Part shown: piece by piece, positions 1 through 31,733 of the stretch
How positions within the stretch are numbered: position 1 is the stretch's first letter
How the letters are laid out: the number at the start of each line of letters is the position of its first letter
UHGV virus genome: UHGV-0780004
Length of the DNA: 31,733 nt
Direction: 5' to 3' (one strand)
Origin: a virus
Made by a program: the position numbers and the translations under genes
Notes under the pieces: generated by a model
What the model was told of the DNA's origin: nothing
The model's input: only the letters and a program-made list of their open reading frames with translations
Databases searched by the model: none

Positions 1-1
1 C

Positions 2-703
2 GGCATCCTTGGAATTGATCAGGATGCCGTTGTCGGCAAGCTGCTTCGCCTCTGGATTTGGGCTGATCAACAATCCGTTTCTGGTAACGCCATTACCGTT
101 ACAAATTCGTTTCTCGACCGTCTCGTATTCTGCCCCGGCTTTGCTGCTGGGCTTGTCAAAGTCGGCTGGTTGAATGGACGCGAGGGCCTCCTTTCAATCC
201 CCAATTTTGACCGCCACAACGGCCAATCCGCCAAGAATAGGGCCAATACGAACCGCCGTGTTGCGAATAGCAGAAAAGCTCATCATGAGCGAGTTGCAAA
301 AACATGTAACGAAAATGTAACGCTCGAACCGTTACAAAAACCGTTACCAGAGAAGAGAAGAGAAGATAATACTACTACTACAACTACAACCGGGCGCGAG
401 GTTTGCCAATTTCCGAAGGACGTTTCCGAGGTTGACCGTTTTATGGACGCCCAGGTTCTGCACCCGCTTGGAGACGAGCTGACCCGGTGCGCGGAACGGT
501 TTTTCAACGAACAGTCCGCCGTTGGATGGCGAAACCGGCACGGCGTCCCCCTGGCGGACTGGCGGCCCATGGCTCGCCAATACGCTGCCACCTGGGCCCG
601 GAACAATGCGGACGCGCCCGGTCTGAAACCCGCCAATACCGTGGGAACCAAGCCAAAATCAACGACTAAACCATCAAGAAGAGATGACCTCTGGAAAGAT
701 TGA
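2..703 (+). CDS. Phage replication initiation / replisome-organiser protein, 5' partial. The N-terminal region resembles the DUF1376-type phage replisome organiser, and the protein has a poly-Thr linker.
   Basis: The frame is open from the window start with no stop. The motif FDRHNGQSAKNRANTNRRVANSR is typical of phage replication-initiator N-domains. The gene is followed immediately by, and overlaps, a DnaC-like gene. Confidence 0.5.
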   Translation, partial: GILGIDQDAVVGKLLRLWIWADQQSVSGNAITVTNSFLDRLVFCPGFAAGLVKVGWLNGREGLLSIPNFDRHNGQSAKNRANTNRRVANSRKAHHERVAKTCNENVTLEPLQKPLPEKRREDNTTTTTTTGREVCQFPKDVSEVDRFMDAQVLHPLGDELTRCAERFFNEQSAVGWRNRHGVPLADWRPMARQYAATWARNNADAPGLKPANTVGTKPKSTTKPSRRDDLWKD

Positions 704-1424
704 CGAACCCATTAAACCCCAGGGAGGACTGAAAGGAGTTAATCTTGAAAGCCTCTTGGAATCCATCACCCTGCTTGCCGAGGACGACGGAAGAAGCATT
801 GAAGAGCTGGAAGCGGAAGCGCTGGCTGCTGAAAAGCAGCGGGAAGAAGAACGCCGGGCGGCATACGAACGCCTGGGCCTGATTGATCGCGGCTTTCCCC
901 GACGCGCTATTGATTGTCTCGACGAAGTAACTGGGGATCCATGGAAGAAAGCCCTCCGTGACTCCTACCGCCTCGTTTTAACCCCTGGGAGCATCATTGT
1001 GCTGAACGGTCGATACGGCACCGGGAAAACGGTATTGAGCACGTTTCTTGGACGCATCATGTACAGGCGAAAGAAGCGCGTACTCTATACCAAGGCCTAT
1101 GATTACACGATGGCCTTGAGAGAGACGTTTAACGGCAACGGCTTAGAATCCGATGTCATGAAGCGATACAAGGCGCCGTATCTTCTGGTGCTGGACGAGT
1201 ATCACGAGGTCAAGGACACGGACTTTGCAGGCGCTGCGCTGGAACGGCTCATTGACTACCGGCACCAGAACGGCAAACCGACCATCATCATCGCCAACTA
1301 CAGCCCCGCCGCCCTTGAAGATCGACTCGGGCCGGCCATTGTTTCCCGCATCCACCTTTGCGGCACCATCATTACCTGCAATTGGACATCCTACCGCGAA
1401 ATCAACTACCATCCCCGGGAATAG
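684..1424 (+). CDS. DnaC/IstB-like AAA+ helicase loader
   Basis: Walker A is NGRYGTGKT and Walker B is LLVLDEYH. The length is about 246 aa. The start overlaps the upstream replication-initiator gene by 20 nt. Confidence 0.8.
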   Translation: MTSGKIDEPIKPQGGLKGVNLESLLESITLLAEDDGRSIEELEAEALAAEKQREEERRAAYERLGLIDRGFPRRAIDCLDEVTGDPWKKALRDSYRLVLTPGSIIVLNGRYGTGKTVLSTFLGRIMYRRKKRVLYTKAYDYTMALRETFNGNGLESDVMKRYKAPYLLVLDEYHEVKDTDFAGAALERLIDYRHQNGKPTIIIANYSPAALEDRLGPAIVSRIHLCGTIITCNWTSYREINYHPRE

Positions 1425-1458
1425 CCCTGGAATCTCGTATACCCTGGAATCTCGTATA
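1425..1458. repeat. Perfect 17-bp tandem direct repeat (CCCTGGAATCTCGTATA x2), directly after the helicase-loader stop codon
   Basis: Read directly in the sequence. A third copy of the 10-bp core CCCTGGAATC lies at 1688..1697. Confidence 0.9.
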
Positions 1459-1461
1459 GGT

Positions 1462-1662
1462 CTATTCGTCCGGCAATCCGTGACGGGTGATTAGCTCCAT
1501 CAACAGCTCCATGGAAGGACTCGTTTTTCTGGACCCGCCCAACCATTGCCACACCGCCATTTCCGTCACACGCAACATTTGCGCAGCCTTTTTGACCGCA
1601 GAAGTTTTGGATCGCAAATGGTATCTGGACTGCACCCAATCAACAAATTCTTGAATAGTCAT
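1462..1662 (-). CDS. Cro/YdaS-like HTH transcriptional regulator (66 aa)
   Basis: The segment SAVKKAAQMLRVTEMAVWQWLGGSRKTSP matches the YdaS/Cro-type HTH pattern (AkmLgVtsqAVsqW). It is one of only two convincing minus-strand genes, and it is divergent from the late operon. Confidence 0.55.
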   Translation of the reverse strand: MTIQEFVDWVQSRYHLRSKTSAVKKAAQMLRVTEMAVWQWLGGSRKTSPSMELLMELITRHGLPDE

Positions 1663-1669
1663 AGCTGTG

Positions 1670-1693
1670 CCAGGGCGGCATGCACCGCCCTGG
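1670..1693. promoter_or_regulatory. Candidate operator: a perfect 9-bp inverted repeat CCAGGGCGG-catgca-CCGCCCTGG. It overlaps the third copy of the CCCTGGAATC core.
   Basis: The palindrome is read directly. It lies 8 bp upstream of the Cro-like start (minus strand) and about 200 bp upstream of the late promoter. No T-run follows on either strand, so a terminator is unlikely. Confidence 0.4.
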
Positions 1694-1891
1694 AATCATG
1701 GTTAGAGGGCTTCAACGCGGTCGGAGTCCTGGAACCAGTTAAGGTTTTCCGGGTCTATCTCTTCACCTTTCACCTGCGTGAAAGTCATGAAGATTTCCAC
1801 GGGGTTTCCGTTTTCGTCGTATCCGGGCGCGGAGTATTCCTCGGTGTATTCGTCCCCGGCCCCCGTGCCGAATCAAGAACAAACAACGCGC

Positions 1892-1921
1892 TTGAATTGG
1901 ATATCCGTTGCCTCCTATAAT
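1892..1921 (+). promoter_or_regulatory. Near-consensus sigma70 promoter TTGAAT-18 bp-TATAAT upstream of the packaging genes
   Basis: The -35 hexamer is at 1892..1897 and the -10 hexamer at 1916..1921 with an 18-bp spacer. It sits immediately 5' of the terminase small-subunit coding region. Confidence 0.4.
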
Positions 1922-2031
1922 AGAGCCGCAGGAAAAATAAACCTATTACCAAAAGAAAACCGGGGCGGCCGAGCCTCTACACCGAGGAACTCGCCGCCGA
2001 AATAGCCTCCCGTCTTGCCAACGGCGAAACC

Positions 2032-2439
2032 ATGAAATCCATCTGCTCCGATGACCACATGCCGGAGGTCTGGACGGTCTGGAACTGGCGTGAAACAAAG
2101 CCGGAGTTTTCCAAACTCATTCAACACGCACGGGAAGCGCAGTCGGAAGCTATGATTGACGCCTGCCAGGAGCTGGCCGACGAAGCCGCGAAAGTCGCCC
2201 TTGACCCGGAATGCGGCTCCGCCTCCGTCGCCGCGAAGAAGCTCGCCATTGAAACCCGGCTGAAAGTCGCCGCCCGCTTCGCTCCTGATAAATTCGGAGA
2301 CCGGGTCCGTCAGGACGTCGCCGGCGTTCCCGGAGCGCCGCTGGAACGGAAAATCACGCTGGACCCTGAGCAGCTCGCCCAGCTGCAGGAAGACGAGAAA
2401 ACCGCGCTGGAAACCATCGCCGGCAAACTCCATCCCTAA
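2032..2439 (+). CDS. Terminase small subunit (HTH DNA-packaging protein). The conserved N-terminus is encoded in-frame upstream (1951..2031) without a canonical start.
   Basis: Translating 1951..2060 in-frame gives KRKPGRPSLYTEELAAEIASRLANGETMKSICSDDHMPEVWTVWNW, the classic terminase small-subunit N-terminal motif. The first ATG is at 2032, but an in-frame ATT lies at 1945. The stop codon is in-frame and contiguous with the terminase large subunit. Confidence 0.7.
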   Translation: MKSICSDDHMPEVWTVWNWRETKPEFSKLIQHAREAQSEAMIDACQELADEAAKVALDPECGSASVAAKKLAIETRLKVAARFAPDKFGDRVRQDVAGVPGAPLERKITLDPEQLAQLQEDEKTALETIAGKLHP

Positions 2440-2472
2440 CCCGTCAGGACACGAATCCCCGTCAGCTTCTTC

Positions 2473-3819
2473 TTGCGCCATATCCTCCGCCTTGACCCCT
2501 ATCCATGGCAGGTGGAGTCCATCAAGGCGTTGTCCCTGGGTAAGCTGACCCTGGGAGGGAAAAGCGTGGCTCTGGTCGCTCCTAACGGATCCGGCAAGAC
2601 AAGCAACTGCATCGCTCCCGCCATCCTGTACTTTCTCACCTGTTTTCCGCGGGGACAGGTCCCCGTTACGTCCTCATCGTGGATGCAGGTGGAAAAGCAG
2701 CTCTTTCCCGCGCTCCGCCGCTACATGGACAATCCTTTCTTTTCCGGCTGGACCTTCAACAAGACGGAGATCCGCACGCCGGAGGGAGGCTTTGCCGTGG
2801 GTTTCTCCACCGACAACGCGGGACGTGCGGAAGGATGGCATCCAAAAATCTCGCCCGACGTGGATCCTGTCTTTTACGTCCTGGACGAGGCCAAAACCAT
2901 TCCGGACTCCATCTTCACCGCCGTTTCCCGCTGCACGCTCTTTCACGCGTTCATCACCTCGTCGCCGGGCGCCGATTCCGGCACCTTCTACGACTGCTTT
3001 CACAAAAATTCATCGCTCTACTACAAAATCCGCGTCAAATACGAGGATTGCCCGCACATTGAAATCAACGACCCGGGCAAGGCCGAACGCCTGAAAAAAG
3101 AATATGGTGAGCAGTCCTCCTTCTACCGCTCGGCCATCCTTGGTGAATTCACCGACCTTGACGGACAATCCGTCATTTCCCGCCGCGCTCTCATGGAGCT
3201 GGTCAACAACCCGCCTCCCTTCCTGGACACCGGAGAGACCTGCGGCGGCTTCGACTTTGCCGCGGGAGGCGATGAAAACGTCTTTGCGGCCGGGCAGGGC
3301 AACCGTTTTTTCATCGCCGACCACTGGTCCGACCCGGACACCGTAGGAGCGCGCGGACGTTTCCGCCGGAAGGCCGCCGAACTCGGCATCTCTGCCGACC
3401 GCATCTTTGCCGACGGCGACGGCCTAGGGCTCCCCATCATTGATGACTTCCGCGCCGAGGGCTTTCCGGTGCACTCCTACCGCGGCGGGTTTCCGGCGGA
3501 TGACACACAAGCCTTTGTCAATCTGCGAGCCCAGGCATGGCGGGCTCTCGCCCGCGCCATCGAAGAAAAAGAACTCATCCTCGACATTGACGAGGATACG
3601 ATTGAGCAGCTGGTTGCTCCACGACTCCAAACCGACGCAATAGGCCGCGTCCGCATTGAAAGCAAAGAAGATATGGCAAAGCGGGGCGTTCGTTCCCCAG
3701 ACCGGGCCGACGCCCTTGTGATGGCCTGGCACGCGCGCCGGAACAGCGGACTGGCGCGGACGCTGGGAGACTGGTACGCCCGTCCCGTGTCATCAAAACG
3801 CGCTTACGGGAGATATTAG
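2473..3819 (+). CDS. Terminase large subunit (ATPase/nuclease)
   Basis: Walker A is VAPNGSGKT, Walker B is VLDEA. The length is about 448 aa. A TTG is the first available start after the in-frame TAA of the small subunit. Confidence 0.85.
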   Translation: MRHILRLDPYPWQVESIKALSLGKLTLGGKSVALVAPNGSGKTSNCIAPAILYFLTCFPRGQVPVTSSSWMQVEKQLFPALRRYMDNPFFSGWTFNKTEIRTPEGGFAVGFSTDNAGRAEGWHPKISPDVDPVFYVLDEAKTIPDSIFTAVSRCTLFHAFITSSPGADSGTFYDCFHKNSSLYYKIRVKYEDCPHIEINDPGKAERLKKEYGEQSSFYRSAILGEFTDLDGQSVISRRALMELVNNPPPFLDTGETCGGFDFAAGGDENVFAAGQGNRFFIADHWSDPDTVGARGRFRRKAAELGISADRIFADGDGLGLPIIDDFRAEGFPVHSYRGGFPADDTQAFVNLRAQAWRALARAIEEKELILDIDEDTIEQLVAPRLQTDAIGRVRIESKEDMAKRGVRSPDRADALVMAWHARRNSGLARTLGDWYARPVSSKRAYGRY

Positions 3820-3872
3820 GGTTGACAACATATCAAGATATCAATATATGACGATATGTAAGCAATCGCAGG

Positions 3873-5321
3873 GTGGTGAAACGGTATCACGCGGGGTTCC
3901 TGTCCCCGAATCGAAGGTCCAACTCCTTCCCCTGCAACCACCTTTTCTTTAGCCTCAGGTTTAACGCCGTCAAAAATATCCTCAACGCCCCGAAGCTGGT
4001 AGCCCAACAGGAGACCAGAATCAAGGAGCTTGAAACGGACCTGGCCCGGCGAGCGTTGACGGAACAGAGCCGGAAGCCTAACCAGCCTCAATGGTACGAA
4101 TATTGGGACCCGTTACAGGGCGCCGACCTGCAAACCCTGATTGACGCCCGGAACGAAGCGCGGCGTGGAGCCTTTGCCCGCCAAATGCTCATTTGGGACG
4201 AGGTCATCTACTCGGACGGCTTGATGGGCATGCTCTATTCCCGGCTCATTGAAAGCGTCTCCATGCAGGGATGGAAGATTGACGCCGCGGACGACAGCCC
4301 GGAAGCCCAGCGTCAGCAGAACGCGCTGGAAGAATTCTATCACTCCGTCACCGGACTTCAACAGGCCTTTGGGCAGTTGGCCTCCGCTATGTTTTACGGG
4401 TACGCCCACCTCCAATACATCGAAGATTCCTGGGGCCGCCGCTTTGAATTCATCCCGCAGCGATACTGGGTGCGGCCCGGAGAGCTGAACGAATGGCAGT
4501 TTAATCCCCAGTGCTACATCGGGGTCGACACGGGCGAGAGCGTAGAGGAAGAAACGCTCGTGGTCATGGAGCACCGGAACCCCATTCTTTTTCCGGCAAC
4601 CCGCGCCTCTTTTGAGCGGAATCACGCCAAAGTTACGTGGGACAACCATATGGACCGCTACGGGAGCGCCCCGGTCATCATCACGGCGCCCAAGGACGCG
4701 AGCGCCGCCGTCATGGACGCGCTGGAACGGGCCTGTGAGGAACTCAAATCGGGAGCCTCCATTGTGCTTCCTCCCGGCTGCACCGCCGAACCGTTGAAAG
4801 CCTCCAACATCAACGAAAACTATTTCCTATCCCGAATCAACATGTCCGACAAGGACCAGGTGCGGTTTGTAATGGCCGGCACTCTGACCGTCCTGAATGA
4901 ATCAGGATCCGGCACGCTGGCCGGGGGAGCGCACACGGATAGCTGGAATTCGGTCGTCTCCGCGGTCTGTTCCAAGGTCGCCGAAGCTTTTAACGCCGCC
5001 ATCAGCCCGCTTGTCCTGGGAGACGGCGAACCGCTGGCCCGCCTCCACATCACTTTTGACGCCGTCCAGACCCCGCTGCAGAAAGCCGAGGAAATCGCCG
5101 CGCTTGCCGACGGAGGCGTCCGCCCCGAGAAGACCGAGATTGAAGAAAAGATCGGCATGTCGATCGAGGACACGCAGGACCCCGTTCCGGTGACGGCGGC
5201 GGCCAACAGGGAACCGGAAAAAGCACTCATTCCGCCCGATGCTTATGAACAGCTTCAGCAAATGATTTACGCCGGACTCATGAAAGGATTTACCGATGAT
5301 CAGCACGAAACAAATCAATGA
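3873..5321 (+). CDS. Portal protein (Mu gp29 / DUF935-like)
   Basis: It is 482 aa and follows the terminase large subunit. It sits upstream of a Mu protease I homologue. The annotated start is GTG, and the true start is uncertain. Confidence 0.6.
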   Translation: MVKRYHAGFLSPNRRSNSFPCNHLFFSLRFNAVKNILNAPKLVAQQETRIKELETDLARRALTEQSRKPNQPQWYEYWDPLQGADLQTLIDARNEARRGAFARQMLIWDEVIYSDGLMGMLYSRLIESVSMQGWKIDAADDSPEAQRQQNALEEFYHSVTGLQQAFGQLASAMFYGYAHLQYIEDSWGRRFEFIPQRYWVRPGELNEWQFNPQCYIGVDTGESVEEETLVVMEHRNPILFPATRASFERNHAKVTWDNHMDRYGSAPVIITAPKDASAAVMDALERACEELKSGASIVLPPGCTAEPLKASNINENYFLSRINMSDKDQVRFVMAGTLTVLNESGSGTLAGGAHTDSWNSVVSAVCSKVAEAFNAAISPLVLGDGEPLARLHITFDAVQTPLQKAEEIAALADGGVRPEKTEIEEKIGMSIEDTQDPVPVTAAANREPEKALIPPDAYEQLQQMIYAGLMKGFTDDQHETNQ

Positions 5322-6408
5322 CCTGTCCCGACCCGCCAACGGCTGGTTCCACGTTGAGAAAAGCGGAGACCATGACGTTGACTACGGCGAGGGTCCCGCC
5401 GTGTTGCGCATCGACGAGCAGGCGATCCGGGACATGGTGGACGACTTCAACGCCCGCACCTTTGACGGCCCGGGCATGCTCATCGACGGCGACCACCTGA
5501 GCCACGACCTTTCCCGCGATACTCGGGCCCTCGGATGGCTCAAGAGGCTGGACACCTACCGCGACCCTTCCGGCACGCTGGAACTCTACGGGTTCATCGA
5601 ATGGACGCCGCGCGGCCTGAAGATGCTGCAGGACAAGGAATACACGCAATCATCCACCGAATATGGCGAAGGCATGACTTTGACGGACGGCGTCTACCGC
5701 CCGTCGCGTCTGACCGGCTTCGCTCTGACCAACCGGCCGCGCATCAAGGGAAAGCGGCCTCTGGTCAACCGACAGACTTCCCCCGCCTCCGACGAGGCCG
5801 GGGGCGACCCCAAAAGCCCCGAAGAGGGGGAAACAACCCAGAAAACCAATATGGAAAACGAAGATATAGAATATCCGTCCAAGGAGATGGACAAGGCCCA
5901 GCGGGCCCTGTTCGACTCCCTGCTTGACAAGCTGGATGTCGAATTTGACGGCACCGACGACATGAGCAGGGCGATCCTCGGACGCCTTGATGAACTGCTC
6001 TCGCTGGAAAAGCGTGAGAAAGACCACGTGAACGCCGAAGTGGACGACGCCGTCAGCACGTACGAAAACGCGCTGGACGAGGAAGAACGCGAGGAATTCA
6101 CGGAAGAACGCCGGGAAGAGCTGAAAAACTCTCTCCGGGAAAGCCCCGCCGCGCTGAACGCTTTTATCCGTGCGCTCAACCGCCAGACTCCGCCCAAAAA
6201 ACCGGATCAGGAGGAAAAGAAGGAACTGCCGAAAAGGACGCCTCTGAACCGCCGCGCGACGCTGAATCCCCCTGACCCATTCCGCAAGAAGGAATCCATT
6301 GACGGATTCAACAACCGCGTCAACGAACTGATCAAGGACGGCATGAAGCGCTATGACGCCTACCAGAAAGCGACCGAAGAAGGCTTCATCGTCTCCGCCA
6401 ACCGATAA
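5296..6408 (+). CDS. Mu-like prophage protein I (head protease with an acidic scaffold-like C-terminus)
   Basis: The segment LIDGDHLSHDL...ALGWLKRL...GTLELYGFIEWTPRGLKMLQDKEYTQSSTEY matches the Mu I protease family signature. The C-terminal half is acidic and coiled-coil. Confidence 0.8.
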   Translation: MISTKQINDLSRPANGWFHVEKSGDHDVDYGEGPAVLRIDEQAIRDMVDDFNARTFDGPGMLIDGDHLSHDLSRDTRALGWLKRLDTYRDPSGTLELYGFIEWTPRGLKMLQDKEYTQSSTEYGEGMTLTDGVYRPSRLTGFALTNRPRIKGKRPLVNRQTSPASDEAGGDPKSPEEGETTQKTNMENEDIEYPSKEMDKAQRALFDSLLDKLDVEFDGTDDMSRAILGRLDELLSLEKREKDHVNAEVDDAVSTYENALDEEEREEFTEERREELKNSLRESPAALNAFIRALNRQTPPKKPDQEEKKELPKRTPLNRRATLNPPDPFRKKESIDGFNNRVNELIKDGMKRYDAYQKATEEGFIVSANR

Positions 6409-6426
6409 CTTAACCCATATCAACCA

Positions 6427-6858
6427 ATGCCATCACTCAACGTAACCCAGAAAAGCGCCATCGTCTATTTCAACGCCCCTGAAGGCGTTGACCTGTGCGG
6501 ACAGGAAGGAACCGTCGTGGCGCTGACCGCCAATCCTGACATCCCCGAATTTGTCGGAACTCCGTTGTCCGCCATCCCCACGCAGACGCAGCTGCTCGGC
6601 GTCGTCCTGCAGGGACAGCCCAACAAGGGAACCTGCGTCGCCGCGCTCGTCGGAATGTATGCCGGCCTGATCAAGGCGGCTCTATCCGACACGCCCGGAA
6701 CCATCAACGCCGGAACGCCCGTCACCATCACGGCCAACGGGACATGGAAGGCCGCCGCCAGCGGCGACACCGTCTATGCCCGCGTTATTCATGCCCAGTG
6801 GGAACAGGGCCTTGTGGAAATCGGCTTCGTTCCGTCCTACCAGGTCGCCGCAGCCTAA
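6427..6858 (+). CDS. DUF2190-like small head protein (putative decoration/cement protein)
   Basis: It is 143 aa and rich in Gly, Val, Thr and Ala. It sits between the protease and the major capsid gene, as is common for DUF2190 proteins. Confidence 0.45.
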   Translation: MPSLNVTQKSAIVYFNAPEGVDLCGQEGTVVALTANPDIPEFVGTPLSAIPTQTQLLGVVLQGQPNKGTCVAALVGMYAGLIKAALSDTPGTINAGTPVTITANGTWKAAASGDTVYARVIHAQWEQGLVEIGFVPSYQVAAA

Positions 6859-6929
6859 CTATTAACCCCAACCAACAGAAAGACCAAGAACAAGGGCTAC
6901 TCCATTTTGCTCCGCCGTTCAGTTCACCG

Positions 6930-7819
6930 ATGTCCTGACCTCCTATTCCGCGGGGTCCGGGAACACCGAAGAGAACTCCATCATCAGCCGCATCGCTCCG
7001 ATCGTCCCGGTCTATGACCTGAATTTCCAGTACAAGGTCTGGGACACGGAATCGGCCTTCACCGTCCAGCCCATCCAGGTGGGGCCGGGCGAACCTCCCC
7101 GCCAGACCGTCCTGCGCGGAAGAAACGAAACCGACACCCTTCAGGGCTACGGCTTGACGCTGCCCATCCCTGACGCCTTGCTGGGCGTCAACCGGGAAAA
7201 GGCGCAGGCCATCACCCTGGCGGAATACAAACTCATCGAATCGCAGTTCGTCACTTCGTACGAATACGAACGCGCCAAGCTTCTGATGAGCCAGCTTCCG
7301 GCCGCTTCCGGCATGGGTGACTGGGCCAACCAGCAGAAAAACCCGTTGGCGGACCTGGACAAGGCAATCCTGTCCATCAATGCCGCAACCGGACACATGC
7401 CGAACACGATTGTCTTCGGCATCAACGCATGGCAGCTGCTTCGCTCCAACACGCTCGCGCGTCAGGTGGTTTCCTTCAACAGCGTCGGCCTGTTCAACGA
7501 AGACCTTCTTCGCATGGCTCTGATCCGTCCTATCCGGGATATTTACATCGCGTCCATGCCGTACCGCGACGCTTCCGGCGACGCGAAAACCATCATGGAA
7601 AACGAAGTCTATGTCCTGTACAAGGAAGACTCCCCGACGCAGTTCGACGCCTCCGCCGTCAAGACCTTCGGTCTTTCCGGCAAGCTTCGCCGAGAAGTCA
7701 TTACCGAATACAAGCCGACGCCGGCCTTGACGCTCGTCACAAACCGCGTCTACTCGCTGACCAAGTTGACGAACCCCAGCGCCATCGTCCGCATCGACGC
7801 GACGGCCACCGGCGATTAA
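6930..7819 (+). CDS. Major capsid protein (Mu gpT-like). The start is unresolved. The coding frame is open from 6866, and the first canonical in-frame start is GTG at 7079.
   Basis: The frame gives a protein-like N-terminus, LTSYSAGSGNTEENSIISRIAPIVPVYDLNFQYKVWDTESAFTVQPIQ, upstream of GTG 7079. An ATG at 6930 lies in the -1 frame and reads ATG TCC TGA. The size of about 296 aa fits HK97-fold capsid proteins. The gene follows the protease and DUF2190 genes. Confidence 0.55.
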
Positions 7820-7839
7820 CCCTAACGCCCGCCTCCATC

Positions 7840-8316
7840 ATGTCCGCCTTTCCTGCCTGGTCCACGATTTCCACCGACGAAGCCGATCGGCTGCTCGGTC
7901 TCAACACCGCCGAACGCGATGCCCTGGTAACAGCCGGGGAACAGCGCAGCCTGGACTACCGGGATGTCATGATGGAGGCGGTCAACGATGTCTGCATGAC
8001 CATCCGCGGGGCGCTGGCCAACAACCTCGCCCTGCGGCAATCGCTCCAGAACAGCGGCATGTACGACATTCCGCAAAGCATGCGGTCCCTGGCATGGCCG
8101 CTGATCATCCGGCAGCTCTACCTGCGCTACCAGCTCAACCTGACCGATACGCGCCAGAAAGCCGCCGAATCGGCCGACGCGATGCTGGCTCTCTATGCCC
8201 GGGGCGACATGCTGCCCGAAAGCGTGGAGGGATCCGCTCCTGCGGACCCCGCCTACATGATGCCGCGCTACACGCGCCGGCCCTGGTTCAACCCGATGCG
8301 AAGCACCTACCGATGA
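7840..8316 (+). CDS. Head-tail joining protein, Mu gp36 / DUF1320-like
   Basis: It is 158 aa and sits immediately after the capsid gene. Its pattern of leucine-rich helices resembles DUF1320. An ATGA overlap links it to the next gene. Confidence 0.4.
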   Translation: MSAFPAWSTISTDEADRLLGLNTAERDALVTAGEQRSLDYRDVMMEAVNDVCMTIRGALANNLALRQSLQNSGMYDIPQSMRSLAWPLIIRQLYLRYQLNLTDTRQKAAESADAMLALYARGDMLPESVEGSAPADPAYMMPRYTRRPWFNPMRSTYR

Positions 8317-9449
8317 TGACCGCCGCCCAGAGAGAGATGATCTCCAACGACTACGCCGAGCGCGCCTTTTTCGTGTCCGGCGTGGAACCCGGCGTCATCC
8401 TGTCCGATTTTGAGGACAAGGCCGCGAAAGTCGCGTCCGGCGCCTTGAGCTACGAGGAAGCGCAGCAGGCCATCCGCGAAACCCTGCGCCAGCAGGGCTA
8501 CCGTCCCCCGGCGACAGGTCAGGGAGGCATTCGGGATTTGTCCTCCTGGGTCCGCATCCAGGTCGTGATGGAAACCAACGCGGCCATGGCCCACGGATAC
8601 CGGAACTGGTACAACTGGACGCAGGATGAAGACACGGCCGCCTTCAAATTTTACCGCTCCCAGGGCCGGGAAGACCCGCGCTATTGGGCCGAACGCTGGA
8701 ATCGGGCCAGAGCGGGGCTGGAAGAAGAAGCCACAGAGGCGGTATCCTCCGGGTTCATCCGGGGCGAGACCGTCGGCTATGCCCTGGCGTCCTCCGATAT
8801 CTGGATCCGTCTGTCGCGGTTCGGAACGCCTTACCCTCCTTTTGACTACCTGTCCGGAATGAACATTGCTCCCATCGGAGCCGAAGAAGCCCGCGCTGCC
8901 GGGCTGGACGTTTCCCGCGTCCGTCCCGCTCCTGCCAGCTTCAACGCCACACTGGAAAGCAATGCCCAGGGTGTGACGGAAGCCAACAAGAAGAAGATCC
9001 GCGGCATCCTGAAAGACGCCCTGTGCGTCAACAACGAAAACGACGGAAATACCACCTTTGTCTATACCGACCCAAACGGCACGCGGCCTTACACGGACGC
9101 GGAACTGGCGGAACTCCTGTCCGGGGATTTCCCGGAAGAGATCCCCTTGCGGCAGGTCCAGGCCTTCCGCCTGGCGGCGGCCGGGGGATCCGTGGCCGGA
9201 ACGCTGGCAGCCCTCTACCTGGACCGCCTGCTGGATCGCCTGTTTGCCGAAACGGAAGGCGTCTGGTACGCCCGGCCCGCGGACGTGGCCGCCGCGTCCT
9301 CCCGCCAGTATATCCCCGTTTCCCGGAAGGAAGAGGGAGAATTCACCTGGCGCCTTACCTCCGGGCACGTCAAGAAAGTGGAAGACGTCGCCGGAGCCCT
9401 CCGCGTGGAACTGCCCACCCCTTACGTTTTACCCTCCAAATGGCTGTAA
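8313..9449 (+). CDS. Phage head morphogenesis protein, Mu F / SPP1 gp7 family
   Basis: The block RIQVVMETNAAMAHGYRNWYNW...YPPFDY resembles the Phage_Mu_F signature (R.TE...G...PP.H). It is 379 aa. Confidence 0.45.
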   Translation: MMTAAQREMISNDYAERAFFVSGVEPGVILSDFEDKAAKVASGALSYEEAQQAIRETLRQQGYRPPATGQGGIRDLSSWVRIQVVMETNAAMAHGYRNWYNWTQDEDTAAFKFYRSQGREDPRYWAERWNRARAGLEEEATEAVSSGFIRGETVGYALASSDIWIRLSRFGTPYPPFDYLSGMNIAPIGAEEARAAGLDVSRVRPAPASFNATLESNAQGVTEANKKKIRGILKDALCVNNENDGNTTFVYTDPNGTRPYTDAELAELLSGDFPEEIPLRQVQAFRLAAAGGSVAGTLAALYLDRLLDRLFAETEGVWYARPADVAAASSRQYIPVSRKEEGEFTWRLTSGHVKKVEDVAGALRVELPTPYVLPSKWL

Positions 9450-10105
9450 CCGTCCATATTGACCAGACCGAGATTGACCGGGCGTTTGCCGACATGGAGC
9501 CGTCCTCGGCCCGGCACAAAACCGCCCTCCGCAAGTCCGGCGTCGCCCTGAGCCTGCTCATTCAGGAAACCCTGCGCCAGCAGGGCAAGGACTACTACGA
9601 CGGCGCGGCGGACGCCACGACCATGGAAGAAACCGCCGAGGGCGTCAGCGTCTCCATCGCCTGGCGCGGCATCGGTCTTCACTGGATCGGCACGCAGGGT
9701 TATCTGGGCGGGCCGCTTCGCCCCACGGGGCGCACCTCGGAAATCACCGGGAACCCGATCCGGAACCTGGCTATCCCCACCATCAACGCCCCCCGCGGCC
9801 ATGGCGGGGCCCGAAGCATTTACAGCGCCGGCTTCCGCAAAGAGGACTTGCAATTCATCCCCTCCAAAAACGGCGGGCGCAACGGCAATGTGACCGGCGT
9901 CCTCATCCTCAAGACGGCGCAATCAGCCACCGGAAAGAAAGCGGCCCGCAAACTGTTCCGCCAGGGATCCAGAACGGGCGACGTGCTCTACGTGCTGTGC
10001 CGCGAAGTCACGATCCCGCCCACGCCTGGAATTCTCCCGACGATGGACCGGATGGCGCAGCGCGCCGCGGAAACCTACCTCGCCAACATCGGAAACGCAT
10101 CATGA
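9440..10105 (+). CDS. Hypothetical phage virion morphogenesis / connector protein
   Basis: It is 221 aa and translationally coupled by overlaps on both sides inside the structural operon. No confident family assignment could be made. Confidence 0.3.
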   Translation: MAVTVHIDQTEIDRAFADMEPSSARHKTALRKSGVALSLLIQETLRQQGKDYYDGAADATTMEETAEGVSVSIAWRGIGLHWIGTQGYLGGPLRPTGRTSEITGNPIRNLAIPTINAPRGHGGARSIYSAGFRKEDLQFIPSKNGGRNGNVTGVLILKTAQSATGKKAARKLFRQGSRTGDVLYVLCREVTIPPTPGILPTMDRMAQRAAETYLANIGNAS

Positions 10106-10629
10106 TCCCCTCCATCGACCAAACCATGTGCCGGCGCGTCATTGAGCGCCTCAAGAGCCTGGGAGCGCTGAACTGCCACATCTTCGAACGGCCCTTCGAC
10201 CCCCAGTACGCCGCCAACGACATCATCATGTCGGCGATGGGCAACAACGGCGTCGTTCTGGTGTGCCCCGGAGAAGCCGCCGAATACCAGGACGGGCACG
10301 GACAGACCGCCGTCCCGACCATGTGGCGGCAGTATTTCGTCATCGCCGCCATTTATCACAACGCGTCCCTGTTCCCCAAAGAATGCCTGACGCCGGATTA
10401 CTATCTGCGCGCTATCGGCGACCTGATTGAGGAAACCCTTTGGGACTGGAACCCTTTTCCCTTTGCCGCTTCCGCCTCCATGAAAGGAAAGGTCAAGGGC
10501 CGCTTCGCTTCCTCCGCCCGCATTGACGGCGAGGAACGGCAAATGAACGTTTTGACCGTGGACTACCGCGTCCCGGTCAACATCAACATACGAAACCATC
10601 CGCAATTCCATGAACACATCCAAAACTGA
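10102..10629 (+). CDS. Hypothetical phage structural protein (possibly Mu gp37 / DUF1834-like)
   Basis: It is 175 aa with an ATGA overlap to the upstream gene. Confidence 0.3.
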   Translation: MIPSIDQTMCRRVIERLKSLGALNCHIFERPFDPQYAANDIIMSAMGNNGVVLVCPGEAAEYQDGHGQTAVPTMWRQYFVIAAIYHNASLFPKECLTPDYYLRAIGDLIEETLWDWNPFPFAASASMKGKVKGRFASSARIDGEERQMNVLTVDYRVPVNINIRNHPQFHEHIQN

Positions 10630-10873
10630 CAAGAAGGCTGTGCGGAAGAACGTCCCCAAACCGGACGAACCCCGCGAAACCGCCGACAAAACGCCGGCAA
10701 CGACCAACGAAAATAAGAAAACCACTGACAAGAAGGCCGTGCGGGTCATTCGCACCCGCGCCGAACTGGACGGAGGGCTGGTTCTCAGCCTCTCCATGAA
10801 AACCGACACCCCGGAACTTCCCGCGCCCGTCGCGGAAGCTCTGTCCACCCTCAACCTCGTTGACATCAAATGA
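10610..10873 (+). CDS. Small lysine-rich protein carrying an internal 21-bp direct repeat
   Basis: It is 87 aa. The motif TDKKAVR occurs twice in the protein. Confidence 0.35.
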   Translation: MNTSKTDKKAVRKNVPKPDEPRETADKTPATTNENKKTTDKKAVRVIRTRAELDGGLVLSLSMKTDTPELPAPVAEALSTLNLVDIK

Positions 10874-11067
10874 GCAAAGCAACTGCAGCCAACACTGAAC
10901 CGGAGAAGAAGACGGATCAGGCCCCCGTCATCGACACGAACATTCTCATTCTCGCCAAAGAAGTGAGGATAGGGCGCTCAACCTTCTTGAAAGGAGCGCG
11001 CATCCGTGCTACAAAAGAACTCGCCGATAAACTGGAAGCCGACGGCAAGGCATCCATCATCTACTAA
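10870..11067 (+). CDS. Small hypothetical phage protein (65 aa)
   Basis: An ATGA overlap links it to the upstream gene within the structural operon. Confidence 0.35.
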   Translation: MSKATAANTEPEKKTDQAPVIDTNILILAKEVRIGRSTFLKGARIRATKELADKLEADGKASIIY

Positions 11068-11174
11068 CCATTTCCAGCACCAGGGCTACTACATACGATC
11101 CCACATTCACAAACCGCAATGTTACGCCGCAGATTACCGGCGTTCTGGCGATTTTCCTCCCCGACGGCATCAAG

Positions 11175-11732
11175 GTGACCGAAGACGGGGGAGTTTCCTA
11201 CGTCACCGGGCCGGACCAGTTTCCGACGCCTCCCACGGCTCCGCCCGCCGATCCGACAGCCGGGCCTGAACAGCCCTGGGTGAGTTTCGGGCTTTTGGGG
11301 GCTTTCCAATCCGTCGCAACCCAGGTCGAAGGAGAAGTGACGCGCTTTTACGGCGGCGCGCTGGGCTACCGCCAGCAGCGCAAGAACACGACGACCGGCA
11401 AGCGGATGACCTTCACCACGCCGGACATGTCCCCCGAATGGTTCCAGCTGTCTTTCGCTCTGGGAGCGCCTCCCTCCAATGGAGAGGAATCGACTACCGT
11501 CGGACATGGCGGCGACAACAAGATTGAGGGGTATCTTCACTTCTGGTATCAGAACGACGTGGGTACTATCTATCTGGTCGGAACGGCGCATGGCGCCTTG
11601 CGCCTCCTGCAGGATCCCGAACACACCACGGCGATTGCTTCACCCCAGTTCGAGTTCGAGATGGATTATCGCGGCAAGTACCAGTTCACGCCCTCCAATG
11701 TGCAGGACGAGACGCCGGCGCCGGGTTCCTGA
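11175..11732 (+). CDS. Putative tail component (major tail-tube candidate). The coding frame is open upstream from 11031 with no canonical start before GTG 11175.
   Basis: The ORF is 185 aa. The in-frame upstream peptide TYDPTFTNRNVTPQITGVLAIFLPDGIKV looks coding and contains ATT codons at 11070 and 11133. A strong terminator-like hairpin follows the gene. Confidence 0.35.
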   Translation: MTEDGGVSYVTGPDQFPTPPTAPPADPTAGPEQPWVSFGLLGAFQSVATQVEGEVTRFYGGALGYRQQRKNTTTGKRMTFTTPDMSPEWFQLSFALGAPPSNGEESTTVGHGGDNKIEGYLHFWYQNDVGTIYLVGTAHGALRLLQDPEHTTAIASPQFEFEMDYRGKYQFTPSNVQDETPAPGS

Positions 11733-11744
11733 CGCGTTTCACCA

Positions 11745-11779
11745 GGGGGCGCGCTGCGCCCCCGCATCCTCTTTTTTTT
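11745..11779 (+). terminator. Candidate intrinsic terminator/attenuator: GGGGGCGC-gct-GCGCCCCC followed by T8
   Basis: An 8-bp GC stem with a 3-nt loop is read directly. The T-run at 11772..11779 starts 8 nt after the stem, which is slightly distal. Confidence 0.45.
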
Positions 11780-11839
11780 CTCAGGCAGCAGGCAGGCAAA
11801 TACGATATCCGGACCGTCACAGGGCTCAACCAGTCCCTC

Positions 11840-13420
11840 GTGATCCGTATTCTGGACTTCCATGGCGACCCAGTTGATATGACAGGGGTGACGCTTCGGG
11901 GGGCTATCCGTCTCAAAAGCGGCATCACGGAATTTGGATATTCCACGGATGATGACGGCAATGGCGTGATCTCCTGGGAATCTGTCCCTCCCGGCGCCTG
12001 GGCCTACGATGTTTTTATGGACAGAAATGGAGATGAATCTCCCCTTCTGCGCGGATGTTTCGTTTCAGCCGGACGCGTGACTCCTGACTTGCCTGGCGAA
12101 AAACAAGCGATTGCCGGCGCCGTCATTGTCAATCTGCCCGATGGAAACGGATGCGTCAACGTACTGTTGGGAGGAGACTCCTCTGCCGCCTATTACGCGG
12201 AGCAGGCCAAAGAGGCCAGCAACGAAGCTCAACAGTCCAAGGAAGACAGCCAGAAGGCGGCGGAAAACGCCGGCCAATCCGCAGAATCCGCAGAAGATGC
12301 TGCCAAACGGGCCGAAGACGTTCTTGCTGCTATGCCTGAAATAGATGCCGAGGGCAATATGACCCTCCAGGGCAATCTGGCGGCCAAAGGAGCTGTGTTT
12401 ACCGAGCTAGTTACATGCGGAAAAGGGCTTTCTCTTCCCGGCGGGGAGAGAATTACATTAAGTAATGGGGGAGCAACAATTTTCGCAAATGAAAACAACG
12501 CTACCATACGCGTCCCCTCCCTTGCTTCTGCAGGAGAAATATCCGGCAATGCCGTAAATTGTAACAGGGTTGCTGCTTCTACTTTATCCATCAGCACGGC
12601 GGCTACTTTTGGAGGCACGATTAACGCCAACGGGGGTGTCAATATTCCAGTAGTGCCATCCACTGACACGGAGGCGGCCAGATTCCGCGAGGTGCAGCTT
12701 CTTCAGGAGATGGAGTTTTCTCCGTTGAGGACTTATTTCAAGTCTCCCGACCCTGTTCCCTTTGGCGTGCTTCTGGACCGTTTTTGGTGGGCTGCCAACA
12801 GAGATAATATGCCGGCATGGACAGTAGCCACGGCCGAGTTTTCCCAGATCAGTCCTGACTATTTCAATTTCGATTACGACAGCTTGACGAGTTGCTATTT
12901 TCCGATGTCCTGCGGTTTGGGGTTTGGACGGTGTTTCGATTCCATCGCCATCGGCAATGTTGCTTTCAATGCGGATTACGCGAGCCTGGATGGAGATCCG
13001 TTTGTCACGCCCGCGGATTATATGAGGTATTGGGTTGATGTTCAGATTGGCCGTCCGGCCAATGCTCAGTGCAGCGTGTTTGTCCGCATGTTCTGGTGGG
13101 ATCGTGGTTCCAACAGTCTCGTCAATACCGAGTATCGCTCTTCAGTTCCTGACAGTCTTGCGTTGCGGGGGGTGGCCTTGTCCATGACGAGTGAGTTTTC
13201 CGGGGTGTGGCTGGTTGGTTTTGATAAGAAGGTTGGCCGTCTTGTTTCCTATAAGGTTTTGCCGGAGACGTTTGAAGGGAGTTCCTATCGTGGGGTACTA
13301 TCCAATAATAGATTGTCTCTGGCAAAGACAGGATGGCATGCGGCTATGGGAGTCCATGCTCCCCGGTATTATGGAGGGACTGTTGTGGGAGAGTGGTGCA
13401 GTTTGATTCAGGCCAGTTAG
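11840..13420 (+). CDS. Tail fibre-like protein (526 aa)
   Basis: It has an Ala/Gln/Ser/Glu-rich coiled stalk, YYAEQAKEASNEAQQSKEDSQKAAENAGQSAESAEDAAKRAEDV, typical of phage fibre shafts. The C-terminal domain is Trp/Phe-rich and may bind a receptor. Confidence 0.45.
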   Translation: MIRILDFHGDPVDMTGVTLRGAIRLKSGITEFGYSTDDDGNGVISWESVPPGAWAYDVFMDRNGDESPLLRGCFVSAGRVTPDLPGEKQAIAGAVIVNLPDGNGCVNVLLGGDSSAAYYAEQAKEASNEAQQSKEDSQKAAENAGQSAESAEDAAKRAEDVLAAMPEIDAEGNMTLQGNLAAKGAVFTELVTCGKGLSLPGGERITLSNGGATIFANENNATIRVPSLASAGEISGNAVNCNRVAASTLSISTAATFGGTINANGGVNIPVVPSTDTEAARFREVQLLQEMEFSPLRTYFKSPDPVPFGVLLDRFWWAANRDNMPAWTVATAEFSQISPDYFNFDYDSLTSCYFPMSCGLGFGRCFDSIAIGNVAFNADYASLDGDPFVTPADYMRYWVDVQIGRPANAQCSVFVRMFWWDRGSNSLVNTEYRSSVPDSLALRGVALSMTSEFSGVWLVGFDKKVGRLVSYKVLPETFEGSSYRGVLSNNRLSLAKTGWHAAMGVHAPRYYGGTVVGEWCSLIQAS

Positions 13421-13424
13421 AGTT

Positions 13425-13844
13425 ATGAGTGAAAGACAATTACAAATTCAGTTTCCCCGGCCCGGAGTGTGGGAGGAGTTTACGATGACCGCCGTGTACC
13501 GGGATGCGGAGGGTTACATCCGCACGGACCGCTATACGCAGGACGAGATCCCCGCCGATCAAGCCCCGGCCATGGCCGCCGTTGTGGCCGCGCTGGTAGG
13601 GCTGGCCGAGCCGTGGCAGGCGTCTCAGGTGTGGGCGCATCTGATGACGGCGACGATCTACGGCGAGGATGATCCTTACACCCCCACCGGGCAACGGGAC
13701 GAGGTTGCGCTTGATGTTGAGGCCGTCAATCCCCAAGGAGGGCGCAGGGTGTTCACTTCCCGCGACTACCCGGAATTTGTCATCACAGACCCTGCCGCCG
13801 TGGCGTTCTTCAAACATTTTACCAAAACACAAAACAATGACTAA
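13425..13844 (+). CDS. Hypothetical protein (139 aa), possibly a fibre chaperone/assembly protein
   Basis: The ORF sits directly after the fibre gene and overlaps the next gene by 8 nt. Confidence 0.35.
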   Translation: MSERQLQIQFPRPGVWEEFTMTAVYRDAEGYIRTDRYTQDEIPADQAPAMAAVVAALVGLAEPWQASQVWAHLMTATIYGEDDPYTPTGQRDEVALDVEAVNPQGGRRVFTSRDYPEFVITDPAAVAFFKHFTKTQNND

Positions 13845-14307
13845 CAAAAATCAATGCAATCACATCGAGGCAATAGCCGAGGAAATGTACAATGCTTATG
13901 CAGCCGGTAAATCTTGGTATAATGGGCAAGTACAGGTCAAATATGAGGAACTACCAAACGACGAGAAAGCCGGTTGGAATACGTTGACGCAACATGCCCT
14001 GCCGATTATGGGCAAGCATGCGCTTGAGGATGTAAAGGACTATCTGACCGGACAAGCTGCTGGTGCGTCCTCCTGGTGGAAAAAGGCCCTGCACTGGGCC
14101 GGGGCGGCCATCGCCGGCGCCGTCATTGGCGGTTTGGGAATGTCCCTGTCCGGCTGCGGCCACTCCGTGGACGTTACCCAGGGCAAGACGGTGATTTGTA
14201 AGGACGGTTCTTGCTTGGTGCTGGAACCGGGCCACCTGTCCTATTCCCAGGCCCAGCCGGAAACGGATGTGCCGCCCGTCGTACAAGTAATTCCGAGCAA
14301 GAAATAA
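13837..14307 (+). CDS. Type-II membrane protein (156 aa). It has a cytoplasmic N-domain, a single Gly/Ala-rich TM helix and a short Cys-containing periplasmic tail.
   Basis: The TM segment is LHWAGAAIAGAVIGGLGMSL. It is followed by SGCGHSV...CKDGSC. This is the first gene of a lysis-like cassette. Confidence 0.4.
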   Translation: MTNKNQCNHIEAIAEEMYNAYAAGKSWYNGQVQVKYEELPNDEKAGWNTLTQHALPIMGKHALEDVKDYLTGQAAGASSWWKKALHWAGAAIAGAVIGGLGMSLSGCGHSVDVTQGKTVICKDGSCLVLEPGHLSYSQAQPETDVPPVVQVIPSKK

Positions 14308-14311
14308 GACC

Positions 14312-14563
14312 ATGTGCAAACTCTCCGAAGTACCGGCACGTTTTTTGGAATTAGCCAAGGCATCTCCAATGATTGCTTGTGTCATTTTGTCTCTGTCCAT
14401 TTGCGGCGCTGCCTGCTGGTACATCGGGGACGTCATGGGTCACCACAATGACCGCCTTTGTGATTTGATGACCATGCAGACACAAGTCCAGGTGGAGACC
14501 GCCAAGGCGATCCAACTGCTTGCCGTCCGAATCGAAAACATAGAAAAGAAACTGGAAAAGTGA
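14312..14563 (+). CDS. i-spanin / holin-like protein (83 aa): an N-terminal TM helix plus a C-terminal coiled coil
   Basis: The TM helix is MIACVILSLSICGAACWYIG. The periplasmic helix is LQVQVETAKAIQLLAVRIENIEKKLEK. Confidence 0.35.
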   Translation: MCKLSEVPARFLELAKASPMIACVILSLSICGAACWYIGDVMGHHNDRLCDLMTMQTQVQVETAKAIQLLAVRIENIEKKLEK

Positions 14564-14712
14564 ATAAGCTGCTGAATCCTTCCGTTCTTTTGCCGCTGAT
14601 GGGGTGCGTGATGGCCGGCGTTTTTGCCGCTTGCGGAGACACGGCGGCGGGCATTGCCGCGTTCTGTTTCCCCATTGCGTGCCTTGTGATCCTCCGATGT
14701 GCGGAAAGCTGA
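14560..14712 (+). CDS. Small two-TM hydrophobic peptide (50 aa, holin-like candidate), below the 60-aa ORF-track cutoff
   Basis: A GTG start overlaps the upstream stop (GTGA). The sequence is VNKLLNPSVLLPLMGCVMAGVFAACGDTAAGIAAFCFPIACLVILRCAES. It sits directly upstream of the amidase. Confidence 0.25.
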   Translation: MNKLLNPSVLLPLMGCVMAGVFAACGDTAAGIAAFCFPIACLVILRCAES

Positions 14713-14774
14713 CCAACTGTAAAGTTTTTCTTACAAGTTCCACTATATTAACAATCAACCATTAAAGGAGAATA

Positions 14775-15308
14775 ATCAGGAAAATAGCTATTGATATAGG
14801 CCATGCCAACAACACCGGGGCCCGCGGGAACGGGCTTGAAGAACACGCCGTCGCGGCGACGATCGCCGAACGCCTCGCCCCCATGCTGGAACGGCTGGGA
14901 GCCCGGGTGGATGTGATCGACTTCCCGAAGATGACCAATTCCCAGGACTTGAACGCCACCGTCAAGGCCGCCAACGAAGGCGGCTATGACTTCGGAATTT
15001 CATTGCATTGCGATTCGTCCGACAATCCCCAGGCTCATGGCGCTCATGTATGTTTCTACCCGGGAAGCGTCAAAGGAAGCCGGTTGGCCATATGCATCGC
15101 GGAACCTCTTGCCCGGCTGCTGCCCGGACGGGCCAACACCGTGCAGTCGCGTCCGGGACTGGCCGTCCTGAAAAAGACCCGCTGTCCGTGGGTGCTGTGC
15201 GAATGTGGATTCATCACCAATCCTGAAAACGCCTCTATTTTGAAGGACCATCCAGGACGCGTTGCCGAAGCCATTGCGGAAGGGGTGAAGGACTATATCA
15301 ACCAGTAA
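14775..15308 (+). CDS. N-acetylmuramoyl-L-alanine amidase (Amidase_3, endolysin candidate). The conserved N-terminus lacks a canonical start.
   Basis: The in-frame peptide KIAIDIGHANNTGARGNGLEEHAVAATIAERL (14781 onward) is the Amidase_3 N-terminal signature. A strong AGGAG motif lies at 14766..14770. The only in-frame start-like codons before ATG 14883 are ATC 14775, ATA 14784 and ATT 14790. Confidence 0.75.
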   Translation: MRKIAIDIGHANNTGARGNGLEEHAVAATIAERLAPMLERLGARVDVIDFPKMTNSQDLNATVKAANEGGYDFGISLHCDSSDNPQAHGAHVCFYPGSVKGSRLAICIAEPLARLLPGRANTVQSRPGLAVLKKTRCPWVLCECGFITNPENASILKDHPGRVAEAIAEGVKDYINQ

Positions 15309-15314
15309 CCGCCC

Positions 15315-16829
15315 ATGACTTACCAGGCCCCCTACGCGGCGCGCTACGTTTCCGCCGCCGGCAACCAGATCCAGCTGCTCAACCTCTGGGACGATACGCC
15401 GGAGCCTCCCCGCTTCGGCGGATCCATGGAGGCATTTGAAACGTCGCTGGTAGACGGACCGCGAGCGTTCGCGCAGGGGCTGGGAAGCGCCGTGGAGCAG
15501 CGCACCATCGCGTTTTACCGCTGGTTTACGGATTATCACGACATGGCTTCCTGGCAGGAGAACCTGGCGTTGTGGCTGGCCAGCAACCAGAACGGCTATC
15601 TGTACCTGCAGTTCTCCGACCAGCCGCAATGGCGTTTTGCCGCCGTCATCACCGGCTACCAGTTTGAGACGGAGAACTTTGTTCCTCCGCCGTCTCCCGA
15701 AGACGGCTATCTGTGCCTGCTGGTCACGCTGACCATGACGGTCACCGACCGGACCCCGGACAATTCCAACTGGATATTCAGCGTGACGCCCTCTTCTTTC
15801 GACGTTCCCGTCAAGGGAGGCGAATACACCATTAATGTGGAATCGTCGTTCAGCCCTGGACCGGTAGGGCAGGGGTGGCAGATTGCCGACGTTTCCGAAG
15901 GATTAACCGTTTCCGATATCGTCAACGGCAACAACGGGACATTTAAGGTTATCGTCGCGGCCAATGAAGGAGACCAGGACAGGACCATGTCGCTCCAGGT
16001 CATTCAGGACGGAACAGGACAGACTGTTGAGGTTGAATTTCGTCAGCTTCAACCCTCTTACTCCTTCAACCTTGCTCCAACCCAGGTACAGGTTCCCGTT
16101 ACTGGCGGAAGCTACCAGGTCCAGGTGACTTCCTATTATGACCCGGGGGAAGTCAGCGTTGACTGGACGCCCAATTCTCCCAGCTCTTCCGTTGTCATCT
16201 CCGATATCACGAACGGAAATAACGGGTCCTTCACGTTAACCGCGGCCCCCAATGAAGGAGCGGCCGGCTCCGTCGTCGTTTCCGCGACACAGGCGGATTC
16301 CGGGTTAAAACAGACAATCCGCGTATTGAGGGCAGGACTGGTCACCCGAAATCATCAGCTTCCCCCGCCCGGAGGGGAATACTCGGATAATCCGATGAGT
16401 TATTCCTCATGGAGGTTTATTCCCTCGGACGTTTATCCGGACTTCCCGGAAGGCAACCCCGAAGGAAAGGGACTGACGCTGCAGGAAATCATCACGACGA
16501 AACCCACCAGCGCCAATTCCGGCACGTTAACGCTTTACCGGGTGGAAAACGGGTCTGCCTCTCTTCTGGCGACCAGCAGCGAGGCGGTTTTCACCGGAGA
16601 GGGCGGAAACGCGAAATGGACGTTTTCTCCCGGCGTGGAAATCCGTTCGGACTGGCAGCTGGTCGTGGAAAACCAGAACGGCATTTATGAGCAGCATGCC
16701 ATGCTGGCCAATCCGCAGGCGTTTGACGGCCTCGGAAATGCCATCTACCCCATGCCGGCGGACGCTCCCGGGCGCACGTTCGGATTATCCCTCGTCATCC
16801 GCTACACTTCCACCGAATACCCATCTTAA
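15315..16829 (+). CDS. Tail protein with two tandem BACON/Ig-like domains (major tail protein candidate with a surface-binding module)
   Basis: Two repeats of about 85 aa (residues ~155-245 and ~250-340, nt ~15777..16335) follow the pattern VPVxGGxYxxxVxSxxxxGxxxxxWxxxxxxxxxxISDIxNGNNGxFxxxxAxNEG. The gene lies directly upstream of a small chaperone-like gene and the tape-measure candidate. Confidence 0.5.
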   Translation: MTYQAPYAARYVSAAGNQIQLLNLWDDTPEPPRFGGSMEAFETSLVDGPRAFAQGLGSAVEQRTIAFYRWFTDYHDMASWQENLALWLASNQNGYLYLQFSDQPQWRFAAVITGYQFETENFVPPPSPEDGYLCLLVTLTMTVTDRTPDNSNWIFSVTPSSFDVPVKGGEYTINVESSFSPGPVGQGWQIADVSEGLTVSDIVNGNNGTFKVIVAANEGDQDRTMSLQVIQDGTGQTVEVEFRQLQPSYSFNLAPTQVQVPVTGGSYQVQVTSYYDPGEVSVDWTPNSPSSSVVISDITNGNNGSFTLTAAPNEGAAGSVVVSATQADSGLKQTIRVLRAGLVTRNHQLPPPGGEYSDNPMSYSSWRFIPSDVYPDFPEGNPEGKGLTLQEIITTKPTSANSGTLTLYRVENGSASLLATSSEAVFTGEGGNAKWTFSPGVEIRSDWQLVVENQNGIYEQHAMLANPQAFDGLGNAIYPMPADAPGRTFGLSLVIRYTSTEYPS

Positions 16830-16843
16830 CAGAATAATCCATC

Positions 16844-17125
16844 ATGAACGAACAACAACAAAACGGAATAGAACGGCTTTTCATTGAATTCGCCGAAGAG
16901 TGCGGCAAGAACCCGAACCTGAACCAGGCGGCGCAGGAATTGAAGGAAAGCGTCTTTGCTGCCTCTCAAGCCGCCGGCGTTGATCCCTCCCATGCCTTCG
17001 GCGTCATCATCCGGGATATGATGCTCCTGGAATCCTTGCAGAAACGCGTGGAAGAATCCCGCAACGCCCTCACCGCCGGGAAACTGCCCGCTTTCGTCAT
17101 CGAGGAAGCCCGCGCTCAACGATAA
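16844..17125 (+). CDS. Putative tail assembly chaperone (93 aa)
   Basis: It is a small acidic protein immediately upstream of the tape-measure candidate. Confidence 0.3.
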   Translation: MNEQQQNGIERLFIEFAEECGKNPNLNQAAQELKESVFAASQAAGVDPSHAFGVIIRDMMLLESLQKRVEESRNALTAGKLPAFVIEEARAQR

Positions 17126-17143
17126 CCCTCCACCTTTACCACC

Positions 17144-18991
17144 ATGGCCACCAAGAAAGAAATTGAAATCAAACTCAAGTCCACGCTGGACGGAAAAGGC
17201 GTGGAAGAAGCCAAACAGCAGATCGACGCGCTGAACAAGTCTACGGAGCAGTTGGATAAAAACAGCAAGCAGGCAACCAGGAGCGTGAAGAACATGGGGC
17301 AGGGGGCCTTGCAGGCTGCCTATTTCTTCGATGACTTGCAGTACGGCATCCGGGGCATCATGAACAACATTCCCGGGCTGGTGATGGGATTCGGAGGCGG
17401 CGCAGGTCTGGCCGGCGCAATGTCGCTTGCCGTTCTGGCCGGGGCGAAGCTTTACGATTGGATGGGGAACACGGAAGCGAAATCCAAAGAGCTTGCTAAG
17501 GCGATTGAAGAGGAAGCAGAAGCATTTAGAAAATTAAAAGCAGAGGTTGAAGAGACATGGCGGCAAAATCAAAACGAGCAAATTTTAAGAGAAGCTTTAG
17601 ATAGTGCAAAGAAAATAGCTGATTATCGAAAGCTGGAATCAGAAGCCTTAAAATATTCTCTGGATTATCGTAAAGAATTGATTTCTTTAGAATCAGGAAT
17701 CAAAGACGATGAAGCAGAAATTGCCCGATTAAAGGTAGAAGAAGATTTTGCAAATGGACTATTAGGAGAAGGATCAGATGCAGAACGAAGAAAAGCACGT
17801 TTGTTGGAAGGAATTGAATTAGATAGTCGTGCAAGGAGAAGAGGAGAAATAGAAGAATCAGCAAGTTTGGATGTATCGGATGCAGTAAATAAAAGAATAG
17901 ATGCAGCACGAAGACAAAGAGAAGCTAAGGCCGCCTTGCAAAACGCATCTATTAATGATGATATAATGACCCTGGAAGAGAGACGAGCTGCAGAAGTTTC
18001 TGTAGAAGAACAGACTAATTCATTGAGAAATGACTTATACGATTATTTAATATCTTTAAGGGATAAAGAAGTAAATTTAGGGGCTATTAGGTATAAACAA
18101 GTTAGCGATAAAAATATTTATGATGCAGTATCTCAATTTGTTGGCGGTAAAAATATATCTGATAGAAGAATTTCATCCTTGCTTGATAAATATGGTTATA
18201 TCAACGCAGAAGATAGAAGAGATAAAATATTTAACACAGAAGAAGCCATAAAGAAGAGTGATATTGCCCTTGAAGATAGCGGATTCTCTTTAGGTAATGG
18301 AACTTCTGGCGAAGGTGGATATAGTAATGCCTATGCATCTTATGCAAAAACTATAGAAACTCTTGAAAAAGAATATGAAGAGGCGGAAAAATCTCTAATA
18401 GAAGCTATAAATGAAGAAGAAAAGGCAACGAGAAACTTTTCTAATATAAAAAAGAAAAATGAATCGGAAGCGGCAGTTGATGAACAACGAGGGAGGACCG
18501 CTCAAGCGCAAGAGAGAAAATCCATTAGAGAAGAAAGACAAAGAGAAGACGCCGAGAATGAAATTAAGGGGCGAAAAAAAGATATAGATAAGAAAACAGA
18601 GGAACTTAAAAAGAATAATGAGTATTTTTCAGAGGCTGTAGATAGGTTTATAGTGGAGGCTGGAAAATCTGCCACTGACCAACAAAAGGCACTTGTTAGA
18701 GCTGCATCTGAAGCTATACGTGGACAGGTGAAGAAAGCCGCTTCCGATGGAGTAATAGATTCTCGAGAATATGAACAAATTGGAATAGCGTTTAGAGACG
18801 CCTTAAGACAACAGGGCATTACTAATCAATCTATATTGAACGGACTTTCCGGAAACATGAAAGAAGCTCTATTACTGATTAACATTCAATCAGGAGAACT
18901 AAAAAATCTAAAAAACGGTTTGGATCAAATGAAAAAAGACTTAGAACAAGCTAAAAACAATATAGAGGGCTTAAGAAGAAGAAAGCATTGA
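17144..18991 (+). CDS. Tape measure protein candidate (615 aa). The N-terminus has hydrophobic Gly-rich segments, and the rest is a long charged coiled coil.
   Basis: The N-terminal segment is GLVMGFGGGAGLAGAMSLAVLAGA, followed by long Glu/Lys/Arg-rich helices. The position fits a tape measure. From about 17470 onward the gene is markedly AT-rich. Confidence 0.5.
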   Translation: MATKKEIEIKLKSTLDGKGVEEAKQQIDALNKSTEQLDKNSKQATRSVKNMGQGALQAAYFFDDLQYGIRGIMNNIPGLVMGFGGGAGLAGAMSLAVLAGAKLYDWMGNTEAKSKELAKAIEEEAEAFRKLKAEVEETWRQNQNEQILREALDSAKKIADYRKLESEALKYSLDYRKELISLESGIKDDEAEIARLKVEEDFANGLLGEGSDAERRKARLLEGIELDSRARRRGEIEESASLDVSDAVNKRIDAARRQREAKAALQNASINDDIMTLEERRAAEVSVEEQTNSLRNDLYDYLISLRDKEVNLGAIRYKQVSDKNIYDAVSQFVGGKNISDRRISSLLDKYGYINAEDRRDKIFNTEEAIKKSDIALEDSGFSLGNGTSGEGGYSNAYASYAKTIETLEKEYEEAEKSLIEAINEEEKATRNFSNIKKKNESEAAVDEQRGRTAQAQERKSIREERQREDAENEIKGRKKDIDKKTEELKKNNEYFSEAVDRFIVEAGKSATDQQKALVRAASEAIRGQVKKAASDGVIDSREYEQIGIAFRDALRQQGITNQSILNGLSGNMKEALLLINIQSGELKNLKNGLDQMKKDLEQAKNNIEGLRRRKH

Positions 18992-19024
18992 AAAAAAATG
19001 AGGATATTGTAAATTCCCAAATTT

Positions 19025-19432
19025 ATGCGGTATCACTATTTTTCCGGAAATGTTGTGAAGGGACCTATTGTTCTTACCGAGTTAAGAAGGTTAGTCGAGA
19101 GAAACATAATTTCTCCCGACACGTTAATTTGCGCAGAAGGTACAAAAAAATGGGTCAAGGCTTCGGAATTGTTATTTTCTTCTTCATTATTGAGGGAAAA
19201 TAGTGGGATCATGCATTCCCCTAATAAGGTTCCAACTTGCAAAGAAAGTCATTCTGCTCTTGCCACAGTCCTCGTATTCTTAGCAACATTGTCAGTTGGT
19301 GGTGGAGCAATTATGGGAATAGCAAGTTTTATATCAGGCTTATCTATGGCTGGAATAGGCTATATCGTCGGGGGGGTAATTGGTGGAATTATGTGGTATA
19401 CGTTTTATGTCCTATTAAGCAAAAATAAATAA
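19025..19432 (+). CDS. DUF4339 (GYF-like) domain plus glycine-zipper membrane protein (135 aa), a moron candidate
   Basis: The N-terminal segment YHYFSGNVVKGPIVLTELRRLVERNIISPDTLICAEGTKKWVKASEL matches the DUF4339 pattern (YY...G...GP......L......TLVW.eGm..W). The C-terminal segment GGGAIMGIASFISGLSMAGIGYIVGGVIGGIMWY is a glycine-zipper TM. The gene lies inside the AT-rich insert. Confidence 0.5.
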   Translation: MRYHYFSGNVVKGPIVLTELRRLVERNIISPDTLICAEGTKKWVKASELLFSSSLLRENSGIMHSPNKVPTCKESHSALATVLVFLATLSVGGGAIMGIASFISGLSMAGIGYIVGGVIGGIMWYTFYVLLSKNK

Positions 19433-19537
19433 CTAGGACAGGTAAACGCATTGCCGAACCAGGCAAGATACGGTAACATCAAGCCATAACATAACCATTT
19501 TACAAGCAGCAGGAACCACGACATCACCATCAATGAC

Positions 19538-21673
19538 TTGCTGGGCCTCAAGCCGTCCAGCCTGACCCACGACCAGCAAAGTTTTTCCGCCTCCACCATT
19601 ACCGCGATTTATCCTGTCCGGACGCTCGGAGAAACTTTGCCGTATAATCAATTTGACACAGTCTCCATATCTAGGGATGGCGTTGCCATCCTGGTAGGAT
19701 TAGTGTCCTCCGTCGAAAAAGTGTACAGCGGGCAAGCGCGATCCTGGAAAATTGTTTTCTCAGACCCTTGGTATTACCTGGAAAATTGCTATGCCCTTAA
19801 GGGCGGATGGCGGCCTGTCTACAATCTCTATGCCTCCGACAACGTCATCCCCAAAGCCAAAATCAGCGATGCCATTAAAGGGGTATTAGACACGGCCAAG
19901 CACCACCCGGCCACGTATGAACTGCGGATCAACGACGACAAATTAATAATCCCCTGGAATGCCTCATGCGATACCATAGGCAGCCTGCTTCAATCTATCC
20001 GTCGATGGTCTCCTCGCATGGTCAGCTACTACGACTACAGCGGCAATCAGCCCAAGCTCATTATCACGGACTATGACTCTTTGGAGCCTATATCGATGCC
20101 CTTGCAGCCCACGGACACCGTCAAGAGCATTGACGTTTCCCTCTCTCCTCGCGGCGATCTTGTGCCGCCTTGCGTCGCCATTGTCGCAGACACCAGTGGA
20201 AGCAGCGGCTACAATGTCTCTTACCTCTCCAGATATCCGGCTGACGGCGATCCTACGCTCCCCCACTCCATTGTTTACCGGGTTGCCTCTGATTTTTATT
20301 ACTCCAAATACAACTCAGACGGCTCTGCCGCATCCGAGCCCGTTCCTGTGTCATCCACCAGGTCGGGCAGTCTGGCCTACCAGCGAATGAAAATCCGCGG
20401 CCGCCAGATCAACCAATCCAGCATGATCACCAGTTTCTGGGAGCGTCACTTCCCGTGGATGCAAGAGCTTGAGGCTGCCAACCAAATAATACCGTATGCG
20501 GCGCCGTCTATCACCGGAAAGGCATGGGATGGAGCAAGCGGAGAGGATGAGCCGAAAGGATATGACACATCAGCAACAGGGTTTGAACTGGTCGAAGGTC
20601 AAATCCACACCAAGGCCCTCAACCCTAAATGGTGCAAGACTACCATCAAGCAGCGGCTCTGCATCCCGGAATCTGCTCCTGCCCAGTGGAGGGATAAATT
20701 CAAAAACATCGGCACCATCGGTACCACCACGGTGTACTGGCAGGAATTTGCCGTTGACCTGGTCACGATGGACCGCGCCTACTCTACTTATCCGATCGAT
20801 GGCATGTACAACGGCGAGCAGCCCTCCAATGAGGATGATGGCGGCGACGAGCCTGCTGATGGCGTGCCATATGCGGACATTGCCCGGGCCGTATGGGAAT
20901 CCATGCAAGAACTCCCTTACGATGGGGACATCGCCTTCGCAGCTCGTGGCGGCGCTCAAAACTGGCAGTATATGGGACGGCGCGTATCGCTGACCGGAGG
21001 AAACCCTGAATGGGAAAACATCAACACGCTTGTCCAGACTGTCAGCCATGATTTACAGACAGACGTTATTACTCTTGCCTATGGGGCAGCAAACCAACTT
21101 GGAGTCGAAGATTTATTGGAACTAAATCAAGTAAATGCTATATCTCGGCAATCTTCCTCTTTAGAAAACATGCAGGGCGCGCCCGAACCCGGCGACCTGA
21201 CGTACGACCCCAAGCCAGAATCCCCGACCATCAGTCAGCAAATAACCGCATCCACCGGATCTTCCGAGCCGGCTCCTGAATACGGATTCCAAATACGTCT
21301 TGAAAAGGACACCAGTGGAGCTGTCACCGGTGCGAGTATCAAACCCGGCGCCATCTACCTCAACGGCTCGTTCCTGGGAATGTATCCGGCCGGCGCCGGA
21401 TCCGGATCGTCCTGGGTGAAAATCCCGGTCACGGCGGGGGAAGTATGGCTGAACCTCCACTTTGACCAAGACGCGAAACTGGACACCTGGGATATTTCCG
21501 GCATTCCCGGGCCGGTATATCCAATTTTCCTCAATACTGAAAAACCCAACGTCGCGTTTGACTACGCCTTCCATGTAGCCGACATCGATGGAGACAAGGT
21601 AACGCAATATGCCCTCGGCATGATCCAGGTGCCCGTGTTCGGCGGAACCTTCTATCCCTACGGCCCGTCATGA
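19538..21673 (+). CDS. Large distal tail / baseplate protein (711 aa; Dit/Tal-like position)
   Basis: It is a long ORF directly downstream of the tape-measure region with a TTG start. No enzymatic motif was recognised. Confidence 0.4.
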   Translation: MLGLKPSSLTHDQQSFSASTITAIYPVRTLGETLPYNQFDTVSISRDGVAILVGLVSSVEKVYSGQARSWKIVFSDPWYYLENCYALKGGWRPVYNLYASDNVIPKAKISDAIKGVLDTAKHHPATYELRINDDKLIIPWNASCDTIGSLLQSIRRWSPRMVSYYDYSGNQPKLIITDYDSLEPISMPLQPTDTVKSIDVSLSPRGDLVPPCVAIVADTSGSSGYNVSYLSRYPADGDPTLPHSIVYRVASDFYYSKYNSDGSAASEPVPVSSTRSGSLAYQRMKIRGRQINQSSMITSFWERHFPWMQELEAANQIIPYAAPSITGKAWDGASGEDEPKGYDTSATGFELVEGQIHTKALNPKWCKTTIKQRLCIPESAPAQWRDKFKNIGTIGTTTVYWQEFAVDLVTMDRAYSTYPIDGMYNGEQPSNEDDGGDEPADGVPYADIARAVWESMQELPYDGDIAFAARGGAQNWQYMGRRVSLTGGNPEWENINTLVQTVSHDLQTDVITLAYGAANQLGVEDLLELNQVNAISRQSSSLENMQGAPEPGDLTYDPKPESPTISQQITASTGSSEPAPEYGFQIRLEKDTSGAVTGASIKPGAIYLNGSFLGMYPAGAGSGSSWVKIPVTAGEVWLNLHFDQDAKLDTWDISGIPGPVYPIFLNTEKPNVAFDYAFHVADIDGDKVTQYALGMIQVPVFGGTFYPYGPS

Positions 21674-22416
21674 TCAGAATCTATCTATTTACCTATGGTG
21701 GAGATGCGGACGAAGCTATTGCATGCGTTCGGTGCGCCAAGGCGGCCATCCCTGAATCCGTGATTACCGTTGTGGACGATGAAGCCGTCCCGGCGCCCCC
21801 GGAGGCCAGGAGGGCTCTTGTAGCGTATGGGGCGCGGTATCGTCAAAGCATTTTTGAGCGCAACGGCAACCTCAACGGCCCCGAATGCGTCAGGGGTATT
21901 ATTTCCACGCTGGCCAGAGATGCGGCGGACGACGACATCGTTGTCAAAATTGACTCCGACACGGCGCTGCTCAATGGAGCGTGGATCAGGGACATGGCTG
22001 GTTCCGGTATTCACTGGTGCGCATCGGGCGCAGATAGCCGGCAATTCTACGGCCTGTGTTATGCCATGACCGGACTGGCCGCCAAACGAGCCGCAGCAGT
22101 GCTGATGCAGGCAGAACTCCCCCCCAACGCACCGGAGGATCTTACCATCGGACGCACGGTCATTGACCTGTTCGGTGTGGGTAAAGGGAAAATCATCCCC
22201 CCATGGACACCGCAAAACAGGGCAGGGCGCTGGTCGGCCTGGAACTGGTTCAGTGTTGCGGTCACTCCAGAAAAATATGCTGGGTTTGACGTTGTGACCG
22301 TGGGTAGCCCCCGGCCTCCCCATATCTCAAAAGCAGACCGGGCCCGCGTCATGAATGCGTTGTTCCGTTATCGGTTTGGCTCCGCAGTAGAAGAAAGGAA
22401 CTGTACAAAAAGCTGA
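21670..22416 (+). CDS. GT-A fold glycosyltransferase-like protein (lysogenic-conversion moron candidate)
   Basis: The N-terminal segment IYLFTYGGD...VITVVDDEAV resembles a family-2 glycosyltransferase. A DXD-like motif VVKIDSDTAL is present. It is the last gene before the integrase, with an ATGA overlap to the tail gene. Confidence 0.4.
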   Translation: MIRIYLFTYGGDADEAIACVRCAKAAIPESVITVVDDEAVPAPPEARRALVAYGARYRQSIFERNGNLNGPECVRGIISTLARDAADDDIVVKIDSDTALLNGAWIRDMAGSGIHWCASGADSRQFYGLCYAMTGLAAKRAAAVLMQAELPPNAPEDLTIGRTVIDLFGVGKGKIIPPWTPQNRAGRWSAWNWFSVAVTPEKYAGFDVVTVGSPRPPHISKADRARVMNALFRYRFGSAVEERNCTKS

Positions 22417-22490
22417 ACATTATATCCATAAATATATTTATAATCAATAACTATAATCCCTCCCGCTCCGCCAGCTTTTTATCACGCTAG

Positions 22491-22535
22491 AGCACGGAAA
22501 GCCTGATTTTATAAGGATTCCGTGCTTTTTCTTTG
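22491..22535 (+). terminator. Candidate terminator: a 9-bp stem AGCACGGAA/TTCCGTGCT with an 18-nt loop, followed by TTTTTCTTT
   Basis: Read directly. It lies about 75 bp downstream of the GT-like gene. The large loop lowers confidence. Confidence 0.35.
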
Positions 22536-22565
22536 CGCCATATTACGCCAGAAAACGGAATGCTT

Positions 22566-22607
22566 GCTGTACAAGTGGCTGTACAAGTTTTAAAAATTGT
22601 ACAGTTC
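22566..22607. promoter_or_regulatory. Three copies of a TGTACA(A)G-containing repeat (GCTGTACAAGT x2, then TTGTACAGTT) immediately upstream of the integrase start
   Basis: The two 11-bp direct repeats are at 22566..22576 and 22578..22588. A third variant is at 22598..22607. TGTACA is itself palindromic. Confidence 0.4.
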
Positions 22608-22609
22608 GC

Positions 22610-23797
22610 ATGGCAGGGATTATCAAAAGAAGTAATAAATGGGTGGCCGTCTTCAAGACGCTCGACGGTAAAGAGATCAGGAAAACTACCCGTGTCGACG
22701 TGGTCCCAAAGGTTATTCCACCCGGGACAAATAAAAGAGCGCTCATAGCGCAAAACGAGGCCAGGGCTCGTCTTATTGCCGAGGAGCTTGAGAATGGACA
22801 CAAGACCGGCTTTATTGACTCGCAGCGGCTCAAAGCTATAGCTGGCGGAGATGTTCAGGCGGCCAGCCTTGGCAGAAAGGTTGTGAGCGTTGGGGCGTAT
22901 CTCCATGAATGGTTGCAATCACGATCTGGCAAGATTCAGGCTTACGAAAGAGACGGGAAGGCCGTCAAGCAGTTTATTTTGTTCTTGAGGAACGATGGGG
23001 GACAGGCAATAGCATCCATCAATAAAGACACCGTGAGACGATTTGCGGAGACAGAAATGGAGCGCGTGTCATCCGGTACAGTCTCAAGGTATCTTGAATC
23101 TCTTTCCTGTGCGTTTAACCAGGCGGTGGAAAAAGAATTGATCATCTCCAATCCTTTCAGGGGGGCTCGACTGGATAAGAAAAAAAAGCAAGACGATAAA
23201 CAGGAGCGTAGTGCGTTCACCGTGGAAGAGGTGAAAAGACTGGTGGAGATTTTGCCGGGGGAATGGCCGGATATGATACGTGTATGCCTTTATACGGGCG
23301 GCCAGCGTCTTGGAGACATTGCCACTCTCAGATGGGAGCAGGTGAATCTGGAGGGCGGCTTAATCTCCATGACCTCGCAAAAGACCAAGCGGCGTATGAA
23401 CAAACCAATCATCGGGCCGCTGAAAGAGATATTGAAAGAGAGGGAAAAGTATTCCATCAATGAATTTGTGTTCCCCTTGGCCGCCATGAAGCATGCACAG
23501 GGCGGGGGGAAGTCCAGCAAGCTCTCTCTTGAGTTTACCGGACTACTGAAAAAACACGGCATGATTTCTTCCGGGGAAAGGAAAGTGCCAGGCGATAAGC
23601 GTGTGCTGTCTGAAAAAAGCTTCCACAGTTTGAGAGCCACCGCAGTGACGATTTTAAGACTGGCAGGCGTGCCGGCGGACTTGTGCCGTTTCATTGTAGG
23701 GCATGATTCTGAAGAGATTGAACGGGTGTACTTTCGGCCCGATTCGCAGGATGTCGTTCACGCAATGGAGGAAATATCCAGCAAGATTATTTTGTAA
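22610..23797 (+). CDS. int: Tyrosine-type site-specific recombinase (phage integrase)
   Basis: It has an N-terminal SAM-like domain. The catalytic region carries R (GGQRLGD), H-x-x-R (HSLRAT), VGH and Tyr (RVYFRP). It is 395 aa. Confidence 0.9.
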   Translation: MAGIIKRSNKWVAVFKTLDGKEIRKTTRVDVVPKVIPPGTNKRALIAQNEARARLIAEELENGHKTGFIDSQRLKAIAGGDVQAASLGRKVVSVGAYLHEWLQSRSGKIQAYERDGKAVKQFILFLRNDGGQAIASINKDTVRRFAETEMERVSSGTVSRYLESLSCAFNQAVEKELIISNPFRGARLDKKKKQDDKQERSAFTVEEVKRLVEILPGEWPDMIRVCLYTGGQRLGDIATLRWEQVNLEGGLISMTSQKTKRRMNKPIIGPLKEILKEREKYSINEFVFPLAAMKHAQGGGKSSKLSLEFTGLLKKHGMISSGERKVPGDKRVLSEKSFHSLRATAVTILRLAGVPADLCRFIVGHDSEEIERVYFRPDSQDVVHAMEEISSKIIL

Positions 23798-23900
23798 TCC
23801 TCACGGAGGAATTTGTCATCACCTGAACGGATAATTGAGGAGAAAGCGTCTCAATGGATGTCACAAGACATCAAATCTCATGGAAAAACAGGAATTTCTA

Positions 23901-23913
23901 CCCCCCCCCCCCC
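23901..23913. repeat. Homopolymeric C13 tract
   Basis: Read directly. It lies 67 bp upstream of a small membrane-peptide ORF. Confidence 0.9.
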
Positions 23914-23979
23914 GCATTTGTAATGCTTTAAATTATAGGGAGTTAAGAGAAAAAATATCAGCAAGAAAGGGTTACGTCT

Positions 23980-24126
23980 ATGTCAGGTAACGTAATGCTT
24001 GTATTTTTCTTGCTGGCTGTGCTTTTTGGGGCCACTTGTTACGGCCTGGGCATCGTAGAAGGTTGCCGGAGAACCACGAAAAGGATCTTGGAGAACATTT
24101 CAAAGGGGATGAAGAAAGGGGAATGA
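23980..24126 (+). CDS. Small hydrophobic membrane peptide (48 aa), below the ORF-track cutoff
   Basis: The sequence is MSGNVMLVFFLLAVLFGATCYGLGIVEGCRRTTKRILENISKGMKKGE, one TM helix plus a basic tail. Its stop sits 1 bp before the stop of the convergent regulator gene. Confidence 0.3.
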   Translation: MSGNVMLVFFLLAVLFGATCYGLGIVEGCRRTTKRILENISKGMKKGE

Positions 24127-24127
24127 A

Positions 24128-24505
24128 TTATTCCCCTTTGTTTTTCTCTTCCTGTAACCGTTTCATAAGGAGTTCTTTATTGTCTCCTGCATATTCCAAG
24201 ACGTAAATAATCCAGTCCACGATATTCATGCCGCAGGCTTTCGCATAATTATTGAATTCGAGGAATTTATCATGCGAGACCTTGAGGTTGATATCAAGAT
24301 CAGCGATAGAGATTTGGCTATCGTCGGCAGGTTGGGGTTGGTTCATTAGGTTGTCAATAATGATCAGAGCCTTTTTGGGGATAGTGCGGCTTTTGGAAAA
24401 CCAGTTGTTGACAACTAGGTATTTCACTCCGCATTGGTCCGCCAACCATTGCCGGGTTTTTCCGATGTCTTTAAGCCATTGATCTATCTCTTCTTTTGTG
24501 TGCAT
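24128..24505 (-). CDS. Dual-domain DNA-binding regulator: an N-terminal YdaS/Cro-like HTH and a C-terminal ribbon-helix-helix-like domain (immunity repressor candidate)
   Basis: The N-terminal HTH segment is KTRQWLADQCGVKYLVVNNWFSKSRTIPKKALIII. The C-terminal segment LKVSHDKFLEFNNYAKACGMNIVDWIIYVLEYA follows a strand-helix-helix pattern. It is minus-strand and divergent from the downstream small genes. Confidence 0.5.
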   Translation of the reverse strand: MHTKEEIDQWLKDIGKTRQWLADQCGVKYLVVNNWFSKSRTIPKKALIIIDNLMNQPQPADDSQISIADLDINLKVSHDKFLEFNNYAKACGMNIVDWIIYVLEYAGDNKELLMKRLQEEKNKGE

Positions 24506-24532
24506 GCCGATGTATTATCATCGTTTAATGAC

Positions 24533-24580
24533 ACAAGCAAGATGAAAAAAACAAGCATACAGTGATATTTTTGTCTTGCT
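24533..24580. promoter_or_regulatory. Operator-like half-sites in the divergent intergenic region: ACAAGCAAGA (24533..24542), ACAAGCATAC (24551..24560) and inverted TGTCTTGCT (24572..24580)
   Basis: Two direct copies and one inverted copy of an AGCAAGA-like core lie between the minus-strand regulator and the plus-strand ORF starting at 24637. Confidence 0.3.
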
Positions 24581-24636
24581 CTACAATCAAACAATGATAA
24601 AAAGAGGGCATCAACCAACCAAATCATCACACACCC

Positions 24637-24828
24637 ATGATAGATACCATCCAAGTACCAATTCAAAAACTCGCTGAGTCTCCTAAAGCCAGCGGGTCAG
24701 TTATGGCCCTTTCAGTCAGGGACAACTTGCCACTGAGCGAGGCCATTATTCAGACCCTCCGCATCTTGGCTCATGATGCGACCGACAACAAAACGCAACC
24801 GAAGAACCCCGAACCCGCCAACCGATAA
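24637..24828 (+). CDS. Hypothetical small protein (63 aa)
   Basis: It is the first ORF on the + side of the divergent region. No recognisable domain was found. Confidence 0.25.
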   Translation: MIDTIQVPIQKLAESPKASGSVMALSVRDNLPLSEAIIQTLRILAHDATDNKTQPKNPEPANR

Positions 24829-24839
24829 ACATGGATTAC

Positions 24840-25325
24840 TTAGCTCAGCAAGTGGGGATTCTTTTTGAGATACTCCCAGGCAACATCGGTGATGTTGACG
24901 TCAAACCCGGTCACAATGCTTCCATAAAAGGAGAGCCGAATAAGAATGCCGGCTGCTATCAGACCATTTACGATGCCGTCCCTATCATCAAATCTCTGTG
25001 TGCGGGTATCGAAGAAGATATATCTGAGAAGAACATCTTTCTCTTTTGGAGTGAGAGCATGGAGACGCTTGATCACCTTTTTACGGGATTTTGCCTTGGA
25101 GCGAGAGGTTTTGATAGTGTTCCAAGCCTTTTCCAGCAGGGCGCAGCCGGAAATAAGGAACACGAATCCCGCAATATCGCGGTAATCATGGGGAGAATAG
25201 CTGATATGCAGGGCCTCAAGAATGCTTTGAGGAGCGAAAAGATAAACTGCCGCTGCGGAAAAGATTATGCCTGCATAATTGCAAGCGAATTTAAGCAGTT
25301 CTGCCAAGTATTGGAAAAAAATCAT
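24840..25325 (-). CDS. Two-TM membrane protein with a C-terminal soluble domain (161 aa), a superinfection-exclusion / abortive-infection candidate. A 169-aa + strand ORF (24831..25340) fully overlaps it antisense.
   Basis: The TM segments are GIIFSAAAVYLFAP and IAGFVFLISGCALL. A basic linker KTSRSKAKSRKKVIKRL follows, then a conserved-looking C-domain. Its codons look natural and it lies in the AT-rich island. Confidence 0.35.
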   Translation of the reverse strand: MIFFQYLAELLKFACNYAGIIFSAAAVYLFAPQSILEALHISYSPHDYRDIAGFVFLISGCALLEKAWNTIKTSRSKAKSRKKVIKRLHALTPKEKDVLLRYIFFDTRTQRFDDRDGIVNGLIAAGILIRLSFYGSIVTGFDVNITDVAWEYLKKNPHLLS

Positions 25326-25394
25326 GAACCCAGAGGATAGGCTTAAACGGATGTATAGACAATAGCCTTTACATTAAAACCAATAAGAAGAAAC

Positions 25395-25658
25395 ATGAAT
25401 AAAGAACAAACGATAGTCAGCCTCCTTATTGAGCTGGATAAAATGCTCAAAGTCGAAACCCACGAGGACGCCAATCCATGCTTCAGCATCAATGAGCCTG
25501 AAGACAAAATTCTCCGGGCGAAATACGCAGGGAGAATTTACGGAGCCCGAAGGCTTTTAGGATTGAGCCTCGAGTCCCAGCCCGGAGCATTGTTTCCCGA
25601 CAAAGAAAGGGATGCGTTTACCGATCTTGTTGAGAAGAGCCAGGAACCTCCCGCTTGA
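25395..25658 (+). CDS. Hypothetical protein (87 aa)
   Basis: The ORF overlaps the 3' end of the convergent DUF4177 gene by 40 nt. Confidence 0.3.
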   Translation: MNKEQTIVSLLIELDKMLKVETHEDANPCFSINEPEDKILRAKYAGRIYGARRLLGLSLESQPGALFPDKERDAFTDLVEKSQEPPA

Positions 25659-25830
25659 ACAAGAACACTAAGGAAGGATCGCCGTGTAATTTTTCGGAAA
25701 TAGGATAAATAGCCGACACAAGTTCCCATCCATCTTTTCCTTGATTGTTAAGAACTTCCATATGCTTTTCCCATACGTCCTTATTATGATTTACTGCCAA
25801 GTATGTATATTCGAATTTAGCCATAACCAA
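25618..25830 (-). CDS. DUF4177 domain protein (70 aa)
   Basis: The segment MAKFEYTYLAVN...VLNNQGKDGWELVSAIYP...SLVFLFKRE matches the DUF4177 pattern (kwEYk......LN.lG.eGWELV.......v.fKR). Confidence 0.55.
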   Translation of the reverse strand: MVMAKFEYTYLAVNHNKDVWEKHMEVLNNQGKDGWELVSAIYPISEKLHGDPSLVFLFKREVPGSSQQDR

Positions 25831-25890
25831 GCAATAACAATTTTACATTAAACTATCAATATCAAATGCCCCGGTACGAAGAATTTAGCC

Positions 25891-26106
25891 ATGAACCGTT
25901 CAAAGCCGAAAGGCAGGGGCTCCATTAAAGAAACAATCATGATCATCGAATACGACTACGAAGACCGCTGCATCCGGATGGATGGAGAGTTTATCACGCT
26001 GGACGAGGCGAGTGGCTTGCTGGGAGCTTTGGAGATTGCCATTGACCAGTGGGAAGCGGACCACACCACCTGCGAAAATCCCGACGGCCACAACGACGAA
26101 TTTTAA
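25891..26106 (+). CDS. Hypothetical small acidic protein (71 aa)
   Basis: The ORF lies where GC content rises back toward the phage backbone. Confidence 0.3.
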   Translation: MNRSKPKGRGSIKETIMIIEYDYEDRCIRMDGEFITLDEASGLLGALEIAIDQWEADHTTCENPDGHNDEF

Positions 26107-26114
26107 CCAAAGCC

Positions 26115-26453
26115 ATGAACGGGAACGGAAAAACGATAGCCAGTCTCGCGGATGCCTTGGAAGTGCTGTCCGGAGTGCTGAGGGAATTGGCGACCACTCC
26201 GATTCCTCCCTCTGCTGAGGCAGCGAGCGTCGGAATGAATAATTTTGTTCCGGTAGATGAATTCGGAAGCGCGAAAGATTGCGCTGAACGGTTTCACTAC
26301 TCCGTCAGCGGCATTACTCCTTATTTGGCGGAGGGGGTGAGGCTGGGGAAAATTACCAAGATGACGCCTGTGAACAATCAACGAGGAAGGAAGGGCGAGG
26401 CGCGCTTCAACATGCGCGAAGTTAGAGATTTTCTCTCCAACCAATCAAAATAA
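26115..26453 (+). CDS. Excisionase/AlpA-like HTH DNA-binding protein (113 aa)
   Basis: The segment SAKDCAERFHYSVSGITPYLAEGVRLGKITKM...RFNMREVRDFL fits an Xis-family HTH. It is the first gene of the early operon downstream of the integrase island. Confidence 0.4.
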   Translation: MNGNGKTIASLADALEVLSGVLRELATTPIPPSAEAASVGMNNFVPVDEFGSAKDCAERFHYSVSGITPYLAEGVRLGKITKMTPVNNQRGRKGEARFNMREVRDFLSNQSK

Positions 26454-26833
26454 TGAATACACATCAACATATTATCGACCGAGGCCCTTACAAGGGCATG
26501 GTGGAAACTATCACTGACAATCCCCATCCAGCCAAGACGACGCGCTGCTACATGTGCGCAGCGCCGCTGAAAGCCTCGTCTTCATGGATGTCCCTGGTAG
26601 GGGACCATCAGGACGGCGTCTTCACCGCGCGCTTTCTGTGCCCGTTATGCGCCAGAGAACGCCTCAACGGCATCCCGGACGAAGCGGAGCGCTGCTGGAA
26701 CTATACCCAAGCCGCCCAATCAGGGCCCCGGATTACCAAAATCCTCGCTTACCTGATTTTCTGGTGTGGACTGGTTACTGCCGGAGGAACATTCCTCTTC
26801 TTAATTTTCCTCCTGCTCAAAAACCTTTTTTAA
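26453..26833 (+). CDS. Zn-ribbon protein with a C-terminal TM anchor (126 aa)
   Basis: It has a CYMC...CPLC metal-binding pair and the hydrophobic tail ILAYLIFWCGLVTAGGTFLFLIFLLL. Confidence 0.4.
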   Translation: MNTHQHIIDRGPYKGMVETITDNPHPAKTTRCYMCAAPLKASSSWMSLVGDHQDGVFTARFLCPLCARERLNGIPDEAERCWNYTQAAQSGPRITKILAYLIFWCGLVTAGGTFLFLIFLLLKNLF

Positions 26834-26859
26834 CTGATTAACTAAATAAATAAAACATT

Positions 26860-27573
26860 ATGCAAAAATACAAATTTACTGGAGAAACAAAGGAGGTGTA
26901 TGGCTGCACCTTGCACCAGATCGTATGCGTAACAGCGTTTGCCTCCGTCGCTGCCGGAGAGGTTGGCGGCTACATTGAAAAAGAAGTCAACCTGTCCCAA
27001 GACGGGAACGCCTGGGTCTTCGGGGACGCCGAGGTCTTCGGGAACGCCGAGGTCTTCGGGGACGCCAAGGTCTTCGGGAACGCCAAGGTCTTCGGGAACG
27101 CCAAGGTCTTCGGGAACGCCAAGGTCTTCGGGGACGCCAAGGTCTTCGGGAACGCCAAGGTTCGCGGGGACGCCGAGGTCTTCGGGAACGCCGAGGTCTT
27201 CGGGAACGCCGAGGTCTTCGGGGACGCCAAGGTCTTCGGGGACGCCAAGGTCTTCGGGGACGCCGAGGTCTGCGGGGACGCCGAGGTCTGCGGGAACGCC
27301 ATTTTGAGACGTGGGTCCACCGAGACGGCAACCGATTACATCGTGATTGGACCCCAGGGATCGCGCCGGAGTTTTGCGACGTTGCATTTACCCTCCAATA
27401 CGGTGTGCACTGGGTGTTTTGTCGGAGACTTGAATGAATTCAAGGTAGCGGTCTCCACTAGTCACAATCCTAATCACTGTGATGACTGCAAGATCTTCAA
27501 CGAGCAGTATCAGCGTGTTATCCAGGTGTTTGAATTTTACGCGAAGGACCGTCAAGACAAAGATGTTCAATGA
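26860..27573 (+). CDS. Hexapeptide tandem-repeat protein (237 aa): about 16 consecutive (D/N)A(E/K)VFG units, flanked by Cys-containing N- and C-terminal regions
   Basis: The array is read directly. The C-terminus contains CTGCFVGDL...HCDDCKIF. The operon context favours the + strand. All frames are open through the array. Confidence 0.5.
   Translation: MQKYKFTGETKEVYGCTLHQIVCVTAFASVAAGEVGGYIEKEVNLSQDGNAWVFGDAEVFGNAEVFGDAKVFGNAKVFGNAKVFGNAKVFGDAKVFGNAKVRGDAEVFGNAEVFGNAEVFGDAKVFGDAKVFGDAEVCGDAEVCGNAILRRGSTETATDYIVIGPQGSRRSFATLHLPSNTVCTGCFVGDLNEFKVAVSTSHNPNHCDDCKIFNEQYQRVIQVFEFYAKDRQDKDVQ
27007..27300. repeat. 18-bp tandem-repeat array (about 16 units of [G/A]ACGCC[G/A]AGGTCTTCGGG)
   Basis: The units are near-identical and differ only at two A/G positions. 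This makes it a VNTR-like locus within the coding sequence. Confidence 0.9.
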
Positions 27574-27652
27574 GCAGTTGGCCGGGGCCAGCACCAACTG
27601 GTCCCCGGCCTGTTACGAATGCAACCTACAAAATTACAATTAGTAACGAGTT

Positions 27653-28753
27653 ATGAATACACCAAGTGAAGCCACGCGGCAAGAGAAAGTAATGGCTCCC
27701 TCCAAGTCCACCGAGCTTGCCGTCAGCCTGGACAATCTGGCCTTGGAAGCCCAACAGGCGTTGAGCTGTAAGGGCAGTTTTGAAAAGGCCATCAACATGG
27801 GCATTGCCATGAACCGGCTGCGCGACGCCCTGACGCCAGAAATCATGAAATCCATCATGAAGCTGAAAGGTTCCCAGCTCGGCTTCCGCACCGATGAATG
27901 CCAGCCGACACAATACAAGGAAGGCATTTCCTATGGTGTGGATGCGGTCAGGGAATGCCTGATTGTAGCCACCTGCATGGGGCTTTCTCCGGTGGGCAAT
28001 CAATGGAACATCCTTGCCGGGCGCACGTATGTGACCAAGGAAGGCATGACCTACCTGCTGAAAAATCTGGATGGCCTGACCAATTTGAAGATGGTCTATC
28101 ATCCCGCCGAAATCAAAGAGTCCTCCACTTCCGGCATCAGCAAGCAAGGTAAAGAGTACCAGAAGATTGAACGGGAAGGATTGGTGAGAGTAGATATGAG
28201 CTGGGAGTTCAAGGGTGTTCCGGATTCCGAGACTCTTGAGTTCTGTATTCGTGTGAATAACGGAATGAGCCAGGATGCCATCATTGGCAAGGCGGAACGC
28301 AAGGCCAAGGCATGGCTTTATTCCCACCTGACCGACACGATTATTTCCGATGGTGAGGTGGAAGACGGACGAGAAATGCGGAATGCTACTCCGGATTCCG
28401 GAACGCAGAAACCGAAGGCCGGCAATCCTCTCGCCGGGGCGGCAGTTCCTCCGCCAGTGGCGGCGGCTCCCAAGCAAGAAGAAAAGCCCATCGAGCCGGA
28501 AGTGGTTTCCTCTCCCCCTCCTGCTGCCGATTTGAAGCTGGAACCGGAAACGTCTGTGAGCGTGGCGGACCTGGAAAAGCTGCTGCAAGCCCATGGCGTG
28601 AGCATGCCTCAGGTGGTGAAGTTCTGTCAGAGCCAGCAGATTTACTACGTGCAGGGAGCCAGCCGGGAAGAGACGTTTCCTCCCAAGACGCTGGAATGGC
28701 TGGTAGCGAATTTCAACCAGGTGATTGCCTGGGTGGGAGCCTCCGGGAAGTAA
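27653..28753 (+). CDS. RecT/Redbeta-like single-strand annealing protein with a Pro-rich linker and an extra C-terminal domain (366 aa)
   Basis: The core VRECLIVATCMGLSPVGNQWNILAGRTYVTKEGMTYLLKNLDGLTNLKMVYHP resembles the RecT family pattern (GL.P.....ayl.p.....i.Y.G...La..sg). The gene is paired with a downstream exonuclease. Confidence 0.45.
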   Translation: MNTPSEATRQEKVMAPSKSTELAVSLDNLALEAQQALSCKGSFEKAINMGIAMNRLRDALTPEIMKSIMKLKGSQLGFRTDECQPTQYKEGISYGVDAVRECLIVATCMGLSPVGNQWNILAGRTYVTKEGMTYLLKNLDGLTNLKMVYHPAEIKESSTSGISKQGKEYQKIEREGLVRVDMSWEFKGVPDSETLEFCIRVNNGMSQDAIIGKAERKAKAWLYSHLTDTIISDGEVEDGREMRNATPDSGTQKPKAGNPLAGAAVPPPVAAAPKQEEKPIEPEVVSSPPPAADLKLEPETSVSVADLEKLLQAHGVSMPQVVKFCQSQQIYYVQGASREETFPPKTLEWLVANFNQVIAWVGASGK

Positions 28754-28781
28754 GCGCACAAGATAGAAAGGACATTTAACC

Positions 28782-29720
28782 GTGAATGTTTTAGATTTAT
28801 CGGGTTTTACAGCTTCCGGCGTGGCTTATGGCCGGGTGGATAACCCCCAGGCGTACCACGATTCCAAGAAGGGTATTCCTCATTGCGTTTCCAAGTCCAT
28901 GCTGATGGATTTTGCCCGGAATCCCTATAAATGGAAGTACCGGCAGGATGAAGGAATTGAGAAGGTTTCCCTGGGGTTCCGGTTTGGCAGTTTGGTGGAT
29001 TGTCTGGCCCTGACGCCGGAGCAGTTCCAGAACTCCTATCTGGTGGAGGAATGGCAACCGGGGGTGAACAAGAACGGCTCCGTGTCCAAGACAAAGCAGG
29101 ACGACGGGCAAGCAGCTCGCTGGGCGGCGTTTGCCGACCGTGGGGGAGCCGTGTTGACGCCGGAAGAATACGCCGAAGCACAGAAGGCCGTGGGGATTTT
29201 CAATGACTATTTGAAGACGGAACACGGCTTGGTGCTGGGGGAATCGTTTGAATCCCAAGTGGCGATGTACAAAACGCTGCTCATTGAATATGCACCGGAC
29301 AAGCCGCCGGTTCCGATCACGATCACGGGCATGATTGACATTCTGCCCCATGATATCGATTTGCCGATCATCGACATGAAGACGACCTCCACGCCCGTGG
29401 AAGATTCCGGCCTGATTGATAGAGACATGGCCCGCTACGGTTACGGCTGGCAGGCTGCCTTGTACTGCGATTTGTATGAGGCGATCTTTGGCATACGCCG
29501 TGATTTCATGTTCGAATTTATGGAGTCTGTGGCCCCTTACTGCATTTCCGAGGTCCGGATGGACCAGGAGGCCCTGGAGCATTACCGGGGGCAGTATATG
29601 GCCGCCCTGCGCCAGTTCGCCGAGTGCGTGGCGACGGGGATTTATCCGGGGGCCGTGGTTCTGCCGCGGTATTACCGCATCCCGCGTTGGGAACGCAAAT
29701 TGGAAGGAGGTGCGGCATGA
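28782..29720 (+). CDS. PD-(D/E)XK exonuclease (YqaJ/lambda-Exo-like)
   Basis: The motif is GMIDILPHDIDLPIIDMKTT (D...D-x-K). It sits in the position partnering the annealing protein. The start is GTG. Confidence 0.5.
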   Translation: MNVLDLSGFTASGVAYGRVDNPQAYHDSKKGIPHCVSKSMLMDFARNPYKWKYRQDEGIEKVSLGFRFGSLVDCLALTPEQFQNSYLVEEWQPGVNKNGSVSKTKQDDGQAARWAAFADRGGAVLTPEEYAEAQKAVGIFNDYLKTEHGLVLGESFESQVAMYKTLLIEYAPDKPPVPITITGMIDILPHDIDLPIIDMKTTSTPVEDSGLIDRDMARYGYGWQAALYCDLYEAIFGIRRDFMFEFMESVAPYCISEVRMDQEALEHYRGQYMAALRQFAECVATGIYPGAVVLPRYYRIPRWERKLEGGAA

Positions 29721-30115
29721 TGACCACGCTGACCATTACCTTGCCTCACACGCCGCGCTGCCTGTCTCCTAACGCCAAGGTTCCCCTCACGCAGAGGGGG
29801 GCCATTGTGGCCAGCTACAAGAAGACGGCTGCCAAGAGCCGCGCCCGGAACATAGCCTGGGGCAGGACTTGTGAAGCCCTGAATGGCCGGAGGATGCAAC
29901 CGACGCATTACCGGGTGATCTGGTTTTTCAAGGGACCGAAGCCGGACGCGGATAATTGCCTGGCCCGCTGCAAGGCGTATCTGGATGGAGCCTGCAAGGC
30001 CATGGGGATTGACGACAGGACGCTGGACTGCGCCGGGATTGACCGCGTGCATGATCTGGACAGGGCCGGACAGGTGGAAATCGTGTTTGAAAGGAGGGAC
30101 GATGAAAACGCCTAA
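29717..30115 (+). CDS. rusA: RusA-like Holliday junction resolvase
   Basis: The segment PDADNCLARCKAYLDGACKAMGIDDRTLDCAGIDRVHD matches the RusA acidic catalytic region. An ATGA overlap links it to the exonuclease gene. Confidence 0.65.
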   Translation: MMTTLTITLPHTPRCLSPNAKVPLTQRGAIVASYKKTAAKSRARNIAWGRTCEALNGRRMQPTHYRVIWFFKGPKPDADNCLARCKAYLDGACKAMGIDDRTLDCAGIDRVHDLDRAGQVEIVFERRDDENA

Positions 30116-30302
30116 ATGCCCTCTTTGCGGCACACCTTTGAAAGCCATACGAGGATATGATGTCCGAGGAATAACAACCGATTGGGTTGCTGGTTGCTAC
30201 AACTGCGCTTATAACAATATTAAACCCATACCGGTTGTTTGTAACCCCTGCATCAACGAGGGATTTGCTGTCAACTGGGAGCCGAGAAAGGAGGGAGAGT
30301 GA
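30102..30302 (+). CDS. Small zinc-ribbon protein (66 aa)
   Basis: It has a CPLCGTPL...CYNCAYNN...CNPC arrangement. Confidence 0.4.
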   Translation: MKTPKCPLCGTPLKAIRGYDVRGITTDWVAGCYNCAYNNIKPIPVVCNPCINEGFAVNWEPRKEGE

Positions 30303-31189
30303 ATGAGCTACATCTTTTCGCGGGCGCTGGTGGAGGCATACTTGGAAGCGAGCTGCTCGGATTCCGCACCGTTTGCGCTGTCGAACTTGAACCCTATCCC
30401 GCAAGCGTACTGCTCGCTCGGCAGAATGACGGCCTACTCCCGCCTTTCCCGGTTTGGGATGACGTGCGCACCTTTGACGGACGACCGTGGCGCGGCCTTG
30501 TTGACGTGGTATCTGGAGGCTTCCCGTGCCAGGACATTTCCGCAGCAGGAAAAGGCGCCGGCATTGACGGCGCCAGATCCGGCCTCTGGCGGGAAATGCA
30601 CCGGATTGTTGGCGAAGTACGACCGAAATATGTCTTTGTGGAGAACTCCCCAATGCTCACTTCTCGCGGGCTTGGATGTGTTCTTGGGGACTTGGCCGCG
30701 ATCGGGTATGATGCGGAATGGATGGTGCTGGGAGCGGACGACGTGGGTGCCCCGCATGAGCGTAAGCGCATGTGGATACTTGCTGTCAACTCCGCCGCTG
30801 GGGCAGGGCATGAAATTCGCAACCCCGCAAGCCAGGGATTTCAGGACGGGAGAAGCCAGAAGATGGGACAATCCAGCCCGAAGCCGGAACCTGAACGACC
30901 AGATTGCAAAATTCCCGACTCCAAGAACAAAAGGCATGTGCGGAGGAAGTGGGGCTTTTCAGAAAATGAAAGCCCTGGAAGCCGAAGGGATTGTCACGAC
31001 GGAAGAGCGGAAACAAATGACTGCGGGGAGTGGTGGTCAGCTGAACCCGACGTGGGTCGAGTGGCTCATGGGGTGGCCGCTAGAGTGGACCGCCTTAAAG
31101 CCATTGGCAACGGGCAAGTACCGGCTGTGGCAGCAACTGCATTCCGGGTTTTGCTTGGCAGATTCCAAGAAGGAAAGGAGGGCAAGTGA
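30299..31189 (+). CDS. DNA (cytosine-5)-methyltransferase, orphan
   Basis: Motif I is LFAGAGG, motif IV is GFPCQDIS (the PCQ catalytic Cys), the ENV-like motif is FVENSPML, and motif X is RLKAIGNGQVP. Confidence 0.85.
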   Translation: MNELHLFAGAGGGILGSELLGFRTVCAVELEPYPASVLLARQNDGLLPPFPVWDDVRTFDGRPWRGLVDVVSGGFPCQDISAAGKGAGIDGARSGLWREMHRIVGEVRPKYVFVENSPMLTSRGLGCVLGDLAAIGYDAEWMVLGADDVGAPHERKRMWILAVNSAAGAGHEIRNPASQGFQDGRSQKMGQSSPKPEPERPDCKIPDSKNKRHVRRKWGFSENESPGSRRDCHDGRAETNDCGEWWSAEPDVGRVAHGVAARVDRLKAIGNGQVPAVAATAFRVLLGRFQEGKEGK

Positions 31190-31656
31190 AGCCTGTGCTT
31201 GATGCCTGCTGCGGCTCCCGCATGTTCTGGTTTGACCGCCGCCATCCTGACGTGGTGTTCATGGATCGCCGGCATGAAACGCACACGCTTTGCGACGGGC
31301 GAACCCTGGAAATCAAGCCGGATGTCGTCGGAGACTTCCGGGCCATGCCTTTCAGCGACGGGGAGTTTCGCCTTGTCGTGTTCGACCCTCCACACCTGAT
31401 TCACGCTGGGGAATCATCCTGGCTGGCCAAGAAGTACGGAAAACTGGACAGGGAGACTTGGCAGGAGGATTTGAAGGCCGGTTTCCGGGAGTGTTTCCGG
31501 GTTTTGGAACCGGGCGGCGTTCTGGTGTTCAAATGGTGTGAGGATCAGGTCAGCACGGCAGAAGTGTTGAAGCTGGCCAGCCATGAACCTTTGTTCGGAC
31601 ACCGCCGCGGGAAGACCGTCTTCCTGGTCTTTATGAAATCTACAACCCCCAACTGA
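31186..31656 (+). CDS. Small phage Dam-like SAM-dependent DNA methyltransferase (156 aa)
   Basis: Motif I is LDACCGS and motif IV-like is FDPPH, followed by VLEPGGVLVF. A GTG start overlaps the stop of the C5-methyltransferase gene. Confidence 0.45.
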   Translation: MKPVLDACCGSRMFWFDRRHPDVVFMDRRHETHTLCDGRTLEIKPDVVGDFRAMPFSDGEFRLVVFDPPHLIHAGESSWLAKKYGKLDRETWQEDLKAGFRECFRVLEPGGVLVFKWCEDQVSTAEVLKLASHEPLFGHRRGKTVFLVFMKSTTPN

Positions 31657-31668
31657 CACTTTTTTGAT

Positions 31669-31733
31669 ATGGCCGGAGACTGGATCAAGGTGGAACACAC
31701 GACACCGGACAAACCCGAAGTGGTGAAGCTGGC
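31669..31733 (+). CDS. Hypothetical protein, 3' partial (MAGDWIKVEHTTPDKPEVVKL...)
   Basis: An ATG-initiated open frame runs off the window end. Confidence 0.3.
   Translation, partial: MAGDWIKVEHTTPDKPEVVKL

What the first reader, a model, noticed from the sequence alone, without database searches (positions are those of the whole stretch)
6866..7081. Major capsid gene lacks an in-frame start, and an ATG-TCC-TGA sits in the -1 frame at the expected N-terminus
The capsid reading frame is open and protein-like from 6866, but it has no ATG, GTG or TTG until GTG 7079. An ATG at 6930 is followed after two codons by TGA. Re-reading one base (-1) joins it to LTSYSAGSGNTEENSIISRIAPIVPVYDLNFQ.... This could be a 1-bp indel or assembly error, a programmed recoding event, or non-canonical initiation. 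Three other conserved genes in the window (small terminase, tail component, amidase) show the same missing-start pattern, which argues for something systematic such as ATT/ATC/ATA or CTG initiation rather than random decay.
Basis: partly seen in the sequence, partly recalled or inferred. Interest (0 to 1): 0.6.

Follow-up and report, generated by a model that had tools for sequence, protein, structure and literature searches.

The report
Phage start codon AGG with own initiator tRNA
The capsid gene does have a start: it begins at an AGG codon, as do at least six other late genes of this Akkermansia phage, and the phage carries its own initiator-type tRNA whose anticodon (CCU) reads AGG. This looks like a natural, virus-encoded reassignment of a start codon, which I could not find described anywhere.

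Summary
The capsid frame is open from 6866, has no ATG/GTG/TTG before GTG 7079, and ATG-TCC-TGA sits out of frame at 6930. The frameshift, indel and ATT/ATC/ATA/CTG readings are wrong.

In about 100 related phage contigs the out-of-frame ATG, the TGA and the CTG are each lost through synonymous changes. More distant capsid homologues start with ATG exactly where the window has AGG (6893-6895).

AGG also sits at the start position of small terminase, large terminase, portal, a tail-region gene, orf11783 and the endolysin amidase. The amidase AGG follows an AAGGAG ribosome-binding site, and phage DTMo-2021a has ATG at the same spot. Internal AGG is rare (11 of 4490 late-gene codons; P about 1e-14).

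Between terminase and portal (3867-3940) lies a tRNA with anticodon CCU. It has the bacterial initiator hallmarks: an invariant C1xA72 mismatch, G2:C71, C3:G70, A73 and a GGG:CCC anticodon stem. All 94 relatives that carry this tRNA have AGG starts. The one related lineage without it uses only canonical starts.

Best explanation: AGG start codons are decoded by a phage-encoded initiator tRNA(CCU). This is inferred from sequence only. I found no natural precedent; engineered E. coli i-tRNA(CCU)/AGG pairs work well.

The parts
6893..7819 (+). Major capsid protein gene as re-defined here (308 codons, AGG start, TAA stop)
   Evidence: PHROG 1005 major head protein. The homologues P0001, P0006 and P0048 (285-307 aa) start with ATG at the position of AGG 6893. 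Variable sites by codon position in 6896-7078 are 14/14/46, so this stretch is coding.
6893..6895 (+). AGG at the capsid start position
   Evidence: AGG in 93 of 94 tRNA-bearing relatives. ATG at the same position in L044, L045-L047 and L048.
6877..6884 (+). Conserved purine-rich block AGAAAGAC 9 nt upstream of the AGG; probable ribosome-binding region
   Evidence: Invariant across clades, including L044 where the start is ATG. L048 has GAAAGGA there. A 1-nt indel in the L026 clade just downstream of it shows that this spacer is non-coding.
6930..6938 (+). Out-of-frame ATG-TCC-TGA: a by-product of the capsid codons GAT GTC CTG ACC (D-V-L-T), with no function of its own
   Evidence: The ATG is lost in 4 of 19 unique variants. 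The TGA and the CTG are each lost in 1 of 19. The peptide is conserved.
3867..3940 (+). tRNA with anticodon CCU (reads AGG), initiator-type: C1xA72, G2:C71, C3:G70, A73, G29-31:C39-41, G37, encoded CCA
   Evidence: ARAGORN and Rfam tRNA at 52.7 bits. In 15 sequence variants, 20 of 21 pairs always pair, 8 pairs show compensatory changes, and 1:72 is C.A in 15/15. It is the only one of 468 non-CAU tRNAs sampled that combines C1xA72 with a GGG:CCC stem.
3821..3866 (+). Conserved TTGACA plus palindrome/hairpin immediately upstream of the tRNA; possible promoter/operator or processing signal
   Evidence: Conserved in all relatives. The hairpin has dG -12 kcal/mol, z = -3. The consensus promoter scan did not call it.
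1930..2439 (+). Small terminase gene, AGG start
   Evidence: PHROG 1482 matches from open-frame residue 9, but the first canonical start is codon 36. In relatives the upstream context is mosaic and conservation begins exactly at AGG AAA AAG.
2446..3819 (+). Large terminase gene, AGG start
   Evidence: AGG in 87 of 88 tRNA-bearing relatives. L045 and L044 have ATG within 1-2 codons of this position.
3957..5321 (+). Portal gene (Portal_Mu), AGG start 17 nt after the tRNA
   Evidence: PF06074. AGG in 94 of 94 relatives. The L045 start (TTG) maps exactly onto it. The spacer between tRNA and AGG varies in length, so it is non-coding.
11082..11732 (+). Tail-region gene, AGG start
   Evidence: The ATG of L045 (MATTLSPDYANRNV...) maps exactly onto AGG 11082 (RATTYDPTFTNRNV...). 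AGG in 72 of 73 relatives.
11783..13420 (+). Large late gene of unknown function, AGG start (a second in-frame AGG at 11744 is less conserved)
   Evidence: The L045 ATG maps onto 11783, which is AGG in 68 of 68 relatives. The L044 ATG maps onto 11744, which is AGG in 27 relatives and AAG in 2.
14778..15308 (+). Endolysin (Amidase_3), AGG start preceded by AAGGAG at 14765-14770
   Evidence: Pfam Amidase_3 profile position 1 aligns to the residue right after the AGG. The window reads taaaggagaataatcAGGaaaatagct and DTMo-2021a reads taaaggagaatactcATGaaaatagcc. Among tRNA-bearing relatives 21 have AGG and 7 have ATG.
19511..21673 (+). Possible further AGG-start gene (720 codons, unknown function); TTG 19538 is an alternative start
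   Evidence: The AGG is the first start-like codon and is conserved in DTMo-2021a. One synonymous change lies between the AGG and the TTG. Not resolved.

Best explanation
The capsid gene starts at AGG 6893. In this temperate Akkermansia phage, at least seven late genes carry AGG where relatives carry ATG or TTG: small and large terminase, portal, major capsid, a tail-region gene, orf11783 and the endolysin.

The phage encodes, between terminase and portal, a tRNA that is an initiator tRNA in everything except its anticodon, which is CCU instead of CAU.

Proposed mechanism:
1. The tRNA is transcribed with, or next to, the late genes and is processed.
2. It is aminoacylated. The amino acid is unknown; Arg via C35/U36 is the most plausible.
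3. The host formyltransferase accepts it through C1xA72, G2:C71, C3:G70 and A73.
4. IF2 and IF3 place it in the ribosomal P site through the G:C-rich anticodon stem.
5. It pairs perfectly with AGG behind ordinary ribosome-binding regions.

AGG is thereby a start codon that only phage-tRNA-containing cells can use efficiently.

Shown by sequence: the position of the AGG codons, their conservation, their interchange with ATG, their rarity inside genes, the structure and conservation of the tRNA, and the co-occurrence of tRNA and AGG starts.

Inferred: that the tRNA is charged, formylated and used in initiation, and any regulatory purpose. Candidate purposes are gating late-gene translation, or independence from the host initiator tRNA.
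For: 1. Homology fixes the start.
- The capsid homologues P0006 (MANLFYSAVQFTDVL), P0001 (MPNNFCTAVQFTDVL) and P0048 begin with ATG exactly where the window and DTMo-2021a have AGG.
- The start codons of the tRNA-less relative L045 map exactly onto window AGG for portal, capsid, tail gene, orf11783 and amidase, and within 2 codons for large terminase. Its ATG starts map onto window ATG for the other genes.

2. The amidase shows AAGGAG-N7-AGG in the window and AAGGAG-N7-ATG in DTMo-2021a, with otherwise near-identical context.

3. Conservation across 94 tRNA-bearing loci: portal AGG 94/94, capsid 93/94, large terminase 87/88, tail gene 72/73, orf11783 68/68. Small terminase conservation starts exactly at the AGG although the upstream sequence is mosaic.

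4. AGG is rare internally: 11 of 4490 late-gene codons, none inside terS, terL, capsid, tail gene or amidase. For 7 of 17 starts, P = 1e-14. Internal use is no higher than in tRNA-less L045, which argues against a codon-supply role for the tRNA.

5. The tRNA at 3867-3940 has anticodon CCU.
- Covariation supports the cloverleaf, and C1xA72 is kept in 15 of 15 variants.
- It is the only one of 468 non-CAU tRNAs sampled from IMG/VR loci that combines C1xA72 with a GGG:CCC stem.
- G37 in place of the A37 found in 113 of 115 other NNU-anticodon tRNAs.
- 51 of 71 positions identical to E. coli tRNAfMet against 38 of 71 to E. coli tRNA-Arg(CCU).

6. Co-occurrence: L045 and L046 cover the terminase-portal junction, lack the tRNA and have only canonical starts.

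7. Feasibility: in engineered E. coli, initiator tRNA with a CCU anticodon plus an AGG start is consistently the best non-canonical initiation pair (bioRxiv 10.64898/2026.04.16.719103).
Against: - There is no experimental evidence of any kind: no N-terminal peptides, no charging or formylation data, no ribosome profiling.
- The tRNA departs from the initiator consensus. It has U11:A24 instead of A11:U24. The three G:C pairs are not invariant (A29:U41 in 2 of 15 variants, U31.G39 in 2 of 15). The T loop has C55 in most variants, and the variable loop is 4 nt.
- The charging enzyme is unclear. By established knowledge MetRS needs CAU. The main E. coli ArgRS element A20 is absent (U20). Formylation of a non-Met aminoacyl group can be inefficient.
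- Only one tRNA-less related lineage (L045-L047) is available as a negative control.
- The tRNA sits in the same gene block as the genes it would gate, so the selective advantage is not obvious.
- The capsid AGG has only a weak Shine-Dalgarno-like element.
Confidence: 0.8

Rival explanations
1. AGG is used as a weak near-cognate start by the host's ordinary initiator tRNA(fMet). The phage tRNA(CCU) is just an elongator tRNA-Arg that supplies a rare codon.
For: AGG differs from AUG at one position, and native initiator tRNA shows some promiscuous initiation (mentioned in 10.64898/2026.04.16.719103). Phages often carry tRNA-Arg genes. ARAGORN labels this tRNA as tRNA-Arg.
Against: - C1xA72 is invariant and the anticodon stem is G:C-rich. 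By established knowledge a 1:72 mismatch disfavours EF-Tu binding.
- G37 replaces A37.
- Internal AGG is very rare and no more frequent than in the tRNA-less relative.
- A major capsid protein and six other late proteins are poor candidates for an extremely inefficient start.
- The tRNA-less relatives use canonical starts at the same positions.
Confidence: 0.08
2. The capsid is made from a downstream in-frame codon: GTG 7079, or ATC 6980, which is ATG in the DTMo clade and is where public annotation starts the 278-aa protein. The upstream open stretch is untranslated.
For: Public gene calls start at GTG 7079 (246 aa, P0002) or at the internal ATG (278 aa, P0015, named major capsid protein).
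Against: - Variable sites in 6896-7078 are third-position biased (14/14/46), with no stops in 19 variants.
- The peptide (X)A-T/N-P/L-F-C/Y-S-A-V-Q-F-T-D-V-L is conserved up to homologues of 57% identity that start with ATG at the AGG position.
- PHROG 1005 aligns from open-frame residue 21.
- The same explanation would have to hold separately for six other genes.
Confidence: 0.04
3. Programmed -1 frameshift or short hop from the ATG 6930 mini-ORF, or a 1-bp sequencing or assembly error.
For: ATG-TCC-TGA is present, and re-reading one base joins it to the capsid frame. In the window a TCC also lies 5 nt downstream in the capsid frame, which would allow a TCC-to-TCC hop (read directly from the sequence).
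Against: - The ATG is lost in 4 of 19 unique variants, and the TGA and CTG are each lost in one.
- The landing TCC is GCC in the DTMo clade.
- There is no slippery heptamer.
- Coding-type conservation continues upstream of the ATG.
- The organisation is identical in more than 100 independent assemblies.
Confidence: 0.01
4. The element is a decaying prophage whose late genes have lost their start codons.
For: Many copies are prophages in Akkermansia genomes.
Against: - The same single codon (AGG) replaces the start in all affected genes and is conserved across clades of 70% protein identity.
- The genes are under purifying selection with no internal stops.
- A complete phage genome record exists (CP084202.1).
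- Random decay would not produce one specific codon that matches a co-resident tRNA.
Confidence: 0.02

Closest known systems
Engineered orthogonal initiator tRNAs in E. coli (anticodon-mutated tRNAfMet, e.g. i-tRNA-CCU with an AGG start, amber initiator, i-tRNA-AAC)
   Same: An initiator tRNA body (C1xA72, G:C-rich anticodon stem) with a changed anticodon initiates at the complementary non-AUG codon behind a normal ribosome-binding site. CCU/AGG is reported as the most robust pair (10.64898/2026.04.16.719103; also 10.1101/2021.05.25.445580 and PMC11744186, listed).
   Different: Those systems are man-made. This one is natural, phage-encoded, found in Akkermansia and conserved over many lineages. 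Its tRNA body has diverged (A4:U69, U11:A24, G37, 4-nt variable loop), and it serves a defined set of late genes.
Phage stop-codon recoding by phage-encoded suppressor tRNAs (crAss-like and Lak phages; from my own knowledge of Borges et al. 2022 and Peters et al. 2022, not read here)
   Same: A phage-encoded tRNA changes the meaning of a codon that is concentrated in late (structural and lysis) genes, which makes their translation depend on the phage tRNA.
   Different: That system acts in elongation and termination (TAG or TGA read as an amino acid). Here a sense codon is used for initiation through an initiator-type tRNA.
Near-cognate start codons read by the normal initiator tRNA (infC AUU; Streptomyces sigR GTC, PMC5472188, listed)
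   Same: A non-AUG/GUG/UUG codon at a true start site.
   Different: Those rely on mismatched pairing with tRNAfMet, are inefficient, and serve IF3-dependent regulation of single genes. Here the pairing would be perfect, with a dedicated tRNA, and covers 7-8 genes including the major capsid.
Phage-encoded canonical initiator tRNAs (anticodon CAU)
   Same: Phage and prophage contigs commonly carry initiator tRNAs. Of 120 pattern hits in IMG/VR, 116 have CAU by strict parsing and the other four do not hold up as non-CAU initiators, so none is truly non-CAU. One type shares the D arm GGUGxAACGGUAxCAC and a 4-nt variable loop with the Akkermansia phage tRNA.
   Different: The anticodon. None of the sampled canonical-acceptor initiators has CCU.
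Mu-type head module (Portal_Mu, Mu-like protease, gpT-like HK97-fold capsid)
   Same: Gene order is portal, protease/scaffold, small protein, capsid. Matches: Pfam Portal_Mu, Pfam Mu-like_Pro and PHROG 1005.
   Different: The phage is not a transposable Mu-like phage overall. It carries a tyrosine integrase and RecT/exonuclease-type early genes.

Membership tests
Bacterial initiator tRNA | Mismatch at positions 1:72 (C1xA72) | tested here: met
   C.A in the window and in all 15 sequence variants, while the other 20 pairs always pair. None of the other 467 non-CAU tRNAs sampled has C1xA72.
Bacterial initiator tRNA | Three consecutive G:C pairs at the bottom of the anticodon stem (29:41, 30:40, 31:39) | tested here: met
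   GGG:CCC in the window and in 11 of 15 variants. Two variants have A29:U41 and two have U31.G39. The feature is met in the window but not invariant in the family.
Bacterial initiator tRNA | Formylation determinants G2:C71, C3:G70 and discriminator A73 | tested here: met
   G2:C71 in 14 of 15 variants (one G.U). C3:G70 in 15 of 15. A73 and the encoded CCA are invariant.
Bacterial initiator tRNA | A11:U24 in the D stem | tested here: not met
   U11:A24 in 15 of 15 variants. At least one IMG/VR initiator tRNA(CAU) also has U11:A24.
Bacterial initiator tRNA | Anticodon CAU; charged with Met and formylated | tested here: not met
   The anticodon is CCU in all variants. Charging and formylation cannot be tested with these tools. 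It is therefore best called an initiator-type tRNA with a reassigned anticodon, not tRNAfMet.
Elongator tRNA-Arg(CCU) | Paired 1:72; A37 (t6A site) next to an NNU anticodon; A20 identity element | tested here: not met
   The 1:72 pair is mismatched. Position 37 is G, whereas 113 of 115 other NNU-anticodon tRNAs have A37. Position 20 is U (read from the sequence). Only C35 and U36 fit tRNA-Arg.
Programmed -1 ribosomal frameshift site | Slippery heptamer, conserved zero-frame start and shift site | tested here: not met
   No X XXY YYZ motif at 6930-6938. The ATG, TGA and CTG are each lost in some relatives through synonymous changes.
HK97-fold / Mu gpT-like major capsid protein | Sequence-profile match to major head protein families; position after portal, protease and a small protein | tested here: met
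   PHROG 1005 at E = 5e-18. Pfam PF03864 Phage_cap_E is precomputed for close homologues. The gene order fits. The fold itself was not modelled.
Start codon (functional definition) | Sits at the position homologous to relatives' ATG, behind a ribosome-binding region, with no upstream in-frame canonical start after the preceding stop | tested here: met
   Actual initiation at the AGG cannot be tested with these tools.

The most novel reading that the evidence does not exclude
A temperate gut phage family has naturally reassigned the sense codon AGG to a start codon for its packaging, head, tail and lysis genes. It does so by carrying its own initiator tRNA with a CCU anticodon, in effect a natural orthogonal translation-initiation system. 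This would make late-protein synthesis depend on a phage-made tRNA. It could act as a translational gate against leaky late-gene expression in lysogens, or as insurance against loss of the host initiator tRNA. It has also caused systematic N-terminal mis-annotation of these genes in public databases.
Probability: 0.75. Interest if true: 0.92.

Novelty: categorically new. Interest (0 to 1): 0.9.

Why it matters
Across bacteria and their viruses, initiation is taken to use AUG/GUG/UUG read by tRNAfMet(CAU). Known phage code changes concern stop codons.

A natural initiator tRNA with a different anticodon, paired with matching start codons in a defined gene set, would be a new layer of viral gene control. 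It would show that start-codon identity can evolve, and it would give synthetic biology a ready-made, evolution-tested orthogonal initiation pair.

It also has a practical side. Gene callers truncate or miss these genes: the capsid is annotated as 246 or 278 aa instead of 308, and the terminases and portal are shortened. Akkermansia prophage annotations, and any search for similar systems, need start models that allow tRNA-matched codons.

The phage infects Akkermansia muciniphila, a bacterium of medical interest, and is common in human gut metagenomes.

Tried and rejected
- **-1 frameshift from ATG 6930.** Rejected: the ATG, TGA and CTG are not conserved, and coding-type conservation continues upstream.
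- **TCC-to-TCC hop over TGACC.** Rejected: the landing codon is GCC in the DTMo clade.
- **CTG 6935 as start.** Rejected: L019 has CTT, and coding continues upstream.
- **ATC 6980 as start** (ATG in the DTMo clade, ATT in the L026 clade). Rejected as the main start for the same reason, although public annotation uses it.
- **ATT 6904 or TTG 6907 in the +1 frame followed by a shift.** Considered because of their spacing from AAGGG, then dropped once the ATG homologues fixed the start at 6893.
- **Read-through of the upstream TAA.** Rejected: a 1-nt indel lies in the spacer.
- **Assembly error.** Rejected.
- **Extra pairing between tRNA G37 and the -1 base of the mRNA.** C at -1 is invariant at 7 of 8 AGG starts but also occurs at 5 of 9 ATG starts (Fisher P = 0.29). 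The A37 tRNA clade keeps C(-1). There is no covariation, so the idea is unsupported.
- **Canonical-acceptor initiator tRNAs with CCU in IMG/VR.** None found. With any anticodon, only CAU was found.
- **Sigma-70 promoter scan upstream of the tRNA.** No call, despite the conserved TTGACA.
- **Pfam on the capsid.** No hit.
- **Host Akkermansia initiator tRNA and tRNA-Arg genes.** I could not retrieve them for comparison.
- **Literature.** Seven searches found no natural precedent.
Full report
**1. The observation.**
The window is a 31.7-kb, 54.6% G+C phage genome. It is collinear with Akkermansia phage DTMo-2021a (CP084202.1) but circularly permuted relative to it. Identity is 75% over the capsid region and 79-85% over the long collinear blocks.

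The capsid frame is open from 6866, after TAA 6863-6865, to TAA 7817-7819. It has no ATG, GTG or TTG before GTG 7079. ATG 6930, TCC and TGA 6936 lie in another frame. The frame encodes a major head protein: PHROG 1005, E = 5e-18, aligned from open-frame residue 21 at profile position 13. The protein must therefore begin far upstream of 7079. The small terminase shows the same problem: PHROG 1482 aligns from residue 9, but the first canonical start is codon 36.

**2. What the out-of-frame ATG is.**
I collected 42 IMG/VR contigs, the DTMo genome and later 54 metagenome contigs that carry this capsid. In the 19 unique variants of the 5' region the capsid frame has no stop. Variable sites fall 14/14/46 on codon positions 1/2/3, so the whole start-less stretch is translated.

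The out-of-frame ATG is destroyed in four variants (GAT>GAC synonymous, or GTC>ATC). The TGA and the in-frame CTG are destroyed in one (CTG>CTT). The peptide T-D-V-L-T is kept throughout. ATG-TCC-TGA is therefore a by-product of the codons GAT GTC CTG.

The -1 frameshift, a TCC-to-TCC hop and CTG initiation are all excluded. An assembly error is excluded by more than 100 independent assemblies, which include an isolate phage genome and a complete Akkermansia chromosome. A 1-nt indel in one clade shows that the sequence upstream of about 6890 is non-coding.

**3. Where the capsid starts.**
A protein search returned mostly truncated public gene calls: 246 aa from GTG 7079, and 278 aa from an internal ATG of the DTMo clade. 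It also returned three full-length relatives:
- P0006: MANLFYSAVQFTDVL...
- P0001: MPNNFCTAVQFTDVL...
- P0048: MPNFCTATQF...

Their DNA shows ATG exactly where the window and DTMo have AGG:
- L044: TAGAAAGACAATCAATCA ATG GCTAATCTATTTTAT
- DTMo: TAGAAAGACCAACAACA AGG GCTAATCTATTTTAT
- window: CAGAAAGACCAAGAACA AGG GCTACTCCATTTTGC

The capsid start position is AGG 6893-6895, which gives a 308-codon gene.

**4. The pattern is systematic.**
In every start-less open frame, the first codon of the set ATG/GTG/TTG/AGG after the upstream stop is AGG.

The relative L045 has only canonical starts. Its start codons map exactly onto window AGG for portal (3957), capsid (6893), a tail-region gene (11082), orf11783 and the amidase (14778), and within two codons for large terminase (2446). 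Its ATG starts map onto window ATG for the remaining genes.

The amidase is the clearest case. The window reads taaAGGAGaataatcAGGaaaatagct and DTMo reads taaAGGAGaatactcATGaaaatagcc. Pfam Amidase_3 position 1 aligns to the residue right after the AGG.

Across 94 tRNA-bearing loci the AGG is conserved as follows:
- portal 94/94
- capsid 93/94
- large terminase 87/88
- tail gene 72/73
- orf11783 68/68
- amidase: 21 AGG, 7 ATG

For small terminase the upstream context is mosaic, and conservation begins exactly at AGG AAA AAG.

AGG is rare inside genes: 47 of 8746 codons overall and 11 of 4490 in the late module. There are none inside terS, terL, capsid, tail gene or amidase. Seven AGG among 17 late-gene starts has P = 1e-14.

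All AGG-start genes are late genes (packaging, head, tail, lysis). The early genes whose starts could be assigned (integrase, exonuclease and others) use ATG or GTG.

**5. The tRNA.**
ARAGORN and Rfam find one tRNA in the window, at 3867-3940 between large terminase and portal. Its anticodon is CCU, the exact complement of AGG. Its sequence is CGCAGGGUGGUGAAACGGUAUCACGCGGGGUUCCUGUCCCCGAAUCGAAGGUCCAACUCCUUCCCCUGCAACCA.

It has these features:
- a C1xA72 mismatch
- G2:C71 and C3:G70
- A73 and an encoded CCA
- G29-G31:C39-C41

By established knowledge these are the features that mark bacterial initiator tRNAs: formylation determinants, EF-Tu exclusion, and IF3/P-site selection.

Fifteen sequence variants from relatives support the cloverleaf. 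Twenty of 21 pairs always pair, and eight show compensatory changes. Position 1:72 is C.A in all 15.

Among 468 non-CAU tRNAs that ARAGORN finds in the window plus 120 IMG/VR loci, this is the only one with both C1xA72 and a GGG:CCC stem. Its G37 is also exceptional, since 113 of 115 other NNU-anticodon tRNAs have A37. It is closer to E. coli tRNAfMet (51 of 71 positions) than to E. coli tRNA-Arg(CCU) (38 of 71). I verified both reference sequences in E. coli genomes.

Departures from the initiator consensus:
- U11:A24
- A29:U41 in two variants and U31.G39 in two variants
- an unusual T loop

**6. Co-occurrence and distribution.**
All 94 loci that carry the tRNA have AGG starts. L045 and L046 cover the terminase-portal junction without a tRNA and have none.

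L044 carries the tRNA but has ATG at capsid and large terminase, with AGG at terS, portal, tail gene and orf11783. AGG and ATG therefore interchange freely in tRNA-bearing genomes.

The 5' half of the tRNA occurs in 43 IMG/VR contigs of this phage group and in one GTDB species representative, an Akkermansia muciniphila MAG.

Initiator tRNAs with the canonical acceptor stem are common in IMG/VR, but every one sampled has CAU and none has CCU.

**7. Mechanism and comparison.**
The best-supported reading is that AGG is a genuine start codon, decoded by a phage-encoded initiator-type tRNA(CCU). The sequence relationships are shown. Charging, formylation, P-site use and any regulatory role are inferred.

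Engineered E. coli systems show that the mechanism is feasible. Initiator tRNA with a CCU anticodon plus an AGG start is reported as the most robust non-canonical pair across strains.

Seven literature searches found no natural example. The closest natural analogy is stop-codon recoding by phage suppressor tRNAs (my own knowledge), which acts at termination, not initiation. I therefore rate this as categorically new, with the caveat that it rests on sequence analysis only.

Inducible, particle-forming prophages are documented for A. muciniphila YL44 (PMC8008629 and PMC10197239). I could not verify that they belong to this family.

**8. Verdict.**
Best explanation: AGG start codons read by a phage initiator tRNA(CCU), confidence about 0.8. 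Interest 0.9.

Noticed in passing
window 3821-3866: A perfectly conserved TTGACA, followed by a palindrome (ACATATC...GATATGT), lies between the terminase stop and the tRNA. It folds as a hairpin (dG -12 kcal/mol, z = -3). It may be a promoter/operator or an RNA-processing signal for the tRNA. The consensus promoter scan did not call it.
   Followed up: partly
L172 1052-1123: An IMG/VR contig carries, about 100 nt upstream of a normal initiator tRNA(CAU), a tRNA that ARAGORN calls Lys(UUU). It has an initiator-like GGG:CCC anticodon stem, A73, U1:A72 and U37. It may be another anticodon-changed initiator derivative, or a pseudogene.
   Followed up: partly
window upstream of AGG starts (e.g. 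3941-3956, 11765-11782): Pyrimidine-rich tracts, and an invariant C at -1 (YnCAGG), precede most AGG starts even though the rest of the upstream sequence varies widely between relatives. C(-1) is also frequent at ATG starts and does not covary with tRNA position 37.
   Followed up: yes
window 17126-19432: A low-G+C island holds two genes with third-position G+C of about 0.32-0.34, against about 0.7 in neighbouring late genes. It is rich in AGA codons (25 in orf17144). This looks like a horizontally acquired insertion in the tail/late region.
   Followed up: no
L258 position 7021 (= window 3927): In one metagenome contig, homology to the phage begins inside the 3' end of the tRNA gene and the upstream 7 kb is unrelated. 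This is either a chimeric assembly or a recombination or truncation point at the tRNA.
   Followed up: partly
window 11744 and 11783: Two in-frame AGG codons lie 13 codons apart at the start of the large late gene. The ATG of L044 aligns with the first and the ATG of L045 with the second. Only the second is fully conserved.
   Followed up: partly
public records (P0002, P0015, P0033; L267 = CP048438.1 68639-89475): Public gene calls for this phage family are systematically shortened at the N-terminus, or fuse the tRNA into the portal ORF. The capsid is called at 246 or 278 aa, terS at 135 aa and terL at 435 aa; the portal is called at 397 aa (shortened) or 484 aa (fused with the tRNA). A 120-nt gap is left before the capsid.
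   Followed up: yes
window 22610-23797 and whole window: The phage has a tyrosine integrase, and a related prophage carries RecT/YqaJ/RuvC-type early genes. Only the head module is Mu-like. The window is a circular permutation of the DTMo-2021a record.
   Followed up: partly

What the first reader, a model, noticed from the sequence alone, without database searches (positions are those of the whole stretch)
14766..14885. Amidase_3 endolysin: strong AGGAG ribosome site and a conserved N-terminus but only ATC/ATA/ATT as possible start codons
The catalytic N-terminal signature KIAIDIGHANNTGARGNGLEEH is encoded at 14781 onward. The first ATG (14883) lies 34 codons inside the domain and would remove the zinc-binding His. 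AGGAG at 14766..14770 lies 4 nt upstream of the in-frame ATC (14775). This is the clearest case for non-AUG initiation in the window, or for a very recent start-codon mutation.
Basis: partly seen in the sequence, partly recalled or inferred. Interest (0 to 1): 0.55.

Follow-up and report, generated by a model that had tools for sequence, protein, structure and literature searches.

The report
Phage tRNA makes AGG a start codon
The lysis enzyme gene really has no normal start codon, because this Akkermansia phage starts it and at least six or seven other late genes at AGG, and it carries its own initiator-like tRNA with the matching anticodon; no natural example of this was found in the literature searched.

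Summary
After an in-frame TAA (14763-65) the Amidase_3 frame has no ATG, GTG, TTG or CTG until 14883, and AGGAG lies at 14766-70.

The start is not ATC, ATA or ATT. Full-length homologues begin MKIAIDIGH, and their ATG aligns with AGG at 14778-80, 7 nt after AGGAG. In related phages this codon is AGG (36 aligned loci) or ATG (20). The preceding ATC is not conserved.

The amidase is one case of a genome-wide pattern. TerS (1930), TerL (2446), portal (3957), major head (6893), g11082 and g11783, and probably g19511, also begin at a conserved AGG where coding conservation starts.

Between TerL and portal lies a tRNA with anticodon CCU (3867-3940). It has the bacterial initiator hallmarks: an invariant C1xA72 mismatch, G2:C71, C3:G70 and G:C pairs in the anticodon stem. 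All 43 related portal loci carry it.

In the 15.6 kb held from a syntenic relative no tRNA was found, and that relative has ATG or TTG at the six homologous positions it covers.

Best reading: a natural orthogonal initiation system (initiator-type tRNA-CCU plus AGG starts) used by late genes. This is shown by comparison only. The charged amino acid and the biological role are unknown.

The parts
14766..14770 (+). Shine-Dalgarno-like AGGAG, 7 nt upstream of the amidase start codon
   Evidence: It is conserved in relatives as AGGAG, or AAGAG in a few.
14778..14780 (+). AGG start codon of the Amidase_3 endolysin
   Evidence: It aligns exactly with the ATG of MKIAIDIGH homologues. The codon is AGG in 36 and ATG in 20 aligned loci. 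The tRNA-less relative L126 has ATG here.
14778..15308 (+). N-acetylmuramoyl-L-alanine amidase (Amidase_3) endolysin, 176 codons
   Evidence: Pfam PF01520, E=4.9e-30, profile positions 1-173 of 174. Homologues of 176 aa share 79-94% identity.
3867..3940 (+). Phage tRNA with anticodon CCU and initiator-type features (C1xA72 mismatch, G2:C71, C3:G70, G:C-rich anticodon stem, A73, encoded CCA)
   Evidence: ARAGORN and Rfam, 52.7 bits. It is present in all 43 related portal loci. There are 14 variants with compensatory stem changes, and 1:72 is never paired.
3822..3850 (+). Promoter-like TTGACA-17 nt-TATATG just upstream of the tRNA, with ATATCAA repeats and an inverted repeat
   Evidence: Read from the sequence. 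It is conserved in 27 upstream variants. The tool's strict consensus scan did not report it, so it is inferred only.
1930..2439 (+). Terminase small subunit beginning at AGG 1930-32
   Evidence: AGG is invariant in all aligned loci although the upstream flanks are unrelated mosaics. The phrog_1482 profile N-terminus extrapolates to about 1930. The first ATG, at 2032, lies inside the conserved N-terminal region.
2446..3819 (+). Terminase large subunit beginning at AGG 2446-48
   Evidence: AGG follows the TerS stop after a variable 5-7 nt. TTG 2473 is CTG, CTC or CTT in relatives. L110 and L126 have ATG at or next to this position.
3957..5321 (+). Mu-type portal protein beginning at AGG 3957-59, 16 nt after the tRNA (17th nt)
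   Evidence: In 27 spacer variants, conservation with third-position variation begins exactly at AGG, and the spacer upstream has indels. The codon is AGG in 50 of 50 aligned loci. L126 has TTG at the same position. Pfam Portal_Mu matches.
6893..7819 (+). Major head protein beginning at AGG 6893-95
   Evidence: AGG in 47 of 48 aligned loci, and L110 has ATG at the same position. P0121, P0126 and P0168 start with M at this residue. phrog_1005 profile position 14 aligns to residue 13.
11082..11732 (+). Late structural gene (216 codons, function unassigned) beginning at AGG
   Evidence: AGG in 39 of 39 aligned loci after a variable spacer. L126 has ATG at the same position: MATTLSPDYANRNVSPQITG against AGG-ATTYDPTFTNRNVTPQITG.
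11783..13420 (+). Late structural gene (545 codons) beginning at AGG
   Evidence: AGG in 40 of 40 aligned loci, preceded by a T/C-rich spacer with indels. GTG 11840 is GTC elsewhere. L126 has ATG at the same position.
19511..21673 (+). Late gene (720 codons) probably beginning at AGG (weaker evidence)
   Evidence: AGG in 6 of 6 loci. Codons 19514-35 vary in a third-position pattern upstream of the conserved TTG 19538, and no canonical start follows the TAA at 19487.
14312..14712 (+). Two small genes for hydrophobic proteins (14312..14563 ATG; 14560..14712 GTG) upstream of the amidase; probable holin-type lysis partners
   Evidence: ORF translations. No family hit. The role is inferred from position and hydrophobicity only.

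Best explanation
The window is essentially a complete temperate Akkermansia phage genome. In this phage family AGG serves as a translation start codon for a set of late genes: TerS, TerL, portal, major head protein, two tail-region genes, probably a third, and in about half of the relatives the Amidase_3 endolysin. I propose that AGG is decoded in the ribosomal P site by a phage-encoded tRNA with anticodon CCU, which carries the bacterial initiator hallmarks. For the amidase, the ribosome would bind AGGAG (14766-70), place AGG 14778 seven nt downstream in the P site, and produce the full 176-residue enzyme with the zinc-binding N-terminus.

What is shown here:
- The position and conservation of the AGG codons.
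- The exchange of AGG with ATG or TTG at the same positions in relatives.
- The tRNA's structure and its presence in every related portal locus.
- Canonical starts in a relative in which no tRNA was found.

What is inferred:
- That the tRNA acts as an initiator, through formylation, IF2 and the P site.
- Which amino acid it carries. Arg is the best guess from C35 and U36. Met is not excluded.
- That the arrangement makes late-gene translation depend on the phage tRNA.
For: 1. The amidase start position is AGG or ATG in close relatives, and the AGGAG-7 nt spacing is fixed.
2. ATG and AGG states are interleaved on the amidase tree, and the N-terminal codons are under purifying selection.
3. Seven further late genes have a conserved AGG exactly where coding-type conservation begins, after variable or indel-rich spacers, with no conserved canonical start nearby.
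4. AGG is rare internally: 30 of 6638 codons (0.45%). Yet it is codon 1 in 8 of 24 late genes.
5. Profile N-termini map to the AGGs.
6. The tRNA(CCU) lies between TerL and portal in 43 of 43 related loci, in a prophage of the complete A. muciniphila genome CP048438.1, and in GenBank phage CP084202.1.
7. In 14 tRNA variants all 20 cloverleaf pairs stay paired. With the E. coli row included, 11 pairs show compensatory changes and 0 of 500 shuffles reach the observed score. C1xA72 is unpaired in every variant, and 3:70 is C:G in all; 2:71 is G:C in 13 and G:U in one.
8. According to PMC5389676, C1:A72 with the 2:71 and 3:70 pairs is the major formyltransferase determinant. The same paper states that G30:C40 is the essential anticodon-stem pair, and it is invariant here. 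One of the deviations seen here (A29:U41) matches a natural initiator exception named in that paper.
9. The syntenic relative L126-L128 shows no tRNA in the DNA held. It has ATG (TerL, major head, g11082, g11783, amidase) or TTG (portal) at the homologous positions.
10. Engineered E. coli initiator tRNA with a CCU anticodon plus an AGG start was the best-performing non-canonical pair, raising expression 35- to 402-fold (bioRxiv 10.64898/2026.04.16.719103).
11. The base before AGG is C in 7 of 8 genes, which could pair with G37 of the tRNA. This last point is inference.
Against: - There is no experimental evidence: no N-terminal protein data, no tRNA expression or charging data.
- The tRNA lacks A11:U24, which by my own knowledge is a feature of bacterial initiators. 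It has U11:A24 instead.
- Its T-loop is unusual (C55 in most variants).
- About a quarter of the variants have only two G:C pairs among 29:41, 30:40 and 31:39. In two variants the third pair is U:G rather than the G:U described in PMC5389676.
- It lacks A20, the E. coli arginine identity element (my own knowledge), so the charged amino acid is unclear.
- The tRNA is also present in phages whose amidase starts with ATG, so it does not co-vary with the amidase start itself.
- Only one tRNA-less lineage was examined, and only 15.6 kb of its 24.7 kb contig was held.
- I could not compare the tRNA with the host's own tRNA-fMet and tRNA-Arg.
Confidence: 0.75

Rival explanations
1. AGG is a start codon but is read weakly by the host's normal fMet-tRNA (anticodon CAU, near-cognate pairing). 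The phage tRNA(CCU) is only an elongator that supplements a rare arginine codon.
For: AGG differs from AUG by one base. Some initiation from AGG is measurable in E. coli reporters (PMC6868393). Phage tRNAs for rare codons are common (PMC10264068, listed). Internal AGG codons exist in the phage (30).
Against: The C1xA72 mismatch is kept in all 14 variants while the other stems covary. By established knowledge, cited in the reference list seen (Seong and RajBhandary 1987), this mismatch is what keeps the initiator out of elongation. IF3 suppresses AGG initiation. By inference, a head protein needed in many copies per virion is unlikely to depend on a weak start. The relative without a detected tRNA has no AGG starts. 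Several AGG-start genes have no internal AGG at all.
Confidence: 0.12
2. One reading: the amidase starts at ATC 14775, ATA 14772 or 14784, or ATT 14790, read by the host initiator tRNA.
For: These are recognised rare bacterial start codons. ATC lies 4 nt after AGGAG. ATA 14784 and ATT 14790 are conserved.
Against: ATC is CTC, CCC, TCC or TAA in relatives. ATA 14772 is only 1 nt from AGGAG. ATA 14784 and ATT 14790 are conserved as Ile codons of the domain's first strand, so their conservation carries no information about initiation. These codons initiate at about 0.1-1% efficiency (PMC11744186). The ATG of homologues sits at 14778.
Confidence: 0.04
3. The amidase gene is a recent start-codon mutant or pseudogene, or only the truncated 141-residue product from ATG 14883 is made.
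For: ATG to AGG is a single T-to-G change. Gene callers produce 141-aa products for many relatives.
Against: AGG is widespread and occurs in several sublineages. The N-terminal 34 codons vary mainly at third positions, with no stops. The same AGG pattern is found at seven other late genes, most of them expected to be essential. The truncated product would lack the N-terminal GH motif.
Confidence: 0.03

Closest known systems
Bacterial initiator tRNA (tRNA-fMet)
   Same: C1xA72 mismatch, G2:C71, C3:G70, A73, and G:C pairs in the anticodon stem with G30:C40 invariant.
   Different: The anticodon is CCU, not CAU, so it should not be a methionyl-tRNA synthetase substrate and should read AGG. It has U11:A24 instead of A11:U24. 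The T-loop is unusual. It is encoded by a phage inside its late operon.
Engineered orthogonal initiation: E. coli initiator tRNA anticodon mutants (amber initiator, i-tRNA-CCU with AGG)
   Same: The same principle applies. An initiator body with a changed anticodon starts translation at the complementary non-AUG codon. The AGG/CCU pair was the strongest of those tested. An amber initiator tRNA has been used to make phage genes depend on a special tRNA (bioRxiv 2024.07.29.605542).
   Different: Those systems are laboratory constructs. This one is natural, conserved across a phage family, and used for about eight late genes.
Phage stop-codon recoding with phage-encoded suppressor tRNAs (own knowledge: Borges et al. 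2022, Nat Microbiol; Ivanova et al. 2014, Science)
   Same: A phage-encoded tRNA changes the meaning of a codon that is concentrated in late structural and lysis genes. This could tie late-gene translation to the phage's own tRNA.
   Different: There a stop codon is read as an amino acid during elongation. Here a sense codon is used for initiation.
Natural near-cognate start codons read by the host initiator (such as AUU of infC, or GTC of Streptomyces sigR, PMC5472188, listed)
   Same: A non-AUG start at a normal ribosome-binding site spacing.
   Different: Those use the normal fMet-tRNA, are inefficient, are regulated by IF3, and are single-gene cases. Here a dedicated complementary tRNA is present and many highly expressed genes are involved.
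Amidase_3 (PF01520) phage endolysins
   Same: Full-length domain match, and a position downstream of small genes for hydrophobic proteins.
   Different: Only the start codon differs.

Membership tests
Bacterial initiator tRNA | Mismatch at 1:72 (C1xA72) | tested here: met
   CxA in the window and in all 14 variants, while all other stem pairs stay paired.
Bacterial initiator tRNA | G2:C71 and C3:G70 (formyltransferase determinants, PMC5389676) | tested here: met
   Among the 14 phage variants, 2:71 is G:C in 13 and G:U in one. 3:70 is C:G in all.
Bacterial initiator tRNA | Three consecutive G:C pairs at 29:41, 30:40 and 31:39, with G30:C40 essential | tested here: met
   The window tRNA has all three. 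G30:C40 is invariant. 29:41 is A:U in 2 variants and 31:39 is U:G in 2 variants. Exceptions of the au/GC/GC type are known in natural initiators.
Bacterial initiator tRNA | Anticodon CAU and methionine identity | tested here: not met
   The anticodon is CCT in every copy.
Bacterial initiator tRNA | A11:U24 in the D stem (own knowledge) | tested here: not met
   U11:A24 in all phage variants (columns 11 and 25).
Bacterial initiator tRNA | [quoted passage not shown] | not testable with these tools
   Needs biochemistry.
Elongator tRNA-Arg(CCU) | Anticodon CCU | tested here: met
Elongator tRNA-Arg(CCU) | Watson-Crick pair at 1:72, as in elongators (own knowledge) | tested here: not met
   CxA in all variants.
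Elongator tRNA-Arg(CCU) | A20 arginine identity element, and A37 as usual for readers of ANN codons (own knowledge, E. coli rules) | tested here: not met
   The D loop is AACGGUA, which gives U at position 20 by my numbering. Position 37 is G in 13 of 14 variants.
Amidase_3 endolysin (PF01520) | Full-length match above the Pfam gathering score | tested here: met
   105.3 bits against a cut-off of 27, profile positions 1-173 of 174.
Amidase_3 endolysin (PF01520) | N-terminal GH motif included in the product (role as zinc ligand is own knowledge) | tested here: met
   It is included if translation starts at 14778. It would be lost from ATG 14883.
Near-cognate initiation by host tRNA-fMet at AUU/AUC/AUA | A conserved AUH codon at proper spacing from the ribosome-binding site | tested here: not met
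   ATC 14775 is not conserved. The other ATH codons are 1, 13 and 19 nt from AGGAG.

The most novel reading that the evidence does not exclude
A temperate phage family of the human gut bacterium Akkermansia muciniphila has evolved a private start codon. A phage-encoded initiator tRNA with anticodon CCU starts translation at AGG for terminase, portal, capsid, tail and (variably) lysin genes. These proteins may therefore begin with (formyl-)arginine rather than methionine, and late-gene translation depends on expression of the phage tRNA. This could act as a translational lock on virion production and lysis.
Probability: 0.65. Interest if true: 0.95.

Novelty: categorically new. Interest (0 to 1): 0.9.

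Why it matters
In every natural system I know of, the initiator tRNA has the anticodon CAU. A natural initiator with a different anticodon that defines its own start codon would be a new kind of departure from the standard genetic code, at initiation rather than at stop codons.

It would also be a natural counterpart of the engineered orthogonal initiation systems, and it uses the same AGG/CCU pair that performed best in E. coli.

It suggests a new way for a prophage to gate its late genes.

There is an immediate practical consequence. Gene callers and public annotations truncate the terminase, portal, capsid, tail and lysin genes of a prophage family that is common in A. muciniphila. Homology, structure and expression work on these proteins therefore starts from wrong N-termini.

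Tried and rejected
- The tRNA as a host gene marking the prophage attachment site. Rejected: it lies between TerL and portal, far from the integrase at 22610.
- AGG 1516 as a further start. Rejected: it is CGG in relatives.
- AGG 13410 and 31177. These precede nearby canonical starts; I considered them from the codon listing and did not pursue them.
- ATC 14775 as the start. Rejected: not conserved.
- TTG 2473, GTG 7079 and GTG 11840, the starts listed mechanically for TerL, major head protein and g11783. TTG 2473 and GTG 11840 are not conserved in relatives. GTG 7079 lies far inside the conserved coding region.
- AGG as a mini Shine-Dalgarno site for a downstream start. Rejected: ATG or TTG replaces AGG at the same codon in L110 and L126.
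- Stop-codon read-through or a frameshift from upstream. Rejected: stops and indels lie upstream.
- The consensus promoter and terminator scan near the tRNA found nothing. The TTGACA-17-TATATG element is therefore only an inference from its conservation.
- The literature searches (one search served to find the paper read) found no natural initiator tRNA with a non-CAU anticodon. The library holds open-access papers and bioRxiv only.

Full report
**1. The observation**

- An in-frame TAA lies at 14763-65.
- The frame then reads AGG AGA ATA ATC AGG AAA ATA GCT ATT GAT ATA GGC CAT.
- The first canonical start in frame is ATG 14883.
- AGGAG is at 14766-70.
- Pfam Amidase_3 matches at E=4.9e-30, with profile position 1 on the Ile at 14784. 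A product from ATG 14883 would lack the first part of the domain.

**2. Where the start really is**

A protein search returned many relatives. They are of two kinds:
- 176-193 residues, beginning MKIAIDIGH or MNIALDIGH.
- 141 or 158 residues, beginning at the equivalent of M14883.

I fetched the DNA of 59 related loci and read the start region in each.
- The ATG of the full-length forms aligns with AGG 14778-80, not with ATC 14775.
- AGGAG, or AAGAG in a few loci, always lies 7 nt upstream.
- The codon before it is ATC, CTC, CCC, TCC or TAA, depending on the lineage.
- In a column-by-column comparison the start codon is AGG in 36 and ATG in 20 aligned loci. Some contigs were fetched more than once, so these are counts of loci, not of independent phages.

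Two further tests show that the AGG form is a working gene.
- On a neighbour-joining tree of the coding sequence the two states are interleaved. One example is L009, which has ATG and is 98% identical in protein, yet sits inside the AGG clade that holds the window.
- Within AGG-bearing loci the 34 N-terminal codons vary at codon positions 1/2/3 in 6/2/16 sites, with no stop codons.

The region is therefore translated. AGG is not a recent lesion.

**3. The tRNA**

ARAGORN and Rfam find a single tRNA in the window, at 3867-3940, with anticodon CCT, which reads AGG. It lies between the large terminase and a Mu-type portal gene. It is therefore inside the phage's late operon and is not an attachment site.

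Its acceptor stem is CGCAGGG/CCCUGCA.
- Position 1:72 is a CxA mismatch.
- 2:71 is G:C and 3:70 is C:G.
- The discriminator is A73 and the CCA end is encoded.
- The anticodon stem has G29-G31 paired with C39-C41.

[quoted passage not shown] The three anticodon-stem G:C pairs, above all G30:C40, admit the initiator to the P site.

All 43 related loci fetched with the portal protein carry this tRNA at the same place. They fall into 14 sequence variants.

- All 20 cloverleaf pairs are paired in every sequence.
- 11 pairs show compensatory changes.
- No shuffle out of 500 reaches the observed score.
- 1:72 is never paired.
- G30:C40 is invariant.

Four variants deviate in the anticodon stem. Two have A29:U41, a type of natural exception listed in PMC5389676. 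Two have U31:G39, which has the opposite orientation to the G:U exception described there.

Several features argue against a perfect initiator:
- U11:A24 instead of A11:U24.
- C55 in the T-loop of most variants.
- No A20.

A TTGACA-17 nt-TATATG element precedes the tRNA and is conserved. The strict consensus scan did not report it.

**4. The amidase is not alone**

The spacer between the tRNA and the portal was aligned in 27 variants. It is T/C-rich with indels. Conservation with third-position variation begins exactly at an in-frame AGG (3957-59), whereas the first ATG of the frame is at 4185.

The same pattern holds at other late genes: an upstream stop, a short variable spacer, an invariant AGG, then coding-type variation.

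| Gene | AGG position |
|---|---|
| TerS | 1930 |
| TerL | 2446 |
| Major head protein | 6893 |
| g11082 | 11082 |
| g11783 | 11783 |
| g19511 (fewer sequences) | 19511 |

The canonical codons that an ORF finder picks are unsuitable as starts. TTG 2473 and GTG 11840 are not conserved, and GTG 7079 lies far inside the conserved coding region.

Family profiles point to the same N-termini.

AGG makes up 0.45% of internal codons in 24 late genes, yet it is the first codon in 8 of them.

Other late genes start with ATG, several of them overlapping the end of the preceding gene. The integrase and the replication-side genes also have canonical starts, some with strong AGGAGG sites.

**5. The comparison that matters most**

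The most divergent tRNA-bearing relative, L110, has ATG in place of AGG at the major head protein and next to the TerL position.

A syntenic but more distant lineage (L126-L128) was found through a head-protein homologue that starts with M at the AGG position.
- No tRNA was found in the 15.6 kb held, including the 95-nt TerL-portal spacer.
- It has ATG at TerL, major head protein, g11082, g11783 and amidase, and TTG at portal.
- Each of these lies at the homologous codon.

So the tRNA goes with AGG starts, and where no tRNA was found the starts are canonical. This rests on one tRNA-less lineage, and about 9 kb of its contig was not seen.

**6. Context**

GenBank CP084202.1 (Akkermansia phage DTMo-2021a, 31,946 bp, unannotated) is collinear with the whole window in a circular permutation and carries the tRNA.

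A prophage in the complete A. muciniphila genome CP048438.1 has the same tRNA and the same AGG starts. The genes called on that record for TerS, TerL, portal, major head protein and the two tail-region genes are all shortened to internal ATG, GTG or TTG codons.

**7. Mechanism and rivals**

The best reading is that the phage tRNA(CCU) acts as an initiator at AGG.

Engineered E. coli initiator tRNAs with changed anticodons start translation at the complementary codon. The CCU/AGG pair gave the largest gains of those tested, 35- to 402-fold.

Without such a tRNA, AGG is a non-canonical start that IF3 suppresses.

The main rival is weak reading by the host initiator, with the phage tRNA serving only as a rare-codon elongator. 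It fits poorly with three results:
- The invariant 1:72 mismatch.
- The use of AGG for the major head protein.
- The absence of AGG starts where no tRNA was found.

Initiation at ATC, ATA or ATT, the pseudogene idea and the truncated product are each contradicted by the comparative data.

These points remain unknown:
- The amino acid on the tRNA. C35 and U36 suggest Arg; A20 is missing.
- Whether the amino acid is formylated.
- What the arrangement does for the phage. My suggestion, that late-gene translation is made dependent on the phage's own tRNA, is an inference only.

**8. Novelty**

Six searches of the held literature found no natural initiator tRNA with a non-CAU anticodon and no natural AGG start system. 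They found only engineered ones. Subscription-only papers were not searched.

I rate it categorically new, with confidence 0.75 in the mechanism as stated.

Noticed in passing
window 27003-27301: An 18-nt tandem repeat of 16.6 copies (CGGGAACGCCAAGGTCTT) lies inside ORF 26860..27573. The ORF has a weak, sub-threshold YdcK beta-solenoid repeat hit.
   Followed up: no
window 22491-22604: A hairpin GCACGGAA..TTCCGTGC followed by a T-run looks like a terminator after the last late gene. Three TGTACA(AGT) direct repeats lie just upstream of the integrase ATG at 22610 and could be integrase or regulator binding sites.
   Followed up: no
window 17144-19432: This is a low-GC stretch (35-47% against 55-60% elsewhere). 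The 615-codon ORF here uses 25 AGA codons, unlike the rest of the late region. It may be a module acquired from elsewhere.
   Followed up: no
window 3822-3866: The region upstream of the tRNA has TTGACA-17 nt-TATATG, two ATATCAA repeats and the inverted repeat ACATATC/GATATGT, all conserved in relatives. This suggests regulated transcription of the tRNA. The weak Rfam mir-981 hit on the minus strand is most likely due to this hairpin (my inference).
   Followed up: partly
window 3941-3959: The portal AGG begins 17 nt after the tRNA 3' end, with no Shine-Dalgarno motif. Processing of the tRNA could create the 5' end of the portal mRNA.
   Followed up: no
window, base before each AGG start (1929, 2445, 3956, 11081, 11782, 14777, 19510): The base before the AGG start is C in 7 of 8 genes and nearly invariant in relatives. 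It is A for the major head protein. The tRNA has G37 in 13 of 14 variants, so a four-base codon-anticodon pairing is possible.
   Followed up: partly
L123 (CP048438.1 68639-89475) and protein clusters P0010-P0027, P0122-P0166: Public gene calls for this prophage family are systematically shortened at the N-terminus: the amidase to 141 aa, the major head protein to 246 or 278 aa, and likewise TerS, TerL and portal. The cause is that AGG is not accepted as a start codon.
   Followed up: yes
proteins P0005, P0008, P0014 (amidase homologues): Some amidase homologues carry a 17-residue insertion after the HCDS motif, giving 193-aa forms.
   Followed up: no
window 1425-1458: A perfect 17-nt direct repeat of 2 copies (CCCTGGAATCTCGTATA) lies just after the DnaC-like gene.
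   Followed up: no

Follow-up and report, generated by a model that had tools for sequence, protein, structure and literature searches.

The closest described relatives of the protein analysed here are YdcK of Salmonella and E. coli (PDB 2f9c and 2pig), a chromosomally encoded protein of 326 aa whose rungs are irregular and diverged and whose gene has no tandem DNA repeats, and the phage proteins of PHROGs 7964, 5070 and 20532. Examples of the latter are orf229 of Streptococcus phage Sfi19, gp229 of Sfi18, gp43 of Mannheimia phage 587AP2, gp031 of Bacillus phage phiAGATE and gp64 of Mycobacterium phage Boilgate. The PHROG annotation of the family is 'unknown function', and no homolog with an experimental or annotated function was found. 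Moreover, the literature search returned only incidental mentions of YdcK and no functional study of it, and queries on hexapeptide or hypervariable prophage repeats, on left-handed beta-helices in anti-defence and on tandem repeats of Akkermansia prophages retrieved nothing on the family. Other solenoid or elongated proteins serve as more remote points of comparison. NeuO, the O-acetyltransferase of the E. coli K1 prophage CUS-3 (PDB 3jqy), is a true enzyme in which a 7-bp repeat at the 5′ end, outside the helix, switches the reading frame on and off. The pentapeptide-repeat fold mimics DNA in MfpA and Qnr, while bactofilins are right-handed helices without caps. Finally, the beta-solenoid antifreeze proteins, such as that of the spruce budworm (CfAFP, PDB 1m8n), are eukaryotic and secreted, with a Thr-x-Thr ice face and disulfides.

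The window, that is, the whole 31,733-nt stretch of virus genome UHGV-0780004 that was analysed, comes from a temperate Akkermansia phage and contains in its list of open reading frames a plus-strand gene for a 237-aa protein at positions 26860–27573 (stop codon TGA at 27571–27573). As in the proteins of the three PHROGs, its product has three parts, aligns with them over the full length (35–48% identity over 80–95% of the window query in tblastn), is encoded in an early position and contains an array with a period of 18n bp. The rungs of those proteins are more diverged and use other codons, whereas the units of the Akkermansia-phage lineage are unusually homogeneous (91% matches in TRF). YdcK, in contrast, lacks the C-terminal domain of the window protein, which carries the motif GSR...GCFxG..EF. 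Unlike the 7-bp repeat of NeuO, the 18-bp unit of the window is always in frame and itself forms the helix. The antifreeze solenoids have no sequence relationship to the window protein, lack its cap and C-terminal domain and belong to a different biology.

The original prediction, made from the sequence alone, had not recognized the repeat family, which turned out to be the YdcK beta-solenoid repeat (PF18836, NF040481); the protein belongs to phage family PHROG 7964. The phrog_7964 profile matched residues 1–230 over profile positions 25–266 of 269 (E 2.9e−63, 214 bits), and the NCBIfam model YdcK_fam (NF040481) matched residues 13–138 over positions 21–139 of 326 (E 3.5e−20, 72.2 bits). Since the latter score does not reach the YdcK equivalog cut-off of 350 bits, the protein is a YdcK relative and not an equivalog. 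YdcK itself was found through PDB 2f9c (E 9.3e−17), with residues 4–137 aligned by phmmer to YdcK 15–138, while the match to the Pfam YdcK beta-solenoid repeat PF18836 was borderline, its 21.5 bits (E 1.9e−4) lying under the 30-bit gathering threshold. Precomputed PF18836 matches occur in many close relatives, some of them marked faint. The N-terminus, MQKYKFTGETK, agrees with the family consensus MKKYELTxETK, and residues G36, G37, N44, T174, G185 and Y217 are invariant in an alignment of 59 PHROG 7964 members. A total of 5095 homologs at E ≤ 1e−5 were obtained among the 8000 candidates scored.

The three-part architecture of PHROG 7964 (N-terminal cap, hexapeptide solenoid and C-terminal domain with the GCFxG motif) was found in full in the window protein. 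The cap (aa 1–48; 26860–27003, plus strand) consists of two beta-hairpins ahead of the helix and is homologous to the N-terminus of YdcK in the phmmer alignment. In the AlphaFold2 model it has strands at residues 4–13 and 16–23 with pLDDT 96–98, in the YdcK-type order of a cap followed by a left-handed helix, and its DNA is 100% identical in the related contigs L134–L137 and L139. The linker and C-terminal alpha/beta domain (aa 151–237; 27310–27570, plus strand; phrog_20532) carry the motif GSR...T...GCFxG..EF...H...Y and are modelled with four strands (residues 160–190) and two helices (191–201 and 208–236) at pLDDT 84–93. A profile of this domain retrieved 4042 cluster representatives (about 4000 clusters at 50% identity), and its position is always C-terminal. 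It also sits behind pentapeptide repeats (P0185), behind another repeat (P0262) and behind an HTH (P0261), as would suit a scaffold that can be exchanged. No relatives of the domain were found in Pfam, searched with 26 members, or in BFVD, and its PHROG matches were limited to families of unknown function. The best hit of the PDB profile search, a thymidine kinase at E 0.02, was not credible, and whole-model fold searches were dominated by the helix.

Between these two domains, the array is confidently folded by AlphaFold2 as a beta-helix continuous with the conserved cap and C-terminal domain, as had been anticipated, and not as a disordered region. About 5.5 turns of left-handed beta-helix are predicted, with three units per turn. 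The left-handed, trimeric LpxA-like helix is recognizable in all its features: the hexapeptide period places an aliphatic residue at position i and a small one at i+4, and 18 residues make up each triangular, left-handed coil. The structural neighbours of the model are left-handed helices. Judging from the DSSP register and canonical left-handed geometry, Val and Ala would point into the core, Gly-Asn/Asp would form the corner and the three variable residues would face the solvent. This fold raises the question of whether the protein is a hexapeptide-repeat acyltransferase, a gamma-carbonic anhydrase or a bactofilin-like cytoskeletal polymer, since homologs are annotated as 'putative acyltransferase', 'trimeric LpxA-like protein' or 'polymer-forming cytoskeletal protein' and a weak match to Pfam Bactofilin (PF04519) was obtained. 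However, that match scored 18.8 bits against a gathering score of 27.9, and the window model, left-handed and capped at both ends by conserved domains, does not resemble a bactofilin. Furthermore, no match to Hexapep (PF00132) appeared at E ≤ 0.1, identity to the enzymes was 7–23% and confined to the helix, and the array has neither loops or insertions nor conserved His or metal ligands, while its number of turns varies freely. An enzyme or a cytoskeletal polymer is thus scarcely credible, and the analysis shows that the acyltransferase, glycerol kinase and cytoskeletal labels given to homologs in databases are unfounded.

At the DNA level, TRF detected one array in the window, at 27003–27301, with a period of 18, 16.6 copies, 91% matches and a score of 444, and no second copy of the repeat elsewhere in it. 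Laid out in the reading frame, the array (27004–27309, plus strand) comprises 16 regular 18-bp units (27004–27291), in agreement with the approximately 16 near-identical units first described, and a degenerate 17th unit encoding GNAILR (27292–27309). Read in the frame of the ORF, each unit encodes G-(N/D)-A-(K/E/W)-V-(F/C/R). Variation had been ascribed to two purine positions, and these are indeed columns 4 (A/G, giving Asn or Asp in a ratio of 9:8) and 10 (A/G, giving Lys or Glu). However, unit 1 has a T in column 10 (TGG, Trp), column 17 alternates between T and G (Phe or Cys, with Cys in units 15–16) and unit 9 terminates in GTTCGC (Val-Arg). Silent third positions are otherwise identical across the units of the window. 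The perfect units are free of stops in all six frames, as had been stated for the array as a whole, but a single stop (TGA, in the second frame of the plus strand, offset 1) lies within the degenerate last unit. Six-frame openness was seen in 0 of 20,000 shuffles, although this is a trivial consequence of how the unit reads. In-frame TAG recoding, hinted at by a 'TAG' in several TRF consensus units, was rejected, as no actual unit has an in-frame TAG and the triplet is a column-majority artefact of TGG and AAG.

Large differences in unit number were observed among close Akkermansia-phage relatives, in which 68 distinct arrays of 1–22 units were counted from assemblies rather than reads, all differing by whole units and in register. 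Whole turns were not favoured, the unit counts modulo 3 being 26, 23 and 19. In particular, contigs L134, L136, L137 and L139 have flanks that are 99–100% identical, yet their arrays range from 10.5 to 21.5 units in differing orders. The gain and loss of units expected from the repeat was thereby borne out, and the locus is an in-frame coding VNTR. Rods of this family acquire, drop and reorder units much more rapidly than the remainder of the gene diverges. Conversely, identical arrays were recovered from independent assemblies (L001 = L002 = L003 = L008, L005 = L140 and L007 = L145), including one 11.5-unit array that recurs in the genome of an isolate, in two metagenomes and in IMG/VR.

These comparisons also bear on the exact size of the window array, which comes from an assembly and would need reads for confirmation. 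Because units 5–7 are identical, short reads cannot fix the count there. An assembler could have inflated or mis-ordered an array of few true units: the array is longer than typical short-read k-mers, several related contigs terminate in or at it (L094, L015, L037 and L040), many relatives assembled from short-read metagenomes show no more than 1–3 units, and the exact window protein has no match in the contig index. Nevertheless, such an artefact is highly unlikely, as arrays of 10–22 units with their own unit orders occur in many independent assemblies, contig L135 has the last eight units of the window save for one residue, the 11.5-unit array recurs unchanged in sources as different as those named above, distant family members bear 8–45 units, and the array keeps its frame and connects conserved domains. 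The arrays of 1–3 units, mostly on short-read metagenome contigs, may themselves be assembly collapses.

The pattern of substitution was equally distinctive. Among 261 pooled units, nucleotides 4, 10, 11 and 17 (plus 2) were highly polymorphic, whereas each third position varied in ≤4% of units, and silent sites were near-invariant even when the lineages compared share only 73–77% identity in their flanking coding DNA. Targeted mutagenesis of the DGR type was rejected, since no reverse transcriptase was found among the large ORFs of the phage, there is no template repeat and all 261 units have an adenine at position 5. Recombination across the array is indicated by the combinations of N-type and C-type domains, all four of which are present (A-A 20, A-B 7, B-A 3 and B-B 13), so that the array is a crossover site. 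Near-invariant silent sites could also reflect a constraint at the DNA or RNA level. Together with the crossovers and the stop-free frames, they might suggest that the array is primarily a recombination hotspot, a set of protein-binding iterons or a replication repeat, with coding a secondary matter. This explanation was considered very improbable. Recombination itself accounts for the homogeneity, a spacer-free head-to-tail period of 18 bp is not typical of iterons, and the modelled beta-helix is joined to conserved domains. Furthermore, other phage lineages encode the hexapeptide array with quite different codons, for example GGTAATGCTAAGGTCTAT and GGCAATGCAAAGGTTTCC, which means that the conserved thing is the protein.

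Arrays with a period of 18n bp were present at 216 of 221 family loci despite differing codon usage, indicating that unit turnover is family-wide. The family is carried by phages of Bacillota, Bacteroidota, Proteobacteria, Actinobacteria and Verrucomicrobia. Homologs adjoin SAM lyases, share a block with an ocr-like gene, or lie upstream of the T7-like RNA polymerase or near DNA methyltransferases. In Mannheimia phage 587AP2 the homolog comes directly after RecT-exonuclease, and in another prophage DUF1351-Erf-SSB is located two genes downstream of it. A strict association with recombination genes was nevertheless rejected, being true in several phages and absent in others. An association with plasmid leading regions was rejected too, as the plasmid matches (Bartonella and others) lack the C-terminal domain (0 at ≥80% coverage) and are thus different cap-plus-helix proteins. 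Separately, matches in Liberibacter phages spanned residues 36–164 only, and no link was drawn to the known hyv repeat genes.

In the window, the solenoid gene had been placed between xis and the recombination genes. Its position in an early operon, directly upstream of a region with a PD-(D/E)XK/exonuclease VIII-like gene, was confirmed, but the gene labelled xis (26049–26453) had no Pfam, PHROG or PADLOC match. The immediate upstream neighbour (26453–26833, plus strand), identified from its ORF and translation, encodes a protein of 126 aa that contains CxxC...CxxC and has a hydrophobic helix at its C-terminus; no Pfam, PHROG or PADLOC family was found for it. Its DNA is 94–96% identical in both phage lineages, compared with only 77% between lineages for the solenoid flanks. 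In Akkermansia phages this gene and the solenoid gene are conserved together, and the gene order is kept in L001–L003. Downstream, on the same strand, follow a 366-aa protein (27653–28753) without PDB, Pfam or PHROG match and the PD-(D/E)XK/exonuclease VIII-like nuclease (28782–29720; Pfam DUF3799/PDDEXK_1, phrog_412 exonuclease VIII). This stretch (27653–29720) has counterparts at about 90% DNA identity in L004 and L144 alone, and RecT/YqaJ/RuvC fill the corresponding position in L001–L003; it is presumed to be a recombination module that close relatives have swapped for RecT-YqaJ-RuvC. Right after the stop codon, a G+C-rich hairpin (27580–27610, plus strand) has a predicted folding energy of −27.3 kcal/mol (z −3.0), a stability matched by 0 of 200 shuffles, and lacks a T-run, for which reason the terminator scan did not report it. 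It lies within the last 42 bp (27574–27615) that are 100% identical in L134, L136–L139, L148 and L149, after which homology stops. The hairpin is tentatively taken as a transcript-end or stability element and as a module boundary, and the solenoid gene as a whole is bounded by mosaic junctions.

This location, directly upstream of the recombination module both here and in relatives and with similar siting in 587AP2 and the DUF1351-Erf-SSB prophage, recalls that of Gam beside bet/exo in lambda. It would suit a rod that resembles a DNA duplex and inhibits a nuclease of the host, for example a restriction enzyme or RecBCD/AddAB, and the original prediction had likewise drawn a parallel with acidic solenoids that mimic DNA. 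MfpA/Qnr and Ocr/ArdA resemble the window protein in being solenoid or elongated and mildly to strongly acidic, Ocr is also an early phage protein, and in the relative P0185 pentapeptide repeats, as in the MfpA/Qnr class, replace the hexapeptide rod ahead of the same C-terminal domain. The protein is, however, only mildly acidic (pI 4.98), with a net charge of about −9 over 237 aa and of about −6 in the array (about −0.38 per unit), which is far lower than in those mimics, and units 4–9 all carry Lys, making two whole turns basic. Across the family, position 4 of the unit is K/R in 886 units and E in 317. The window repeat has a period of 6 and not 5, and its helix is left-handed and triangular and not right-handed and quadrilateral. 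Sequence and fold searches revealed no resemblance to Ocr, ArdA, Gam or pentapeptide families, a mimic of fixed length would not allow 1–22 units, and linkage to recombination genes is frequent rather than general. A DNA-mimic inhibitor is therefore improbable.

The charge of individual rungs had moreover been proposed to toggle combinatorially as an adaptive device, a notion that the data make unnecessary. In the Akkermansia-phage arrays the net charge was under-dispersed (0.57 vs. an expected 1.39 ± 0.30), and K/E pairs of the same sign were less frequent at lag 3 (0.40) than at lags 1, 2 and 4 (0.53–0.55), with P-values inflated by the phylogenetic relatedness of these arrays. Lag-3 salt bridges were rejected as a family-wide law, since the opposite-charge signal, clear in the Akkermansia lineage, did not reach significance in 149 diverse arrays of the family (0.579 vs. 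about 0.60, permutation P 0.14). Overall, under-dispersed charge and oppositely charged stacked residues fit, to a limited degree, a structural balancing of charge.

It was also considered whether the exposed rung residues are a binding surface, of a decoy or an effector in anti-defence, that is diversified, along with rod length, across the phage population by the gain, loss and reshuffling of units, so as to evade an immune sensor of the host or track a variable target in it. Such an arms race would agree with variation restricted to replacement sites of three presumed surface positions over almost fixed silent sites, with the different arrays of alleles whose flanks are 99–100% identical, with the mosaic junctions on both sides of the gene and with homologs near SAM lyases, an ocr-like gene, a T7-like RNA polymerase and DNA methyltransferases. 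However, every lineage, and the family at large, draws on the same tiny alphabet of residues (N/D; K/E/W/R/Q; F/Y/S/C), which differs from what open-ended diversification would produce, and the under-dispersed net charge is what structural constraint predicts. Since units differ only at surface sites, any recombination within the array mimics 'targeted' substitution. Besides, identical arrays in independent samples argue against rapid change within strains, conservation lies in the cap and the C-terminal domain and not in the rod surface, and no anti-defence annotation was found, PADLOC giving no match for the solenoid gene or seven neighbours. Arms-race diversification is accordingly unlikely. 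The related proposal of a contingency locus, in which recombination-driven gain, loss and reshuffling of rungs yields varied rods that are selected through recognition by an immune sensor or variable binding to a defence protein, is rather doubtful as well.

The reading that we consider probable is that the gene encodes an early phage protein that is not an enzyme and consists of three parts, a member of the widespread YdcK-like/PHROG 7964 family, in which a 48-aa beta-hairpin cap is followed by a left-handed beta-helix rod and by an 85-aa alpha/beta domain that would act as the functional head. The near-identical 18-bp units would be the footprint of concerted evolution, with ongoing duplication and deletion of units and homologous exchange within the array between the alleles of co-occurring phages, while selection would hold the core codons and maintain a balanced mix of charged and aromatic residues on the surface. 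As the rungs of a beta-helix are modular, about 1 to 22 units can be tolerated, and this tolerance makes the rod most likely a rigid scaffold, indifferent to length, that bears the conserved C-terminal domain. The protein would be made early in infection or induction, and its genomic context suggests an early role, most likely in host takeover or as an accessory to DNA metabolism. We infer this scaffold role, as we do the oligomeric state and any function of the protein.

The family is very large and occupies early or host-takeover regions, which places it among the common 'dark' early genes of phages. To it are now added a defined architecture, consisting of a cap, a left-handed beta-helix rod and a novel C-terminal domain, and documented polymorphism in unit number among near-identical alleles. 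The locus displays the concerted evolution of a structural repeat with unusual clarity, with a free number of rungs, frozen core codons and variation in the surface codons alone. In practical terms, the array is a marker for strain typing of Akkermansia prophages and a spot at which assemblies from short reads break up or collapse. If the contingency reading were true, the family would be a repeat-based generator of counter-defence diversity that works without a reverse transcriptase and has thousands of members; and if the rod surface is under arms-race selection, it would represent a new type of diversity generator. If it is not, the family offers a natural series for the length tolerance of beta-helices.

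A single strong tandem repeat was detected in the window by TRF (27003-27301, period 18, 16.6 copies, 91% matches, score 444), lying inside the ORF 26860-27573 (+), which encodes a 237-aa protein. Read in frame on the + strand, the array comprised 16 regular units (27004-27291) and a degenerate 17th unit (27292-27309), in agreement with the roughly 16 near-identical 18-bp units first described, the exact count remaining uncertain because units 5-7 are identical. The unit product was G-(N/D)-A-(K/E/W)-V-(F/C/R). Variation had been ascribed to two purine positions only; these were indeed variable (nucleotide 4, A/G, giving Asn/Asp in a 9:8 ratio; nucleotide 10, A/G, giving Lys/Glu), but changes were also found at nucleotide 17 (T/G, Phe/Cys, units 15-16), at nucleotide 10 of unit 1, where T gave Trp, and in unit 9, which ended in GTTCGC, the third (silent) positions being otherwise all alike. 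Likewise, the absence of stops in all six frames held for the perfect units but not for the degenerate last one, with the only stop of the array (TGA, second frame of the + strand, offset 1). This openness, which none of 20,000 shuffles of the segment reproduced, is a trivial property of the unit sequence itself.

The repeat, initially not recognised as belonging to any family, was placed by matches to NCBIfam YdcK_fam (E 3.5e-20, 72 bits, with an equivalog cut-off far above, at 350), to Pfam PF18836, the YdcK beta-solenoid repeat (21.5 bits vs. a gathering score of 30), and to PHROG 7964 over the full protein length (E 2.9e-63). Moreover, PHROG 5070 matched the cap and repeats and PHROG 20532 the C-terminal part, all three PHROGs being listed as of unknown function. 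A total of 5095 homologs at E<=1e-5 were found among the 8000 candidates scored in the database search. The sole solved relative was Salmonella YdcK (2f9c/2pig, E 9.3e-17), aligned from the N-terminus through the first rungs, and the literature search yielded no functional study of it. The solenoid protein thus adds a member to a phage family that is related to YdcK, already known, very large and uncharacterised. The Bactofilin Pfam match was below threshold (18.8 vs. 27.9 bits) and is the source of the label 'polymer-forming cytoskeletal protein' on some homologs. Other homologs, in Streptococcus Javan phages (MK448716, MK448905, MK448861, MK449004 and MK448933) and in ON624112, were named 'glycerol kinase' or 'MFS-type transporter', which is a mis-annotation without sequence support. 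Furthermore, many separate cap-plus-helix matches occurred in Lactobacillus phage LfeInf (KP054477, 9 places), Streptococcus phage phiST1 (KC413988, 5) and plasmid NZ_CP054155 (17), suggesting paralogous expansion within single elements.

The AlphaFold2 prediction from the single sequence was confident for the rungs only, while a mean pLDDT of 89.5 was reached with A1, an alignment of 59 sequences. In the predicted model, two N-terminal hairpins (residues 4-23) precede a solenoid with a 2-residue strand per six residues (residues ~50-150) and a C-terminal domain of four strands (160-190) and two helices (191-201 and 208-236). A Foldseek search against the PDB returned YdcK as the top match (E 1e-6), so that the beta-solenoid or left-handed beta-helix originally proposed is borne out by both model and match. 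Fold neighbours included enzymes (acyltransferases and gamma-carbonic anhydrases) as well as purely structural helices (dynactin p27/p25, CcmN and the spruce budworm antifreeze protein). An enzymatic role appears improbable, as nothing suggests catalysis: no Hexapep match was found in Pfam, the rungs have neither insertions nor loops, and the number of turns varies freely. The canonical hexapeptide rule places an aliphatic residue at i and a small one at i+4. Accordingly, Val and Ala would form the core and Gly-Asn/Asp the corner, with unit positions 2, 4 and 6 pointing outward.

Among 55 close relatives, a nearly constant 48-aa N-domain and ~85-aa C-domain enclosed differing numbers of units, with protein lengths stepping by 6 aa (147, 153, 159 ... 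239). When DNA loci from IMG/VR, GTDB genomes and metagenomes were added, 68 distinct arrays of 1-22 full units were obtained, always in register, some of the low counts being uncertain since very short arrays came mostly from short contigs and several short-read contigs ended inside or at the array (L094 at 4001-4210, L015, L037 and L040). Such arrays are therefore systematic assembly breakpoints, and public unit counts need care. Whole helical turns were not favoured (unit count modulo 3, 26/23/19). The N-terminal coding flank (144 bp) of L134, L135, L136, L137 and L139 matched the window at 100% identity, as did the C-terminal flank (264 bp) of L136 and L139 (98.9% in L134, L137 and L138), while unit numbers were 15.5 (L134), 16.5 (L135), 21.5 (L136), 12.5 (L137) and 10.5 (L139), in different orders. 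Evolution is much more rapid in the array than in its flanks, and the predicted gain and loss of units is thereby seen between near-identical flanks. In particular, related arrays had prefixes and suffixes in common and differed in internal blocks: L136 corresponded to L139 plus about ten internal units, and the first ten units were common to L134 and L137. Slipped or unequal recombination is expected to leave such a pattern. Assembly noise does not account for the arrays, as identical ones recurred: one of 11.5 units was present in an isolate genome, in two metagenomes and on one IMG/VR contig (L001, L002, L003 and L008), and two others in the pairs L005/L140 and L007/L145.

Across the family, TRF detected a tandem period that was a multiple of 18 in 216 of 221 loci, with up to ~45 copies and 65-95% matches. 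These loci belonged to unrelated hosts and used different codons (e.g. GGTAATGCTAAGGTCTAT and GGCAATGCAAAGGTTTCC); therefore, what is conserved is the protein repeat, and what recurs is the turnover at the DNA level. In Vibrio breoganii phages (MG592510, MG592418, MG592511, MG592419 and MG592579), three to six annotated 'CRISPR_spacer' features lay over the homologous gene, so that in these records the gene is a protospacer target with multiple matches.

The 261 units of 19 distinct DNA arrays were pooled, showing variation at nucleotides 4 (A 159, G 102), 10 (A 117, G 101, T 43), 11 (A 216, G 45), 17 (G 91, T 80, A 63, C 27) and 2 (G 241, A 20), while each third codon position varied in <=4% of units. 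These frozen codons, GGG-RAC-GCC-NRG-GTC-TNC, recurred in a second phage lineage (L001 and L005-L007), whose flanking coding DNA was just 73-77% identical to the window. All four pairings of N-domain and C-domain types were found (A-A 20, A-B 7, B-A 3 and B-B 13); therefore, lineages cross over in or at the array, and one unit pool feeds all of them. Two joint processes would account for this pattern. The first would be exchange within the array, which looks like 'targeted' substitution because units differ at the hot positions only; the second would be selection at the protein level, as silent sites should be as variable as surface sites under neutral drift, which is not the case here. A DGR was excluded: no ORF of the window matched a reverse transcriptase, there was no template, and the adenine at unit position 5 was invariant.

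The surface alphabet was small and the same family-wide (N/D; K/R/W/E/Q; Y/F/S/C). Moreover, array net charge was under-dispersed (0.57 vs. 1.39 +/- 0.30 for random draws), and Lys/Glu residues at position 4 had the same sign in 0.40 of pairs at lag 3, stacked on successive turns, compared with 0.53-0.55 at lags 1, 2 and 4. Both signals agree better with selection for a surface that is balanced and stable than with open-ended diversification, but are suggestive only, since the arrays are related to each other and the lag-3/6/9 dip in 149 diverse family arrays was small and not significant (0.579 vs. a permutation mean of 0.598, P 0.14). The required balance would consist of charge pairing between turns and of keeping the rod from being entirely Phe or entirely Lys. 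It appears improbable that the shuffling of rungs has been selected as a generator of diversity for counter-defence.

A C-domain profile built from the alignment A2 matched 4042 cluster representatives at E<=1e-3 (1782 at E<=1e-10), the domain being always C-terminal among these matches. Of the best 147, 99 lay behind a hexapeptide rod and 24 were short proteins, most of them starting inside a hexapeptide run and likely to be truncated calls; a few followed other parts, namely pentapeptide repeats (P0185), a GGxIR/W repeat (P0262) or a Cro/C1-like HTH (P0261). No relatives of the C-domain were found in Pfam, PDB, annotated PHROGs or PADLOC, and the BFVD matches were uncharacterised family members only. 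In A1, conservation was concentrated in the cap and C-domain rather than on the rod surface (invariant G36, G37, N44, T174, G185 and Y217). As the rod is interchangeable and free in length while the C-domain is conserved, the functional head would be the C-domain, with the rod as its rigid scaffold. The original prediction that the rod is an acidic DNA mimic directed against host defences was not supported: the protein is acidic (pI 4.98), but its net charge is about -9 (array about -6), units 4-9 all contain lysine, position 4 is K/R in 886 units family-wide vs. E in 317, and tolerance of 1-22 units is not expected of a protein that imitates DNA of a defined length.

The window is a complete, permuted temperate-phage genome of 31.7 kb, encoding a DnaC-like loader (684-1424), large terminase (2473-3819), portal (3873-5321), protease/scaffold (5296-6408), tyrosine integrase (22610-23797) and methyltransferase (31186-31656). 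A leftward 125-aa gene in the repressor position (24128-24505) had no family match, while its counterpart in L001 showed a faint YdaS match; a rightward early operon was also identified. Within this operon, a 70-aa DUF4177 protein (25618-25830, E 1.6e-7) lies on the opposite (-) strand, and the ORF 26049-26453, previously named xis, had no family match. In the structural region, G+C fell to 0.35-0.47 at 17001-19000 (0.53-0.65 in adjacent genes), within a 615-aa ORF (17144-18991, +) without family matches, which may include a recently acquired tail-fibre or receptor-binding segment. Furthermore, a 504-aa protein (15315-16829, +) gave a weak, sub-threshold match to BACON, a putative glycan/mucin-binding domain (E 0.003, 17.8 bits vs. 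25), which, if true, is of interest in a phage of a mucin degrader.

The closest relatives were Akkermansia prophages, including one with CXU03_08685 of A. muciniphila (a hypothetical protein; isolate assembly GCA_002885235.1) and another in an Akkermansia sp. MAG. In these, a YdaS-like gene of opposite orientation and small genes were followed by a 126-aa protein and the solenoid gene, then by RecT, YqaJ and RuvC, with a methyltransferase and an IstB/DnaC-like gene further along. In the window, the RecT-YqaJ-RuvC slot (27653-29720; 8737-10644 in L001) held a 366-aa protein followed by a PD-(D/E)XK / exonuclease VIII-like nuclease, a module common to the window, L004 and L144 (~90% DNA identity), so the recombination module differs among otherwise related phages. 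The 366-aa protein, without relatives in Pfam, PHROG or PDB, may be an unrecognised single-strand annealing protein. Directly upstream of the solenoid gene, the gene 26453-26833 (+) encodes a 126-aa protein with two CxxC pairs, which may form a zinc ribbon, and a hydrophobic helix at its C-terminus, with no family matches; its DNA was 94-96% identical in both Akkermansia-phage lineages, compared with only 77% for the neighbouring solenoid flanks, and the solenoid protein may have a conserved partner in the 126-aa product. A G+C-rich hairpin without a T-run (27580-27610, +; -27.3 kcal/mol, z -3.0) directly follows the stop codon, and the 42 bp 3' of the stop were 100% identical in seven related loci, beyond which homology stopped abruptly; therefore, the hairpin would mark a mosaic module boundary.

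Elsewhere, the homologous gene directly followed RecT and an exonuclease in Mannheimia phage 587AP2, and lay just upstream of the replication module in Streptococcus phage Sfi19 (orf229). One prophage had it two genes ahead of DUF1351-Erf-SSB, a phage with a family-A DNA polymerase had it beside two SAM lyases, and in Javan64, Boilgate and one further contig it was near DNA methyltransferases. In autographivirus Aer_P220 and in KF-1 it was one of the small early genes, upstream of the phage RNA polymerase and of the DNA polymerase/primase, respectively, and in Bacillus phage phiAGATE it belonged to a small-gene block including an annotated ocr-like gene. Linkage to recombination genes was frequent but not general, and the shared context was early or host-takeover territory. 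Neither PHROG annotation nor the literature search provided an experimentally supported function for any homolog. The best-supported reading is that of an early scaffold protein without enzymatic activity, the conserved C-domain of which engages a putative target. Its VNTR-like, concertedly evolving beta-helix, with a free number of rungs, frozen core codons and variation in the surface codons alone, is real and family-wide.
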